Notes: a model not told the origin generated them from the sequence alone. 64,000 bases of DNA from an uncultured virus (IMG/VR IMGVR_UViG_3300035208_001903) (IMGVR_UViG_3300035208_001903), one strand, 5' to 3'; shown: positions 1 to 64,000, numbered from the stretch's first letter. Made by a program: numbers and translations.

Positions 1-280
1 GGCGTGAAGTGCAACTGATTTTAAATCGCGTATACCATCTTTGGATTTTCTTTCAACTCACGCACGCGCGTGAAGTGCAACATTTCACGGTAATGGATTT
101 CCGCGATTGTCAAGTCTTTCAACTCACGCACGCGCGTGAAGTGCAACTGTAACCTAATTACAAAATGGTATTGCGTAGCAATCTTTCAACTCACGCACGC
201 GCGTGAAGTGCAACAGAGTCCTGGCTACGAGCTTTTGATTATTCTCAACTTTCAACTCACGCACGCGCGTGAAGTGCAAC
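1..280 (-). CRISPR. CRISPR array, 32-bp repeat GTTGCACTTCACGCGCGTGCGTGAGTTGAAAG, truncated at window start
   Basis: Identical repeats at 50-81, 116-147, 183-214 and 249-280, plus a partial variant repeat at 1-15. Unique spacers of 34, 34, 35 and 34 bp. The repeat length and TTGAAA(G) 3' end resemble type I-C repeats. Leader and cas genes lie to the right. Confidence 0.97.
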
Positions 281-467
281 CTACCCCATTCCATCTTATT
301 AATTATCAATGTATTATTATGGGGTTGGCGCGTATGTATCAAGAAATATGACTTAGAAGGATGTTCTTATTTGCAACACACGATATAACATAATGTCAAT
401 GAACAAAATACAATTGGCGCGGACCCTATACACAAACCATGATCACTATAGGTCCGCGCCATAATAT
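281..467 (-). promoter_or_regulatory. CRISPR leader with IHF-consensus site and inverted-repeat motif
   Basis: AT-rich non-coding stretch between cas6 and the first repeat. TATCAATGTATTA (304-316) matches WATCAANNNNTTR. TTGGCGCG occurs at 325-332 and 414-421. Inverted repeat GGCGCGGACC/GGTCCGCGCC at 416-425 and 451-460. Confidence 0.75.
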
Positions 468-995
468 TTAAATAAAAACGTTTAGAAAACCACAACCCAA
501 ATGTTTATATTTGCCCGGAATACCATTGATTAATATCTCTTTGAATCTAGCCGGATCATATATTGTAAAATAACCATTTATAAAGACGGTATATAAAGAC
601 ATTGTTTGTTCTTTTTTTATAAAATTTTTATTACCTTCAAATTGATAATGAAAATTTAGTTCTGATATACCAATGTTGTTAAGTTTAAGTTGTATCCAAT
701 ATTTTAGTTCGTCTATTGGTATTGGTTTATATTTTTTTATTTTATTATCACGGAAGCAACTATTAAGTCTAGTTGAAAATATATGTTGGTCATCTTTAAT
801 ACAGTATTCGTCAATATTAATATGTTTAGATGTTCCTATTTTTTTATTTGGTGGAATATTACTTAGAACTGTAATATTGTTATTATTTGTTTGGAACAGA
901 AATTTTTCTGGTTTTTCAAAGAGATTACGTAGTTTTTGATGGATTATATAATAGTCTCCATTTATTTCTGTTGGTGAAATTTTAGTTAAGTACAT
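468..995 (-). CDS. cas6: CRISPR endoribonuclease Cas6, Cas6e/CasE-like
   Basis: N-terminal MYLTKI..DYYIIHQKLRNLF..FLF and C-terminal G-loop GIPGKYKHLGCGFL parallel E. coli CasE as recalled (MYLSKV..DLYQLHQGLWHLF..FLF; GIGPAKSMGCGLL). Adjacent to the array. Confidence 0.85.
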   Translation of the reverse strand: MYLTKISPTEINGDYYIIHQKLRNLFEKPEKFLFQTNNNNITVLSNIPPNKKIGTSKHINIDEYCIKDDQHIFSTRLNSCFRDNKIKKYKPIPIDELKYWIQLKLNNIGISELNFHYQFEGNKNFIKKEQTMSLYTVFINGYFTIYDPARFKEILINGIPGKYKHLGCGFLNVFI

Positions 996-1879
996 TTTAT
1001 TAGAACTCCTTCGACGACTGGTTTAGATTGTATTTCGATTAAAGGAGACCATTCTTCAATACTTTCAATAGCAACAAAGCCGCCTTCTAGGAATGATGCA
1101 GCTCCAGTACCGTTTGAGAAAAGTTTTAGTTGTTCGTTTGTTACAGGAACATATAGAGATGCGTCAAGTCTTTGAATTTTTTCTACGGATCCGCAAGAAA
1201 GGTAAGAGTTAATTCCGTGATATCCTTGATGTATTGAAATAGCGTCTATATGTTCATTTAAAATAATATTAGATAATGATGTGTGGTGATTTTTTTTAAG
1301 ATTTTTACACAGTTCAATAACGATGGGTTTAGTTTTATGTTTATTAAGGAATTCGATTGCTGTTTGGGCGTGGAATGATTCTTGTACATTATTAACTTTT
1401 GATAGATTTTGTATTGTGGTAATTATTTCTTGGAATAGAGAATTATCGTTTATAATTCTTCTAAGTCTTCGCCAATAGATAAGACCTCCTATAACGCCTA
1501 TATTATGATTATCTAGTATATAGTTTCTTTTGGCTGTTTGTTGTGGAAATTGATTTGATTTATGAGTATATACGACTTCTTCTATATATCCTTTATCATT
1601 ATAAATTGAATGAATATTGGCTCTGGATTTTTTTGCTAATTCTTCGTATAAAGGATCTCCGGTATAGTTACATTTTCTTAAACTGGGTACTGGGCGTTGA
1701 CCGCATAGAACTCTTAAAAGATTGGCTACTTGTTGAACGCCTAAATGACCTATTGGAACTTCGTAGTATGGAAATTTTTTACGTATAGTTTTACCGTTAC
1801 TATCGTATACGCAATCTTTAGACCACATTGGATATTTCCATAGTCCTGCATTTTTAATGGATATACATAATGCTTTCAT
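986..1879 (-). CDS. cas5: Cas5-like RAMP subunit, probably Cas5fv (type I-F2) family
   Basis: Lies between cas7 and cas6. N-terminal beta strand followed by a VANLLRVLCG helix, C-terminal NGTGAASFLEGGFVAI glycine loop, and a large helical insert, as in Cas5fv. Confidence 0.65.
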   Translation of the reverse strand: MKALCISIKNAGLWKYPMWSKDCVYDSNGKTIRKKFPYYEVPIGHLGVQQVANLLRVLCGQRPVPSLRKCNYTGDPLYEELAKKSRANIHSIYNDKGYIEEVVYTHKSNQFPQQTAKRNYILDNHNIGVIGGLIYWRRLRRIINDNSLFQEIITTIQNLSKVNNVQESFHAQTAIEFLNKHKTKPIVIELCKNLKKNHHTSLSNIILNEHIDAISIHQGYHGINSYLSCGSVEKIQRLDASLYVPVTNEQLKLFSNGTGAASFLEGGFVAIESIEEWSPLIEIQSKPVVEGVLIKCT

Positions 1880-3004
1880 TTATTGCTCACTTTTTTTATT
1901 TTTCTTGGCTTCCTTAGCTTCTTTAGCTTTGATTTTTTCTTCAGCTTTAATTTGTTTATCTTCCGCATCTTTATTTTTTGTTGCAATATAAGCGTTATCA
2001 ATATCGTTATTTAAAGCAATAGCTTCTTCTTCCGGTATTTCCTTATAAAAGACTTCAATATCAGAAGCTTTTAGTTTAATATCGTCTACAGATTTAATAG
2101 GGTAATATCCAACTTCTTCGTATGGCTTATCAATTATAGGATCTGTTATATGTTTAATTTTAATATCTGTTATATAAGCAAATCCACCTCCACCGCGACC
2201 AATATTTAAACCAAGTAAACGTCTGAAACAATCCTTTATAAGCATCAAACATTGATCCTGGCTTAATAAAATGCCTTCTTCTGATAGTTCGCTTTTAGCG
2301 GTTTTATAAATATAATGCCCTATATTACTTGTAGGAAGATCTGTAGTTCTATTAACTCCTTCAATATAAAGTTTAGCATCATCTGGATTAACAGCCATAC
2401 GATTATACCTTTGTGAGCAGCATATAAATTGTAAAAGATTTAAATCAATAGAACCGGAAAGTGTATATACAACATCTCCTATACATTCTTTATAAACCAT
2501 ATTTGTTCCACTTATATCGTCTTTGTTTTCTTTTTGGCGTTTTGGTGATAATTGAGTAACAAGATCAAATGTTGGAATAGTGTCATTAGTTTGTACAGCG
2601 TCTGTTATATTCAAAGGCCCCTTTCTATGTACACTTCCGCTTCCACAAACTTTATTTTCAAACATATATCCACGAATCAATCCACAAGCAGATGATAATA
2701 ATTTAATAAAAGCTTTTGGAGCTGCCATAATTAAAGTATCGTGAACCGGTTGATCTTCTTCAAAAAGTGCATGTTTAATACAATCACTAGAAATTTTTAT
2801 TTTTATTTCATATTCAGGTTTACCATCTTTTTCACCAATCTTTTTAATATAGTGTTTAGCCATCTTAACATTACTATGGCTTAAAATTTCCCTATAATTT
2901 TTAAACCATTCTTTAGCTGCCCATAGAGAGTCTTTACCATCATAATTAACAATACCAGTTCCTTTTAAAGTTGCATTAAACCAAATAGACCTTACGCCAC
3001 TCAT
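1880..3004 (-). CDS. cas7: Cas7 backbone protein, Cas7fv (type I-F2/I-Fv) family
   Basis: Motifs GTGIVNYDG, ISSDCIKHALF, GLIRGYM, GSIDLNLLQFI and EEGILL line up with Shewanella Cas7fv as recalled (GHGVVNWNG, ISQNCIRHHLF, GLIRGYV, GSISIEQLQFI, ECGILL). Has an extra Lys/Glu-rich C-terminal tail. Confidence 0.85.
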   Translation of the reverse strand: MSGVRSIWFNATLKGTGIVNYDGKDSLWAAKEWFKNYREILSHSNVKMAKHYIKKIGEKDGKPEYEIKIKISSDCIKHALFEEDQPVHDTLIMAAPKAFIKLLSSACGLIRGYMFENKVCGSGSVHRKGPLNITDAVQTNDTIPTFDLVTQLSPKRQKENKDDISGTNMVYKECIGDVVYTLSGSIDLNLLQFICCSQRYNRMAVNPDDAKLYIEGVNRTTDLPTSNIGHYIYKTAKSELSEEGILLSQDQCLMLIKDCFRRLLGLNIGRGGGGFAYITDIKIKHITDPIIDKPYEEVGYYPIKSVDDIKLKASDIEVFYKEIPEEEAIALNNDIDNAYIATKNKDAEDKQIKAEEKIKAKEAKEAKKNKKSEQ

Positions 3005-3025
3005 AGTAACTCCTTCTGTTAAATT

Positions 3026-5389
3026 TTAATAAACTTTACGTAATCCTAGGTTCGGATCATAAATTCGACTAATATCAGGTAATGGTGTTTCTGCATATCG
3101 AGATAACTTAAACCAATCTTGTAAGTTATTTGGTATTCCTTTCTTTTTATAATTACTAATATCATAACCACTGTTTTCTAATTCTTCTAATATTCTTTTT
3201 ATATAACTGGGATTAATTAATTTTCCGTTTAAGTCTCCGTCTGTTAAATAAGTTTCTCGTAGTTCTGGTCCGTCTGTCATAATATCTTCTGGTTTTAGCC
3301 ATTCGTTGGATCCTTTAATTGAAACAGTAAAATAATAAGCTGGTAAAGGATTTCTTAATGATTTCCCTAGTTTTTGTTTTTTATCTGTTTTAGCAGTAAT
3401 ATTATCATTATAAAAATCATCAATCATTTTATAAGGACGAAAAGAAACCAATCCTATATCAATATTGTTAGTTGGATAAACTAATCCTTTTTGATATTGG
3501 TCTCTTAAGTATTCTGTTATCTTTTTTTGAATATTTTCGTCATTATAAAAAGTATTATACACTTTATATAATTCATTAATTGTATATTGTTTTTTTATAT
3601 TAATTTTTTTATAAAGATAATCCACCCACATAGCTCTTAGTTTATATGAATAAATACAATTAACTGCGCCCATCTCCGATTTGTTATTTTTCAGTTCTAA
3701 ATTAACTAAGTTAATATATGCATCTTCTATTGTTCCCCATCTATTAACGCGACCTATACGTTGAAATGTAGATTCCGGTGAACAAATAGAATCATATAAA
3801 ACTTTAAATGATAAATCCATAGAAGCTTGTATGACAGGAGCAGACGAAAGATTTTCTTTGTTTTGAATACCTGTTCCTTCAATATTATTATTATCACGAC
3901 CAAATTTTTGAAATATCGCGTCCATTCTTTCTTTTCTATCTTTATTTGTAAAACGATGATGTATTAAATGAGTGTAATTTTTTAAACTATATTCATCTTG
4001 AGCATTAGAAATAGAATTGTGTATTACTACTGAACCTTCTATTGATCGATTAGGCATTTCATTAATAATGTTAATGTTATAATTTTTATTATGAGCTGCT
4101 TCATAATGATCATTTTTGTTTGGTAATACTACAGTTTCTTTTTCACCATCCCACATTTTATTTAAATTCATAGGAGTGGCAGATAATAATAAAGTATAAC
4201 TATTTGTAGTTAAACGATGTCTTGCACGCATAAAAGTAATAAAAGCAGCATATAGAGGACTATCTTGAACAAACTCATGATATTCATCCATAACAATATC
4301 TGCACCCATAATAAAAAATAATCTATCACTTATTTGATTTTTTATCATCGGACTAATTAAATTATCTAAATTAGTAATAACAATATCAGAAGAAAACCCT
4401 GGCTTTTCATCATCAAAGTTCTTTTCTTTACGTTCGCCTGTTAAATACAACTCAATGTTACATTTAATTCCTAAATTTTTAATTTCTTTATTAATTATAT
4501 TATAAACAGATATAGATACTTCATTTCTAGGACATACCCATATTAATTTACGTTTACGTTTAATATTCCAAAGTAATCCTACAATACTTTTACCAAAACC
4601 AGCAGGTGCTTTTATTATTGTGGTTTGTGAATTTTTTAATGTTTCTACAACTTCATTTTGTAAATTAAATCTTTTTGATTCATAATTTTTAGGACATATT
4701 GGAACACCAGAAATATCACTTAATAATTTTGATTCAATCAACTCATTATGATTTAAATTACCATTTAATATATTTTTTATATCTTCAATTTTTAATCCAC
4801 TAACATATCTATCAGCCGACAAAACACATGTTCTAATAACTAATCTTTCGGCATTATCATTTTTATTGCCGATAATACCAGCATCTTCAATAAAAAGATT
4901 AGGAATATTAGAAGTATAATAAGCACTATTTGATAAATTATTAATAATATTATTTTCAATATAATCCCAAATAGTATTTAAACTACCAATTTCTTCAGTA
5001 GATAATCTTTCAATTATATCATCACGATTATATGTACGTAATTTTTTGCGTTGTATTATACGTATAGGACAAGCGTGTGTCCAATATATAGCTGATAATA
5101 TGTTTATATCATTTAATTTATTAGCAGTATAAGCCCACGATATTTCATGATGCATAGGAAATTCTTTGGAATACTTTTCTTTAGAACCACGATAATACTT
5201 TTGATAATATTCAACAGCTTTTCCAATATCGTGTAATAATCCCGCTTTATATGCACAATCAGCCAATATATCATTTAGTCCAATACTTTTTGCCATTGTT
5301 TTAGAAATTATTGCAACGGCTTTTAAATGATCAATCAATTTCATATCAGGATCTGTTTTAGCTAACAGACACAAAACATCATTAGACAT
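3026..5389 (-). CDS. cas3: CRISPR-associated nuclease-helicase Cas3 (HD + SF2), compact 787 aa, no Cas2 fusion
   Basis: HD domain: DHLKAV, LLHDIGK, HHEIS, SADR. Helicase motifs: APAGFGKS, DEYH, LLSATP, QRIGRVNR. Confidence 0.95.
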   Translation of the reverse strand: MSNDVLCLLAKTDPDMKLIDHLKAVAIISKTMAKSIGLNDILADCAYKAGLLHDIGKAVEYYQKYYRGSKEKYSKEFPMHHEISWAYTANKLNDINILSAIYWTHACPIRIIQRKKLRTYNRDDIIERLSTEEIGSLNTIWDYIENNIINNLSNSAYYTSNIPNLFIEDAGIIGNKNDNAERLVIRTCVLSADRYVSGLKIEDIKNILNGNLNHNELIESKLLSDISGVPICPKNYESKRFNLQNEVVETLKNSQTTIIKAPAGFGKSIVGLLWNIKRKRKLIWVCPRNEVSISVYNIINKEIKNLGIKCNIELYLTGERKEKNFDDEKPGFSSDIVITNLDNLISPMIKNQISDRLFFIMGADIVMDEYHEFVQDSPLYAAFITFMRARHRLTTNSYTLLLSATPMNLNKMWDGEKETVVLPNKNDHYEAAHNKNYNINIINEMPNRSIEGSVVIHNSISNAQDEYSLKNYTHLIHHRFTNKDRKERMDAIFQKFGRDNNNIEGTGIQNKENLSSAPVIQASMDLSFKVLYDSICSPESTFQRIGRVNRWGTIEDAYINLVNLELKNNKSEMGAVNCIYSYKLRAMWVDYLYKKINIKKQYTINELYKVYNTFYNDENIQKKITEYLRDQYQKGLVYPTNNIDIGLVSFRPYKMIDDFYNDNITAKTDKKQKLGKSLRNPLPAYYFTVSIKGSNEWLKPEDIMTDGPELRETYLTDGDLNGKLINPSYIKRILEELENSGYDISNYKKKGIPNNLQDWFKLSRYAETPLPDISRIYDPNLGLRKVY

Positions 5390-5415
5390 ACTGTAGCCTT
5401 TCTATTAAAGTTTAG

Positions 5416-5488
5416 TAGGCCTGGAGAGATTTAAACTCTCGACTCTCACCTTAAAAGGGTGATACTCTATCAACTGAGTTACAGGCCT
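5416..5488 (-). tRNA. tRNA-Lys(UUU), atypical A19/U56
   Basis: Cloverleaf: acceptor AGGCCTG/CAGGCCT, D stem ACTC/GAGT, anticodon arm TCACC-CTTTTAA-GGTGA, T arm GAGAG-TTTAAAT-CTCTC. Followed by CTA rather than CCA. Confidence 0.88.
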
Positions 5489-5493
5489 ATATT

Positions 5494-5850
5494 TTACTTA
5501 TAGTATTTTTTGAAGAACAGTTCGTTACCGTTATCAGGAATAGGATATTTTTTTAAATACGATTTTGTTGGAGTTATAAAATTAAAAACCATTAAATCAT
5601 AACTTGGTAATTCATTATTAAACCAGTTTAAACGTTCTCTAAAATATTCTTCTTTGTTTTTAATTTGACTCATTTGTTCATAAGATAAAGTATAATAATT
5701 TTTTATTCTTTGTTCATCTAATTCCTTTATTGTATCAAGAACTTTCGTTCTAAATTCATAGACCGAATGATTTCTAAAATATAAGATCAACAGCAAAACA
5801 TATAGAAATAACGATATATAAAGTATGGTCTCCATCATCAATCCTTTCAA
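5494..5850 (-). CDS. hypothetical protein with N-terminal membrane anchor
   Basis: ORF in the operon with a hydrophobic N-terminus. Confidence 0.6.
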   Translation of the reverse strand: MKGLMMETILYISLFLYVLLLILYFRNHSVYEFRTKVLDTIKELDEQRIKNYYTLSYEQMSQIKNKEEYFRERLNWFNNELPSYDLMVFNFITPTKSYLKKYPIPDNGNELFFKKYYK

Positions 5851-6386
5851 TTAATGTTGTATTGGTAGACTACAGATCCTTTAGGTACGTGTAAATAGTT
5901 TTCATAAAGCCAAGGTTTATTTTTTCCAATATAGAACCATTTATATAATGCAGTTGTTTTATCATATATAACATATCTACGCTCTATATTAGCATTTGAG
6001 CTATCAACATCCTCAATAATCCAAGTATCAGAAGCATTTAAAATAACTTGTTTTATCATTCCGTCAACTTGCTTATAACATACATATTGTTCAACATTAT
6101 TAATACTACCACTTCCCCAAACAAAAACACCATTAATTCCACTATTACTTCTAACTGAAACTATTGGGATAGTATCTGAAGAATCATATATAGCCAACAT
6201 ACTATTTCTTATAGGCATACACGGCATTAAAAAAATACAACACGCTAATCCTGTCATTATAGGTAATCCTATAATTAATGTAATTTCGTCAGTAATATTC
6301 TTAGATGCAATAGTAACAAAATCTTTAAATATAATAATTGCATTTAAAGCCAACCATATACCTAACAAAATCAATCCATAAATCAT
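5847..6386 (-). CDS. hypothetical membrane protein
   Basis: Two N-terminal hydrophobic segments; GAAAGG RBS upstream. Confidence 0.65.
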   Translation of the reverse strand: MIYGLILLGIWLALNAIIIFKDFVTIASKNITDEITLIIGLPIMTGLACCIFLMPCMPIRNSMLAIYDSSDTIPIVSVRSNSGINGVFVWGSGSINNVEQYVCYKQVDGMIKQVILNASDTWIIEDVDSSNANIERRYVIYDKTTALYKWFYIGKNKPWLYENYLHVPKGSVVYQYNIN

Positions 6387-6400
6387 ATAAATCCTTTCGT

Positions 6401-6982
6401 TTATATGTTTAATTCATTTATATTAAATTTAGCATATCCCTTTTTAACATAATCTTCAATAGAATCTAAAAACTCAAAATCCTCATGATATATTCTAGCC
6501 AAACTAGTATATCCTGTTTCAATTCTAGACTTAAACTTCTTATCACTTAATGCACCAGAAGCAACATCACCAACAGTTAAATTATCATCACTATAAACAA
6601 AATCTTCACCTTTAATGTTCAATATACTTACTGTAAAGTTCTTATTAAAAATCTTACGTTTAAATCCTTCAATGATAGCTTTTTCAACTCTATCTATTGT
6701 TGGTTGTTTAAAATCATATACCTGAATTTTTACTGTATAATACTTTAATATATTACGTATACGAATCCATCCATCCTTAATTAACTTAGTCATTATTTCG
6801 TCTCTAGCATTACCTTCGTCGCCAAGTTGTTCTTTATGTTTCTTATGTACTTTTTGGATATATTCAGAACTAAGACCAAATTTATCAGGGTTATTAACAA
6901 TGAGGTCAATATGCGTTAAACTGATAGGTATAAACTTATTATCAGGTGAAATCCAATAAGACGAAGTTATATTTGTTTTCAT
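6401..6982 (-). CDS. hypothetical phage protein (YWISP..H..GWIRIR type)
   Basis: 193-aa ORF with GGAGG RBS, directly downstream of a consensus promoter. Confidence 0.65.
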   Translation of the reverse strand: MKTNITSSYWISPDNKFIPISLTHIDLIVNNPDKFGLSSEYIQKVHKKHKEQLGDEGNARDEIMTKLIKDGWIRIRNILKYYTVKIQVYDFKQPTIDRVEKAIIEGFKRKIFNKNFTVSILNIKGEDFVYSDDNLTVGDVASGALSDKKFKSRIETGYTSLARIYHEDFEFLDSIEDYVKKGYAKFNINELNI

Positions 6983-6996
6983 AAATCCTCCAGAAG

Positions 6997-7025
6997 AATA
7001 TACATTAAAACAACGAGTTTGTCAA
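6997..7025 (-). promoter_or_regulatory. sigma70-type promoter, possibly driving the tRNA-Lys/cas region
   Basis: TTGACA (7020-7025), 17-nt spacer, TATATT (6997-7002) on the minus strand. Confidence 0.75.
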
Positions 7026-7035
7026 TATTATTTAT

Positions 7036-7566
7036 TTAACTTATAAGACCATTTAGATGAAACATATCATTTATTTGTATTAAAGCCTCAGCATTACCTT
7101 TAGCATCATCAACCGGATTATGTGTATGAGAAGTTTGCCTTAATTTTTTCCAAGCACTTCCTTTATATAAATTTTTAACTAAACCAGAATAGATATCGCC
7201 AATACGTCTACCAGAAAAACCAAATGGATTTTGACCTAAGAAGTAATGGAAATAATAATTAATAAACTGCCAATCATAAGCTAAATTATCAGAATAAAAT
7301 ATCATACGATTACCATCATTATTACTATTTAAAAAACTATTGAACTCAATCATAACTTTTTTTGGATCATTAAATAACTCGTGTTGTTCTCTAGTTATCT
7401 TACTAACAGCTAATGCTAAAGGAACCCATTCACTTGATATAGGTTTAACTTCACCATAGAAAGTAGTTTTAAGTTCTCTATCAACCTTTACAACACCAAA
7501 ACATACCATTGAATATTTACCGGGAATAGGACCGTCAGATTCAACATCAATCACAAAGGAACTCAT
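7036..7566 (-). CDS. DEDDh 3'-5' exo(ribo)nuclease
   Basis: Motifs VIDVESDGP, DWQF and HTHNPVDDA. Start moved to MSSFVID because of the GAGGAG RBS. Confidence 0.85.
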   Translation of the reverse strand: MSSFVIDVESDGPIPGKYSMVCFGVVKVDRELKTTFYGEVKPISSEWVPLALAVSKITREQHELFNDPKKVMIEFNSFLNSNNDGNRMIFYSDNLAYDWQFINYYFHYFLGQNPFGFSGRRIGDIYSGLVKNLYKGSAWKKLRQTSHTHNPVDDAKGNAEALIQINDMFHLNGLIS

Positions 7567-8582
7567 TGAAATACTCCTCATCAAATAAAAGTCTAATATC
7601 AATATCTGAAAATTTATCTACTAATTTATAATAAGTAGTATAACCTAATCCTTCTAGTTTCATTTGATTAACTAATGCATTTTTAATATGAGAACGAAGT
7701 TGTATTTTCACTTTCTCTTTTATAAAATGAATATGACCTACTTTAGCTTCATCTGGTTTTAATAAATTCATTAAGTGTCTCGTTTATTTCATTTCTTATT
7801 GTTATATTAAAAAATATACGATTTCTTCTAAGTTTACCTTGTAATATTTCTAACTTTTTATAATTATTACAAAACATTTTATAGAGATCTTTTTCAATGC
7901 AATTCCAATAATTCATTCTCATTATATCCTTAAAGTGACGTATAATGCCACCTTCATTACTTATTTCTTTTAGTTTCATCTTTATTAAAATTTCCCTCTA
8001 ATGAAGTTATTACTCGACCAAAAATTAAATTATTTTTCTCAATTTTATCTTTCATTAATTTTATACTTTCGTTATTCATAATACGAAAAAGTATAAAAAA
8101 ACTAAATGGAAATATTTTTATTTGTCCAATTTGAAGTATAAAATCAGCTTCATCGAGACATTTTTTTAGTTTCATATTCTAATTGATGAGCAATAAGGTT
8201 TTGAATGACTTTCATTGTTACAGTTAAAGTAATTGATTCATCTAATAAAGCAATTCCTATATAAGAATTCCATATATGTTTTGTAAATTCATCCCATAAA
8301 CAACTTCTAATATTAGAATGAATAATTTTAGAAACACTATATTTACTATCAATTTTATTTAGTTTCATTAACTTGCTCCATAATTTTAGAATTGAGTTGG
8401 CCTTTAATTTCCTGCCAACCTATATCCCAAACCAGTGAAGTAATTTTAGACCAAATTTGATAATGAATTTGAATCACAGCTAGATCTATTAATTGCACCC
8501 AAACTAAAGAAATAATTGGCTCATTATTTTTTAATTTATTTAATTTCATTATAGGTTCATTACAAAGGTCAATTAGTTTCAT
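7547..8582 (-). repeat. tandem cluster of 5 small MKL-family genes (7547, 7749, 7957, 8150, 8355)
   Basis: 72-76 aa ORFs, each starting M(K/N)L and overlapping the previous ORF's ..NET/NEF end. Confidence 0.75.
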
Positions 8583-8585
8583 TAA

Positions 8586-10865
8586 TTATTCCAGACTTAA
8601 AAAATCTTGATAAGCTTCATGACATACCTTACAACCACATTCACCATGACAACCAGCTTCACAACTATCTAAACAAGTACAACCTTCAAGTCTATATAAT
8701 GCATTTTTTACATTTAACTTTATTTCGTGTTTAAACAAAAATAAATCCATATTAGTGTTATTGTTTATAAATCTAACTACATATTCATCAATCTGAGGTC
8801 CATAATTAATTATATGACCGATAGCTCCTTTAGCTAAACATATCTTACCTAAAGGTCCTAAATTTATTAATTCGTGGTCTTTTAATAAAACAACTTCATC
8901 TTTAATCTTCATAATTTAATTTCTTCTAATTCTGACATTTTAAAACCGCTCCATTCAGGCCAATAATATATAATCTTTTTTGGTAATTCTTTTTTTAACT
9001 TAACAGCTAATTCTCGACCTCGCTGGTTCAATATCTTTTCTTTTTTCTTTAAAACCTGATAATTCTTTCCAGTACACTTATTATCATAAAATAATATCCA
9101 ATCTTTAAATTCTTTCTCTAGTTCTTTAGATATACCAAGATCTTTATATTCTATCATTCCACTACCAGGATAATTCCATATACCAGTAGAATAAAAATCA
9201 GGAAATACTCTTATATGCTTTTTAATAGAATTCACGCTCATCCTCCTTTTCATACTCATCACATATTCCGTTTGCAACCACTAAATGCCCTTTGCTCCAT
9301 TTTTCCCAATCATCCATTAATTTTTCATATTCAATATTAAACTCATCTGTATCTTCTGATATATCCCTATCTTTTAAGTTCTTAGCCCAATCTTCGTTAC
9401 TCCAACATATACCACTTAAAGGTCTATCACCTTCTTTTTCACAATAATAATCTACATTTTCATCTTGCTGAGCCCAAATATAACAATGCTTACAATTTGA
9501 ACAAGCCTTCTGCTCACGATAACCTTTAGGAAGATCTTTCTTTTTCATATATCATTTTCCTTTTTAGAATCACCATTTGTTATCTTATCAATTTCATTTT
9601 TAATATTATTATCCTCCTGCATAATTTTTACTCTAGTAGCTTTTATATTATTATAAGCCCAACTCAATAAATCAAGTACATCATCAAAATCCTCTTTTTT
9701 AGCAGCTGCTGTATTTCCATCAAGAAACGTAAAAGTCCAACGACATCGCGGTGTAGTAGGACTTTCAAGTTCTGTAGGATATCCATCAATTATAATAGTA
9801 ACAGGTCTCATAATTCCCCTTTAAATATAGATAACGAATAATTTTCTTTCCAAGGTAAATAAACTATTAAATCAGATAAAACCTTCTTACCTTCTTTTGT
9901 AAGCATAAACCAACACAAACTTCCTTTATTAATACTATATGGTTTAAAATAAATTGAATTGTATTCAGTTTGATAACCTAATCCTAACCACGCTTCTGAT
10001 ATATCCTTTTTATCAGGCACAGCAAACATATAAAATCTTCTGTATGCTTCTAACAATAAAGATTTATTTCGATAACTAAGTCTGTTTCGTTTCTGCCAAT
10101 CTAATATGACTTCAGCAGCCTTTAACATATATTACTCCTTTATTATAATATGATCACCAATAGGAGTTTTAAAACCATACAAATTTTTATCAGTTCTAAG
10201 TATAAATTTACAACCATTTTTTATCTTACTATATTCTGTAATTTCCGTAAAGACTTGTATATTTCCTTGATATTCAACTATAACCGAACTCTGTGTAATC
10301 ATAATATTTGGAGTTATTTCTGTTTCAACAAAAGAAAATGTATTTAATATTCCACCCATTACCCAGCCAAAAACACAAACAAGCACAAAAATAATAGCTC
10401 CACCGGATTTTAAATTATGATCATCATCATTAAATACATACCCAGATAAAATTAAAGCAACGGATAAAGCAGTTAAAGTTATCAATATCCACATAAATTC
10501 TCCTATCCTTTTAATTGTTTAATGGTTTTATAATCAGGATGCCTATAATTTAACATCCATTCAGGAATTTTAATAAACTTCCCTCGCTTAACTACACTAA
10601 CACGAGATCCAACATCAGGTAAATTTTTATAAGTCTCATAATATTCATCTAATAACTTGGCCATTTTACCTTGCCACTTATCAGACATTTCATGCATCAA
10701 AACTCTAGGTATAGTTAAAAATGACGCTCTTGATAATCCAAACCACATCCATAAAGCATCATAACCGGGTCTGTTTATTACTTTTTGTTTAGGCATAAGT
10801 TTATTCTTTATATAGTGGAAGAAATTTGAACGCTTTAGGCCATTCTTCTCTCGGCTTAAAAACAA
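8586..10865 (-). CDS. run of 7 small hypothetical proteins (8586, 8909, 9222, 9545, 9808, 10132, 10503)
   Basis: Tightly packed, co-oriented ORFs of 88-122 aa with overlapping stop/start codons. No family recognised. Confidence 0.55.
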
Positions 10866-11106
10866 TTGCTATTTCCTGATTACCAAGAGAAGACTCAGTA
10901 ATAATAGCATAATCAGAAAATTCCTTGAAACGCTCAAACTCTACAGCAGTAACCTTACATACAACTTTATAAAAAGGACCTTCTAACCAAGTCTTAACTT
11001 CTTCTGTGTCTTTATATTTAAGATATGCTACTAATGATGCATGTGCCGCCGCTAAAATAGCATATCCTATAGGTATATCTTCCTTAATAAGAATATACAT
11101 CTTCAT
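10801..11106 (-). CDS. peptidyl-tRNA hydrolase, Pth2-like
   Basis: KMYILIKEDIPIG..AAAHAS, KVVCKV and C-terminal LPLY pattern typical of the PTH2 family. Confidence 0.8.
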   Translation of the reverse strand: MKMYILIKEDIPIGYAILAAAHASLVAYLKYKDTEEVKTWLEGPFYKVVCKVTAVEFERFKEFSDYAIITESSLGNQEIAIVFKPREEWPKAFKFLPLYKE

Positions 11107-11115
11107 ACATTAAAC

Positions 11116-11409
11116 CTACCAATCTATCCTCGTCAAAGCTGAAGCTGCGCCTTCACCACGATAAACATAAAAGAACAAGTATCTATGACCCGCATATGTG
11201 TACTCCACCCATCCGTCACATACTGGCTTGATGTCTGTAGCACCAGAAGGTACATGACTTAAAACAAACTTATATGTCTCCTCCTGTATAGCTTCAGATG
11301 CCTCGTTAAACTCCTTCGGACCAAACATCACAAATAACCCAACCATAAAGATCATCAAACCTATCAAAACACCACTCACAATTTTTGGAATCATTTTCCC
11401 TTCTGACAT
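11116..11409 (-). CDS. hypothetical membrane-anchored protein
   Basis: N-terminal transmembrane helix. Confidence 0.55.
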   Translation of the reverse strand: MSEGKMIPKIVSGVLIGLMIFMVGLFVMFGPKEFNEASEAIQEETYKFVLSHVPSGATDIKPVCDGWVEYTYAGHRYLFFYVYRGEGAASALTRIDW

Positions 11410-12380
11410 ATCAACCCCCTTTTATATTCCATTAAATCACTAATAAACTGAATTCTATTAAAATTAGGCATATCATTAATATTCTTCGTCCAAATCCTAA
11501 CAAAAGTCATATCATTTAAAAATTGTTCAAATTCACTCTTCAACATAACTTCAGGTCTTGATGAGCCATAACCACCGCCCCGACCTTCAAGATACTCTCC
11601 ATTATGTATTTTTTTGTCATAACAAACAGATACGCCCCCATCATGATGCCTATAACCATTAATAACCACTCCCTCAACAAACTTATCATCTACTATAATA
11701 TCATGACCGTGCTCATTTTCTTTCCAATTACCAATATAACATACAACTTTATCATTTAAATTAAAATGATCACATTTTCTATGATTACTTAATGCAGGAT
11801 GATTCTTTGCAGTCTTTAACAAAATATTTAAATAACTAATATATTCTTGACGCTTCTTTATATTCTCTATAGTCTGCTTCAATGATTTCTTTAACCCAGT
11901 AACAACTTCATTATCTTTCTTTTTATCACCAGTAAAATAACACAAACTATTAGTAACTCTTTCAATGTTTATACACGCATTGCTCAATATACTACAACTT
12001 CCATGAATCATATAATTATAACGAAAACTTCCGCCGCCGTTATGCTCACACCAACCACACATATTAAATGTTGTAATATCTCCATTACCATTTAACAAAT
12101 CAACTTCTTTTATTATTGCATCGTCTTCCTTCATTAATATATCTGATTTATCAGGCATTTTATACTTTGACTTGAGACTAATATAATTACCACTTTGTAT
12201 TAACTTTATATCTTTACGCAAATAAGCTCTAATATATTCATTACCTTCCTTAACTTTAATTTTATGATATTGTACCATACTTCTAATATTAGTCTTGCCC
12301 AAATTAATAATATCATTTTTATTACGAACGGACAAATCCCAATAACTAGGTATCAACGATTTAACACTAACAGATTTCAT
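11391..12380 (-). CDS. hypothetical protein, 329 aa
   Basis: Long ORF with GAAAGG RBS. CGWCEH and YRHHDG motifs; function unknown. Confidence 0.65.
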   Translation of the reverse strand: MKSVSVKSLIPSYWDLSVRNKNDIINLGKTNIRSMVQYHKIKVKEGNEYIRAYLRKDIKLIQSGNYISLKSKYKMPDKSDILMKEDDAIIKEVDLLNGNGDITTFNMCGWCEHNGGGSFRYNYMIHGSCSILSNACINIERVTNSLCYFTGDKKKDNEVVTGLKKSLKQTIENIKKRQEYISYLNILLKTAKNHPALSNHRKCDHFNLNDKVVCYIGNWKENEHGHDIIVDDKFVEGVVINGYRHHDGGVSVCYDKKIHNGEYLEGRGGGYGSSRPEVMLKSEFEQFLNDMTFVRIWTKNINDMPNFNRIQFISDLMEYKRGLICQKGK

Positions 12381-12507
12381 AACAATCCTTTCATAAATGT
12401 TTTAAACCTTATCCCTTTCATATACCATAATATACATTCATTCCAAAAATAATGCAAATCTTTTTATCTCTTGACTTTTCATCTATCTTGATATATATTC
12501 ATTTAAT

Positions 12508-14249
12508 ATGAAATTAAAAGACGGATCTCATTCTATCATCACCTTTAAAGATTATAAACCAGCCTTAGAAGCATTAATGCAAGAACTTCAATTTGATAAT
12601 ATTAAACTATACCTTCTCAGCGATGACTCATACGATATATTCTATATAACAAAAATAAATTTTATGCGAACAACAGAATTAATACACAACGAACTGCTTG
12701 ATACGCTCTATGAAACTAATTGAATTAAAACATAATTACTTTATTGAAATCAAATCTCAAGTTTGGTCTAACGTCGAATATCTATTATGGTCCAATGTAT
12801 GGTCTATAATTTGGGTTTCATTCAACTCTCAAATTAAACATACAGTTGGAAATCAATTTAATTTTAATTTCAATAACGAAATTGATTCAGAACTTTATCA
12901 AAATATATTAGAAGATCAAATAAATGAAACTAACAGAAATTAAAAATAGAACCGGAGTTTGGTATCATATTTCTACGCGTATTCGTGCAACAATTACTAG
13001 TCAATTCTATAACATACATCCACCTAAAATTACATGTCAAGTAGAGTCTATAGTTGTTACTAACGTTTGGTCTCAAGTCTACTTTAAAATTCAGGACCAA
13101 ATCCATGAAACTCTTAACCAAATATCCAAACAACTACCTATTGTTTAAACACTTACTAGCCCAAATAGGCTATACAAACTGTTTTAGACCAAACAACAGT
13201 CATTACGATATGCTACATATATCAATTAAAAAAGAACTAAACTCCCAAATACATAAAGTTTTCAACTATAAAAAAGTTTTCTCTACATCCCTTTATCCTA
13301 CAACATTCCACAATTTTAATATAATTCATAATTTAACCTATATTATAATAAAAGAACAAATCCATGAAACTATCCAATAAACCATCCAGACATGATATCC
13401 ATACTCAATTCTACTCTAAACCAATCATTTCAACACATCCACAAATAAATAACCAAATCCAAAACAATAGCCTTATCAATCATATACTATATACTATGTT
13501 ATGGAACGATCTTAACTTCAATACCTATAAAAGTATTAACCCTTCTCAAAGAATCATTACCAACGAAATGCATAATAAATTATATGAAACTATCTAACCT
13601 AACCTACGGAAATATCCAAAACATATACCTCTACCCTAAACAACTATCTAAACTAAGTCAAAATATCTTCAACAATATATTAAACAATATCCCTATCCCA
13701 TACATGCATCCTATACGAAAAAATATAGACTATAAAATATACTCACTAACTTCTAATATAATCCACCCAATCATTAATACCGAACTAACTCATATATGAA
13801 ACTATCCGATTTTAAAAATAAACAACATATACAAATAGCAATGACTGACACCATTAGATACAAAATCTATCTCATAATCTGTAACTCAATCCACATTAAA
13901 TATATTATTAGTTTAAAAAGATCCTTAATCTATCCATATACAACTTATAAAGTCGAGTCTCAAGTCATGCACCAAATCAATCCTAACATCCAGGACCAAA
14001 TTAATGAAACTCTCTAATATACACCCAAATAATATCCTCTCCATTGGCTATCAAGACACAACAACAAACTTTTATATTCTACTATATAAATCTATATTAA
14101 ACCAAAACGTAAATAAACACAATTGTCTTATACAAAATAAATTATATAATACAATACATTCATCACTATTCCATACAATATACCCAACTCTTAATACAGA
14201 ACTAATCAATACTACTCAAAGATCTCCCAATTCTTTCCAAATTATATAA
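12508..14249 (+). repeat. plus-strand cluster of MKL-family genes (12710, 12924, 13105, 13364, 13584, 13796, 14004; 12508 leads the operon)
   Basis: ORFs linked by ATGAAACT junctions. TTGACT-N17-TATATT promoter at about 12471-12499. Confidence 0.75.
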
Positions 14250-14687
14250 AATACCCTCCGGGAGTCTCACTATACCCCTAAAAAATCACTGGGGGTATAC
14301 TAGGCAATCCCAATACTGATACACTTTAAACTATTCCAATTAACTTCAAAGTTCCTGCCAAAAAATTTTTAAAATATATAATGCCACTTGGGAGTCTCAT
14401 GATACTTCCAAAAAACTACTAGGGGTAGGTCCATTCCCAATACTAAGAACTTTAAATACATTCAAGATTTTAAAGAAACTGCCTGAGACTTCAGCACCCC
14501 TAGGGAACCCCTATAAAAACACCCTATTTTTAAGGGTATTCTATGGACTGGATATAGGGGTATTTGGGGGTATATAGGGTTATATAGCCACCTTAAAATA
14601 CAGTATATGTAAGTATGGGGGTATATAGTGTATAGGTGGTATATAGGGTATAGGGTATTACGTAGGGGTTAAATCAATAGCTTTATA
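14250..14687. other. non-coding interval with repeats and sharp GC-skew inversion; candidate replication origin
   Basis: Lies between convergent genes. Two imperfect direct repeats (GGGAGTCTCA..CCCAATACT..CTTTAAA) near 14260 and 14390. Inverted repeat TATACCCC/GGGGTATA at 14271-14299. The plus strand is C-rich to the left of about 14530 and G-rich to the right. Confidence 0.45.
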
Positions 14688-14961
14688 TTAGGTGGTATGA
14701 ATACTATGGTATATCTCTTTCATAGTTCTTTTAAGTAGTCTAGTATTAGTATTGATATTATTAAGTAGAGGTATATAGAGTTTGTTTAGAACTGTATTAA
14801 GATTAGTTGATGAATTATATTTTATGATTAGATCTTCTATTTCAGTTAGGATAGTAGAAGTAGATTTAGATATATGGTTATTATGTAGGTATAGTTTATT
14901 TGATTTATAGTTAGTGATATGATTCATTATGTATATAGGATAGTTTATTTAAAGTAAAGGA

Positions 14962-15201
14962 TTAATGTATTTTATTTACTTCATCGACTTGAGACACGAC
15001 TTGAGAACTGACTTGAGAAAAGACTTGAGACACGACTTGAGAATAGACTCGAGACACGACTTGAGAAAAGACTTGAGACACGACTTGAGAATAGACTCGA
15101 GACCAGACTTGAGACCAGACTTGAGAATAGACTTGAGACCAGACTTGAGACTCGACTTGAGACCCGACTTGAGACCTATTTTTTATTTTAGTTAGTTTCA
15201 T
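14962..15201 (-). CDS. MKL-family protein built from (x-S-Q-V)n repeats
   Basis: 12-bp unit NNN-TCT-CAA-GTC repeated about 15 times after MKLTKIKNR. Confidence 0.75.
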
Positions 15202-15391
15202 ATTGATTTAGATTATGGTTATGTTCTTTAATGCAGTCTAGTTCTACTTGATAGCAGGCTAGTATATGTTCAGACCAGGAGCAAGGTTTATGATCTGGTT
15301 CGTTATTATATTCGTTGAATGATTGGATTAGTATATCAATATTATCAGAAGTGTAATCGTCTATTGAAGGTATATACATTGGAATGATTCT

Positions 15392-15883
15392 TTATTTGTT
15401 ATTAGCGATATCAAACATATAGGGGAAGCCAAATTGTTCAGATTCATTTTGAAGTAGTTGAGCTTCGGTAAGTAAGTTATTATATCTCTTGGTTAGTATA
15501 TCTATTGCGGGTAAGTTGTTTATACGTTGATTGATATCAGTGATTGCGTTTTGGACCCAGGTGTTAAGGTCATTGAACTCTTTGAGATTAAATCTTTTAG
15601 ACTCTGTATTACATATATCAAAGTAAATAGCGTTACCGTTTTTATATGCGATAAGATTGATCTTGTGACCGAATGAAGATATATCAAGTCTGAAGTGATA
15701 GTCTGTTTTAGTTTCAAGGAAGGTGATAAGTCTTTTATTAATCACTTTACCTTCCCATGCTTTGAGTTCAGAAGCAATTAAGTTAAACAGATTAACTTTA
15801 TCTTGGACTTCTTTTATATCCATTTGAACTTTAGTTTTGATTATGTTTGCTTCAAGAGGTTTAAGATATTGGATAAAAGACAT
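15392..15883 (-). CDS. hypothetical protein
   Basis: 163-aa ORF with GAAAGG RBS. Confidence 0.6.
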   Translation of the reverse strand: MSFIQYLKPLEANIIKTKVQMDIKEVQDKVNLFNLIASELKAWEGKVINKRLITFLETKTDYHFRLDISSFGHKINLIAYKNGNAIYFDICNTESKRFNLKEFNDLNTWVQNAITDINQRINNLPAIDILTKRYNNLLTEAQLLQNESEQFGFPYMFDIANNK

Positions 15884-16209
15884 AATGGATCCTTTCGTTA
15901 AACAGTTTTAGATAGTTGCCATAATACTAACCGCTGCTTTGCTGATACACCACGACGACTATTAAACACACGACGATAATGTTCCTTTACATTTTTGATA
16001 TGACCAACAAATCCATTTTCTTTTAAGTATTCAACCATACAGATATAAAGTGTTTTGTTTATCATATTGAATTAACTTTGTTCTAGACCTTGTTCGTATG
16101 CTGACATTGCGTAGAAGAGTTCGGCCCGTTCATTTAGTTTAACCAAGTCGACTTCATCGGGTATGACTTGCTCTTGTTCAGGCTTTGTATCTTCTGTCAG
16201 GATAATCAT

Positions 16210-16785
16210 TTAGATACTTTCCATTTCGGTTATAGGTTTGCCAATCGTGATACCATAACCGGCAAAGCGTACAATGTTCTGAAGTTTGATATTGTTGACT
16301 ATGACTTCTTTCTGTATACCGGTTTCCTGTTGTTTCTTACTGCCGTGATTGATAGGAAGGAATTCAGATTCAAGTCTGTCTGATTGGTCTTGTGACAAAG
16401 GAGTATCATCATCAAACTTATAATAGTATTTTGAAGTAGGGGAGTTCTTGTTCTCATACATCATTTCAAGATAAACTTGGTTCTTATGTTCGATAAGGAT
16501 GGAGTTAGCAATACGTGTTCCCCATTTACGGTGTTCGACTTGAAAGGTATTATCATTACCTTCGCGCTCAAGGCGGTTGTTGATTGTCTTTTCGTAATGC
16601 AGACCGCAAGTACCATAATACCTGCAGTACTTATAAATGTTTCTGTTGTTAAAGACTTCGGTAAGGGATTGACCGGTGCGGCGTGAAGATTGTATACACT
16701 TGGGAGTTACATCGATCTTAAGGTCGACTGTGACTTGTGAAGATCCTTTGAGTGCAAGAAAGACTTCTTTAATGTTCTGGTTCAT
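16210..16785 (-). CDS. hypothetical phage protein
   Basis: 191-aa ORF behind its own promoter/leader module. Confidence 0.65.
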   Translation of the reverse strand: MNQNIKEVFLALKGSSQVTVDLKIDVTPKCIQSSRRTGQSLTEVFNNRNIYKYCRYYGTCGLHYEKTINNRLEREGNDNTFQVEHRKWGTRIANSILIEHKNQVYLEMMYENKNSPTSKYYYKFDDDTPLSQDQSDRLESEFLPINHGSKKQQETGIQKEVIVNNIKLQNIVRFAGYGITIGKPITEMESI

Positions 16786-16790
16786 ACATT

Positions 16791-16844
16791 ACCTTTCTAT
16801 TCAGGTATGATAACAATATACATCATGGCAGTTAGTTTGTCAAG
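16791..16844 (-). promoter_or_regulatory. representative early promoter + leader module (CTTGACA-N17-TATATT, leader TCATACCTGAATAGAAAGG)
   Basis: -35 at 16838-16843, -10 at 16815-16820. The same leader recurs at 17284, 18235, 23607, 24761 and 25064. The promoter motif recurs more than 30 times in the window, mostly at 16.8-28 kb, also near 38112, 41534, 43252, 44428 and 61032. Confidence 0.85.
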
Positions 16845-16846
16845 GG

Positions 16847-17275
16847 CTATTTCATAAGAAAGTGTTTCATGCATTCCGGGCCGATACCGCGCTCAATTGA
16901 TTCAGGAGTAGTAAGGACTTTACTACACCGGCAGCAGCGCCCTTCATGTTGTATTGCATATCCTTCCGGCAATGGTTTATTATCAGCTACTTGTTTAATT
17001 GCCCATTGAATAACTTTGACGGGAATTGAATCATACTTATACTTAGACTTGGCAGTGAGTCTTATTTCGTTATGTTGTGGAATGTATATACCAAGGTAAG
17101 TATAGTCGTTTGTGTTTTGAGGACCGGTAAGGAGTTTGACAAAGAAGGGCGGGTTAGGATTATCAGTGAACTTAGGCTTACGGATTTTATAAGTATAGTG
17201 ATTGCCTTTGTTATTGCTGATGGTAAAGATTGCGTTACCGCCTGAGAAGAATCTTACGTCGTGGATATTATTCAT
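16847..17275 (-). CDS. DUF6011-like zinc-finger protein
   Basis: C-terminal GRCCRCSKVLTTPESIERGIGPEC motif. Confidence 0.75.
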   Translation of the reverse strand: MNNIHDVRFFSGGNAIFTISNNKGNHYTYKIRKPKFTDNPNPPFFVKLLTGPQNTNDYTYLGIYIPQHNEIRLTAKSKYKYDSIPVKVIQWAIKQVADNKPLPEGYAIQHEGRCCRCSKVLTTPESIERGIGPECMKHFLMK

Positions 17276-17339
17276 TGTCTAGTACCTTTCTATTCAGGTA
17301 TGACAACAATATACATCATGGTAACTAAAAAGTCAAGAG

Positions 17340-17506
17340 GGTAATTACACTTTCTAGATACGCCTACGGTAACTGAATACCGACCCGCTCCTAGTTTATA
17401 GGCTGCGGCTATATTCGTTCAACGTGACAATCCTTGCCCGGGTTTGGATTAAAGGCACTTGGGGCCTACAAGGCTCTAAGCCACGCTTGTCAAAAGTGTA
17501 ACTACC
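17340..17506 (-). ncRNA. putative structured ncRNA (~167 nt) after promoter and boxA-like site
   Basis: 14-bp closing stem GGTAGTTACACTTT/AAAGTGTAATTACC and several internal hairpins. No ORF on the transcribed strand. TGTTCTTTGAAA at 17511-17522. Confidence 0.65.
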
Positions 17507-17544
17507 TGACTTTCAAAGAACAAAACAAATATACATTATGGTAT

Positions 17545-18228
17545 TCAGTTTGTCAAGGTCTTCACGAAAGAAAGTCTACCTTTACATTTCAAACATATTC
17601 TAGTTTGACCTTGTAGTATTCTGTTATGTTTTATAGAAGTTAAATGAAACTCCCGGCAGTTACATTTATATACAAAGGGTCTTGAAACTTTTCTGGCTGC
17701 TTGGGTTTCATAAGAGTGACAACGTTCTGGAGTTAAACCAAAGACTACTATCATTATGTTTTGCCATTCCCTACCATGAGGTTTTACATTATAACCGTAT
17801 TTAACTCTATTCAACTGGTGTGCAATCTCATGCGGTATAACCTGTTTCAAGTAATGTTCTAGATTGTTCTTAGCAATTTCAAGATTGAATCTATACTTCG
17901 TGTGACAAAACATTCCACCACAATGACCTTTCAAGTCAAAGTGAACTGGTAACTTAGGTATGTTTATATCAGGAAAGACCTTAGCGATTTTATTATAGCA
18001 CTCGTTGACTTTATCTTCTATAGCAGTTTTAATATCATCATTGTGGTATGTATCTATTGAATTAGAAGTAGTTTGATTTTTCAATAGATAGTTTTGTATT
18101 GTGGCATGAACGGTTTGAACTGTTATACCAAGTTGAAGTGCTACTTGTTTTTTACTTTCGGGGGTGTTATTGATCTTACCGGTTTCAAACATCAGGCGGA
18201 TTAGTTGGGCTTTACTTATTGTTGACAT
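17545..18228 (-). CDS. SprT-like zinc metalloprotease with N-terminal HTH-like region
   Basis: VIPHEIAH (HExxH), HGREWQ, and a C-terminal CxC..H..CxxC zinc ribbon. Confidence 0.88.
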   Translation of the reverse strand: MSTISKAQLIRLMFETGKINNTPESKKQVALQLGITVQTVHATIQNYLLKNQTTSNSIDTYHNDDIKTAIEDKVNECYNKIAKVFPDINIPKLPVHFDLKGHCGGMFCHTKYRFNLEIAKNNLEHYLKQVIPHEIAHQLNRVKYGYNVKPHGREWQNIMIVVFGLTPERCHSYETQAARKVSRPFVYKCNCREFHLTSIKHNRILQGQTRICLKCKGRLSFVKTLTN

Positions 18229-18313
18229 TGAAATACCTTTCTATTCAGGTATGATATGAATATACATTGTGGGAGTTAGTTTGTCAAGAGGGTATACTTA
18301 AATACTTTATAAT

Positions 18314-18389
18314 TAGTTTAAACGGTTAAATAGAAGACCTGGTTTCGTCTTGGTTCCCTGTGCTAAGTTAATAGCAAAGATATTTCAGT
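18314..18389 (-). ncRNA. copy 1 of 5 of a ~76-nt promoter-driven small RNA motif
   Basis: ACTGAAATATC-hairpin-GGGAACCAAGACGAAACCAGGTCTT..TTTAACCGTTTAAACTA starting about 7 nt after a consensus -10. Confidence 0.65.
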
Positions 18390-18428
18390 TAGAACAATAT
18401 ACATCATGGAAGTTAATTTGTCAAGGGT

Positions 18429-18467
18429 AAAAAGAAATGGCCCGCACCGAGACAGGTACGAGCCATT
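18429..18467 (-). terminator. intrinsic terminator
   Basis: AATGGCTCGTACC-loop-GGTGCGGGCCATT followed by TCTTTTT on the minus strand. Confidence 0.8.
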
Positions 18468-18469
18468 CC

Positions 18470-18679
18470 TTCCCTTCTATACTCAACAGTCACTATCCAT
18501 TGGACTGCTCGCCTGCAAGCGACTCCATGTAAGTCCTTTGCAGAGAACTTACAATGTCGTGAGATTTTTAAAGAACAAAGTCACCATAGTTGGGATACAC
18601 AATCGAAGTATCCATTCAAGGGCTCCTGTATTGTTCTAGGGGGATAATGTTGCATTCCTAGTACAGGCTATGGCTAAAA
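18470..18679 (-). ncRNA. two tandem structured RNA domains, each preceded by a boxA-like site; the second has complementary hairpin loops
   Basis: boxA-like sites at 18680-18691 and 18566-18577. Domain 1 is closed by GCCATAG/CTATGGT with two inner hairpins. Domain 2 loops CTGCAA and TTGCAG are complementary. Confidence 0.65.
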
Positions 18680-18739
18680 TGTTAAAGAACAATCTTTCTT
18701 GTATTTATAATATACATCATGTATCTTGAAAAGTCAAGA

Positions 18740-18898
18740 GGCAATTATACTCCAGCATTTTTCCGATTTTCACGGATGGTGCTTGGATTCGCCAATTCTA
18801 AAGTCTTGATCCATATGGTCGCCTTTCGACTTGACACTCCCAGCTAAGGGTCGTGTCTTATGGATTGCAGCGTCTCGATTCCGCCAAGTATAAAGGCC
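18740..18898 (-). ncRNA. putative structured ncRNA (~159 nt) after promoter and boxA-like site
   Basis: Closing stem GGCCTTTATACTT/GAGTATAATTGCC, inner ATCCATA/TATGGAT stem enclosing two hairpins, and the same 5' leader as the 17340-17506 RNA. Confidence 0.65.
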
Positions 18899-19168
18899 CC
18901 GGACTTTCAAAGAACAAAACAAATATACATCATGCCGCACAGATTGTCAAGACCCAATTGAAACATTGTGTAACATAAGGGGTTACCTGCATTATCAACG
19001 TAGCAACCTGATGAACCAAAGCAATACCAAAGCCTACCACCATAATCAGCATCATAACAAGGAAGGAACCTACCGTGAGAAGGATAGCACCGATTGTTGC
19101 AAGCATTTCATTTCTCCTTGTTTAAGTTATGATACTAATATACATCATGGTACTTAGTTTGTCAAGAC

Positions 19169-20183
19169 CTATTCAAATTTATATACTGAAACATTTGGAC
19201 CGTTTCGCATATCGTTTGAAACAATAACAGCTTCAACAAGGTCCCACTCACTACAATCAATGTTTCTCCACTTAGCAATATAACCGGCATGTTTTGAACA
19301 AGCTATCGGCGCCTCCCGTTGCATTGAACCAATATTATAACCTTGATCTTGCATATACTTTATAGCTTTATTAACAGCTTTAAAGTCTTCTGAACTGTCA
19401 ACACTGAACATAAGATCATACTTTCGGTTAGTTGATGTGGCGATTTCTTTTACGTCTTTAAGTGAACTCATAATGTTTTCCTTTCAGTTAATCTTAATAT
19501 ATATCATGGTACTTAGTTTGTCAAGAGTTATTTAGATTTCTTTTTAAGTTGTTTCAATGTTTCACCGCCGCCGCAATCCTTAGTATTTTTATATTGACAA
19601 GTCTTGCAGGCATTCAATCCTTCAAACTGTACTATCCAACAGTCCGAAGTTAATGTAGACTGATCAATTTCCTTTGAGAACGTAGGAACTATTTGGCCGT
19701 TTTCAATCTTGGCTTTTTGATAAAGCATTGTTAGTTTCCTTTCAGATTATTTTATCGTCCTTACCAATTGTATAGCTTGAACCACGACTTCTTTTAGTAA
19801 GCATCAAAAGAAAAACGGGTTTCCATCCAGATGTCACACCAATAGTACCCCGTTTCTTTTCATAACCAAAGTCAACAGTTACACGTTCACCACTGTTAAA
19901 TGCTGGTATAAAAGATTTATTAAGATCGGAAGGATCAAACGACTTACCATATTCACGTTGTTTACGTTCAATATAATCATTAAATTGCATTGTTAGTTTC
20001 CTTTCCAAGATATTTTTCTGTATAGTATTCAATTGCTTTAACGTTATCAGTTTCATAAAAGAGAACGTTATCGGTTAGGTTATAAGTATTACAAAGGAAT
20101 TGACCTAACCTCAGAGGATTCTTTTTGGTCTGATAATACTCTAAGACGATTGCATTGAATTTGATTATAGGTTCGTTATTCAT
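19169..20183 (-). CDS. small early hypothetical proteins (19169, 19528, 19742 with probable start MQFND near 19990, 19980)
   Basis: Short ORFs behind consensus promoters or GAAAGG RBS sites. Confidence 0.55.
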
Positions 20184-20506
20184 AGTTATAATATACTATA
20201 TGGTTTTAGGTTTGTCAAGAGGGCAAGATATATTATGATTAAGTAAATATGTTACGCGCTCAACAACAAACTTATTCAACGGAGGTTTAGCCTGAGTTCC
20301 AAAGATGGCTTTATTACTATTAGTATCAACAACAACCCAGCCCTGATAGTTCTCTTGATACTCTGCCTTGTATCTTTTAAGAACCTCTGTATGTTGAATT
20401 GTTTTTCTCATGACAATAATATATATCATGCCTAACGAAATGTCAAGAGTTGTTTTAATTTAAATAAGACCTTGACAAATTAACTACACTGATGTATATT
20501 GTTATT

Positions 20507-20582
20507 ACTGAAATATCTGGTGGGTCTTAATTCACCGGGGAACTAAGACGGGACCTGGTCTTTTATTTAAGCGGTTAAACTA
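20507..20582 (+). ncRNA. copy 2 of the ~76-nt small RNA motif
   Basis: Same conserved blocks, hairpin TCTGGTGGGT/ATTCACCGGG, own promoter at about 20472-20500. Confidence 0.65.
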
Positions 20583-20598
20583 AAGATTAAATAAAACA

Positions 20599-20622
20599 AG
20601 AGGAGACCTTTCGATCTCCTCT
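20599..20622 (-). terminator. intrinsic terminator hairpin
   Basis: AGAGGAGA/TCTCCTCT stem with a T-rich tail on the minus strand, downstream of the 20657 gene. Confidence 0.65.
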
Positions 20623-20656
20623 GTTTCCAATTAAGTGAATCTAATCTAGTTGAAGA

Positions 20657-20821
20657 TTATTCCCGGCCAACCGCCCTGTCAACCGCCTGCTTGACCGTCT
20701 GAGGAGTCATACCGACCTTCCGGGCGATCTCGCTGTTCGACATCTTGGACATCTTCGCCAGGACCACCGCCGCCGCCGACCGACTCTTGTACTGCACCGC
20801 TCCCATTTTGTAGGCCTTCAT
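20657..20821 (-). CDS. small HTH DNA-binding protein, GC-rich gene
   Basis: YKSRSAAA..SNSEIARKVGMTPQTV HTH pattern; paralog of 26207-26404. Confidence 0.75.
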   Translation of the reverse strand: MKAYKMGAVQYKSRSAAAVVLAKMSKMSNSEIARKVGMTPQTVKQAVDRAVGRE

Positions 20822-20932
20822 GTTTGGCCCCTTTCTTTGATTGAAGTGATTAAGCATTGAAGTCTTCTTGTTTCTCATGTTACTAATATACATCATGGTA
20901 CTGAGTTTGTCAAGGGGTAAAGTTAATTATTT

Positions 20933-21429
20933 TTAAAGGATAAGATCTTCAAGGTAATCGGGTTCCAGTCCGTATTCCTCTTCCATAAAATCAAACGGCA
21001 TATCGCCATCTTCCAAACGGGCAGTCAAAGCATTTTTGGCCCGGGCAATTTCTTTATCAGCTTCTTCTGCCGTCATGCCGTCACGTTCCATCAAGACCTT
21101 TTTAAGTTCGCTCATACAATATCCTTTCTGTTAAGTGTAAGGATAATATAATTCATGGTACTGAGTTTGTCAAGGGGTAAAGTTAATTATTCTACCCATA
21201 TTAAATTATCATCACAGTAATCATATATTTGGCTTATAACTTTATTAAACTTTGCTTCAGTTTTAACTTTCTTAATAAAAGGAATGAACTGCTTAAGGCA
21301 TGATATACTTGAAAGCCGTTCAATCCATAAAGGTTTAATTCGTTCAATTTCAATTAATTCATCAGCTGCTGAAGAATCATATGAGTAGATTAAATCCGTA
21401 AGTTTGATCTTCTGTTTCCAGTTTGCCAT
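20933..21429 (-). CDS. two small early hypothetical proteins (20933-21115, 21187-21429)
   Basis: Each has a near-identical ~60-bp promoter/leader module. Confidence 0.6.
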
Positions 21430-21569
21430 ATTGTTTCCTTTCTGTTAAGTGTAAGGATAATATATATCGTGGTACTGAGTTTGTCAAGGTTTATTTTAAT
21501 TTAAATAAGACTTGACAAACATCTCGCCATGATATATATTATGTATACCTAAACGAAAGAAGGTATTCA

Positions 21570-21926
21570 ATGCCAAGAGGTCGAAAGCCAAATCTTAATC
21601 CTGTAACAGTTGATACTTCCAAACTTGCAACCCTGCCTGAAACCAAAGAGAAAAACGGATATCATTATACCTTGGTAACTCGTTCAGCCAAAGCCGCAAT
21701 ATATAAAATGGTGAACCTGAAAGAACCTGAAGACAAGTCAGTTCATTATGAGGTATTCAAAGTCTGTATAGCACCGGCAGTTACATTAATAAGTAAAACA
21801 TCTGGCAAGGCTTATGTATATCCACCTACTGAAAGATTTCCCGGTAATAATGACTTTGGTGTTTATGCCTGGACATATAACACTAAAGAATATGCAATGC
21901 AGAAATATAACGAACTGAACAAATAA
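21570..21926 (+). CDS. hypothetical protein with AT-hook-like N-terminus
   Basis: Starts MPRGRKP; has its own plus-strand promoter at about 21512-21540. Confidence 0.65.
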   Translation: MPRGRKPNLNPVTVDTSKLATLPETKEKNGYHYTLVTRSAKAAIYKMVNLKEPEDKSVHYEVFKVCIAPAVTLISKTSGKAYVYPPTERFPGNNDFGVYAWTYNTKEYAMQKYNELNK

Positions 21927-21965
21927 GACCTTGACAAATTAAGAACCATGATGTATATTGTTATT

Positions 21966-22044
21966 ACTGAAACATCTGAGCGGGTAGTCTAACCGGTCGG
22001 GGAACTAAGACGGAACCTGGTCCTTCATTTAACCGCTTAAACTA
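21966..22044 (+). ncRNA. copy 3 of the ~76-nt small RNA motif
   Basis: Conserved blocks after the promoter at about 21931-21959. Confidence 0.62.
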
Positions 22045-22266
22045 AAACTATAAAAAAAGGAATGAGTACCTTTAGAATGATCAATTCCAAGGTACTCATC
22101 TTAGACCTTCTCGAGTGTCTAATTTATAACTACTATACCTGATGATGAATCGTATGCGTAGGATATTGAATAGTTGTTTCTAGAATAAACTATCTCACCT
22201 AGCAGAAAACGTATCAAACAGATAGTTCGTTATTTATCCTCTCTTTCAGTTCATACATAATATACA

Positions 22267-22644
22267 TCATGTCTTTAAAAAAGTCAAGGCCCAGTTTAAT
22301 ATTTTTTTAGGTGAAGTCTGTTGATTGATAGTCGGTTCAATTGTTTTAATCATTATAGGATTAGTTTCAATGCCATTACGTTTTAAGTATTGTTCAAGTG
22401 CTTTACGTCTGGCATTAATAGTAATAGGTGAAGTAAAAGACTTACTTTTATTTAATTGTTGTTCTAGTTTATATAGAAGGTTAGTTTTAATAACTTCCTT
22501 AATATGTCTACATGTTCTACGGAAAGCAAAGCCTGAACAAGTACAATAGATTGAATTATTAGTCTTAGTAAGTTTATATGTTGAGCCAGACTTACTATGA
22601 CAAACAATTAAATTATCTTGGATAGTAAAGGTATCTTCAGTCAT
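22267..22644 (-). CDS. SWIM zinc-finger protein
   Basis: [14 protein letters not shown] (CxC..CxH). Confidence 0.75.
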
Positions 22645-22875
22645 TTATTTCATTTCATTGACTTGAGACTCGATTTGAGACCAGACTTGAGAACTGACTT
22701 GAAACCAAACTCGAGACCCGACTTGAGACCAGACTTGAGAATCGACTTGAGACTCGACTTGAGACCCGACTTGAGACCAGACTTGAGAATCGACTTGAGA
22801 CCAGACTTGAGAATCGACTTGAGAATCGACTTGAGACCTGACTTGATCCCTATTTTTAATTTGTCTTAGTTTCAT
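22645..22875 (-). CDS. MKL-family protein built from (x-S-Q-V)n repeats
   Basis: 12-bp repeat array, about 16 units. Confidence 0.75.
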
Positions 22876-23843
22876 TCGTCTGATTCTTCTGGCTCTTCAG
22901 GAGCTTCAATATTAAGGGAAGGGAAATACATAATACTATCCATACCCATTGAATCAGTATGCATATCACGAAAACAATTAATAACAGTTTGCTTAGTTGT
23001 AAATGGTAAAGAAACTAATTCTTCCATTGTACATGATTCTACCATATCAATAATAAATCCAGCAATAGAACCGATAGACCCAACAAGACCAAAACATTTC
23101 TTTCCATACATAGCACGCCCGGAATAATTATAATATGGTTCCAGTTTATTATCTTCAGCACAACTAATTATATCTTGAGCAATATCTGAATCAGAATCAA
23201 TTGTAATGTTATTCATACTGTTTCCTTTCAGTTAATTTGTCAATCTATATCAAGATGTTTAATACAAAAATCAGCGGCACCTTCATAATCATCATACCTA
23301 AAATAATTAGCACGTTTATATGCGGTTTCAGTAATTCCTTCAAACGGCATACTCTCTTTACCGGTAGAAGGATATACTACAATATCATCTGAAGAACGAT
23401 TCTCAGAAAATGCAACCCAAGTATACTTCGGTTTATCACCATTAATATCACCAAGATTACCAATTATAAAACCTTGTTCCCTACAATTCTGATAATGGTT
23501 CAATGTCAAATAATCATTACTTTTAATTGTCTTAAGTTTATAATTAATCGTCTGAAGAAGTTTTCGTGCCACATCAACTTTATTCGTGTGAATTTTCATA
23601 ATGTTTCCTTTCTATTCAGGTATGATATGAATATACATTATGGCTAAGTAAATGTCAAGAGGTAATTTCATCAAAAGAATTTCTTAATACATTATAGGCT
23701 ATTGCATTATCAATCTCTATATCTACATAATTCCCATTCTCATTAACTATATAACCAGTATAAGACTTATTACCACTACAAAACTTGGTTGTATTATTAC
23801 TTAACTTTAAATTAGTTCCTCTTTTAAACTTTAACTTAGTCAT
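22872..23843 (-). CDS. three hypothetical proteins (22872, 23240, 23655)
   Basis: Co-oriented ORFs with RBS. 22872 has a YSGRAMYGKKC motif seen in phage hypotheticals. Confidence 0.55.
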
Positions 23844-24087
23844 TTAGTTTCTCCTCATTTACTTGAGACCTGACTTGAGACCAGACTTGAGACCAGACTT
23901 GAGACCAGACTTGAGAATCGACTTGAGACCTGACTTGAGAAAAGACTTGAGACACGACTTGAGAATCGACTTGAGACCAGACTTGAGACCTGACTTGAGA
24001 AAAGACTTGAGAACTGACTTGAGAACTGACTTGAGACCTGACTTGAGACCAGACTTGAGACTGATATTTTATATTAGATAGTTTCAT
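23836..24087 (-). CDS. MKL-family protein built from (x-S-Q-V)n repeats
   Basis: 12-bp repeat array, about 17 units. Confidence 0.75.
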
Positions 24088-25055
24088 ATAACTTTAAGGA
24101 AGTCTTCAACGGTATGTGCATTCAAAGCATTACGAATATACCTGACATCATTACCACCAATCACCCTACGCCCATTCCCTTGCTCCTCTGCAATCACTCT
24201 AGCACGGTCTATCTCATAAGACTTCTTGGTAAACTCTTTAACAGGATTAAGTTTTGAATTATTCCTAACTTCAAATTCATCCGCTTTATCTTCACAAGCA
24301 CCGTCATAACTATTTTCAAATCCCATAATTCCTCCTTAATCAATCCATGAACTTACTTCAATACCATCATATCCATAATCTTTCAATGTCTTAATGGCAG
24401 CCTTACACTCTGCAACATTAACTGACATCTCCTGCCGACAAAGTGAAGTAATAATAATCAATTTATAATCAAGAACTCCCTTATACATAATCCAACTTCT
24501 GTTATTACCAGACCACTCATTATTCATAAACGGTATATTTTTCTTAATAACTTTAACTAACTTAGATCTTCCATCAAGCGATATGCTAGCTCCTCCACAT
24601 ACATCCAACATAGTCCCAACACACTTATTATCATTCAACTCATCATGAACTGTATATGCAGGTCCACGGCTTTTCAATTCATTAAGAACATTCTTTCCGG
24701 CAAGAGTAGCACTTTCAACAACCTCGTTCATTACATCATTAATTGATTTCATAATACATTCCTTTCTATTCAGGTATGATATGAATATACATTAGTGAAG
24801 TTAATTTGTCAAGGCTTATTTTGACCGCCCAGTTGGTAGATACCTTTCAATTTTCCTACGATAAAAACCAAACGGGAATGACGTATTAAGAATACTCGGA
24901 TCCTTAATAACACCAACACTATCCAATCTAAACCATTTGTCTTTATCAATAGGATGCACTTCATCAACACCAGCAATAGTCTTTTCACCAATTGACAACA
25001 GACGATATCCCTTACCCGGATCGTAGGCCTGATACAAATTGTGATTGGTTTTCAT
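24084..25055 (-). CDS. three hypothetical proteins (24084, 24336, 24816)
   Basis: ORFs behind promoter/leader modules. Confidence 0.55.
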
Positions 25056-25175
25056 TACTAATTCCTTTCTATTCAGGTATGATATGAATATACATCATGC
25101 CCATTAAAATGTCAAGAGTTATTCTAAACTAAATAAAACCTTGACAAACCTAAAACCATAATGTATATTGTTATA

Positions 25176-25250
25176 ACTGAAATATCTGGTAGACTAAATC
25201 TACCGGGGAACTAAGACGAAACCTGGTCTTCTATTTAAGCGGTTAAACTA
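25176..25250 (+). ncRNA. copy 4 of the ~76-nt small RNA motif
   Basis: Hairpin TCTGGTAGA/TCTACCGGG; promoter at 25141-25169. Confidence 0.65.
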
Positions 25251-25357
25251 AAGGTTAAATAAAAATAGCACTCCAACCACTAACAGGATTGGAGTGCCCT
25301 AAAATTTAAATTTTCAAACTTTAAGTAAATTAGAATTAAGTATTATGTGTTTTTAAT

Positions 25358-25885
25358 TTACGCCGGGACCTCCTCGGTCGAAGTGACTGCTACCGGTTCC
25401 GGAGTCTCAGTAACAGTGTTGTCAACAGGCGCCGCTTCCGGTTCCTTATCCTTCTTTACCTTCTTGGCTTTCTTGGACTTCTTGGCAGGCTTTTCCTTTG
25501 CCGGTTTCTTTGCGGCCTCTTCCTTCTGCCGCTTTTCAATATCTTCTTTGGTGGGAAGATGTTCGATACCAGCCTCTTTCAGGATCTCATTCAAAGCGGC
25601 CTTTGAAATCTCAACACGCTCTGAAATCATATTGGCGCTGTAATTGCCGGTCTTGGCCAAATGCAATGCCCTGTATGCCATATGACGGGCCGCAACCTTA
25701 CCATTCTTATCCAGAGCAGCCGCAACTGTCTGGGCCGAAATAACATCCTTCTTGGCAGCCTCGTTGATTACCTTGGCAATCTCTGAGGAACTGGTCATTC
25801 CACCCTTGGCCAATGCCCTTGCCGCATCAGAAGCCGAATTATACTCCACACCCTTAACCATAACTACTACACCTTTACGTGCCAT
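25358..25885 (-). CDS. HTH protein with Lys/Ala/Pro-rich histone-H1-like tail, GC-rich gene
   Basis: GVEYNSASDAARALA..SEIAKVI..AQTVAAA is related to the two small HTH proteins. Tail AAKKPAKEKPAKKSKKAKK. Confidence 0.7.
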   Translation of the reverse strand: MARKGVVVMVKGVEYNSASDAARALAKGGMTSSSEIAKVINEAAKKDVISAQTVAAALDKNGKVAARHMAYRALHLAKTGNYSANMISERVEISKAALNEILKEAGIEHLPTKEDIEKRQKEEAAKKPAKEKPAKKSKKAKKVKKDKEPEAAPVDNTVTETPEPVAVTSTEEVPA

Positions 25886-26206
25886 CAGCAACCCCTTTCA
25901 TTGAGTTAATATCCGTTCCAGCCATTCAAATAACAATATACATCATGCCCTTGAAAAAGTCAAGGGGCAAAATTCATTTCTTGACGATACCTTTTAGGCT
26001 TTATCACTTTAAAAATATTCATATCATACTTGTTAGAAACAACCTTAACTGCTTCTGCATAACTCTTTGCCAGTATAAACATTGCACCACGAAGATGATT
26101 CACTTCAATATTTACACGATAACTTTTCATATAGTATCCTTTCTCTCGCCAGTCTATACGACCTGAGAAACTTTCCTGTTTGCCCTGGATAAGCCAGGGC
26201 ACTAAC

Positions 26207-26404
26207 CTAACTGCGCCGGAGCAGCCCACCGACCCCGAGGTCCCGGGCCATCTTCGCCGCCATCGCCGCCGACACCGTGGCCGACCGGATCCCGACCTTC
26301 TTGGCAATCTGCTTCACCGGCATATGAGGATACCGGACCGCCATCGCCACCGCCGCCGCACTCCGACTCTGATACTTAATCGCCCCAAGCTTATAGACCT
26401 TCAT
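26207..26404 (-). CDS. small HTH DNA-binding protein, GC-rich gene
   Basis: YQSRSAAA..VKQIAKKVGIRSATV; paralog of 20657-20821. Confidence 0.75.
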   Translation of the reverse strand: MKVYKLGAIKYQSRSAAAVAMAVRYPHMPVKQIAKKVGIRSATVSAAMAAKMARDLGVGGLLRRS

Positions 26405-26489
26405 AAGGTCTCCTTTCATTGTTTGTTTAGGGGTCTTCTTTTCCATGCTTATAATATACATTAGTGCTGTTAGTTTGTCAAGTCTTATT

Positions 26490-27611
26490 TTAAACTATTT
26501 TATATAGAATTTCATGTTTCAAATCGTGTATTGCTGAAACTATCTTATCATAGCCTTTATAATTATGATTGACTCCACCGATATAATCTTTCATATGCTT
26601 AACTTCTCTTACATAAAATTCATGTTCAAAAAATCTATAGTCTGATGAACTGAAATAAATCATACAATCATCAGTAAACTTAATAAACGCAGAACAACAA
26701 TAATGATTAGGATGAAAGTCAACTGTAGCTTGTGGGAAACTCTTAACTAACAATGCCTTAAGCCGTCTGGTCTGAAGTTTTCCTTTAGGTCCCATATATC
26801 CACCAGTTTCACCATCCATAGGAACATAAACTGAATTCATTGTTCATCCTTTCGTTATAGAACTAATATACATCATGGTAACTAAAAAGTCAAGAGTTAA
26901 TCCCATTTAACATTTTCAAGGTCTTCCGTGGTAGGTACTTTCCAATTAAGTATCTTACCTGTTGCTAGTTCTATATCAATCATTATATAATCACCATAAT
27001 GATCTCCAGGCATGAATTCAGGAACATAACCATCTCTTGAAGCTAACTGATTACCTATATCATCTAACAAATCAACACTACAACAATCACTACACTTAGC
27101 AACAATACTAATAACCTTTGCATTACTGGGATTCATACTAACTCCTTTGGTTTAGTTTCTTTTATTTGTTGCTTTATTTTTTCCCATGAATGAGATAAAA
27201 TCTGGTTATCAATTATATCTATAACTTTATGAAATATTACAGGATCCATTTGCGACATTATTTTAAATAAACAATCACCCCACAATGCCTTCTGAACTTT
27301 TATATTAGATAGTTTCATTGCCCTAGTATTCCTTTAACGGCATCAGCTACTTCATCCTGTTTATCAATACTATTAGGGCAAATCTTATTGTTACAATGAG
27401 CTCCATCTACTAACTCACTACCACATAAATCGCATTCGTTCTCAAACCTTACTATAACTGTTTCACCATATATATCAGTAAAACACTTAATCAAATTGTT
27501 CCTAACCCAAACCTTCTCCTCATTATCAAAATCAGTACCTAAATCAAGTTCCGTATATATCCCATCAATACCAACAGAACTATCCCCTTTAGTCGTCAAT
27601 GTTACCTTCAT
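26490..27611 (-). CDS. early hypothetical proteins (26490, 26897, MKL-family 27133, 27315)
   Basis: ORFs behind promoter/leader modules. Confidence 0.55.
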
Positions 27612-27996
27612 TTGTATCCCCTTTCGTTATAGAACTAATATACATCAGGTAAACTAAATTGTCAAGAGTTATTTTAAATAGAATAGATCTGAAGGTTTGA
27701 TTTAGGATTTTTAAGAACTAACTGAGACATATCCATATTAACATTAAACCAACTATCATACAATTTAACCGGATGAAAACCAGCTATACTAAACTTACCA
27801 GACTCACAATATACCTTCTCAATACAACTCCTTCTAGACCTCTCCATTGAAGGATACATTTTAATACCTATATAATACATACTATGCCTTTCATTTAAGA
27901 TACAACTAATATACATCATGCCTAAGCAATTGTCAAGGTCTTATTTAAATTAAAATAACTCTTGACTTCTTAGTTACCATAATGTATATTGCTATA

Positions 27997-28075
27997 ACTG
28001 AAATATCTGATAGGTCTTCTATATCTATCGGGGAGCAAAGACGGAACCTGGTCTTCTATTTAAGCGGTTAAACTA
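27997..28075 (+). ncRNA. copy 5 of the ~76-nt small RNA motif
   Basis: Hairpin TCTGATAGGT/ATCTATCGGG; promoter at 27962-27990. Confidence 0.65.
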
Positions 28076-28076
28076 A

Positions 28077-31000
28077 TTAAATAAACTTCATATGTATTTC
28101 ACCCATCATTATATTATAAGCACTAATATCTGCCATAATAAGAAAATTATCAATACATCTATTACTTAATACTTCCCTAATATAAAAACTAATAAGTATT
28201 TCATTATATAACCTAATCTCCATATCCCAATATAAATCCATATCAATATCATGATACAACCTAGAAGAACTATTACCAATACAATCACTTAGTCTCATAT
28301 ATCTCACTTTCAATCATATTACTTAATCTAATAAACACCTGATACCTATCTATAATAGTCATATATATAATCTCTGGTACTATCCAATCTAAACTATCCT
28401 TTAATATATCAAAATTAATCGCGCCAACTACATAATTATTATAATCACCATCCTTTAAATTACTTAACCTCATATAATCCTATTAACTCCCGTTTAACTA
28501 TACTACCAATCATATCCATATTCCCTAAACTCGATATTTCCACACTAAAATTATCCTGTATCTTATCCAATATATCTAAATCAAAACAACTCCATATACT
28601 TAACTCTAATATCTGTATCATATCAATTACTATACCATTAACATTCATTATATCATTTAACCTTAACTGCTTCATGTAACTCCTCCCCTAATATATCCTT
28701 ACATATCCTTATAGAACTAAACCCTATTAATGAACTCACTTCCTTAGGCAATATCTCCCTTAAATCCAACTTCAAATACAATAACCTATCATTAACCTTC
28801 CATATATCATTTAACCTTAACTGCTTCATGTAACTCCTCCCTTAATATAGCCTTATCAATTATTACCCAACGAAACTCTTCCCGGTTATACATACTTATA
28901 GGCACTAATATACTTAACTTATCCTTGAAATACAATAACCTATAATACGCAATAGTATCAAACACACAATCCCAATAAACTATATTATCCTTAACCTCTC
29001 CTAACTTCATCTATACCTTCCCTTATTAACCTTAGTATACTAAGTTCCATTAAAATCGATGGCTGTAACTTAATCAACCATATTTTAATAGAACCATTAA
29101 TTAAACTATCTAACCTATTATTAATATCCCCAAAATAAGAATTATACATATAAGACCGCTTACGTAACTCTCTTAACTTCATATACACCAGCCCTAATAT
29201 AAGGATAAAGTAATCCTACTACCTTTAAATAAACAGAATACTCTAACCTACGTAAAACCATTAAAGAACTACTATAACTTAATGCAACTATCCCATCAAT
29301 AGAACAACTACACTCCCTTACATATCTCTCAACCCCTATATAACACTGTAACCTAATATTGTCTATATCCCTTACTTCATCTAGTCTCATTTAACCTCCT
29401 ACGCTTATAAGTAGCATATATCTCCAACTCAATTAAATCCTCTATAGGATTCTTATAATATCTCCTAGTCATTCCACAACCACTCATATAACTTGGTACT
29501 AAATACTCCATCCAGTCTATAAACCTTTGCAAATTAATCCTGTTCTTATTAATCTCAATTAACTCCCAATACATATCATCCATTATATCTACACCTATAT
29601 AATCACCTAGTCTCATTAATACCCTCCAAATAACTCATCATTGATACTGTTACCTATTGAATATATCAAACTACTATCTATTACATTCAAATCAGCAGCG
29701 TCAAATAACCAACAGATTTCATATAACATATCACTTACCATATCATGTAACACCTTAGGGTCTTCCATCCACTGAATACTATCTAACTCACTTAGTCTCA
29801 TACACCCTCCAATACCTTATCTATACTTACTTCATCTATAGCACTATCAATAAAATTAATCGATTCCATATCTATTGCCATTAACTCATTACTAAGTAAA
29901 TAAACCTTAGGATACTCTAACAACTTATTATGAAGTTCACTTATTGCAACAGGATTAAACATATACCTGTTATTCTTTATATCCATTAACTTCATCTATA
30001 ACATCCTTTACATAAAGAGACGAAAGAACATCTACACAATCCCATTCACTACTCTGTAATAACATAAGTATACTAACCTCATTCCTAACAGTAATTATCC
30101 AATCATTTATAAACCTGATACTAGGCATATACACATATCTACGACTATGATTACTTATCTCTATTAACTTCATCTCTTATACCTCCAGTAAACAAATCCC
30201 AATCATCACTCTGTAAACTTAAAAACCTATCAAAATATCCCCAATCTAACTCCCTAGTCTCCTTGTAAACTATATCCCATATCTTACCCTCTAAATCTAC
30301 TTCACCCCAATCTAACCATCTATTAATTTGTATATCCAATAGTTTCATGTATCTTCTCCAATATCAATAAACGATCTCTACCAAAACTATCTCTATCCAA
30401 TTTAACTCCAAACCTTTGCCATACCCGAGTCAAACAAGTATCAGGCACAATACTATCCCATAAAAGACTATTAAACCTAACAAACTCATTACCACGCATC
30501 TCACCATCTACCATATCAATTAAGTCAATCCCATCCTTAATATCCCTTAGTCTCATAAGATTCCTTTTACATTATCTATTTCAGTTCCTATAAACCATAT
30601 ACCGGTCCAAAGTAAATTCATAAACTTCTTTTCGACTATAGCCATATCATCTTCTTCTAACTGTATTAAAACTTCACGAAACATAGTTGAATCCATATCC
30701 ATAGTACTATTACTGATATGGGAAACAATACCTATAGTTTCTTTTACCTTAATGGAGTTATCAATATCTATTAGTTTCATGGTTTATTACTTGGTCTAGG
30801 ATGGATGAGTAGCACTGTTTTAGGTTAAGTTCGACAAATCTTCTGACTTTAGTATCCATAGTTGTTCTGTGACCGTTAAGCCAAGTTGATTCGAATAGGT
30901 TAAACTTAATAGGTGCTAGACAGAATTGGATATCGATATGATGACTAGTGATATATTGGTTATTAGGTTTAAGGTTAAGTAGTTTCATTGACTTGATCCA

Positions 31001-34000
31001 TGACTTGAGAAAAGACTTGATCCATGACTTGAGAATAGACTTGAGACACGACTTGAGACACGACTTGAGAACTGACTTGAGAATAGACTTGATCCATGAC
31101 TTGAGAATAGACTTGAGAATAGACTTGAGAATCAGTATGTCTTTTAGTTTTGATATCAATAATTTTCATGAAATATTGCCTTGTTTATCCCAGTAGCAAT
31201 AGGGAGATAGCAGTGTTGGATGACTTTAGTTCTGACGATTACCTTTAGTTTTTTTGTGATTAGACAATATACATCGTGGGTTGTTTGGTTTGCCATAAGT
31301 AATTCTAGTTCAGAGTCTATGTAGTTCCAGAACCGATTGGATTGTTTTTGGTTAAAGCGTTGGTACAGTTTTCTATCGTTGACATTGCAGTTAAGTAGTT
31401 TCATTTTAGTTTTAAGGTATAGTTGGAGGGGGTATCGTACCTAAAGTTAGTATAGTATTAGGAATTAGGTATAGGTATGTAAGGATTAGAATAGATAATG
31501 GGTTAGGTGTAGTCATAGTGGGGAAATGTGGGTAGGAGTGGATTATTAGTAAGATTGATTTGGTTAATTATTAAGGATTGTATGTTTAATTTTAAGTTAT
31601 TGTTAAGATTAAGATTTAGTTTAAGATAGATTGAATTAAATTTATTTAGTCTCATACATTTAGAAACAAAGTCCCAGAGTGGGCTATGTATATTATTCCA
31701 AACGATTTGATCTATATTGATTAGTATATGATCATGAATTTGGTAACGGGATCTGATTGGGTTTTGGGTTTTAAAGTTATTTAGTTTCATAGTGATTTTA
31801 TTTTGGTTTGTGAGTTTATTTGGGATTGAATTAGAGGAATAGTTTGGTATTGGAATTCGGATTTAACAACGGTTGAGAGTTTTAAGTATAGATTTAAGTT
31901 AGTATGAGGAGATGTATTATGGAGGATGATTGAGCTAATATGGGATTTTATATTATTCCAGACAATAGTAGAGTGAGATAGGTAGCATTTATTTTTAAAT
32001 TGTTTTAGTTTCATTTATTTGTTCCTTAATTAAAGAATAGACTTGATCTTTGACTATATCTTTAGCTTGAAAATAGACTTTATAATCTTGAGAATCTAAT
32101 TTAGAATAAACATGATACCAAACTTGAGAAAAAACGTGATAATTAACTTGAGTATTAACTTGAGTTCTATTATTTAAGTTAGTTAGTTTCATATATAATC
32201 ATATAATTTCGTTAGTATTAAAACTCGATCATCGCCTATACTATTTAAACTACTATTAAATTTATTCCATATTATATTTAAACATAGAGTACTTAAGTCA
32301 ATATTATTAAATAATAAACCTTTAAATTTAACGAATTCATTACAAGTAGATTCACCATTGATTACTTCAATATATTCAGGGCCGCTTGATATATCTATTA
32401 GTTTCATATTTTAGTTTCGACGATTTGATCATAGATTATACGCATTATTTTTTGTTTAATTTCATTATTAATATAAGCATAAAGATTATTATATGATATA
32501 ACTCTTTGTGTAGGTTGTATTGGTTGTATAGTATAATGCCACATCTTAAGATCTATAATATGAAGACTTTCTGGATGAATTTGAAGTTGAGATAATAAAA
32601 TTATGATTTGATGATTTGATAATTTTGAGTTAGTTAGTTTCATTTATTTGGTCCTTAATTTTATCCCAGACATGTAACCAGACTTTAGAATCGACTTGAG
32701 AATCTAATTCATAGCTATATTGATAATAAACATTAAATTTAGTTTTGGAATAGAATATAGACTTAAAATTATTAATAACATGAGATTCAATTAGTTTTAT
32801 ATTTCTATTCCAGATTTGAGATTTGACATCATCTTGATTGTTTAAGTTAGTTAGTTTCATTTATTTTGGCCTTAATTTGGGACCAGACACGAGAAAAGAA
32901 TTGAAAATAGATTTGATACCTGATTTGAAACCAGAGTGAAGAAATGAATTGAGAACTGAATTGAGACCAGACTTGAGAATAGACTTGATTCTTGAGTTGA
33001 GAATTAACTTGCGAATAGACTTGAGACACAACTTGATTTTTAGTTGTTACGTTAATTAGTTTCATTGACTTGGTCCTTTATAGATGATATTGCTACATTA
33101 TACATATTATGAAATTCAGACGGAAACACAAAATGATATCGAACAATAGGAGCAATTTGATATCTGACGTCATACATATCTTGTTCTATCAGTAATTTAG
33201 AATAGAATGCATTATCAAAAATATAATCTGCATTTTGATGAGTTAAGTTAGTTAGTTTCATAGTTTAAGGTATCATTATTTGGTTAGTTATTAAGGATTG
33301 CATATTTGATTTAAGATTTGTTTTGAGATTAAGATGTAGTTTAAGATAAATAGAATGAAATTTAATTGTAATAATATCTTTATAAGTAGAGTCCCAGATT
33401 TTGATATTTAGATTATTCCAAACCATTTGATCTATATTGTTTAGTATATGATCTTTGATTTGGGATCTAATTGGTTTTTGGATTTTAAAGTTATTTAGTT
33501 TCATATATTACTTGATTTAAAATTTGATGATAACATTGTCTTAGTTTAATTTGAATATGTTTTCTAACATTAATATCCATAACAGTTTTATATCCGTTTT
33601 GCCAAGTTTGTTCGTATATGTGATTTTCTATAGTGCCTAAAATAGATCTGATATTATTATGGTTGGTTTCTGATATTTTAAGATCTATTAGTTTCATTTA
33701 TTTTACCTCTAACTTCAAAGTATAGATAAGACCATACCCTAGAATCTACTTTAAAACTAACCTGATTTAGAACATTGTCCCAATCATGAAAACTAATTTG
33801 ATCCTTAACTATTTGATTAATTCGAGACATAAATTGGTATTTCTTATTTTCTATAAATCTGTGGCTATTTAGTTCCATATATTTTTCTTTCAACAAAATT
33901 AGCTACCGTTATCTATCAATGTATATTTAAATGTTTCATTAATTTCATCTTTTATTCTATAATAAACCAGCCTCCATACATAAGGTATATTTTGCCTTAT

Positions 34001-36930
34001 ACATGTATCTATTTGAGGTATATAAGGTACTAAATTTAATAAAGATTTAAGTTCTTTATATACCTTAACTGATACTTGTATACGCATTTGTGAATAGTTT
34101 TTTATTTCATTTAGTTTCATTTAATTCATTCTTTATATTAAAATATGCTTGATGCCATAATCCTAAGTTCATTTTTAAATTTATACCAATTTTAATTCTA
34201 TAATTAATGTTTTTAATACTTATCTCAACTCCTCTCAAAAATATACTATCGAATATCTGCATATCCATCTCTAAACAATTATTAATCTCTTTTAGTTTCA
34301 TTAAGACCTCTAATAAGAATAGGATAAATTAAATCTATAACCCTTGAATGTACATTATACTCTATTCTAATATTATTATGATGTAAATTTATTAACTTAC
34401 GCCATAACCCTGCTTCATATATCTTAAGCTCAATACTATTATAAAAAATATTCCTTAATAAATCAGGCAAAATATCTAAACTACTTCTAATCTCACTTAA
34501 CTTCATATATCTCCTTTAACTCATTATCTATTATATTCCTTCCATTCGTATGTGAAGCAGGTATCCATAAATTCATAAGTACCTTATAAGATATTGAATT
34601 ATCCATATCTAATCTCAATTCCAAAAATCTAATATAATTCAAAGAATCACATATCACATCACTATAAACTAAATTATACTTTAATTCTTTTATTTTCATT
34701 TATACCTTCACTTATTATCCTCAGTATAAGTAATTCATTTAAACTGCTCTTCCAATTAAGTAAATTTATATTAATAGATAAAACAATTAATCCACATATC
34801 TTTATACTAATATCTCCCATACACGAACCACATGTATAAGGTTTATGTAATAGTTCTTTTAACTTCATTTAGTCACCTAAGTCCATAAGTATCATATATT
34901 TCTAATTCTATTAAAGTCTTTAAACTATCATATCTATTTAAATCTATTTTCGTTTGATATATACATTTAGGTAATAACCAACTTATATTTCTTTTAATAT
35001 CACTAAAAACATTTATGTTCTTATTAATCATTATTAACTCCCAGTACATATCATCCATTATATCTACGCCTATATAATCTCCTAACCTCATTTGATTAAC
35101 TCCTCATCTATTATATCGTCTATCATAATCATAAGTAAATTAACATCCAATACATCTAATCTAATAAATAACTCATCCAAATTATATGTCAGGCCACCAA
35201 CAATAATATCATAAGTCCTATTAAATAAATGATTTATTGCTATAGGATAACTCATATATTTATTACCAACCTCTTTTAACTTCATATAACTCCTTATCTA
35301 CAGCATCATTTATATATACAGGAACATCCATACAAGTCCATTTACTATTCTGTAATAACATAGATATATGAACTTCCTTTCTCATACCAATTATCCAATC
35401 AGATATAAACTTAATACTAGACATATATACTAAATTACGATTTTTTAGTTCTATTAACTTCATTTTACTACCGCATTTATAATATTCTCATTTATACAAT
35501 CTATTATCATATGCCAATTTATATTATCCTTATTGTTTAAAGTTAAAAGCTTATTAAAATGATGAGGCTTTAAATTATCATCTGCCACCTGCTTATATAC
35601 AAGCTTCATTAATTCATTATATAAATCATCACATAACTTTTCATTTATCTTCTTTAAATTCACTAAGATTCTCCTTCAATAAATTAATTTCACTAAATAA
35701 CAAAGTTAAAAACCTACCCTTAAAATCCCAATCTAAATAATAAAGTTCATCATTAAATATATCCCACATCTCACACACTATATTATCGGTTATAGGCCAA
35801 GCTAAATATCCAATATCTTTAATTTTTATTAATTTCATATACTAACCCATCAAGTAAGGTCCAATAGTCAGATCTATCTAATATACCTAAAAATTTATCA
35901 TCTATATTTTCAAAAGTATCCCATTCTATTTGTTCTATGCACATTTGAATCAATAACCTATCAGTATTAGTCGATATAGTATTATTAGTTTTGAGTATAG
36001 ACTTAATGAGTTTATTTGGATTAATGAATTGATTTAGTTTCATATAACCTTAGTTAATCTATCTATTTCGTTTCCCATAAATCCTAACACATCACGTAAA
36101 AATATATACCTAAACTTAATATCTATTGTCATTAATTTATTTTGTTCTAACTGCATTATAAGATTTCTAAACATTATATTATCCATATTATTTGAACAAA
36201 TAACATATTCAATTACTCCTATAGTTGTTTTTACACTAATTAAATTAACTATATCTTTTAACTTCATCTATAGCATCCTTTATAAACATCCAATCATTAT
36301 TCAGTATACCTAATAATATTATATGAAACCTTGCTTCAACAGATAAATTATCATATAAAATATCATTCATTTTTGCATGTATATTATAAGAATAATCAAA
36401 AACGCATAATTTACTTGTTACATCCCTTAGTTTCATCTATACTCCTTTTAAGATTAACTAATATATCTAAATCTAAGTTCTTATATTTTAACTGTAACGC
36501 ATAAGCGAATACACCTAAAGTTTTCCACCAAATTAGATAAAATTCATTCAACTTTGACGTCATAGTACCAAAATCAGTATTATCTTTATAAGTATAATTC
36601 TTTAGTTTCATTTATGGGTTTCCAATATTTAATTGTCTAGGATTAGGAATTTTTGTACGAAATTCCTGCCATAACATGAATAATTGAGGATTAGATTTAT
36701 GGCAATCATCCCATAGTACAGAATAAAAATTAACAAATTTAGGACCCGCTGTCTGATAGTTTAAAATATTTTGTTTAGTTTTATTTAGTTTCATTAACTT
36801 GTTCCTGAATATTATGATAGAATTGAAGCATGACATTAGAACTGATTGAGCTATAAGGGTTATAAGATCTAATATCATGCCAAACCGTTGCTTGGATTTG
36901 ATCTAATTTTGTTATATGTTTTAGTTTCAT
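28077..36930 (-). repeat. main tandem array of about 44 small MKL-family genes
   Basis: Nearly continuous chain of 49-95 aa ORFs starting M(K/R)L, most overlapping the previous stop through an ATGARRYT junction. Includes a 58-aa ORF at 28653-28829 missing from the supplied track, and SQV-repeat members at 30975 and 32847. Confidence 0.85.
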
Positions 36931-36950
36931 AATTGATTATAATAATTAAA

Positions 36951-37235
36951 TGCCGCTGCCCGGACTTGAACCGGGACGGCCTTACGGCCAGGGGATTTTA
37001 CTTACCACTATAGCTTTCGCTACCATATAAATGTTTGTGGTCTGGACTATGCCTTCGCCATAGCTTCAGCTTTAGGTGGGTGATTATAGTCTCTACACGT
37101 TCCCTTTCGGGCTTCGCTCGACGTTGGGTTTCCATTTCAGAGAGCCGTTCATCGAATTTACACCTTACTACTTATCCTTTTCAAGATAAGCGACCCATTT
37201 TGAGTCCCCAGTGTCTGCCATTCCACCACAGCGGC
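36951..37235 (-). tRNA. tRNA-Leu(UAA) interrupted by an intron
   Basis: 5' exon 37203-37235 (GCCGCTGTGGTGGAATGGCAGACACTGGGGACT) and 3' exon 36951-37000 (TAAAATCCCC..long variable arm..GGTTCAAGTCC..CAGCGGCA). The spliced anticodon loop is CT-TAA-AA. Confidence 0.92.
37001..37202 (-). mobile_element. group I self-splicing intron (202 nt, IC3-like), no ORF
   Basis: Exon ends in U and intron ends in G. P1 GACU/GGUC has the U-G wobble. Core elements P AAATTCGATGAA, Q AACGTCGAGC, R AGAGACTA, S AAGGCATAGTCC. Confidence 0.9.
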
Positions 37236-37237
37236 AA

Positions 37238-37249
37238 TTTCAAAGAGCA
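37238..37249 (-). promoter_or_regulatory. boxA-like antitermination sequence TGCTCTTTGAAA
   Basis: Close match to rrn boxA, 2 nt upstream of tRNA-Leu. Confidence 0.6.
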
Positions 37250-37310
37250 TAAAGCTTACTAACAATTCTTTTTATTTCTACCTCTAAAAGTACCAGTTTG
37301 ACTATGACAA

Positions 37311-37532
37311 TTATTTAATTTTCTTAGTTTCTTTAATTTGATCATCAATATAAAAACAAGTATTTGTTATATTTTCAAAATCAAAAACACGTTGTGCATT
37401 CAGATATAATCCATAATTAAAAGTAAGAGCATAGTTAATATATGATTCGATTTTATTTTCTACACGTCACTGAATTTTAACTGCTATTTGAAAATTGGCA
37501 TTACTTTTATTTTTAATGTTACTTAGTTTCAT
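37311..37532 (-). pseudogene. MKL-family gene with internal TGA
   Basis: Reads MKLSNIKNKS..KIQ*RVENK..DDQIKETKKIK with the stop at 37467-37469; the frame continues to a family-typical end. Confidence 0.7.
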
Positions 37533-39609
37533 TTAATATATCCACCATTTCAGATATTACACATGAATGAACTGGAACATAAACTTTAGAAGCAACAAAA
37601 TTATTGATATAAAAATTAACAGTATATTGGCTTGAAAAATTATTTGGAGGGCCTATGTCTCTTATGTTTTCAATTTTAAAAATAATATCATTATTAACTT
37701 TAACCAGGATATTATGATGAACTAAACAGCATATAGTATCATCAGAATGATTAGACGGTTTAATATAATCTTTAAGTTTCATATTTATCTATGCATAATT
37801 ACCTTTTAATTCTCATATTGTTTTTAAATAATATGATCTTCTTATTTGGGCACTGTACATACCATTTGTGGGCAAACGTGTAAACGAAGAAATTGAGCCC
37901 AAATTCATTACTTGTTTGATTCATACGGTGTTTGGTGGTATTTGTTTGATATCCACCGTTGTTAAGAATAATGAATTTTTCACTGAATTTAACAACAGGA
38001 GTGGTATGATAGATTATTTTGGTATACTTTTTATCAGTTATAATTGACGTGCTAGTTGTACCAATTTGGTCTACTCTTGCCATAAAGACCTTCTTTGTTA
38101 AGGTTATAAAGAATATACATCATGGCAATAAAAATGTCAAGGTCTTATTTAAAATAGAATGGTTTGTATTTTGGATGTTTAACCATAGCTGAAGCATCTA
38201 AAGGTATTAAAACCCATAAGGTATCTTGATAAGTTATTGTATGGATATTATGGGTTGTTATTATAGATGTATGTTTTACTGTAGGTTTAAATATAATAAA
38301 CATAATTATAATTGAGATTAGATAAATCATACCCATTGAGAAGGATTTTAGATGTTCCATATTATCCCTTATTAGTTAAAGTATTGTGTATTCCTTCACA
38401 AAGTATTTCTTTATTTAAATTAGTACTATGTCTATATAGTAAGAATTGTTTTGCATTATATAATATCCATTTATTAAGAAGCATGTTAATTTTATAATTT
38501 ATATCTGTTCTAATATTAAATGTTTCAATATTAAAAGATAATGTTGAAAATTTATGATAAAAGACTTGAGATTTGACTTGAGACCAAACTTGATCATTGT
38601 TTATTTTACTTAGTTTCATTTATTTGATCCCATTTCTATCATTAATTTCATTTACTAAATATAGAACATAATAATGAATTTTAGAATGGATGCTATCGTG
38701 CATTTCAACCATAACATTAGAAAATTTATATGAATTAACTTGATAATCAATATTACATCTTGTTTCTATTTCATTTAGTTTCATTGATTTGATCCCGAAA
38801 TTGAGACCAGACGACTTGAGAATCGACTTGATCCACGACATAAGACATAACTTGAACTATAACATTAGAACTGACTTGAGATTTAACTTGAGAATCTAAT
38901 TGAGAATAAAATAGACTTGAGAAATTGACTTGATACCTATTTTTTATTTTAGTTAGTTTCATGATTCTATTCTTATATTTCTTTTCATTTGTAACATGAC
39001 TTGTGAATATATAATACCAGAAATCTGAGTATGAATTTTGCTTAAACATAAATCAGAATAGAATTGAGAGTTAAGATTGTTCCATAATTGGAAATCTATA
39101 TTTGCATATTTAGATGGTAATGATATATAGATAAAATCAAAATAATTTTTTGCAATGTCTTTTAGTTCGATTAATTTCATTTGATTGGTTCCAAGTAAAA
39201 AATCTCTATGAGTTGACTCAGTACTTCATCACCAACACGAAATTCAAATTGTTGCCATTCTTTATAAAAATGTACATTATAAAAACGGCAAGTAATACCA
39301 TTTATAACTTTAGAACTTATGTCAATATTAATTTGTTGTTCTACTTGAAACGACTTATTTTTTATATATTTTAATTCACTTAGTTTCATTTACTTGGTCC
39401 TGAATTTTATGATGTATCTGAAACATAACATGAGACCAAACTCGTAAATTAAAATAAAACCAAACTTGTAAAATAAATTGAGTGCTGAATGGATACCTTA
39501 AAGACTCTACTTTAAACCTGACTCTATCAGTTATTTGAAACTTAAGTTCTAACTCTTTTTTTAATTTACTTAGTTTCATTGATTTGTTTCTTAAATCAAT
39601 TAGTTTCAT
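37519..39609 (-). repeat. MKL-family genes (37519, 38362, 38620, 38771, 38959, 39177, 39376) interleaved with two unrelated hypotheticals (37799, 38145)
   Basis: MKL starts, INETK ends and residual SQV repeats. Confidence 0.75.
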
Positions 39610-39620
39610 ATTGTTTTCTT

Positions 39621-39660
39621 AAAAAATATGCAGTGTTTTGGATTAGAAAACACTGCATAT
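39621..39660 (-). terminator. intrinsic terminator
   Basis: Perfect 14-bp stem ATATGCAGTGTTTT/AAAACACTGCATAT followed by a T-run on the minus strand. Confidence 0.8.
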
Positions 39661-39688
39661 CATACAACCAAAAATAATGCTTTGTTAC

Positions 39689-40000
39689 TTAGTCTGCAAC
39701 GTTCTTGGCTTCCTCTGCGAAGTGGTCGTATTCCTTCACAATGCCAACTTCCCAAATACCAGCAGGAACATTGACATGATGATGTTCCTCATGCTTGACT
39801 GTGACTTCTTCGGCATTTGTCATGAACATCTTACCGGAAGCCTCATCAAGAATCAGGTCAATTTCATCCTCAATCACATGCGCATGGCCTGTTACTTCAC
39901 CTTCTGCCAGCACATAGCCGCGTGCCTTACGTTCAACTTTCTTACCCTTTGGCATACTCTTAACGGCACGAAGCAACACATCACCCTGCTGAATCAACAT
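39689..40000 (-). CDS. conserved small protein (QQGDVLL..GEVTGHAH), usual partner of DUF6745
   Basis: Motifs QQGDVLL, LAEGEVTGHAH and HEEH; adjacent to the DUF6745-like gene. Confidence 0.7.
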   Translation of the reverse strand: MLIQQGDVLLRAVKSMPKGKKVERKARGYVLAEGEVTGHAHVIEDEIDLILDEASGKMFMTNAEEVTVKHEEHHHVNVPAGIWEVGIVKEYDHFAEEAKNVAD

Positions 40001-40051
40001 ACAACCTCCTTGAATAAAGTGAAAACCTCAGTTTATTGTTATTTATATTGC

Positions 40052-40909
40052 TTAGCTCAAAAAATCGGGCTCTTCATCAGTACCATTACGGAAAACCAAT
40101 GCTTCCTTCACAGTCTTAGTATTAGGCGGCACTCCTTCCACATGCCACACTCCAATACTGGGATTTTTCATTTTAAGATAAGGCCTACGATTGCCATCAC
40201 CAATATTCAGTTCAAGCAGTTCGTAGTCACCTTCTTGATCGATTGTCGTTGCACCGAGTTCCGTAATCAATCTTTCCATGCCGACTTTTCTTACAAGTTC
40301 TCTGCGGACCTCAAGATTGGTTTCTTTAATAACACTATAGATATCAATTTTATCCCACGGTGTTTCTACATGCTCTTTTTTCATACGAACACCATTCAGG
40401 ATCCACAAAGAAAAATCATCTTTGAAGCGAATAGCCGGACCTGTTTCACAATGCAACACACCGTTCTTCCTGTGATATTCCACAGGTTTTTCACTGATAA
40501 TACAAACATCATCAAAAGCAAATATCAAACCAAGTTTCAGTGTGCGTTTCCATATGTTATACTTCTCAAGCAAATCATCACTGATATTGATATGCAAAAC
40601 CTCAATACAGTAATCATACAGCGCGAAAATGTTTGCATCAAAAGAGCCTGACAAATACGGCCACACAAAACCAATATTGGATCCAATCTGTTTCTGAATA
40701 TAACTCCAAACAGCAAGAGGTGAAGGAAACACCAACACCTGCTCAGGCTTGGCCTGCTTCAGAATAGTTTCATAAAAAGGATTCATGATATTGATTGCTT
40801 CCTCGAGCGTAAATGGCTCAGTGGAATATCCAATATCAATGAACTTCTTACAGTAAACATCCATCATCTTGACTTGTTCCTCATTCAAGGAATCAATCAT
40901 ACAACACAC
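40052..40909 (-). CDS. DUF6745-like protein
   Basis: CIISEKP..GVLHCETGPAIRFKDDFSLWILNGV, NLEVRR and EGVPP..TVKEAL motifs. Confidence 0.75.
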   Translation of the reverse strand: MCCMIDSLNEEQVKMMDVYCKKFIDIGYSTEPFTLEEAINIMNPFYETILKQAKPEQVLVFPSPLAVWSYIQKQIGSNIGFVWPYLSGSFDANIFALYDYCIEVLHINISDDLLEKYNIWKRTLKLGLIFAFDDVCIISEKPVEYHRKNGVLHCETGPAIRFKDDFSLWILNGVRMKKEHVETPWDKIDIYSVIKETNLEVRRELVRKVGMERLITELGATTIDQEGDYELLELNIGDGNRRPYLKMKNPSIGVWHVEGVPPNTKTVKEALVFRNGTDEEPDFLS

Positions 40910-40916
40910 CCTTTCA

Positions 40917-41225
40917 TTAATGGTTATTGGTTAATATAACATATGCCGCGCGAATTTTCATAAAAATGTTTGAATTTCCACCTTTATCCGGATGATTTAT
41001 TAGAGCAAGCCTTCTAAAGGCATTTTTAATATCTTCTATAGTCGCTCCAATCTTAAGGCCTAGAATAGACCAAGGTGAATCATTTTGGATAATTTCAGCA
41101 GCTTGCGTACCATTCATTACAAATTCAAATGCATCCTTCCATTGTTTAGGATTGCCTTTTGGACCTTTATAAGTTCCATAAGGCGAATAATTATCATCCC
41201 AAATAGATTTACGTTTAGTTTTCAT
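40917..41225 (-). CDS. J-domain (DnaJ-like) protein
   Basis: PWSILGL..IKNAFRRLALINHPDKGG. Confidence 0.88.
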   Translation of the reverse strand: MKTKRKSIWDDNYSPYGTYKGPKGNPKQWKDAFEFVMNGTQAAEIIQNDSPWSILGLKIGATIEDIKNAFRRLALINHPDKGGNSNIFMKIRAAYVILTNNH

Positions 41226-41509
41226 TATTGACCAAGTTGATTTAGTTGTTCGACTTCTTGTTTAGAAAGCAGATTATGTCCATACTTTCTACCTTTAAGT
41301 CCTATAATTGAAAGGTGTTTACATTGTCCGTGTGCAATATTACCTCTACATGAACAAGTCCAATAACCGGCACCAGGAGCAGCATCATAAGATACCATAT
41401 AATTCTTATTTGAACTTGAAGACCTTACCAAGAATCTTGCCTTATACCTTGGTGTATTTGGAAAAGTTTCAACTGCTGATTGTTTAATAATGGCAAGAAC
41501 ATTTGACAT
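41225..41509 (-). CDS. SWIM zinc-finger protein
   Basis: WTCSCRG..QCKH. Confidence 0.72.
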   Translation of the reverse strand: MSNVLAIIKQSAVETFPNTPRYKARFLVRSSSSNKNYMVSYDAAPGAGYWTCSCRGNIAHGQCKHLSIIGLKGRKYGHNLLSKQEVEQLNQLGQ

Positions 41510-41881
41510 ATTAACTTCTCCTTTGATAAATCAAATATACATCAGGTCCATTAATTTGTCAAGAGGTATATCCATTTTATTTTTAACAGACATCATTTAG
41601 GAACTTTAGGAATATATGTTGTTTCTGTATGGCCAATTAATTAATTCCTTTAATATCTTCCAAAAATTGCTTAGCTGCTTTACCTGCGCGCACTTTAGAA
41701 AATTCTTGACATAGTGAATTGCTTGAGACTAGACATATATCAAATAAAAGTTTATTAACAAGTTCTATAGTTGCTTCAAGATTTTTAAACCTTTTATCAT
41801 CAGTATTAGTTTCGCCAACTTTTCACCACGGTTCAGGTATATCCTCACTTGAAACCCCCAATCTCGGCCGCAGCCGCTTGA

Positions 41882-42697
41882 CACCAACGGTTCGCGCTAT
41901 GCTGACGTGCCGGTTTCGGCATGTGGCGCTTCGCCCTCGCAGCATGGCGCTGTTGTAGGCTGTAACGCCACACTTTCCTTAGTGTCCAGCGCCACCCTAC
42001 AGCAACCAATCCTAAATGCCAACATTTTTAACTCATTCATACCACTATTTGTTGCAGCCATTACCTGCTGATCGCCACGGAAATTTAATGTACGCTGTAT
42101 ATCTGCTAACTCTTTGTCAACGTCTCGGCGGCGCATATTAAACTGCCTTTCGTGTGGCGTTATTGACTACAACGTCCCGCTAAACGGCTGACAGTTGCCG
42201 TAGTCGCTTAATGCGCAAAACCCACGTATCAAGAAACTGTTGCTTAGTAGTGTTATCCCACGTATTTAGCAATAAGGCAATTTCAGCCTTTAGCTGTTGT
42301 AGGCTGTTGATTTTTTGTTCCACAAGTTTAACACACTCGGAACAAAGAACCTCACCTTCACCAACGCCATGTGTTTGACAAACAATCTGCATATATAAAT
42401 TCCTTTCAAAAAATCAATTGACTACAACGTTTACTGCACAGCCGATAGTTGCCGCAACCGCTCGACAACCATTGACGGACTGATGGACACCTGATCTCGC
42501 GTGCGGCACTCAATCTCGTTAGCAAGAGCGGCAATTTTGGCTTGTAGTTGTTGTGCGTCGTTTTCGGGAGCCACCGCCAGTTCACACGGCTCCATTGACA
42601 CACAAGACGCTCGACCATTGAGAAGGCTACGCCACGCACACAAGCCCATCTTAGTACAATATTTCATAATCAAAAGCTCCCGAAAATGTCGCACAAC
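41882..42697. mobile_element. attC-like cassette array: 3 hairpin sites (41882-41958, 42167-42302, 42422-42556) and 3 small cassettes
   Basis: Each site reads ..CAAC-spacer-stem..stem-T-GTTG.. with covarying arms. Each cassette's leading GTT core is complementary to its own trailing AAC core. The segment is more GC-rich than its flanks. Confidence 0.7.
41897..42667 (-). CDS. three cassette ORFs (41897-42136, 42180-42392, 42431-42667)
   Basis: Each has an RBS and runs into the next hairpin site. Two end in RLRQLSAV because they translate the repeat arm. Confidence 0.6.
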
Positions 42698-43326
42698 TAT
42701 ACCTATGATGTCATTCCCCTGTATAACCCATTGATTTATAAAACATATTAAATTTATTTGTTATTTTATTTAACGGATATCCATCTTGTATTAAAGCCCG
42801 AATAACAGCCCATCTAATATATTTGCTTCTTGTTTTAGCATTACTTTTTGTAGCCTGATGTTTACATGCAGTCAAAAGTATTGGCTCCATATAACCTTTA
42901 TAATCAACTCTTAATAAATCATTGTTTTCAATTTTCATAACTAAAAGATATAAGTAATCAGTAATACAAACAATCCCATAACAATAAATGAGAATACCAA
43001 TCCTGCACAATCTTGTATTAAAGCCCATACCAATCCAATCAACTTAAAAGCAACAATCAAGCCGACTAAACCTAAAAACAGATAAAAAAGTATTGTCATA
43101 TTTCATCCTCTTTAGTATGTTTAGTCTTCCTATTATATTTCTTCTTATTCTTGAACTTAACAGAAGGTCTACCACCATGAAATTTTGGTATGTATATTCC
43201 TTTAATGACTTTGAAGTGTACCTTTTTCATAGTTAATCCTCTTACAACAACAATATACATCATGGGATTAAATATGTCAAGGCTTATTTTAAATTATTTT
43301 TTAGTCTTTCTTATTGTTGTTTTGGA

Positions 43327-44385
43327 TTACCGACTTTCCCATTCCTTCGTCTTTTTCTTTTCAGTATTAACCAAGTCTTCCATTTTTGCGCGGCTGGTAT
43401 TATCAAGGCTCATAGCACACTCAAAAGCCTTACCAGACAATGAATCTCCGGATCCAAACCAAATTGCATCAAGTTTACTGGTATTTTCTTTATAAGTCTT
43501 AACGTGGGTGATATATTCCGTAACAGCATTATACAAACCCCAAGCCGTACCTTTGCTGCTGTCAAACGTACAACCTTTACCTTTGCTTTCAAACAATTCC
43601 TGAATAACCTGACGCATATTTGTTGCACGTGTAGGATTAACACCGACTGAAGGAAGCACATAAGCCAAGAAATAATCAACCATCATCGTATCAACCTTAA
43701 CTTCCGTAAGGTGTTCATACCGGTCTTTTGCCTTCTCCCACTCAGTATTAACCAATCCAAGAACACGAGCAGCCTCAGCAATCTTATCCTTTGCATTGGT
43801 ACTATGCCTGATACGCACAGTTTCACTCTTATCAGACATTGCGGCACGAAGAGTATTCTGACACACAACACGAACACCAGTCATTTTTGCCATCAGATTA
43901 GTTGAACCATCATGTGAAGTGGCAAGCAGTACGAACTTATCAACAATATCATCACCACGAAGTTTAATCTGTGAAGGGAGTTTCGCGAGGATCCAAACTT
44001 TTCTGCCGTTATCCAAAGCACCGGCAGATTCATAAATTGCCTGATTAGCCTCAATGATTGAATCGAAGAAGTCAAAGCAATCAACATTCTGCACGACCTG
44101 ATAATTCTTTCCAACAATCCCAAGAATAGAATCGGTCCCGTCTTTATCTGTGCGGCGATTAACAAACTGATTTGGGATTTGAACCGGACTGAACAACTTG
44201 TCATTATTACTATTGTAGAAGACCGGGAAGCCTTCAACAGTCCAATTCAATGAAGCCAATTTCAAAGCTTCGCTGGCTGTTGCACGACCGGAAATTACCG
44301 TACCTTCTTTATGCCAAGGTATAATTCCGGAACCACTGAACATTTCCGCTTTTCCATCTTTGTTATAACTCAAATTGGCTGACAT
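43327..44385 (-). CDS. DUF932 family phage/plasmid protein
   Basis: PWHKEG, YQVVQN, ESAGALDNGRKVW, SHDGS, RVVCQNTL and GTAWGLYNAVTEY motifs. Confidence 0.88.
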   Translation of the reverse strand: MSANLSYNKDGKAEMFSGSGIIPWHKEGTVISGRATASEALKLASLNWTVEGFPVFYNSNNDKLFSPVQIPNQFVNRRTDKDGTDSILGIVGKNYQVVQNVDCFDFFDSIIEANQAIYESAGALDNGRKVWILAKLPSQIKLRGDDIVDKFVLLATSHDGSTNLMAKMTGVRVVCQNTLRAAMSDKSETVRIRHSTNAKDKIAEAARVLGLVNTEWEKAKDRYEHLTEVKVDTMMVDYFLAYVLPSVGVNPTRATNMRQVIQELFESKGKGCTFDSSKGTAWGLYNAVTEYITHVKTYKENTSKLDAIWFGSGDSLSGKAFECAMSLDNTSRAKMEDLVNTEKKKTKEWESR

Positions 44386-44459
44386 ATAAAACCTTTCTGT
44401 TTGAGTGATTTTTGTTTCATCTCAAACAATATACATCAACGCCATTAATTTGTCAAGAG

Positions 44460-45077
44460 TTATTTAAAACAATTTTTAAGAACTAGTTCATTAAATAAAG
44501 GTATTACCTTAGTTATATCATCTATTGGTTCAATTGGAATTATATCTAATATAGATTGTATTGTATGCGGAGGTATATCGTACCATCTACGATATTTTAA
44601 AACTACGTTATAAAATAATACATCAATGTTAGCATATTTAACATAATCTTGATATAATATGCTTAGTTTATTTTTTTGTAGTAAATTAAATACAATTTTT
44701 TCGCATTCATATTCCATAGTTTGAATAGCTCTTGCTGATTCAATAACTTTAGATTTAGGTCTGATTTCTTGACCTTGTAACCAATACCAAAAATAGTTTT
44801 GTAGATTTTTATTTTCAATTAGTTTATAAAATAGTTTATCTTTATTAAGCCATTGTATAAAATGAGAATATTCGTGTAAAAATACTGGTAGCCAGTTTTT
44901 TTGCGGTAAACCAGTTGCAACGACTAGACTTTTATTTTTACAATCGAAGTAACCAGTACATTTAATTTTTTCGTGTTCTTGGTATACGTTATTTTGTTTA
45001 GAGAATATAACTTCTATATGTTTATTATTTAAGTGGCTTATTGCATTACCAATAAATAATTTATCGTTATCTGTCAT
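44460..45077 (-). CDS. putative zinc metallopeptidase-like protein
   Basis: FLHEYSH (HExxH) with downstream EYECE. Confidence 0.55.
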   Translation of the reverse strand: MTDNDKLFIGNAISHLNNKHIEVIFSKQNNVYQEHEKIKCTGYFDCKNKSLVVATGLPQKNWLPVFLHEYSHFIQWLNKDKLFYKLIENKNLQNYFWYWLQGQEIRPKSKVIESARAIQTMEYECEKIVFNLLQKNKLSILYQDYVKYANIDVLFYNVVLKYRRWYDIPPHTIQSILDIIPIEPIDDITKVIPLFNELVLKNCFK

Positions 45078-45609
45078 TTAAATCCTTCAATAGAAATTTT
45101 AGTGCCTTGCTTAATTGCTTGTTCTATTTCTTTATTATCTTTTTCTATTAGATCTTCGTTAATTTTTTGGAAGTTTGCAGTTTTAATTTCGTTACTTTGT
45201 TCATTGCATTTAGTACATATAGTTTTATTTGTAGTAATATCAATAGATAGATTTATATTACCACATTTAGGGCAGACACGAACATTAGTATAATCAAATT
45301 CGCCTTCGCCGTCTAACAAAGCTGGTATTTTGTTGTTCATTATAATATTTATATTATTGAATGTTATTAGGTTTATTATCTTGAATATTAAAATATCCTA
45401 CAATTCCGCCTAATCCAGTAAGTGCAGCTGCTCCATAGATTATTTCACGTTTATAAGGAGGAAGCCAATCTGAATGAATACATTTAACCACAGACATAAC
45501 TTCACCAATTAGAACAAACAAACCAAGTAAACATATAATATAGAAAGTTTTCATAAATTATCCTTTCATATTCATTTAAAAACATACACGATCTATAAGT
45601 TGTTGTATA

Positions 45610-45808
45610 TTATCGTTTAAAACAAACGTAGCAAATACCAAGAATGATAAAAATTACTATAGCTAAACTTATAGGTATCCACATTGGCGCTAAAACCCAT
45701 AACCAAGACCATGTGATTTTACCTAATAATTTAAGCACAATAAAAAACAATAGTAAGTAATCCAAGAAATCCAATACCACCTGATGAACTTGAACTGCTA
45801 CTTGACAT
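45610..45808 (-). pseudogene. frameshifted small phage membrane protein (SSSSGGIGF..LKL.G.I.WSW.WVL.P.WI family)
   Basis: One extra base in the A6 run at 45742-45747 breaks an otherwise intact frame. Confidence 0.7.
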
Positions 45809-46199
45809 TATATCCTCCTTTATTATGGTGTACTTTAACTTCTTTAATTATTAATTTTATTATATCATGAACACACGAACACATATAACCCGTAAACCAT
45901 ATATTACTATTCCATTCTAATTTAAGTAATGTAAAAATAATATAACTCACCCATACTAATACAAATATAATAATGGTATCAATTAACACATTCTTCCATT
46001 TCATTAGAACTCCTTTTAATTAAATTCATCATATAAAATGACTTGAACAAGCTGTTTGATTACTATAATCAATACATTTACTTCTATCTTTTGGTTTTTT
46101 AGTATATCTTCTTTCACGATATTCATATGTTTTACCACATAAACAACATTTACGAATTGTAATAAAATACCAATGCTTTTTAGTTTTCATAGTAATTTA

Positions 46200-47843
46200 T
46201 TATTCTTTAATTTCTTTTGTATTATCAAATATTTGTAAGAACTGATTACCATCAGTATGAGTATCAACACAAATCATTGTATAATCTTTACCTCGATGGA
46301 CCCACTTACGATGAAATCTTTCTGTATATATTTCATTTGAATATCCATCATCTTCAGTTCCTTCAAAAACATTATCTTTATCTTTAGCAAATTTTACTTC
46401 ATCACCATAACCTTCACCTGTTAAACTCCAATAATATTCACGTGCATCATCAATTGGTATAACCTTCCAGTCTTCTTTATAACCAAAGTAATCAAATATT
46501 TCTTCTTTTAATTTTAAATAATCATCTAAAAGTTTCATAAATTATCCTTTATAGGCAAACCAAACCATCCAAGTGATGCTTGATACGACCACCACGAACA
46601 ATACCAACTGCAATGCAAAGGGCATCCTACACTCCACACTTGGGCCGAAGTACCACTCATCTCCTGCCATGATGGCTCCTCACTTTATATGGTTTGGACT
46701 TTCATGGTTTCTTTACACATAATGCATTTTTGGTTTTAAATTGATTATACACAAGACTATCAGCTATTGATGCATATTTATAAACTCCTGAATTAGTATT
46801 TGCATCATAAGCAGCAAACCAATCCTTACGCTTTTCGTTTATACATACTGAATTTGATACCCATTTAGTATTATTAAGAACTCCTAATATTCCTATCGGT
46901 CCTAAAAGCACGAATAAAATTCCGCCAGTAGCAATACCTTTACCAACATCACTTTGTTTTTCTAAGTACATATATGGTATACATGAGTCACATACAGTAT
47001 CTTCAGCCCATACGTGCATAGAAGTAAATAACATTACAATAGCAACAAAAATCTGTTTCATAAATTATCCTTTCATTATAATTTCTTTTAATTCTTTAAT
47101 AACATTTTTTGCTTCTAATTGATTATTCTTGTTATTTATTCCATCAGTAAGAGAACATAATTTATTTAATAATATAATTGTTTCAAATGTTTCTTCTTTA
47201 TTTTGCAATGAAGGAATTATCTCGCCATTTATAAAACGAATAATTTCATTAATTCCACCTATTATATCACATATACCATAACTATCAGTTAAATGTACTT
47301 CATGTAATTTTCTATAATCACAATATTTTTTCTTCTTAATAAGATCTTTAATATCTAGTTGTTTTTTTAACTTCATAATTTATTCTCCATTATTTTCTTC
47401 TTTAATCCATCCTGGAACTAAATCACGTATATCAGTTCTAGCTGCAGTGTAATCAAAGTATCGGTCCCAATTACCAGCACAATGATAGACTACAAAAGCA
47501 TGATTTTCATCTGATAACCTTTTAACAATACCATGCTCTATTTTATTAAATGACTTATAAGTAACTTTATCACCTATTTCCATTATTCACCTTCTTTCAT
47601 AAAAAATTCAAATCCACATTGTTCTTCATCATCAAAAACTAGTTTAAACAAATCTTTAACTTCTTTACGTTTAGCTTGGCTTTTACGTTTATTTAATACT
47701 TTAATCGTTATTTCTTTTTGTTTAGGTGCAATTATTCTTAATATTTTTTGAACAATTGGAAAATAATCTGAATAAGGTAATACAGTTATTCTTATCCAAT
47801 CCTTTCGTGATACATAACTTACTTCTTCGTTATCATTATTCAT
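46200..47843 (-). CDS. hypothetical proteins (46200, 46702, 47065, 47380, 47583)
   Basis: Co-oriented ORFs with RBS; 46702 has a signal-peptide-like N-terminus. Confidence 0.55.
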
Positions 47844-48508
47844 TTTGTTTCTATTTTATTATCAATTTTATCAAAAGTATCATCAGAAATATTATAAACT
47901 ATACCAAATTTTTTCTTACAGTGTTCTTTAACATCAATAGGAAATTTACTGAATATATATTTACATCTACTAAATGTACAAGCAACAGGAGATATAAAGT
48001 ATTGTTTAAAGAAATACCAATGTTTTTTAGATATAAGTCTTAATAGATATGGATTAGTGATATAAAGAGTCATTGTTTCAGCTAATTCATCCATTAGTTC
48101 GTTATTACTATAACAATTTAAATAGAATCTTTCAGTTGGGAATTGATCTTTATAATCGTTTAACATGTTAGGAAAAATTCTAAAATGCATATAATGACAA
48201 AATTCGTGTATTGTTACTCCAAATAAAGTCATATCTGAAACATAACCTGGGCAAAATGGTTCTGGTGTTTCTTCATATCTTCTACCACATACTAAAGGAT
48301 TTACATATATACAATTTAATGAAGTTTTTTCGTAAGGTCTATATTCACCACAATCTTTTAAGTTATAATTATAAGCAACAGTTAAATCAAAACATAAATT
48401 ATTAATCGTTGCAATTTTTTTAATGAGTTTAATTGCAAGAGTTGTTTCAAGTATAGGCATATCAACTTTAACAACAATTTTATTTCTTCTACGTTTAGTT
48501 TTTTTCAT
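47840..48508 (-). CDS. putative zincin-like metallopeptidase
   Basis: IHEFCH (HExxH) and downstream ELAE. Confidence 0.55.
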   Translation of the reverse strand: MKKTKRRRNKIVVKVDMPILETTLAIKLIKKIATINNLCFDLTVAYNYNLKDCGEYRPYEKTSLNCIYVNPLVCGRRYEETPEPFCPGYVSDMTLFGVTIHEFCHYMHFRIFPNMLNDYKDQFPTERFYLNCYSNNELMDELAETMTLYITNPYLLRLISKKHWYFFKQYFISPVACTFSRCKYIFSKFPIDVKEHCKKKFGIVYNISDDTFDKIDNKIETK

Positions 48509-48901
48509 GAATAATACTCAGCAATAGTTCTATCCATTATAGAACTAAAATGTAATAAAGCACATCTTGGACATATAGATACATTAAAAGGATCTTCGTC
48601 TGAACATTCTTTATCTTTAGTATAAGGCACTTTAACTGTCATATTTGAATCGTTTGATATAGGAACTGATATTTCTCTATCCATTGGGATTTTATGTTTA
48701 GGTGCAATTTTTAAAAGAATATCAGCCATTTTAGAACGAACAAATTTAAAAGCTGCTGTATCTCTTTGAAGTTTAAGTTCTTTAATTGATTCTTCTGTTG
48801 ATTTAATTTCTCTTTCCGTATAATTGACTTTGTTTTCTAATGTTTGTAATTCTTCGGTTAGTACAGCTTGTTTTTCTGCTAATTCATATAAACGATCCAT
48901 T

Positions 48902-49612
48902 TTATACCTCGTAAATAGCTTTTTGGGTATTATCACCATGATTAAGGTTCTTTGCCCCTAAATCACAGACTTTTCTTATTCCAATTTGATAATTATCTAT
49001 TATGATTTCGTATTGCCCTTTATATATATTAAGAAAGCAATCTATAGCATTTCTTGGATGTTGCCAGACTAAGCTATGATGCTGATTGAATTCTTTATGA
49101 GATATATAAAACCATGAATCCTTCACTTCCATAAGATAATCATCAAACAATAAAATACCATTTTCTTTTAATAATTTCCATGCCATGACAGCATCTTCTA
49201 ATACACCACAAGCATTATGATCACCATCAATATAAATTAAATCAAATAACTTGTTTTCGGTTTTAAGTTTTGGTAATGCGTTATATGAATAATCTTTAAT
49301 AAAGTTAATACGTTTTTTACCTTCTTCAGTTAATTCACCTTCAATTAACCATTTTTGCATATTATAATTAAAGTTTGGACCAACATCTGGATCTATTAGT
49401 GTTAAACAATCGCTACTACCATCTTCATCATTTAATAATATATTATCTAACAACCAAGTTGAAGTTCTACCTTCAAAAACACCAATTTCTAAAAAACTTA
49501 AAAATCCGGGTATATATAAATGTTCGTCTTCATAAAAGAAATAATTTCTAATTCTATTGAAGTTTCTAATATGATCTTTATTCCAAAAATCCATTGAAAA
49601 TTTATATTCCAC
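48902..49612 (-). CDS. class I SAM-dependent methyltransferase (Methyltransf_24-like)
   Basis: LEIGVFEGRTS, FDLIYIDGDH and GILLFDDY motifs. Confidence 0.88.
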   Translation of the reverse strand: MEYKFSMDFWNKDHIRNFNRIRNYFFYEDEHLYIPGFLSFLEIGVFEGRTSTWLLDNILLNDEDGSSDCLTLIDPDVGPNFNYNMQKWLIEGELTEEGKKRINFIKDYSYNALPKLKTENKLFDLIYIDGDHNACGVLEDAVMAWKLLKENGILLFDDYLMEVKDSWFYISHKEFNQHHSLVWQHPRNAIDCFLNIYKGQYEIIIDNYQIGIRKVCDLGAKNLNHGDNTQKAIYEV

Positions 49613-51083
49613 GAATTTCTTCTCCTCTTCTTAAATAAACATATTCTTCATAAAGAGTTTGATAATCGTTTTCATTTTTATTCATTGAATCATTATACAT
49701 TTTTAATTTTTTACAAACACCCAAATAACTTGCTGATTTAGTACTATCACATCTTTTACAATTACAAAAGTACAAACCTTTTTCATTATTAATACAAAAT
49801 TTATTTTGGCAGGAAGTAATCATTATTATTCCTTTTTTTCATTTTCTATTCTATTTAATATTATGCGTGAACTTGATAATACAGTATAAGGTATAAAAGT
49901 TATGTTATTATTTTCGTCTCTACATTCCATATGTGATAATTGATTATTTTTTAAATCTGTAAGTAATTCTTCAATTTCTTTTCTTTTAGTTTCTAAAAAA
50001 GATTCATTAAATGATAAACTAGTAAATATTTTATGTTCTCCTGAATATATTACAACATTATATTCATTAGATTTGTTTTTCATTAACTAATCCTTTCATT
50101 GATGTAGCTTCGTTTAATTCTCTTTCAATTTGTTCTATTTGAATTTGTATTCTAGACTTTTCAACAGTTAATTTATTCAATTGAGCTTTCATATTTAGTA
50201 TCTTGTCTTCAGAATTTATCATACCACATTTTTCACATCTACGTTCACAAGAAAAGTCAAAAGTATCCTTGATACGTGTTATATCAATTACATTGTCTTT
50301 ATTACACAAACCGCATTTAAAAAGAGCCCAGGTTCTCTGTCTTGGATCGTAATCTTCACCACCCGATTTATATGTTTTTACAAAGTACATATAGCATCCT
50401 TTGGTTAAATTATTTCATCTAAGTTATTAGTTTCTGGTTCCGATTTATTCTTTTTATTATTCTTTTTGTTTGTTTTAGATTTACTACTTATATCTGCATC
50501 AAATGGTAATTTCTTTTTTAATCTAATTAAGGCTCCGATAGTACCTCCTCGTTCTTTATAATTTTTCCAAGACTTTTCAAAATCATCTTCAAAAAATTCG
50601 CAGTGAATACTATCAGGTTTAATCAGTTTTGCAAATGGTTTAATTAAAGAACACAATTCATTTTCATTGTTTAGGCAATACTTCAGTTTGCATTTCTGTT
50701 CGCACTTTATTTCTGTTTTGGACAAAGAACGTTCGTTTGTAGACATTTCTGTGCGCCTCGCAGTATTGTGGATATACATTAACTCTCGGTAACAAAATAA
50801 TCTCAAAATGATTATTGCAATCTTCTAAAGCGCATTTTAAATCTAATACAACTGGAGTAATATAATCATGTTCTATTAATTGATTAGAACTTAATAATTT
50901 TAATTTTTCTTTATTATTTTTATCTTCATCAATTATTTTACGGTATTTTTTAAGACAGTGTTCTAAACAATACTTTGATTTACCAGTTCCTTCAAAAGTT
51001 ACTTCACATCCAGGAAAACTACATTTTTTAGTTTTTAATATCTCATTACGTTTACGCTTAGACTTATCTTTTGGTATTTTCAT
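49602..51083 (-). CDS. small hypothetical, mostly Cys-rich proteins (49602, 49826, 50067, 50405, 50664)
   Basis: Co-oriented ORFs, several with CxxC or Cx4C pairs. Confidence 0.5.
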
Positions 51084-51134
51084 GACGTTCCAATTATTGT
51101 AATATAATATATGCGTTTATAAATATCAATGAGT

Positions 51135-52226
51135 TTATGAATGAAATAAAAATTGTTTATTGTTGCTATATAACTTATCCATATTCTTTTGACCCATAGC
51201 AGCGCTAAACCTTGTTATGCTGTCTCTAAAATGACCTTCTATTTCAATCATATAATAATCTGTTCCATATAGAACTTTATCAGCAACTATAGGATTATTT
51301 TCAATTAACTCTCTTAAAGGTTTAATTATTTTTTTATCAGATAAAACAAATGAAATATCTGAATATACCTTACTATATCGTGTCATTAAATTAATAATAC
51401 GACTGGTCCAAGTACCTTTTTTAGTTGTTATATCAAATCCACCAAAATGAGCTAAATTTAAAATCAAGTTTGGAAACATAAACATTACAGATTCCCAATT
51501 TCGCGGATGATTAAAATACTCTGCATAATCGTTCTTAGTCCAAAACCATTTATCATCAGTAAACTCAACAGGAACATTATCAACTATTTTAATTCCATTA
51601 ATATTTTTTAAATGATGATCCGTTATATGAACCGGCCCAATAGTAGAATGAGCTATTATTGGTATACCTAACTCTTCACATTTTTTATAAACAGGTAATA
51701 ATCTTTTATCAGAAGGTAAATAACCTAACGAAGGATATATTTTAACTCCCCAAAAAACAGTTCTATTTAATAAGTGTTCGTTAAATAATTCATACATATG
51801 CGGATTAAGAGGATTTAAACATAAGAAAGGTAACAATTTACCAGGATATAACTCACATAAATCATACATATCATCAATTTGTTGCTGATAAGTTATTTTT
51901 TCTTTACCGCCAATACTATGTTCCATATCCATAAGCAACGGACATAATATAGTATCAGCTGGATAACAACTTAAAACCTTTTGTAAAATATCTATATCAG
52001 TTTTTCTAAATAAATCTAAAAAATATGCTGCTCCTGTTATACTTGCATTTTGACTAATGAATCCTAATGCTTTAGTTATATTGCGTAAAAAGATAAATGT
52101 TTTTTGACGAAAAGGTATTCTAAAACCTAAAAACTTATCCGGCACACTTTTGTAATTAAATAAATGAACATGAACATCTATTGAATTACTAAACCTAGGA
52201 AAATCATCAGATAGTTCTCGCCACAT
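51135..52226 (-). CDS. amidohydrolase family (Amidohydro_2-like) metallohydrolase
   Basis: DVHVH, GVKIYPSLGY, AHFGG, YSDIS and LYGTDY motifs. Confidence 0.88.
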   Translation of the reverse strand: MWRELSDDFPRFSNSIDVHVHLFNYKSVPDKFLGFRIPFRQKTFIFLRNITKALGFISQNASITGAAYFLDLFRKTDIDILQKVLSCYPADTILCPLLMDMEHSIGGKEKITYQQQIDDMYDLCELYPGKLLPFLCLNPLNPHMYELFNEHLLNRTVFWGVKIYPSLGYLPSDKRLLPVYKKCEELGIPIIAHSTIGPVHITDHHLKNINGIKIVDNVPVEFTDDKWFWTKNDYAEYFNHPRNWESVMFMFPNLILNLAHFGGFDITTKKGTWTSRIINLMTRYSKVYSDISFVLSDKKIIKPLRELIENNPIVADKVLYGTDYYMIEIEGHFRDSITRFSAAMGQKNMDKLYSNNKQFLFHS

Positions 52227-52242
52227 TTAATGTTCCTTTCAA

Positions 52243-52515
52243 TTATTTAATATTGTCTTCGTGCTTATCAAATTCAAATATTTTACATTCTTTAGTTAAT
52301 AAATAACCACAAGTTTTCCAATTATTACAATGTTGACATAAAGACTCTTCCCATTCTTTACGCCAATTAGCAGCATTTAACTTAATCCATTCTACAATAT
52401 AAGATTGACCCGGATCTTTATTGATTTTTTCACCTTCGTACCATTTATCAAGATCAATCTTCTTCATTTCAGTTTCAAGGAATTTACAAAACAAATACGC
52501 CTGTTTCTTATCCAT
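52243..52515 (-). CDS. hypothetical protein (DUF4032-like KWY.GE motif)
   Basis: KWYEGEKINKDPG..EWI pattern. Confidence 0.45.
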   Translation of the reverse strand: MDKKQAYLFCKFLETEMKKIDLDKWYEGEKINKDPGQSYIVEWIKLNAANWRKEWEESLCQHCNNWKTCGYLLTKECKIFEFDKHEDNIK

Positions 52516-53136
52516 TCCTTCCCACTTACAGCTTTTGTTTAATACTTCAGCTGTGCTCTTATTTATATTCCTTTCTTTAGTTATTCATCTGTTAATTTAT
52601 CTTCCCAGTCACTAGCTTCATCGTTATCAATATCATCGATTTTAAGATTTCTTAAAAATGCTTTAACATCTTTTCTTTTCTGTTTATGCTTACCTTTATC
52701 CTTCTTTTTTCCAAAAGTATCATAGTACTCATCTGAAAACGTTTTACTCATCTGAAACCTTCCTTAGTATCCTTTTCTGTTAATTGTTTAAATGCTTTTG
52801 TTTAAAATGTATTAGTCCATATATAAAAAATATCAATCCAAATAAAAGAGTAGTTATTATTATAACAGTTCGGCGACATAGCCTATATGTACCACCAAAA
52901 ACACAATCGCCTGTATTTTGGCCTACTTTATAACAACCGTCAATGATTTTTTGTTCATGCGTCATTTCTAAATCCAATCTTCTTATGTTTAAGATTTAAA
53001 ACTCTAATAGCACTACTTATTGATAATATTCCTATAATAATTGATGTTGATACACCTATTATCAATTTTAAAAGTACTATAAACTTAGAATCATCATTAT
53101 TTGCAACTGGTATTAATTGATCTATCATATTTAACC

Positions 53137-54465
53137 TTAATAAGTTATCCTAATTTGTTGTAATAAACTATCTGTATTTGTATAATATAACATTTTTCCG
53201 TCCAAAAGCCAAGAACCATATGTTATAATTGTAATACTATCAGTTCTAGGTATATAAATTTCTGTTTGACCATTACCATGCTTTTCATATTGTAAAGTAA
53301 ATTCGTGTTCTGTTGTTTGCCATTTTGGATTATTACCGGCTATCTTTTGTGGATATGCTCTAACTAAGTACTTCATTTGAGGTCTTAAATTACCATTATC
53401 ATCTAATATACCATAATAACTATATGAAAGTTTATCATAAGCGTAATAACACCATCCTACATTATATTTATCATAGATATTCAATAAATCTTTAAGAAAG
53501 TTATTATAATTTAAAGAGACTCCAAACTCTCCAATCATTATAGGAACACCATACTTTTGAGCTTCAGATATCTTTAAAGGAAACATATTATTCATTATAT
53601 TCTTACTAAGATCTTCATAAGGCTTTTGTGCATCTACATATACATCATAATAATGAGGGTAATATACAGATGAAACTTTAGGTTTAAAATTCAAACAAGA
53701 AGGTAGCATAGAACTAGTTGACATCCAAGGTTCAAAAAACATTTTTAACTTAGACCCAACAAAAACCTTTTCTATATTATAATAAAACTTAGTTAATGTT
53801 GTTCTTTCAAATCTATTAGGTGATTTATTTGGAATAGGCTCATTCATTACATCTATACCTAAAACTCCAGGTATAGTATCAAATGTATTAACTAGAAGGT
53901 CTATCATTTTAATATACTTAGTTTTTAATTCTTTATTATTCCAAAAATTATTATATGAGGCAATAACTGCAGGATCCAAATAAGTTAAACTCCAAGGTTC
54001 TTTTAATCCGCCAAAAGGAATACTATCATCATCTATAGTCCAATCCGGAAAACCATTACCACCAAACGTATCTGCATATAAATCTTGATGAATATCTATA
54101 ATAGTAGTAATTCCTATGTTATCTAAAAACTTAATTTGATTTAAAACATTATTAATATAAACTGTATCATAATTACCTTTAGTTGGTTCAATTGCACTCC
54201 AAAAGACTAAGTACCTAACAATATTAAATCCCCAATCTTTCATTTTATAAAAATCTTCATTTGATTGCCACGGTAAATTACCTTCTGAATGTTTAGAATA
54301 GTTTGAAACATTAACACCATGATATATAGTTATTCTATCCAACGTATCTCTCAAATAATAATTATTTTTATTTTCTGGTTTAGGATAACTTAACGGTTTA
54401 ATATAACAACAATTTAATGATAAAAGTAATCCTAATACTACATATATCTTTTTATATTTAAACAT
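53137..54465 (-). CDS. secreted glycoside hydrolase family 5, endoglycoceramidase-like
   Basis: HGVNV, WGFNIVR..WSAIEP, DIHQD, catalytic NEP, PHYY, catalytic GEFG and RAYPQKIAG motifs; N-terminal signal peptide. Confidence 0.88.
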   Translation of the reverse strand: MFKYKKIYVVLGLLLSLNCCYIKPLSYPKPENKNNYYLRDTLDRITIYHGVNVSNYSKHSEGNLPWQSNEDFYKMKDWGFNIVRYLVFWSAIEPTKGNYDTVYINNVLNQIKFLDNIGITTIIDIHQDLYADTFGGNGFPDWTIDDDSIPFGGLKEPWSLTYLDPAVIASYNNFWNNKELKTKYIKMIDLLVNTFDTIPGVLGIDVMNEPIPNKSPNRFERTTLTKFYYNIEKVFVGSKLKMFFEPWMSTSSMLPSCLNFKPKVSSVYYPHYYDVYVDAQKPYEDLSKNIMNNMFPLKISEAQKYGVPIMIGEFGVSLNYNNFLKDLLNIYDKYNVGWCYYAYDKLSYSYYGILDDNGNLRPQMKYLVRAYPQKIAGNNPKWQTTEHEFTLQYEKHGNGQTEIYIPRTDSITIITYGSWLLDGKMLYYTNTDSLLQQIRITY

Positions 54466-54664
54466 AAAATTCCTTTATTTGATCTTTAATTTTTGACTCG
54501 ACTTGATAAATAACTTGAGTCTCAACTATATTATTTATTTGATATCCCGATTTCATGGTATAGCGTATTTCTTCTAAAGAATTAATCTGTAATAAAAGTA
54601 AACTTATATGAAAATTAACTTGATCGATTATTTGAGATAAATTAGTTATTTGTTTTAATTGCAT
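54458..54664 (-). CDS. solitary MKL-family gene (MQLKQITNLSQIIDQV..)
   Basis: Family-like start, residual QV repeats and KDQIKE end. Confidence 0.6.
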   Translation of the reverse strand: MQLKQITNLSQIIDQVNFHISLLLLQINSLEEIRYTMKSGYQINNIVETQVIYQVESKIKDQIKEFYV

Positions 54665-54831
54665 GTTATTGATTATCGTCTTCGTTTTCGTTAGTAAATG
54701 AAGCATGTTCTTTACATTTAGAACATATTCCAATACCATCAATTACTTCTCCATCAGCAACAGCATCACAACAATCTGAACGTAATTCTGTGTCTGGATA
54801 CAACCAAGGTTCACTCATAATTCTCTCCTTT

Positions 54832-56295
54832 TTATTCTGAATGTAAAATTGCAGTTGGCTGATTTCCTTTAATATCTACAACTTCTTTAATATCATTTTG
54901 ATTTAAATCTATACATTTTATAATAGCATTCTTCGTCTCAATTAATACATTTAAACTTTTCATTAAATTAGATTGATTTATTTGTAAGTCGTTGATAAAT
55001 AAATATTCTATTATTTCACATAGATCTGAGTGAGTTAACTTATAACTAAGTACTTTCTTTTTAAACACTTTAGTTATATTTTTAATTGGTATAAGTTGAT
55101 TAGTTTCTTGATTATATTTATTCTTTAATATTTCATAGATTTCTTTTTCGGTTTTAGGATAATCAATAAAAAATACTCTATCAATTCTTCCGCGACGATT
55201 TAATAAAGAACCATGTATGTTTTCAGGTTCGTTCATAGTACTTATAATTATAATACAATCATTATATTTTACACCGTCTAGTTGTTCTAAAAATTCACTA
55301 AATACTCTATCTTGTTTATTAGTTAGTTCATATGCATCTAAATCTTCAAATATAGCTATACATGGAGTAATAGATCTTAAAAATCTAAATATATTTTGTA
55401 TATCGTCTGATGCTGTTCCTTCTCCATTAGCTTGTATATAAACAATTGGAATATCCTTTATTAGATTTTCTAATTTTAAAACTATTGTAGATTTACCAAC
55501 TCCTGCAGGTCCCACAAAAACATAGCCTCTTCTTTTCTTTTTTTCAATAGATTTTAAAATTTCATCTGAAAAAGCATTCATATTAAATTGATCAATATTG
55601 AAATTAATGTTTTTACGAGGTCTACTATACATTCCACTATAAGGTCTATATTCAATAACATTATTTTTAATATCTAATCTATCAATAAATTCTTTAAAAA
55701 TATAACTTCTTATTAAATCATTGTCTTTATACCCTATTGTATTATTTTCACAATTAGTTAATAAAAGTATATTATTATTAAGTCCAATTTCAATTTCTAT
55801 TAAATTTAACTTTTTAATACCATATTCCATTAAAATATAATAGCAGCCAGACTCAGTAATTTTTGTTACCTTTTCAAAATCATCATTATAAAAATCTATT
55901 ATTTTAAATTTATTAGTCGCAGGCTTTGTTAAAAACCAATGTACTATTTCCTTACCTAAATGAAACTTATAAGTACAAATTTCTTCAGGATTATAACAAC
56001 GCATTAATGTAGCAATGTGATGAATTTTTCGTTGACTAGTATACTTTAAACCTTTATCATTATAATAATTTTTAACAGAATTATAAACCTTATATCCTGT
56101 TATAGCTGCTGGTAATGTTTTCTTTAATCCTTTAATTGTTTCTTGATAAAACTTATTGTTTTTAAATAAAGAAGAACACAAATGCAATACTAATTCACTT
56201 GATTGAATTGCAAAAACAACCCCACCAAGATCTTCTATTACTTTACCTACTAAACTTTTATCATTTGATTTGTTTTCAACTTCAACAGGTATCAT
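54832..56295 (-). CDS. AAA+ ATPase
   Basis: Walker A GPAGVGKS, Walker B IFEDLD, second region of homology TMN..LLNRRGRID. Confidence 0.88.
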   Translation of the reverse strand: MIPVEVENKSNDKSLVGKVIEDLGGVVFAIQSSELVLHLCSSLFKNNKFYQETIKGLKKTLPAAITGYKVYNSVKNYYNDKGLKYTSQRKIHHIATLMRCYNPEEICTYKFHLGKEIVHWFLTKPATNKFKIIDFYNDDFEKVTKITESGCYYILMEYGIKKLNLIEIEIGLNNNILLLTNCENNTIGYKDNDLIRSYIFKEFIDRLDIKNNVIEYRPYSGMYSRPRKNINFNIDQFNMNAFSDEILKSIEKKKRRGYVFVGPAGVGKSTIVLKLENLIKDIPIVYIQANGEGTASDDIQNIFRFLRSITPCIAIFEDLDAYELTNKQDRVFSEFLEQLDGVKYNDCIIIISTMNEPENIHGSLLNRRGRIDRVFFIDYPKTEKEIYEILKNKYNQETNQLIPIKNITKVFKKKVLSYKLTHSDLCEIIEYLFINDLQINQSNLMKSLNVLIETKNAIIKCIDLNQNDIKEVVDIKGNQPTAILHSE

Positions 56296-56657
56296 TATTT
56301 TCTCTTTCGCCGTTGTAAATTTATATAAGTAGTTGATTTTTCATTACCTGGTCTTACCCATGCTATATCTGCTGAAGAATTAGCAGTCATAGCCTCATCA
56401 CATTCTTTTTGGCTATAAAAATTCCCAACTGTTTTATTAAAAGCACAATAATTTAGATAATCTGACCGATGATAAACCGTTACATCAGCCATTAAGGCTT
56501 TAAGATACTTTTGAGCTAAAGTATCTGCACCATTATTATCGCCAACTACAAACGAAGATTCTTCATTAACTGCTTCAAATAACTTCTGTTCATAATGTTT
56601 ACTAAATTCTTCTTCCGTTAAGTCTCTGTGTCCTGATACGAAGTAGATTTTTTCCAT
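56295..56657 (-). CDS. SLOG-superfamily-like protein
   Basis: FVSGHRD and VVGDNNGADTLA motifs. Confidence 0.55.
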   Translation of the reverse strand: MEKIYFVSGHRDLTEEEFSKHYEQKLFEAVNEESSFVVGDNNGADTLAQKYLKALMADVTVYHRSDYLNYCAFNKTVGNFYSQKECDEAMTANSSADIAWVRPGNEKSTTYINLQRRKRK

Positions 56658-56913
56658 CCGTTTTTAGTTCTCCTTGAATAATCTATAATATAATCTAAAA
56701 TATAAGTTATTAATAATCCAATCCAACATATTAAGGATATTATAGTAAGATAATTTCCAATATTACTTATCATTTTTAAAATTTCTATCCATATTAATAT
56801 ATAAACAGTTAAAACTTTATAAGAAATATGTAGGTTTTTTACAAATAATGTAAACCATAACATTACTATCATAATTATATCTAATATAAACAGTTTAGTT
56901 AAAATAGGATCCA

Positions 56914-57843
56914 TTACTTAATCCTTTCATTTATTTTTTCTTCTAGTCTATCAAATCTATTCCAAATATCTTTAACTGAAATATATTCATTGCTTTGTTT
57001 TTGCATATTAAGTTCTGAACCATAATAATCTTCAAGAATTTCAGTTAATAGATTTTTAAGTTCGCCTAATCTTGGTTTATTTGAAATAGAATTTTGAACT
57101 AAAGCTTTCTTTTCTAATAAGTCTAATTGTTCTAATACATGCTTTTCAAACCTATCCCAAGAACCCCAAGTACCAGCACGCATAGATTTCGCTTCTTCTT
57201 TATTATGCATTAAATCTAAAGTACCAGTATCAAGAATCTGATTTAACTGATCTAATAGTCTTAAAATTTGTGAGGCCATTTTAATGTCAAAACCGAATTC
57301 ATTTAAGTAATGTTGTCTTTTAGGATTATCTGTTTTACCTCGTTTAATATCTGAACGAATTCTATGTAATTGTGCAAAAGCATAACCTTTAAAAGCATGA
57401 AATGAACGCATACTTAAAAACAATTGTGCATTATCTCTTAACTTCCATGCAATATCAGTACCAAAAGTAACTAAGTTTCTTCTAACAAATAAAGTTTCAA
57501 TTAGATTGGGTGAACCTTTTAATCCTGCAAGATAAAAGAAACGTATTAGTGAAGTCCATTCTCCTTCTATATCAGTACCTTCATATGGAATACGTTTCTT
57601 TTCGCCTTTAATATCTTTAGATTCAAAGTTAGGTAACGAATCAAATCCTAAGATATAACCATACTTTTGTGGCCATAAATGGATTTCTTGAGGCATAACT
57701 ATAGCAACTATATCAATATCTGATTCTGCTGTAGCCAATCCATATGCTTGTGAGCCCATAATACATTCATAGATTAAGTTATCCTTAATCCATTGTTCAT
57801 GAGCTTCAAAGCGTTCTTTAGCAAACAATTCTGTATATATCAT
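56914..57843 (-). CDS. DNA polymerase beta-superfamily nucleotidyltransferase (RlaP/NrdC.11-like)
   Basis: GSQAYGLATAESDID, GSPNLIE and FKGYA motifs. Confidence 0.85.
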   Translation of the reverse strand: MIYTELFAKERFEAHEQWIKDNLIYECIMGSQAYGLATAESDIDIVAIVMPQEIHLWPQKYGYILGFDSLPNFESKDIKGEKKRIPYEGTDIEGEWTSLIRFFYLAGLKGSPNLIETLFVRRNLVTFGTDIAWKLRDNAQLFLSMRSFHAFKGYAFAQLHRIRSDIKRGKTDNPKRQHYLNEFGFDIKMASQILRLLDQLNQILDTGTLDLMHNKEEAKSMRAGTWGSWDRFEKHVLEQLDLLEKKALVQNSISNKPRLGELKNLLTEILEDYYGSELNMQKQSNEYISVKDIWNRFDRLEEKINERIK

Positions 57844-58778
57844 TCATTTTCCTTCTTAGGTAATACAAACATTTCTCTGGCTACTATAACTTTCACACCA
57901 GAATCTCTACCTATAGCATAGACTCCTTTAAATGCAACCTTCCTTATAATACAATTTTTGTCAAACGAAATAAATGAAAATATCTTTTTAGCTTCATTAT
58001 AATCTGTATAAATATGAAAACCAGTATGATACTTTCCGCCCCACGAATCAATATATGATTTAGATTTAATCTTCAACCATTTATTAATAGGTACTATAAA
58101 ATTCCCCTCGTGTTTTCTATATCTAAATCTTATTTGTCTATTTTTACGTTCGTTAAAAATCTTCCACCCATAACCAACATCACAAGTATTATTACGTGTT
58201 TTAAATGAGTCTAAGCACATTTTCCTTTTCCTTTCTTTTTCCATTCACCTGTTCCGTAGCATTGATTACATAATATAAGTTTTGGATCTGCAACATAACA
58301 ATTTAATAACTCACTTGGTATCGCTTCAAACGTTTTCCATTTACCTTGAAGTAATCCTTGTTCATCCCAATAGGTTTCAATACGTTTATAACAGCAGCAA
58401 CAGTAATGAATTATTTTAATATGTTTTATTTTATTTCTATTATCTTTCCATTGGTTCATGACTTAGTATTTTCCAATTAGTATGACTTTTTTTACATAAG
58501 TTTTCTATACATTGATCATTACAATTAAAAATCTTCCATACAGCCATCGAATGACTTCCGACTTTATTAACTAACAACAACATTTCATACCAACCGTTTT
58601 TCCATAACCTATGCACGGCTTGAACAGTAAAAGTCTCATTGCTTAAAGTAGATATTACCTTTTTACCAATTAGATTACTTTCAACCATAATATTACGGTT
58701 CTCAACTGGTAATCCTGCTTCTTTACGCGCAGATACTACCTTAATATAATGGTTTGTATTAAAATTAAACTTCATCAT
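57840..58778 (-). CDS. three hypothetical proteins (57840, 58211, 58440)
   Basis: Overlapping co-oriented ORFs. Confidence 0.5.
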
Positions 58779-59937
58779 TTAATTTCTTCTTCAAACATTC
58801 TAAATAGTCAAAATCTTCACACATAGTTTTATCAGGGTTATTACTAAGCTTTGCTGTAGGTTTCCAATTACATTCAATCTGCTTAATAACATTTTGTAGT
58901 GCTGGTACACCTAAATCATTAGTTAAATTTGTTCCTATACCAAACGAAATCTTAACTTTATCTTTAAAGTATTTAGCTAATTTAAACATTGTTGGGAAGT
59001 CTAATCCATCACTAAATACCAAAGTCTTTTCTTTAGGATCAATACCAAAACTATAATAATGCTTTAACATCATATCACCCCACACAATTGGATCACCTGA
59101 ATCATGTCGAACTCCACTATATCTATTAGCCAACTCATAATTAAAATCCATTAAAAACTTTTTATCGCCTAAAGTATCACTTAAAGCAATTCCCAACTTA
59201 CCATCATAAAAGTTAATCCATTCATATAAAGCTTTAGACTGACTTTGTAAAGGATCTACAACAGATTGATATGTTTGTATAAATTCATGAGCCATAGTTC
59301 CAACAGGCATTAAATTATATCGTCTAGCTAAATCTATATCACTTGTTCCTGTTATTATATCATTATCTTTTAAAGTTTTAACAACAAACTCATGATACTT
59401 GGTTGTAAAAGCTCTTCTACCACCGAAATCAATCACATTAGGCTTATATCCTTCATTTTTAGTAAATTCTTTAAAATCATTTATTTTTTTATTAAGTCTT
59501 TTTCTACCTTCGTCTAATTCTAATCCACTCAGTGAAAGATTAACTTTTCTAGTATAGATTTCGTGTACAATCTTTAGTACAAATATTTCAAATGGAGAAG
59601 TATCAACTAACAATCCATACATCATTATATCTAAGTTCTTATCTTTTTCCGCCAAATTAATATCAACAGTGCTTAATTGATATGTTTTAAGATAGTTTAA
59701 AAACTCTGGTTTAAAGTATCCTAAAGATTCTAGATAAGTTAATTCTTCATCTGTATAATTTAAAGTGCAAAGATATTCTATTTCTTTATATATTTCGTCT
59801 TTATAATCTAATAAATTAATACCTTTATTTCTACATTTAAAACGATATTTAGCACTAGTATAACGAAATTTATAATAAAAAAATTGAAGCATTGTTAGTT
59901 TATAAACGTCTTGAGATAGCAGGCTATTAATTATCAT
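58765..59937 (-). CDS. pncB: nicotinate phosphoribosyltransferase
   Basis: DVYKLTM, DFGGRR, GTMAHE, RHDSGDP, FSDGLD, FGIGTNL and KLSN motifs. Confidence 0.92.
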   Translation of the reverse strand: MIINSLLSQDVYKLTMLQFFYYKFRYTSAKYRFKCRNKGINLLDYKDEIYKEIEYLCTLNYTDEELTYLESLGYFKPEFLNYLKTYQLSTVDINLAEKDKNLDIMMYGLLVDTSPFEIFVLKIVHEIYTRKVNLSLSGLELDEGRKRLNKKINDFKEFTKNEGYKPNVIDFGGRRAFTTKYHEFVVKTLKDNDIITGTSDIDLARRYNLMPVGTMAHEFIQTYQSVVDPLQSQSKALYEWINFYDGKLGIALSDTLGDKKFLMDFNYELANRYSGVRHDSGDPIVWGDMMLKHYYSFGIDPKEKTLVFSDGLDFPTMFKLAKYFKDKVKISFGIGTNLTNDLGVPALQNVIKQIECNWKPTAKLSNNPDKTMCEDFDYLECLKKKLNDEV

Positions 59938-60177
59938 GTTTATTATTTTTTCCTTCTTTGAAACATTTCACAATAACCATGCTTACCTGATAAATTAAAT
60001 CTCGGTCCAAACGTAGTACATACATAAAAATTTAAAGATTTATCACATACACAACCTTCTTTTTTCTTTCTCTGTGAATGAAAACAATGCTTATGTACTA
60101 ATCCATGATTAATACACTCACAACAACACCCTCGCCAATGAGATGTTTTATAACAATTTTTATTATTATCAGTATAA

Positions 60178-61023
60178 TCAAACGATATTTTTTTCTGTTT
60201 GTTCATTTATTTGTTCTGTTAGGTCAAAATGTAATTGAGTTAAAATATTTATTTTAAATAATAGTCTAAAAGCCATTGAATAATTTTCATGACTTATTGT
60301 AGAGTACATCATTTTATCTACTTTATTTGCAGAAAGAAGTCCTATTTCCATATCTATTTCGCTTTTTATATTATTTAATTCCATTAAATATTCCACTCAA
60401 CTCAGAAAGAATTAAATTTCTAGTATGCGTTTTAATACAAAATCGAACAGGTCTTCTAACTAAATACCACAAATCAGAATATACACCATGATTAACAAAT
60501 GAATTACAATGTATATCAATTTTTAGATCAATATCATCACAATAATTATCAAACATATTTTTAAAATCATATACTTTTATATCAACTAATTTTTTCATTT
60601 AATTTACTCATTATTTCATCATACATCAAATCTTTATTATGAATTCTATTTAAATTCCACATAGATTGTGCTGCACTAATATTATCAACATAATAGGAAA
60701 AACTAAGTTCTTTAATAATATGATTTAATTGTGCAATTTTTTCTGGTTGAATTGTTTTATAAATTTGAACACTTAATAAATCTCTATGATTTATATGAAA
60801 TAGTTTCATTTAATTGATCCTTTAATTTCCAAATAATCTGCATAAATATATTTCGAACTTTCCAAACATAATTTGAAAGTTCTGGTGGTGTATTAAAAGA
60901 ATCTATCATAAAAGTCATAAATATCATTGTTTTATCTTGAAGTTGATAATTTATTGATCTATCATAAACATGCAATCTATCTTTGTTTTTAAAATCAACC
61001 AACTTCATTACATTGAACTCCAT
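60178..61023 (-). repeat. cluster of 4 MKL-family genes
   Basis: M(K/E)L starts with overlapping NE ends; promoter at about 61032-61060. Confidence 0.65.
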
Positions 61024-61066
61024 TAGATATAATATACATCATTGTTCATTAAAATGTCAATAGAGT

Positions 61067-61957
61067 CTAATATGCTTCTGGATAAGCATTAAATCCCTCA
61101 AAGAAATCACCTTCTGTACTCAAATCTATTCTTCTATTACCGCAAGAACATCTATGCTCACCAACAACCCAAGTACTACAACTATCACAGCATTTAATGT
61201 CTAAGGATGTTCCATCAGGATAATTTTCTTTAATATATTCTTTTTTCATTACTTCATTAACTTGACTTATTAATTCCTCATTAGTTTTATATTCAGTTAT
61301 ATTATATTTTTCAGCTAATGTTTGTGCTTTAGCAATTTTACGGATATATAGGTCTTGTTTTTCAGTTTCTTGTTTTTTAAATTCAATATTTTTCAACAAC
61401 GTATTTTTCCATTCGTCTAATCTTTTAATAAAATTATTATAACTATTAACAACTCCATCGTAATCATCTGAAGTAACAAACGTTCTATTTAAATCAGATA
61501 TATAGCCTGCAATATGACCTACCTCAGCTTTACTTCTAGATCTATTACTTTTATATTCGTATGTAGTATATCTTTCTGATATGCCTGCTAATTTCATAAT
61601 ATTAACTAAATTTGTTTTTATTTTAAGATTATACTCTAAGTTTTGAAGATTTTCCTCGTGTTTTGTTTTTGATTGACATAATAACTCATTAGCATGTTGA
61701 ACAGCTTTATTACAACAAGTATTAATATGATCTTCATTATCTTTATTAAAACCCCAATATGAAGAAGAAGGATAATAATATTCTAATGAACTTTTTAATA
61801 GACCCATACAATTACTGGGGGTAATTGGTTTAGCCGGACCAATATCAGCAGCTAATTTAGCCTTAGTTTCAACTATATCTTGTAATATCTTGTCTATATT
61901 TTCTTTAGCTTCGTTTAGTTTATATTCAACGGATCCATAACTATACTTATTATCCAT
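61067..61957 (-). CDS. hypothetical protein with C-terminal Cys cluster
   Basis: CCDSCSTW..RCSCGNRR motif. Confidence 0.6.
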   Translation of the reverse strand: MDNKYSYGSVEYKLNEAKENIDKILQDIVETKAKLAADIGPAKPITPSNCMGLLKSSLEYYYPSSSYWGFNKDNEDHINTCCNKAVQHANELLCQSKTKHEENLQNLEYNLKIKTNLVNIMKLAGISERYTTYEYKSNRSRSKAEVGHIAGYISDLNRTFVTSDDYDGVVNSYNNFIKRLDEWKNTLLKNIEFKKQETEKQDLYIRKIAKAQTLAEKYNITEYKTNEELISQVNEVMKKEYIKENYPDGTSLDIKCCDSCSTWVVGEHRCSCGNRRIDLSTEGDFFEGFNAYPEAY

Positions 61958-61973
61958 ATCTATTTCCTTTCGT

Positions 61974-62537
61974 TTAAATAGTTTCTACAAAGTTATTTAA
62001 TATTATCCAAGCCTTAGCTGCAAATTTTTGTGTTGAATCATTTAATAATTTACTGATTTCAGGCTTAGATAATATCACTGGTTCAATATCTTCTGTAGAT
62101 TCATTGTTTTTATTAGTTATTTCACCAATAGCTTCGCAAAATACCATAGATATTGATTCATCTGTCAAACCGGCTGAATTATACACAAACGGGCTAATTT
62201 TAATTACTTTATTTAAGGTTAATCCAACTTCTTCTTTAAGTTCACGTTTAGCAGCATCAATTATATCTTCTTTATCATTAACTAAGCCAGCCGGGAAACC
62301 CCATTCATAATAATTTCTATCATAAAAGCCTATTGGAATTCGTTTTTCTTTAATTAAAACTAACTTATCACCTAATACCTTATCAACAATCTTAGGTATG
62401 ATCATGATAGCTTTTTGTTTATTAGGCCTTTGAACCCATACCCAAAAGTTAGATTTACCTTCTTTATCTAAAAATTCCGTTGCTTTTAAATGCAACCACT
62501 TAGTTTTAATTAAAGTTTCAGTTGTTTGTATTTCCAT
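61974..62537 (-). CDS. Nudix hydrolase, ADP-ribose pyrophosphatase-like
   Basis: Nudix box PAGLVNDKEDIIDAAKRELKEEVG and SAGLTDE. Confidence 0.88.
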   Translation of the reverse strand: MEIQTTETLIKTKWLHLKATEFLDKEGKSNFWVWVQRPNKQKAIMIIPKIVDKVLGDKLVLIKEKRIPIGFYDRNYYEWGFPAGLVNDKEDIIDAAKRELKEEVGLTLNKVIKISPFVYNSAGLTDESISMVFCEAIGEITNKNNESTEDIEPVILSKPEISKLLNDSTQKFAAKAWIILNNFVETI

Positions 62538-63748
62538 TCTTCTTCCTCTTTAAAATCAGTTCTGTTTATATCATTAAATAAAACAAACAAAACAATTCCA
62601 CCAGTAAATATAAATGTAATGATATAAGTTATAATAATGGCTGTTTTAGAAGGCTGAACACTTATACTATCATAATAATCCCAATCCTTACGTATAAAGC
62701 TTTTAGACACATTAATAGCCATTGTATCAACTATAGCTTTATAATCAATATTGTTTTTCATATTAGAAACAATACTTTCAATTTTACTTTTAAGCCCACG
62801 TTGATCTGTAAATGATATAACTTTGGCCCATTGTATAATATCACCGCAACTTATTCCTGGCAGAGTAGAATCCCATTCGCATACTTTATTAACACCTACA
62901 GTTAATATAAATTCATTCTTATTTCCACCCCTCCAATACTTTTCTTGATATTCAGCAGCCTCAATAGTCTTATTATGAAATACTAAAAGCAACATATGAA
63001 CTTGTTTGCTTTTACCAAGTATAGCGTTCCAATTAGCCAATCTTTTTGAAACCTTAAAATCATTAATACCTAATACAGGATTATAATTAAATCTATCATA
63101 TATTGGATAATTAAACAATTCATATTCATTTATAATAGATGTATCTAATTCTTTATATGTTGTTTGAACTTTATTAATATAATGCTTACCTATAACAACA
63201 GGTATAATTTTATTAGTATCATTATTATAAGTTACACGATATGCATCACCATCTTTACCACAACCACCAAAAAGGCCAGTATTAAACTCAATATGTCTAT
63301 TTAATTCTACAAAAACCTTATTATGCCACATATTAGCCCAAGTTTCGTATGTAGCTGACGTAATTCTCCATTCATTACCTAAATTATCTGAAGCTTCCCA
63401 TTCTTCAGGATAATTATCACAATGAGAGCAATCATATGCAACTCTATCACAATGTTCAGAACATATCTTATTTTCATCAGACCCAGTACAAACTTCATGA
63501 CAATTAACATTCTTATAACAAGTTTCCCGATCCCATGTTTGCCATGATTGATAATAAATAGCAGAGTTTACATAACCGTTCCAATATTCCGTATCAATTT
63601 GTCTAGCACTTAATGATATAAAATAGGTTATAACTATAGCAACACTAGGTATACCAAATAGTATTAAATATTCCCATAAGACTATTTTTTTACTTGTTAA
63701 AAGAGATATTACGGCTACAAGAGGAATTATTAAAGCCCACCAAATCAT
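62510..63748 (-). CDS. phage membrane protein
   Basis: N- and C-terminal transmembrane helices, Cys-rich segment and YWRGGNKNE motif. Confidence 0.65.
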   Translation of the reverse strand: MIWWALIIPLVAVISLLTSKKIVLWEYLILFGIPSVAIVITYFISLSARQIDTEYWNGYVNSAIYYQSWQTWDRETCYKNVNCHEVCTGSDENKICSEHCDRVAYDCSHCDNYPEEWEASDNLGNEWRITSATYETWANMWHNKVFVELNRHIEFNTGLFGGCGKDGDAYRVTYNNDTNKIIPVVIGKHYINKVQTTYKELDTSIINEYELFNYPIYDRFNYNPVLGINDFKVSKRLANWNAILGKSKQVHMLLLVFHNKTIEAAEYQEKYWRGGNKNEFILTVGVNKVCEWDSTLPGISCGDIIQWAKVISFTDQRGLKSKIESIVSNMKNNIDYKAIVDTMAINVSKSFIRKDWDYYDSISVQPSKTAIIITYIITFIFTGGIVLFVLFNDINRTDFKEEEEWKYKQLKL

Positions 63749-63762
63749 TGCTTATCCTTTCT

Positions 63763-63999
63763 TTATTCTTTCCAAGCAAACGGCTGTAACCAAGCATTAG
63801 GTAATACAGCTTTAATATTTTGCGCACCTACTTGATTTAAAGAATGAACTATTATTATAGATTCTTTTAATATTTTTTTCTGTTGACTTATCCACTTAGC
63901 TAACTGATAACCTGTATTTTCATTTTCTGAATTAACATATACTTCACCGCCTAAATCATGATCTAAAAATATCATATCAAATGCTATATTAGTTGATAA
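63763..63999 (-). CDS. receiver-like domain protein (cyclic-phosphate-processing REC type), 5' truncated
   Basis: IFLDHDLG..TGY..IIVHSLNQVGA motifs; the frame stays open to the window edge. Confidence 0.75.
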   Translation of the reverse strand, partial: LSTNIAFDMIFLDHDLGGEVYVNSENENTGYQLAKWISQQKKILKESIIIVHSLNQVGAQNIKAVLPNAWLQPFAWKE

Positions 64000-64000
64000 T

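What the first reader, a model, noticed from the sequence alone, without database searches (positions are those of the whole stretch)
18314..28075. Five dispersed copies of an unrecognised ~76-nt small RNA, each with its own strong promoter
Seen: copies at 18314-18389 (-) and 20507, 21966, 25176 and 27997 (+), all beginning ACTGAAA about 7 nt after a -10 box. Layout: AUC, a hairpin whose sequence differs in every copy but always pairs, GGGA(A/G)C, the AAGAC-8-nt loop-GUCUU hairpin, then UUUAA-N4-UUAAA. None has an ORF. Three copies (20507, 25176, 27997) are driven by one half of a back-to-back promoter pair, and the four plus-strand copies face oncoming transcription. Inference: covariation plus multiple copies suggests an abundant early RNA acting as a protein sponge, antitoxin mimic or anti-defence decoy. 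I cannot match it to a known family.
Basis: partly seen in the sequence, partly recalled or inferred. Interest (0 to 1): 0.78.

Follow-up and report, generated by a model that had tools for sequence, protein, structure and literature searches.

The report
Five-copy promoter-driven small RNA in phage
An uncultured large phage carries five copies of a roughly 78-base non-coding unit, each placed directly behind its own strong promoter and sharing a hairpin that changes sequence but keeps pairing, which most likely marks a new family of early small RNAs whose job is still unknown.

Summary
Five copies sit at 18310-18389 (-), 20507-20584, 21966-22045, 25176-25252 and 27997-28076 (+). Each starts with ACTGAAA, with its A seven bases after a TTGAC-N18-TATATT promoter. 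None has an ORF, and nothing matches in Rfam or ARAGORN.

The first hairpin (P1) is supported by compensatory changes and by conserved G-U pairs that exist only on the promoter-sense strand. The other two hairpins (P2, P3) never covary. Folding energies are no better than shuffled sequence.

Outside the window the element appears only in a 100%-identical metagenome contig and in three contigs of a 90-97% identical strain. There are no RNA data.

Four of five copies have no co-oriented gene downstream. Four of five abut a minus-strand terminator. So a classical cis leader is unlikely.

- **Best reading (about 0.4):** sibling, trans-acting early small RNAs that present invariant motifs to an unknown partner.
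- **Rivals:** a put-like or collision-type boundary element, a DNA-level site, a CRISPR-repeat mimic.

This is a new RNA family within a known kind, of moderate interest. In passing: the phage carries its own type I-F-variant-like CRISPR-Cas locus.

The parts
18310..18389 (-). Element copy 1 (c18389m), co-directional with the flanking genes
   Evidence: (88.2 bits)
18396..18424 (-). Promoter of copy 1 (TTGACA-N17-TATATT)
18441..18456 (-). Minus-strand terminator-like hairpin plus T-run just upstream of the copy 1 promoter
   Evidence: also the spurious Thr_leader hit
18259..18287 (-). Second promoter, directly after copy 1, driving the SprT-like gene at 17545-18228
20507..20584 (+). Element copy 2 (c20507p)
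   Evidence: (100 bits)
20472..20500 (+). Promoter of copy 2, back to back with the minus-strand promoter at 20418-20446
20599..20622 (-). Terminator of the oncoming minus-strand operon, 15 bases beyond copy 2
21966..22045 (+). Element copy 3 (c21966p), behind its own promoter and downstream of the only plus-strand gene (21570-21926)
   Evidence: (94.3 bits)
21931..21959 (+). Promoter of copy 3
22062..22099 (-). Hairpin (11-bp stem) with a T-run on the minus strand: terminator of the oncoming operon. Read from the sequence; not called by the scan tool
25176..25252 (+). Element copy 4 (c25176p)
   Evidence: (99.8 bits)
25141..25169 (+). Promoter of copy 4, back to back with the minus-strand promoter at 25087-25115
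25267..25298 (-). Terminator of the oncoming minus-strand operon, 15 bases beyond copy 4
27997..28076 (+). Element copy 5 (c27997p). The stop codon of minus-strand ORF 28077-28313 abuts its 3' end, with no terminator hairpin between
   Evidence: (103.2 bits)
27962..27990 (+). Promoter of copy 5, back to back with the minus-strand promoter at 27908-27936

Best explanation
The five units are sibling genes for a roughly 76-80-nt non-coding RNA.

**Proposed sequence of events**
1. Host sigma-70-type RNA polymerase starts at the A of ACUGAAA, 7 nt after the -10 box. This step is inferred from the promoter consensus.
2. The transcript has 9 unpaired 5' nucleotides (ACUGAAAUA).
3. It then forms hairpin P1. 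The base of P1 (UCUG/CGGG) is fixed, and its upper 5-6 pairs are free to change as long as they pair. This is shown by compensatory changes.
4. After P1 comes an invariant 3' half: GGGGAAC-UAAGAC-(G/A)(G/A)ACCUG-GUCUU-CUAUUUAA-(GCGG or CCGC)-UUAAACUAA. It can form two weak 5-bp hairpins, P2 and P3; these are possible but not shown.
5. I infer that the invariant stretches are read by sequence, by a protein or RNA partner, and that the RNAs act in trans as abundant early regulators or decoys. P1 would then be a structural scaffold.
6. The 3' end is probably set by the stable hairpin of the neighbouring convergent terminator (3 of 5 copies) or by processing in the A/U-rich stretch after AAACUAA. 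This is inferred.

The partner is unknown.
For: **The copies**
- There are five copies and no others in 64 kb.
- Every copy is in the same register behind a consensus promoter.
- Element-specific conservation begins at the predicted start and ends near +78, after which the copies diverge.
- There is no ORF.

**P1**
- 8-9 of the first 9 positions pair in 8 of 8 sequences on the sense strand, against 5-7 of 9 on the antisense strand.
- Three P1 pairs show changes on both sides. Overall, 92.2% of cells pair, against 27.5-57.5% when the partners are slid. The covariation score is 0.182 against 0.101 in shuffles, and 0 of 500 shuffles reached it.
- In one ortholog pair (25176 copy versus L015), an A-U pair became G-C and the loop gained 3 nt while pairing was kept.

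**Context**
- Four of five copies have no co-oriented gene downstream. The fifth is followed by a complete second promoter before the next gene. A cis leader therefore has nothing to regulate.
- The copies sit in gaps between operons, next to terminators, as stand-alone RNA genes often do.
- The element is retained in a 90-97% identical strain at three orthologous places.
Against: - There is no expression evidence: no listed run is RNA.
- The unit has no terminator of its own. In the plus direction the neighbouring hairpins are followed by few U. Copies 1 and 5 have no hairpin at all.
- P2 and P3 never covary, and P2 is broken in 3 of 8 sequences.
- MFE z-scores against shuffles are -0.79, -0.16, +0.08, -1.37 and +0.10, so the RNA is not unusually stable. 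The antisense strands score about as well: +0.31, -2.15, -1.07, -1.35, +0.56.
- No convincing base-pairing target was found in the window.
- The family is known from one phage lineage only: 8 sequences, of which 3 are near-orthologs.
- No partner has been identified.
Confidence: 0.4

Rival explanations
1. Boundary or cis-acting element. The unit belongs to a composite operon boundary made of a terminator, the element and one or two promoters. The plus-strand promoter fires head-on at the end of the upstream minus-strand operon. Either polymerase collision backs up termination, or the nascent RNA modifies the polymerase as the HK022 put RNA does. In the second case the polymerase would read through the hairpin and make antisense RNA against the last genes of that operon, giving early-gene shut-off.
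For: - Of the 4 minus-strand terminator-like sites that one search reports in 16.5-29.5 kb, 3 abut a copy. A fourth abutting hairpin, at 22062-22099, is read from the sequence.
- So 4 of 5 copies lie next to a minus-strand terminator.
- 4 of 5 copies are convergent with the minus-strand genes, and they lack an effective plus-strand terminator.
- Size and position resemble putL, which is about 70 nt, made of stem-loops, and lies just downstream of an early promoter (PMC9378689, passages read).
- AAATAT at +5 to +10 fits the NANNAT -10-like pattern that the same paper links to sigma-dependent pausing. This is my reading of the sequence and is untested.
Against: - Copy 1 is co-directional with its neighbours and follows a terminator, so collision cannot be its role.
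- Plus and minus promoters are of the same class, so sense and antisense RNA would be made together.
- There are no plus-strand genes to antiterminate into.
- Collision alone would not need an invariant 45-nt sequence.
Confidence: 0.2
2. DNA-level site. The invariant palindromes AAGAC-N8-GTCTT and TTTAA-N4-TTAAA are binding sites for a dimeric DNA-binding protein, acting as an operator or roadblock just inside the transcribed region. Alternatively the unit works as single-stranded DNA, for example as a replication or priming signal. P1 would then be a DNA hairpin.
For: - P2 and P3 stems are invariant, with no covariation.
- The 4-nt centre of P3 appears as GCGG in 3 sequences, as its reverse complement CCGC in 4, and as CCGU in 1. 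An ortholog pair differs by exactly this flip. A flip leaves a double-stranded site unchanged apart from its orientation.
- Folding energies are unremarkable.
Against: - P1 needs pairing within one strand, and it keeps U-G pairs that are A.C on the other strand.
- Neither palindrome occurs anywhere else in 64 kb, not even at the other 29 promoters of the same class. They are therefore not general operators.
- All five copies keep the same register to a start site.
Confidence: 0.1
3. CRISPR-repeat mimic (a Racr or solitary repeat unit), or another mimic of a host RNA such as a type III antitoxin. The invariant 3' half would copy a host repeat and soak up its Cas or toxin protein.
For: [quoted passage not shown]
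- The copies here are solitary and promoter-driven, and there are several of them.
Against: - No array or other match to the conserved core was found in 185,579 species genomes. One search gave none. One search gave one hit, which lies inside an 836-aa ORF.
- None of 5 core words occurs in the 9 supplementary files of the Racr paper.
- Similarity and complementarity to the phage's own CRISPR repeat are at chance level.
- The host is unknown, so its repeats could not be compared.
Confidence: 0.07
4. Recombination or attenuator cassette with no RNA product of its own. The unit would be a variant of the promoter-plus-stem-loop cassettes (PeSLs) that shuffle genes in variable phage regions, with P1 as an attenuator hairpin.
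For: - The region is packed with near-identical promoters: 28 in 11 kb.
- Strain variants differ by cassettes cut exactly between promoter repeats: 18708->18922 and 21136->21450. Inserts also sit next to promoters in L015 and L016.
- PeSLs are defined as sigma-70-like promoters plus stem-loops in variable regions (PMC2839356, abstract and section 13 read).
Against: - P1 is followed by GGGGAAC, not a U-run, and lies after the start site.
- 23 of the 28 promoters in the region do without the element.
- An attenuator would not need the invariant 45 nt that follow P1.
Confidence: 0.1

Closest known systems
Sibling small RNAs of bacteria (for example Qrr1-5, LhrC1-5). These are recalled from general knowledge; no call supports them.
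   Same: Several dispersed paralogous genes of about 80-110 nt, each with its own promoter. Invariant stretches sit beside freely varying helices.
   Different: Those families are chromosomal, end in clear terminators with U-tails, and have known seeds and chaperones. Here the genes are in a phage, lack a terminator of their own, and have no identified target.
HK022 put RNA (PMC9378689, passages read)
   Same: About 70 nt, built of stem-loops, lying directly downstream of an early sigma-70 promoter, present in more than one copy per phage, with a -10-like word in the early transcribed region.
   Different: put acts in cis on genes downstream. Here 4 of 5 copies have no co-oriented gene downstream. 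The structure here has three short hairpins rather than two long ones. Sequence relatedness was not tested.
RNA anti-CRISPRs / solitary repeat units (PMC10651486, passages read; supplements searched)
   Same: Small non-coding units in phage intergenic regions, directly behind a promoter, acting by abundance.
   Different: The defining similarity to a CRISPR repeat was not found. The conserved part is 45 nt plus a variable hairpin, which is not a 28-37-nt repeat.
PeSL promoter/stem-loop cassettes of T4-type phages (PMC2839356, abstract and section 13; PMC4122927, abstract)
   Same: Dense, near-identical sigma-70-like early promoters with AT-rich upstream parts in a variable region of small unknown genes. 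Strain differences fall at the promoter repeats.
   Different: PeSL stem-loops lie in or beside the promoter and act as terminators. The element is a separate 78-nt unit after the start site and is found at only 5 of the 28 promoters in the region.

Membership tests
Any Rfam 15 family | Score at or above the family's gathering threshold | tested here: not met
   the only hit in the window is the tRNA at 5416-5488. (E up to 10 over 17.5-29 kb): the only hit overlapping a copy is SIB_RNA at 21.9 bits against a threshold of 56, and that hit spans the promoter and the terminator.
tRNA / tmRNA | Cloverleaf detected by ARAGORN | tested here: not met
   the only gene found is tRNA-Lys at 5415-5488.
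Racr / solitary CRISPR repeat unit | Sequence and structure similar to a CRISPR repeat of the host or of a known subtype | tested here: inconclusive
   No match in species genomes. No match in the paper's supplementary lists. No likeness to the phage's own repeat.
Racr / solitary CRISPR repeat unit | Solitary, intergenic, directly behind a promoter | tested here: met
put-type cis antiterminator RNA | Lies between an early promoter and the genes and terminators it serves, on the same strand | tested here: not met
   4 of 5 copies have no co-oriented gene downstream. Copy 1 is followed by a further complete promoter.
put-type cis antiterminator RNA | Makes RNA polymerase resistant to terminators | not testable with these tools
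   Needs in vitro transcription or a reporter assay.
PeSL cassette | Sigma-70-like promoter repeat in a variable region, with strain differences at the repeats | tested here: met
   This holds for the promoters, not for the element itself.
PeSL cassette | Stem-loop that works as a terminator or attenuator | tested here: inconclusive
   P1 is real, but it lies at +10 to +33 and has no U-run after it. It is not called by the terminator scan.
Intrinsic-terminator-ended small RNA gene | Its own GC-rich hairpin plus a U-run at the 3' end | tested here: not met
   One search finds no plus-strand terminator after copies 2-5 and none after copy 1. The neighbouring hairpins carry their T-runs on the minus strand.

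The most novel reading that the evidence does not exclude
A huge phage that carries its own CRISPR-Cas also fires, from five of its strongest early promoters, a new family of sibling decoy RNAs. The invariant GGGGAAC / GGAACC / UUUAA-N4-UUAAA motifs would titrate a host RNA-binding defence or regulatory protein. This would be an RNA-based take-over or anti-defence weapon unrelated to CRISPR-repeat mimics.
Probability: 0.25. Interest if true: 0.75.

Novelty: new member of a known kind. Interest (0 to 1): 0.5.

Why it matters
Few phage-encoded small RNAs are understood. Multi-copy ones driven by the strongest early promoters would be candidates for RNA-based host take-over or anti-defence, a field opened by RNA anti-CRISPRs.

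If the boundary or antisense reading is right instead, the element would show how a phage with dozens of tandem strong promoters keeps its early operons apart.

Either way, the cassette is small enough to test directly in a laboratory host.

Tried and rejected
**Known families**
- Rfam at gathering and at permissive thresholds and ARAGORN gave no family.

**Searches for relatives**
- Megablast of 17.5-29 kb against phage records: no match.
- Pattern scans of viral contigs with four element patterns and one promoter pattern found nothing usable. The two hits (L020, L021) lie in what reads like coding sequence with no promoter upstream and score nothing with the model.
- Species genomes: one search found none. 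The single hit (L019) lies inside an 836-aa ORF on the other strand with no promoter. It reached 30.3 bits largely because it had been selected by the pattern. I treat it as chance.
- Nearest virus record, G001: no pattern match and no model match. Four shared promoters map it collinearly to the window, and its contig ends at about window position 33.5 kb. Its silence therefore says nothing.
- Relatives of the 227-aa neighbour gene in viral contigs: none.

**Expression**
- No RNA holder is listed among the sequencing runs. The four runs laid are DNA contigs, and they gave strain variants only.

**Structure ideas dropped**
- The outer helix ACUG/CGGU proposed by RNAalifold is broken in 2 of 5 copies.
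- A pseudoknot between the P2 loop and the 3' tail is not kept in 5 of 8 sequences (reading).

**Partner ideas dropped**
- Trans targets in the window: the best duplexes, at -10 to -17 kcal/mol, are scattered in coding regions and do not recur.
- Likeness or complementarity to the phage's own CRISPR repeat is at chance level.
- Words from the element core are absent from the Racr paper's supplementary files.
- The neighbouring plus-strand 118-aa protein has no Pfam family. The protein atlas returned only unnamed viral clusters.
- A faint ANTAR hit in ORF 20933-21115 (E 0.0075, below the cut-off) was not pursued.

**Other**
- Earlier findings of this scan: none for this genome or sequence.


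Full report
**1. What is there**

- Mean column identity is 80-83%.
- A covariance model built from the five finds exactly these five in the window, at 88-103 bits. The next hit scores 20.7 bits.
- The P2 word has 5 exact matches against 0.58 expected.
- TTTAA-N4-TTAAA occurs only in the five copies, 5 times against 1.71 expected.
- In every copy the A of ACTGAAA is the seventh base after TATATT.
- No reading frame longer than 8 codons starts inside any copy.

**2. Setting**

The window is low in G+C (24-39%) and almost all of its genes are on the minus strand. It looks like part of an uncultured large phage.
- The nearest held virus record, G001, is 137.8 kb and estimated 53% complete.
- Phage records give no DNA match.
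- The promoter is not private to the element. TTGAC-N18-TATATT occurs 34 times exactly, 28 of them between 16.8 and 28.0 kb, with 23 of those 28 on the minus strand. With one mismatch allowed there are 38 matches against 6.85 expected.
- Most of these promoters are followed at once by a short leader, a ribosome-binding site and a small gene of unknown function.
- Strain variants in DNA runs differ by pieces cut exactly between promoter repeats (18708->18922, 21136->21450). This is the behaviour described for PeSL cassettes of T4-type phages (PMC2839356, abstract and section 13).

**3. Anatomy**

From the predicted start the unit reads as follows.
- ACUGAAAUA.
- Hairpin P1. Its base UCUG/CGGG is fixed and its upper part varies.
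- The linker GGGGAACUA.
- P2 (AAGAC, an 8-nt loop, GUCUU).
- CUA.
- P3 (UUUAA, a 4-nt loop, UUAAA).
- CUAA.

Beyond about +78 the copies diverge.

P1 is well supported.
- Pairing from the outside in, 8-9 of the first 9 positions are standard pairs in all 8 sequences, that is 5 copies plus 3 strain orthologs.
- In the formal count, 3 P1 pairs change on both sides. Across the whole structure, 92.2% of cells pair, against 27.5-57.5% with slid partners, and no shuffle in 500 reaches the covariation score. That count understates P1, because MAFFT misplaces a gap in two rows.
Copies 20507, 25176 and 27997 have related purine-rich arms that largely cross-pair. Copies 18389 and 21966 are truly different, and each has one internal mismatch.

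Strand:
- The conserved U-G pairs at the base of P1, and others higher up, would be A.C on the other strand. The antisense strand keeps only 5-7 of 9 pairs.
- Together with the fixed register to the promoter, this is the evidence that the unit is read as RNA in the promoter's direction.

Points against strong structure:
- P2 and P3 never vary in a way that tests pairing. P2 is broken (A.C) in 3 of 8 sequences.
- Whole-element folding energies are ordinary, with z-scores from -1.37 to +0.10. The antisense strands do no worse.
- The 4-nt centre of P3 is GCGG in 3 sequences, its reverse complement CCGC in 4, and CCGU in 1.
- The ortholog pair formed by the 25176 copy and L015 differs by this flip. 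This is the small inversion expected at any inverted repeat. It leaves open whether P3 matters as an RNA hairpin or as a DNA palindrome.

**4. Relatives**

One metagenome scan found 8 loci.
- Five belong to a 15.5-kb contig that is 100% identical to the window, so it gives no independent support.
- Three short contigs (L014, L015, L016) belong to a strain 90-97% identical. They carry the orthologs of copies 18389, 25176 and 21966, at 82-95 bits.
- L016 differs by one loop base. L014 differs by 4 bases outside P1.
- L015 differs by about 13 substitutions and a 3-nt loop insertion, including an A-U to G-C double change in P1. Meanwhile the promoter just upstream, and the terminator downstream, are nearly unchanged. 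The 3' half of L015 looks like that of the 21966 copy, which suggests exchange between siblings.
- Nothing else was found in viral contigs or in species genomes.
- G001 ends at about window position 33.5 kb, so it cannot speak to the question.

**5. Context that bears on function**
- Copies 20507, 25176 and 27997 are the plus halves of back-to-back promoter pairs.
- Copy 21966 has its own promoter and sits behind the only plus-strand gene in the region.
- Copy 18389 runs with the genes. It lies between a terminator and a second complete promoter that serves an SprT-like gene.
- Four of five copies therefore have no co-oriented gene downstream.
- Four of five lie within about 15-30 bases of a minus-strand terminator. 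Three of these terminators are called by the scan, out of its 4 minus-strand calls. One more is read from the sequence.
- Copy 27997 instead abuts a stop codon.
- The T-runs of those terminators are on the minus strand. In the plus direction the hairpins are followed by few U. The element has no good terminator of its own.

**6. Explanation**

A classical leader or riboswitch has nothing to control in four copies. Neither P2 nor P3 occurs at the other 29 promoters of the same class in the window, so they are not general operators.

I therefore favour sibling, trans-acting early small RNAs, at about 0.4.
- P1 would be a scaffold.
- The invariant single-stranded and loop words, including the twofold GGAAC-like motif, would be what a partner reads.
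- The 3' end would be set by the neighbour's hairpin or by processing.

Steps shown:
- The copies exist.
- They keep a fixed register to the promoter.
- P1 pairs.
- The pairing has a strand preference.
- There is no ORF.

Steps inferred:
- The unit is transcribed.
- The RNA is abundant.
- Where its 3' end lies.
- It acts in trans.
- Who its partner is.

Rivals:
- A boundary, collision or put-like element, at 0.2. It fits the tie to terminators and the convergent layout, but not copy 18389, nor the fact that plus and minus promoters are of the same class.
- A DNA-level site, at 0.1.
- A PeSL-like attenuator or recombination cassette, at 0.1.
- A CRISPR-repeat or other host-RNA mimic, at 0.07. 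The searches I could run were negative. The host's repeats remain unknown.

**7. Comparison and novelty**

The element is not a member of any Rfam family.
- It resembles put RNA in size and position (PMC9378689).
- It resembles solitary repeat units in being a promoter-driven solitary unit (PMC10651486).
- It resembles sibling small RNAs in its copy pattern (recalled, not checked by any search).
- It meets the defining feature of none of the families I could test.

I file it as a new RNA family within the known kind "phage-encoded small non-coding RNA". It is known so far from one phage lineage found in landfill and groundwater DNA runs. I score interest at 0.5: the element is real and unexplained, but it rests on few sequences and no expression data.

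Noticed in passing
window 1-5389 (-): Phage-borne CRISPR-Cas locus. It comprises a Cas3 (3026-5389; HD, DEAD and Cas3 C-terminal domains); a Cas7fv-like protein (1880-3004; E 6e-30, below the curated cut-off); an unassigned 297-aa ORF (986-1879); a Cas6/CasE-like protein (468-995); and an array of at least 4 full 33-nt repeats spaced 66-67 nt apart, running off the window's left end. Spacer 3 begins with the 10 bases of this phage's own -35 region.
   Followed up: partly
window 5415-5488 (-): tRNA-Lys (anticodon UUU) directly beside cas3. RNA-repair-type genes lie elsewhere in the window: RlaP at 56914-57843, a Nudix protein at 61974-62537, and an Rv2179c-like exoribonuclease at 7036-7602. Together these may point to a defence against anticodon nucleases.
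   Followed up: no
window 17337-17527 (-) and 18738-18921 (-): A second promoter-proximal non-coding family. Two transcripts of roughly 170-190 nt start with the same 20 bases (TGTTTTGTTCTTTGAAAGTC) right after promoters of the same class. They share further conserved patches and no convincing ORF. Rfam gave no hit there.
   Followed up: partly
window 18430-18708 (-): An ORF-poor stretch of about 280 nt between promoter 18709-18737 and terminator 18441-18456. It holds a possible 15-codon micro-ORF behind an AGGAG site.
   Followed up: no
window 14962-15201, 22645-22875, 23836-24087 and others (-): A 12-nt tandem repeat (GACTTGAGACCA-like, about 14 units per array; 70 register copies counted) inside several small minus-strand ORFs. 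These are paralogous small proteins made of 4-residue repeats.
   Followed up: no
window 16.8-28.0 kb: There are 28 near-identical sigma-70-type promoters in 11 kb, four of them arranged as back-to-back pairs with a shared AT-rich centre. Strain variants gain or lose cassettes exactly between promoter repeats, as described for PeSLs.
   Followed up: partly
window 20657-20896 (-): A 79-aa early protein with a sigma-70 region-4 / HTH match (PF08281, E 1.6e-6). It is the last gene before the terminator that faces copy 20507, and could be a regulator of the TTGACA promoters.
   Followed up: no

Follow-up and report, generated by a model that had tools for sequence, protein, structure and literature searches.

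A promoter-to-terminator unit of an uncultured large phage that most likely specifies an RNA of two folded parts, conserved in a second strain

What is made from a phage unit in which a strong promoter and a strong intrinsic terminator enclose some 270 nt with no conserved protein gene? The question is raised by a locus in a 64,000-nt stretch from an uncultured virus (IMG/VR IMGVR_UViG_3300035208_001903), the whole of which we call the window. At 18429..18720 a preliminary description had placed a unit made up of a promoter and two RNA domains, each preceded by a boxA-like motif, followed by a terminator, and every one of these elements was found in the sequence, on the minus strand. Our reading is that the unit, which holds no conserved protein gene, most likely specifies a two-part folded RNA that has been kept in a second strain. 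Its parts are as follows.

18737-18709, minus strand: promoter P3, TTGACT, 17-nt spacer, TATATT; host-type, by pattern match
18691-18680, minus strand: boxA1, TGTTCTTTAACA = UGUUCUUUAACA; pattern match, about +12 to +23 from the likely start
18674-18583, minus strand: domain D1, three-way junction; minimum-free-energy fold and centroid identical
18674-18668 with 18589-18583, minus strand: D1 helix P1; predicted fold
18667-18657 with 18640-18625, minus strand: D1 helix P2, with a 16-nt loop; predicted fold
18613-18608 with 18598-18593, minus strand: D1 helix P3; predicted fold
18577-18566, minus strand: boxA2, TGTTCTTTAAAA = UGUUCUUUAAAA, in the D1-D2 linker; one mismatch to boxA1
18563-18482, minus strand: domain D2, four-way junction; RNAalifold consensus of two alleles
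18563-18560 with 18485-18482, minus strand: D2 helix P0, CUCA with UGAG; invariant between alleles
18553-18528, minus strand: D2 hairpin H1, loop CUGCAA at 18543-18538; RNAalifold
18522-18509, minus strand: D2 hairpin H2, loop UUGCAG at 18518-18513; 4-5 bp, invariant
18508-18504 with 18490-18486, minus strand: D2 helix H3, 5 bp; RNAalifold
18474-18429, minus strand: intrinsic terminator, a stem of 16-20 bp and then a U run

A transcript of about 270 nt is likely, with a predicted start near 18702. Promoter P3 belongs to a family of 35 matches to TTGAC[AT]-N16-18-TATA[TA]T in the window, 29 of them on the minus strand, and a stricter form of the pattern matched 22 times against 0.00 expected for the window. 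Most other members of the family are followed immediately by a ribosome-binding site and an ATG. Two sets of promoters depart from this: behind three on the minus strand (those of the unit under study and of two others, units A and A') stands a boxA-like motif with ORF-less sequence after it, and five others belong to copies of a module that consists of a promoter and a small RNA.

18950-18741, minus strand: unit A, with promoter P4 (18950-18922) and a boxA-like motif, UGUUCUUUGAAA (18916-18905), at the transcript start; pattern matches
17556-17340, minus strand: unit A', a promoter and boxA-like motif ahead of ORF-less sequence; closed by a 15-bp stem, z -2.41
18300-18428 (minus strand), 20462-20600, 21921-22062, 25131-25268 and 27952-28093 (plus strand): the five copies of the promoter and small-RNA module, about 135 nt each

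Unit A, with about 170 nt lacking an ORF, reads into promoter P3 and the D1/D2 unit, and its predicted fold is no better than that of shuffled sequences (z -0.41). Units A and A' share an identical 29-nt promoter-start junction in front of unrelated bodies. The five-copy module has a predicted transcribed part of about 100 nt in which unpaired blocks are strongly conserved and the first hairpin, though variable, stays paired through changed pairs (UA, GC and AU at one pair); it has no Rfam match. One copy lies immediately downstream of the terminator of the unit, where only 4 nt separate the terminator end from the -35 hexamer of the next promoter. Two strong promoters (18424-18396 and 18287-18259) stand between the terminator and the next gene, which is SprT-like, so that directly after the terminator come two promoters and the small-RNA module, and no ORF. 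The genes downstream are on the same strand as the unit.

To learn what has been kept, the unit must be compared with relatives. A metagenome scan with the 21-mer common to the promoter-boxA junctions of A and A' gave 10 loci: one is identical to the window (L014), one a variant of a neighbouring stretch (L012) and one, L011, a diverged strain that carries the whole unit; the remaining 7 of the 10 proved to be unrelated sequence, without rRNA or tRNA, and were discarded. With the window as reference, identity in L011 is 100% over the promoter-proximal 5' end with boxA1, 98% over D1, 95% over the neighbouring SprT-like gene and about 80% over the D2 core, the most diverged segment; unit A' is 98.9% identical. 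Within and beside D2 the two alleles differ by indels of 44, 1, 1, 2, 6 and 4 nt. The 44-nt insertion (L011 1327-1374) lies between D1 and D2 and has its own hairpin, which shows the linker to be tolerant of an extra module. Promoter P3 of L011 is a recombinant form in which the -35 hexamer and spacer are swapped for those of P4.

The stretch is present, in full or in part, in about 19 DNA runs, most of them metagenomes from landfill and groundwater, and among the runs listed is one RNA run, with 0.06 of the stretch's words. We compared contigs of four runs, all DNA contigs. Those of X4, X5 and X8 cover 18258-18425 and 18574 onward, with 18426-18573 unaligned at 80% likeness, and those of X7 have matching joints at 18425/18507 and 18526/18574. 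That 18426-18573 had been replaced by unrelated sequence in X4, X5 and X8 was considered and dropped, as L011 has a homologue there, too diverged to pass the 80% alignment limit. A contig of X8 (depth 92) runs from 18708 straight to 18922, with 213 nt deleted; this is the same P4/P3 join as in L011, and it accounts for the absence of unit A from L011 and the main X8 strain. The two structural variants in the Logan contigs, the P4/P3 join and the D2 swap, are those of L011, and the D2 module is swapped in X4, X5, X7 and L011. The promoter array at 16800-28000 as a whole behaves like a set of recombination joints, in which modules are swapped between strains and clean deletions run from one promoter to another (18708 to 18922, 17565 to 18389), and the 35 promoters bound units that are gained, lost and swapped between close relatives.

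Beyond these strains the searches returned no relative of the unit. Neither megablast nor blastn gave DNA similarity between the window and GenBank phages; pattern scans of IMG/VR gave no homologue, their three chance matches being rejected by a D2 covariance model, and a search of IMG/VR by the neighbouring SprT-like protein found no relative. In GTDB genomes the invariant H2 18-mer hit 27 loci, all of which score at most 20.3 bits against 104-109 for true copies and are chance matches. The nearest virus record, G001 (137.8 kb, estimated 53% complete), is the same phage, with 100% identity to window 33483-53332 and 99.99% to 53333-64000, and its contig stops short of the D1/D2 region. The phage genome is larger than 170 kb, and the neighbours of the unit in it are small early genes.

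Elsewhere in the window, tandem 12-nt repeats (units like GACTTGAGACCA) lie inside at least six small minus-strand ORFs, with matches in G001 at 70-85% identity, and may represent a shared repetitive peptide module. Other features of the window are a cluster of candidate counter-defence or nucleotide-metabolism genes on the minus strand (56914-62537) and an ORF at 7036-7602 for a protein resembling 3'-5' exoribonucleases.

14949-15199, 22623-22923, 23811-24135, about 30980-31150, about 32850-33070 and about 38770-38960, minus strand: tandem 12-nt repeat sites
56914-57843, minus strand: RlaP-family nucleotidyltransferase
58765-59937, minus strand: nicotinate phosphoribosyltransferase-family protein
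61974-62537, minus strand: NUDIX hydrolase

Does the unit encode a protein after all? The preliminary description had called it ORF-less, which is right in that no ORF is conserved and too strong in that a mechanical search for ORFs gives seven, of 20-77 aa, that overlap it. The D2 indels exclude a long ORF across D2 on either strand, and the 77-aa ORF, on the plus strand, has no Pfam match and no counterpart in L011. One small candidate deserves attention.

18615-18568, minus strand: 15-codon micro-ORF, MDTSIVYPNYGDFVL, with AGGAG at 18627-18623, 7 nt before the ATG

The unit might accordingly be a gene for this 15-aa peptide, with the surrounding RNA as its untranslated regions. The distance from AGGAG to ATG is the spacing of this phage's genes, and the first 11 codons are identical in L011. 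Yet L011 has lost the stop, which alters the C-terminus (22 aa, with a D-to-Y change), so that the ORF is not maintained between the alleles and the micro-ORFs differ in length; the Shine-Dalgarno sequence and start codon both lie inside the predicted P2 and P3 stems; and a peptide would leave unexplained the compensatory changes in D2 and the 180 nt past the stop. We consider a peptide gene very improbable.

The fold of the transcript points in another direction. The 274-nt minus strand has a predicted energy of -88.4 kcal/mol (z -4.68), matched by none of 200 shuffles, whereas the plus strand of the same region has no excess stability over shuffles (z -0.90). D1 alone has a z of -2.27, with 6 of 200 shuffles equally stable, and its predicted fold agrees with the three-way junction described for it earlier. 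Across D1 the alleles differ at two positions, both in or beside helix P1, and both changes strengthen pairing in L011 (a G.U pair becomes A-U, and an A/G mismatch becomes A-U). The support for the modelled D1 fold consists of its energy and these two substitutions, the alleles being nearly identical there. An Rfam search, which the preliminary description had proposed, gave no family match for the unit: at gathering threshold Rfam 15 found no family besides one tRNA in the whole window, and in 18200-19200, with E up to 10, the best match was Thr_leader, on the terminator, at 22.8 bits against a gathering threshold of 55.

In D2 the greater divergence makes the comparison more telling, although it remains a single pairwise one, of the two alleles in all the data searched. 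Hairpin H1 has 10 bp and an extra C-G past a small internal loop; between the alleles two of its pairs are changed on both sides, one goes from G.U to A-U and one is broken. In H3 one pair is changed on both sides and another on one side. D2 thus has three compensatory pairs, two one-sided changes and one broken pair in all. An explicit structure of the D2 core pairs 59 of its 60 cells, and shifting the 3' partners 1-3 columns out of register brings this down to 30-40%; a shuffle control on D2 covariation gave 61 of 500, from two rows, which put significance out of reach. The terminator has changed in a like manner: its stem is heavily substituted in L011, with four pairs double-changed and two changed on one side, and a 16-bp stem is kept.

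A rival fold of D2 had to be weighed. In the window allele the minimum-free-energy structure is another, long hairpin, at -28.5 against -26.7 kcal/mol for the junction, in which the two presumed loops pair with each other as an ordinary stem. In L011 the order is reversed (junction -27.6, long hairpin -24.8 kcal/mol) and the inner part of the long hairpin is lost. Because the junction is favoured in L011 and the hairpin is not kept there, the hairpin was ruled out and the junction taken as the conserved D2 fold. Inside the otherwise diverged domain stand an invariant block, centred on H2 and its flanks, and the 6-nt loop of H1, a pattern that points to sequence-specific recognition, whether by a partner loop or by something else. 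With the D2 covariance model the two alleles score 109 and 104 bits, and no further copy or paralogue appeared in the window, G001, L011 and L012.

The preliminary description had gone on to propose functional RNAs, and what stands of this is a folded RNA under selection, its D2 helices and terminator having been kept through paired changes in L011. On these grounds we regard a conserved structured non-coding RNA as supported by the sequences. Could the unit instead be non-functional filler, or the remnant of a decayed gene, caught between recombining promoter cassettes? A mosaic array with deletions and swaps at its promoters is what such filler would be found in, and unit A does fold no better than shuffles. 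Against it stand the compensatory changes in D2 and the terminator, the strand-specific fold, and a D1 that is more conserved than the flanking gene (98% vs 95%), and we find this the hardest of the alternatives to credit.

The feature that first drew attention to the locus was a possible kissing interaction between the H1 and H2 loops. CUGCAA and UUGCAG are indeed exact 6-nt complements at the positions first described for them, each with the self-complementary UGCA inside it, yet such a pair does not stand out from chance. For a control we counted, on both strands, pairs of hairpins (stem 4 bp or longer, loop 6 nt, separation no more than 30 nt) with exactly complementary loops: the window has one, H1/H2, while 20 block-shuffled windows had 1.55 on average (range 0-4). 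Chance alone would therefore be expected to give a perfect 6-nt loop-loop match about once per 64 kb. Covariation of the two loops in homologues, proposed earlier as a check, was not seen: both loops are invariant in the two alleles, which puts kissing beyond the reach of covariation.

If the loops did pair, they would give a compact fold when pairing within one molecule, or dimers or rings when pairing between molecules, in the style of phi29 pRNA or ROOL/GOLLD. By analogy there is something to be said for this: kissing-loop multimers are documented for phage RNAs (excerpts of bioRxiv 10.1101/2024.12.08.627333 and PMC4201828), and in L011 the loops are unchanged though 5 of 20 H1 stem positions have changed. 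That same invariance offers no covariation, the loop pair occurs at the chance rate, and RNAalifold closes H2 with an additional U.G pair, which may leave a UGCA tetraloop in place of the six-nucleotide loop. Moreover, H1 (10-13 bp) and H2 (4-5 bp) are neighbouring junction arms of very unequal length, and their tips would for this reason be unlikely to meet within one molecule; pairing between molecules is the one sterically plausible form. Overall, we judge loop pairing to be quite unlikely.

How such an RNA might be made is suggested by the motif behind its promoter. The published boxA consensus is UGCUCUUUAACA for E. coli and AUGAUCUUUGAAA for B. subtilis rrn, according to excerpts of PMC13753749. 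boxA1 agrees with the E. coli consensus at 11 of 12 positions, and the motif of units A and A', UGUUCUUUGAAA, with the last 12 letters of the B. subtilis consensus at 11 of 12. A Firmicutes host was considered and dropped, since nothing in the data points to a host. At up to two mismatches the 12-mer occurs 24 times in the window against 18.1 expected, which is no enrichment; the ORF-less, promoter-proximal sequence of the three units, about 630 nt, holds four of the copies, all on the minus strand, where our own estimate of the expectation is about 0.1. In L011, the one homologue, boxA1 is 100% conserved. boxA2 reads TGTTTTAAATAC there and is followed by the 44-nt insertion, so the early statement that each domain follows a boxA is true of the window allele and fails in L011, where boxA2 is lost. 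We take boxA1 as a reasonable candidate for a boxA and boxA2 as a weak one.

Antitermination through boxA is also found upstream of other untranslated RNAs, for example CRISPR operons, and the phage carries a CRISPR-Cas system (window 1-5389, minus strand). In its array, spacers of 34-35 nt separate 32-nt repeats, of which four are complete (49-280) and a fifth is truncated at the start of the window; the window showed no adaptation genes, and the spacers read from it had no full-length match among the sequences searched. The leader (394-459, minus strand) holds a 15-bp hairpin at 459-416 and then TGTTCATTGACA at 405-394, with two mismatches to the boxA-like motif of the phage. It may be a further boxA, placed before an untranslated transcript, though a weakly matching one that contains TTGACA. 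A tRNA-Lys(UUU) at 5415-5488 (minus strand), the sole tRNA in the window, lies directly beside cas3.

468-995, minus strand: Cas6/CasE-like gene
986-1879, minus strand: gene for a 297-aa protein
1880-3004, minus strand: Cas7fv-like gene
3026-5389, minus strand: Cas3 gene, with HD and helicase domains

Putting these elements together, we propose that the unit would be a self-contained non-coding RNA gene in an early part of the phage genome that is dense in promoters. On this view the RNA polymerase of the host would initiate at the consensus promoter P3 and come to an rRNA-type boxA within about 20 nt. Next would follow D1 and D2, a three-way and a four-way junction that would fold as independent modules, and last the strong intrinsic terminator, where transcription would end and whose hairpin would also cap the 3' end. 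boxA1 might recruit the host's NusB/S10, so that the untranslated transcript would escape Rho and fold as it is transcribed, as in rrn operons, and the AU-rich linker is a possible processing site from which D1 and D2 could be freed. The RNA would act in trans early in infection, recognised through hairpin H2 with its flanks and the H1 loop, and its partner in takeover of the host or in counter-defence may be either a protein or a different RNA.

An evenly balanced proposition, in our view, is that the product is a discrete early RNA that acts in trans and is synthesised with the help of an rrn-type boxA. It is favoured by a promoter, boxA and terminator that all lie on one strand and by the strand-specific stability of the fold; the loss of boxA2 in L011 and the micro-ORF with a good Shine-Dalgarno sequence in D1 weigh against it. 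A scan of the window for antisense targets (k=11) gave 16 matches against 13.3 in shuffles, which is the level of chance, and the phage's own CRISPR repeat has no copy near the unit.

The same layout, with boxA directly behind three promoters on one strand, a terminator after the folded domains and downstream genes on that strand, would also suit a leader that acts in cis. By analogy with lambda nut, HK022 put or the rrn leader, boxA and the folded RNA would modify their own RNA polymerase so that transcription from P3 and P4 reads through the terminator into the SprT-like gene and beyond; in a variant, the unit would be a riboswitch with the terminator as its expression platform. But the next gene has two strong promoters of its own past the terminator, which makes read-through control seem redundant. 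Nor did Rfam match a riboswitch, EAR or other leader with E up to 10, and the consensus fold contains no alternative pairing between D2 and the terminator. For a riboswitch in particular we found no aptamer family, no helix that competes with the terminator and no ORF directly downstream. A leader acting in cis therefore seems to us unlikely, if still to be reckoned with.

That boxA RNA can titrate NusB is known from older work on lambda. The four boxA copies could be a decoy: boxA RNA from three strong early promoters would swamp the cell and draw NusB/S10 off the host's rrn operons as part of shut-off, the folded domains serving mainly to stabilise the decoy. Four TTGTTCTTT motifs on the minus strand, in three promoter-proximal ORF-less units behind promoters of consensus strength, are what this would call for, and boxA alone is reported, in excerpts of PMC13753749, to be sufficient to trigger formation of the antitermination complex. 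It sits less well with L011, where boxA2 is dispensable and unit A absent (as unit A is from the main strain of X8), and it leaves the sequence-invariant H2 block and the conserved D2 junction unexplained; we hold it to be improbable. Equally improbable, in our estimation, is a more elaborate picture in which the array imitates a miniature rRNA operon: boxA promoters would drive helix-closed stable RNAs (A, A', D1 and D2), copies of D2 would join one another in trans through the UGCA-centred loops, and the dimer or ring so formed, of RNA alone, would capture a host factor in takeover, with the boxA copies drawing NusB/S10 off host rrn operons.

If the trans-acting RNA is the reading to pursue, it is worth asking which described systems come closest. 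The first is the rrn leader with its Nus-factor antitermination (boxA, NusB/S10). Like it, the phage unit has a strong promoter, a boxA 12-mer within about 20 nt of it and an untranslated, helix-closed RNA downstream, and the 15-bp closing stem of A' resembles a processing stem. Unlike it, the phage product is not ribosomal and sits in an early cassette array, and boxA2 is not conserved; no boxB or boxC was identified in the phage unit.

The second is the PeSL cassette of T4-type phages, a composite early-promoter and stem-loop motif that mediates modular shuffling (excerpts of PMC4122927). Here too, near-identical early promoters flank small units that can be exchanged, as the clean P4-P3 deletion and the swapped D2 module illustrate. 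PeSL cargo, however, is a small protein gene whereas that of the phage is folded RNA; the phage repeats are promoters alone, most units having no terminator, and there is no DNA similarity to GenBank phages.

Other phage RNAs are more distant. Like phi29 pRNA, this one is a phage RNA with an early promoter, a three-way junction and two mutually complementary loops; unlike pRNA, its 6-nt loops lie in a different domain from the three-way junction, it has no match to the Rfam pRNA family, and its phage is not phi29-like, with a large genome (>170 kb) that carries CRISPR-Cas and has small early genes beside the unit. ROOL and GOLLD are RNA-only cages held together by intermolecular kissing loops (excerpts of bioRxiv 10.1101/2024.12.08.627333). 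They share with our unit a phage-encoded structured RNA for which loop-loop contacts are proposed; they are 500-800 nt or more with deep covariation, whereas this RNA has about 270 nt, two alleles and no Rfam match. HK022 put, lambda nut and EAR-type elements are promoter-proximal folded RNAs, with or without boxA, in phage early transcripts. The phage unit differs from these in having no family match and its own terminator, with a next gene that has its own promoters. The nearest designs, then, are the rrn boxA leader and PeSL arrays, and the RNA itself is in no described family; among the titles and abstract openings returned by a full-text literature search, no title describes such a unit.

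The biology that would follow can be stated in three parts. First, if the RNA is made, it would represent an undescribed class of structured RNA in the early host-takeover toolkit of large environmental phages. Second, the phage would in that case have borrowed the host's antitermination signal for rRNA and put it to use for a non-coding RNA and not for gene expression. Finally, RNA genes, like protein genes, would appear to travel in promoter-bounded cassettes that recombine between strains.
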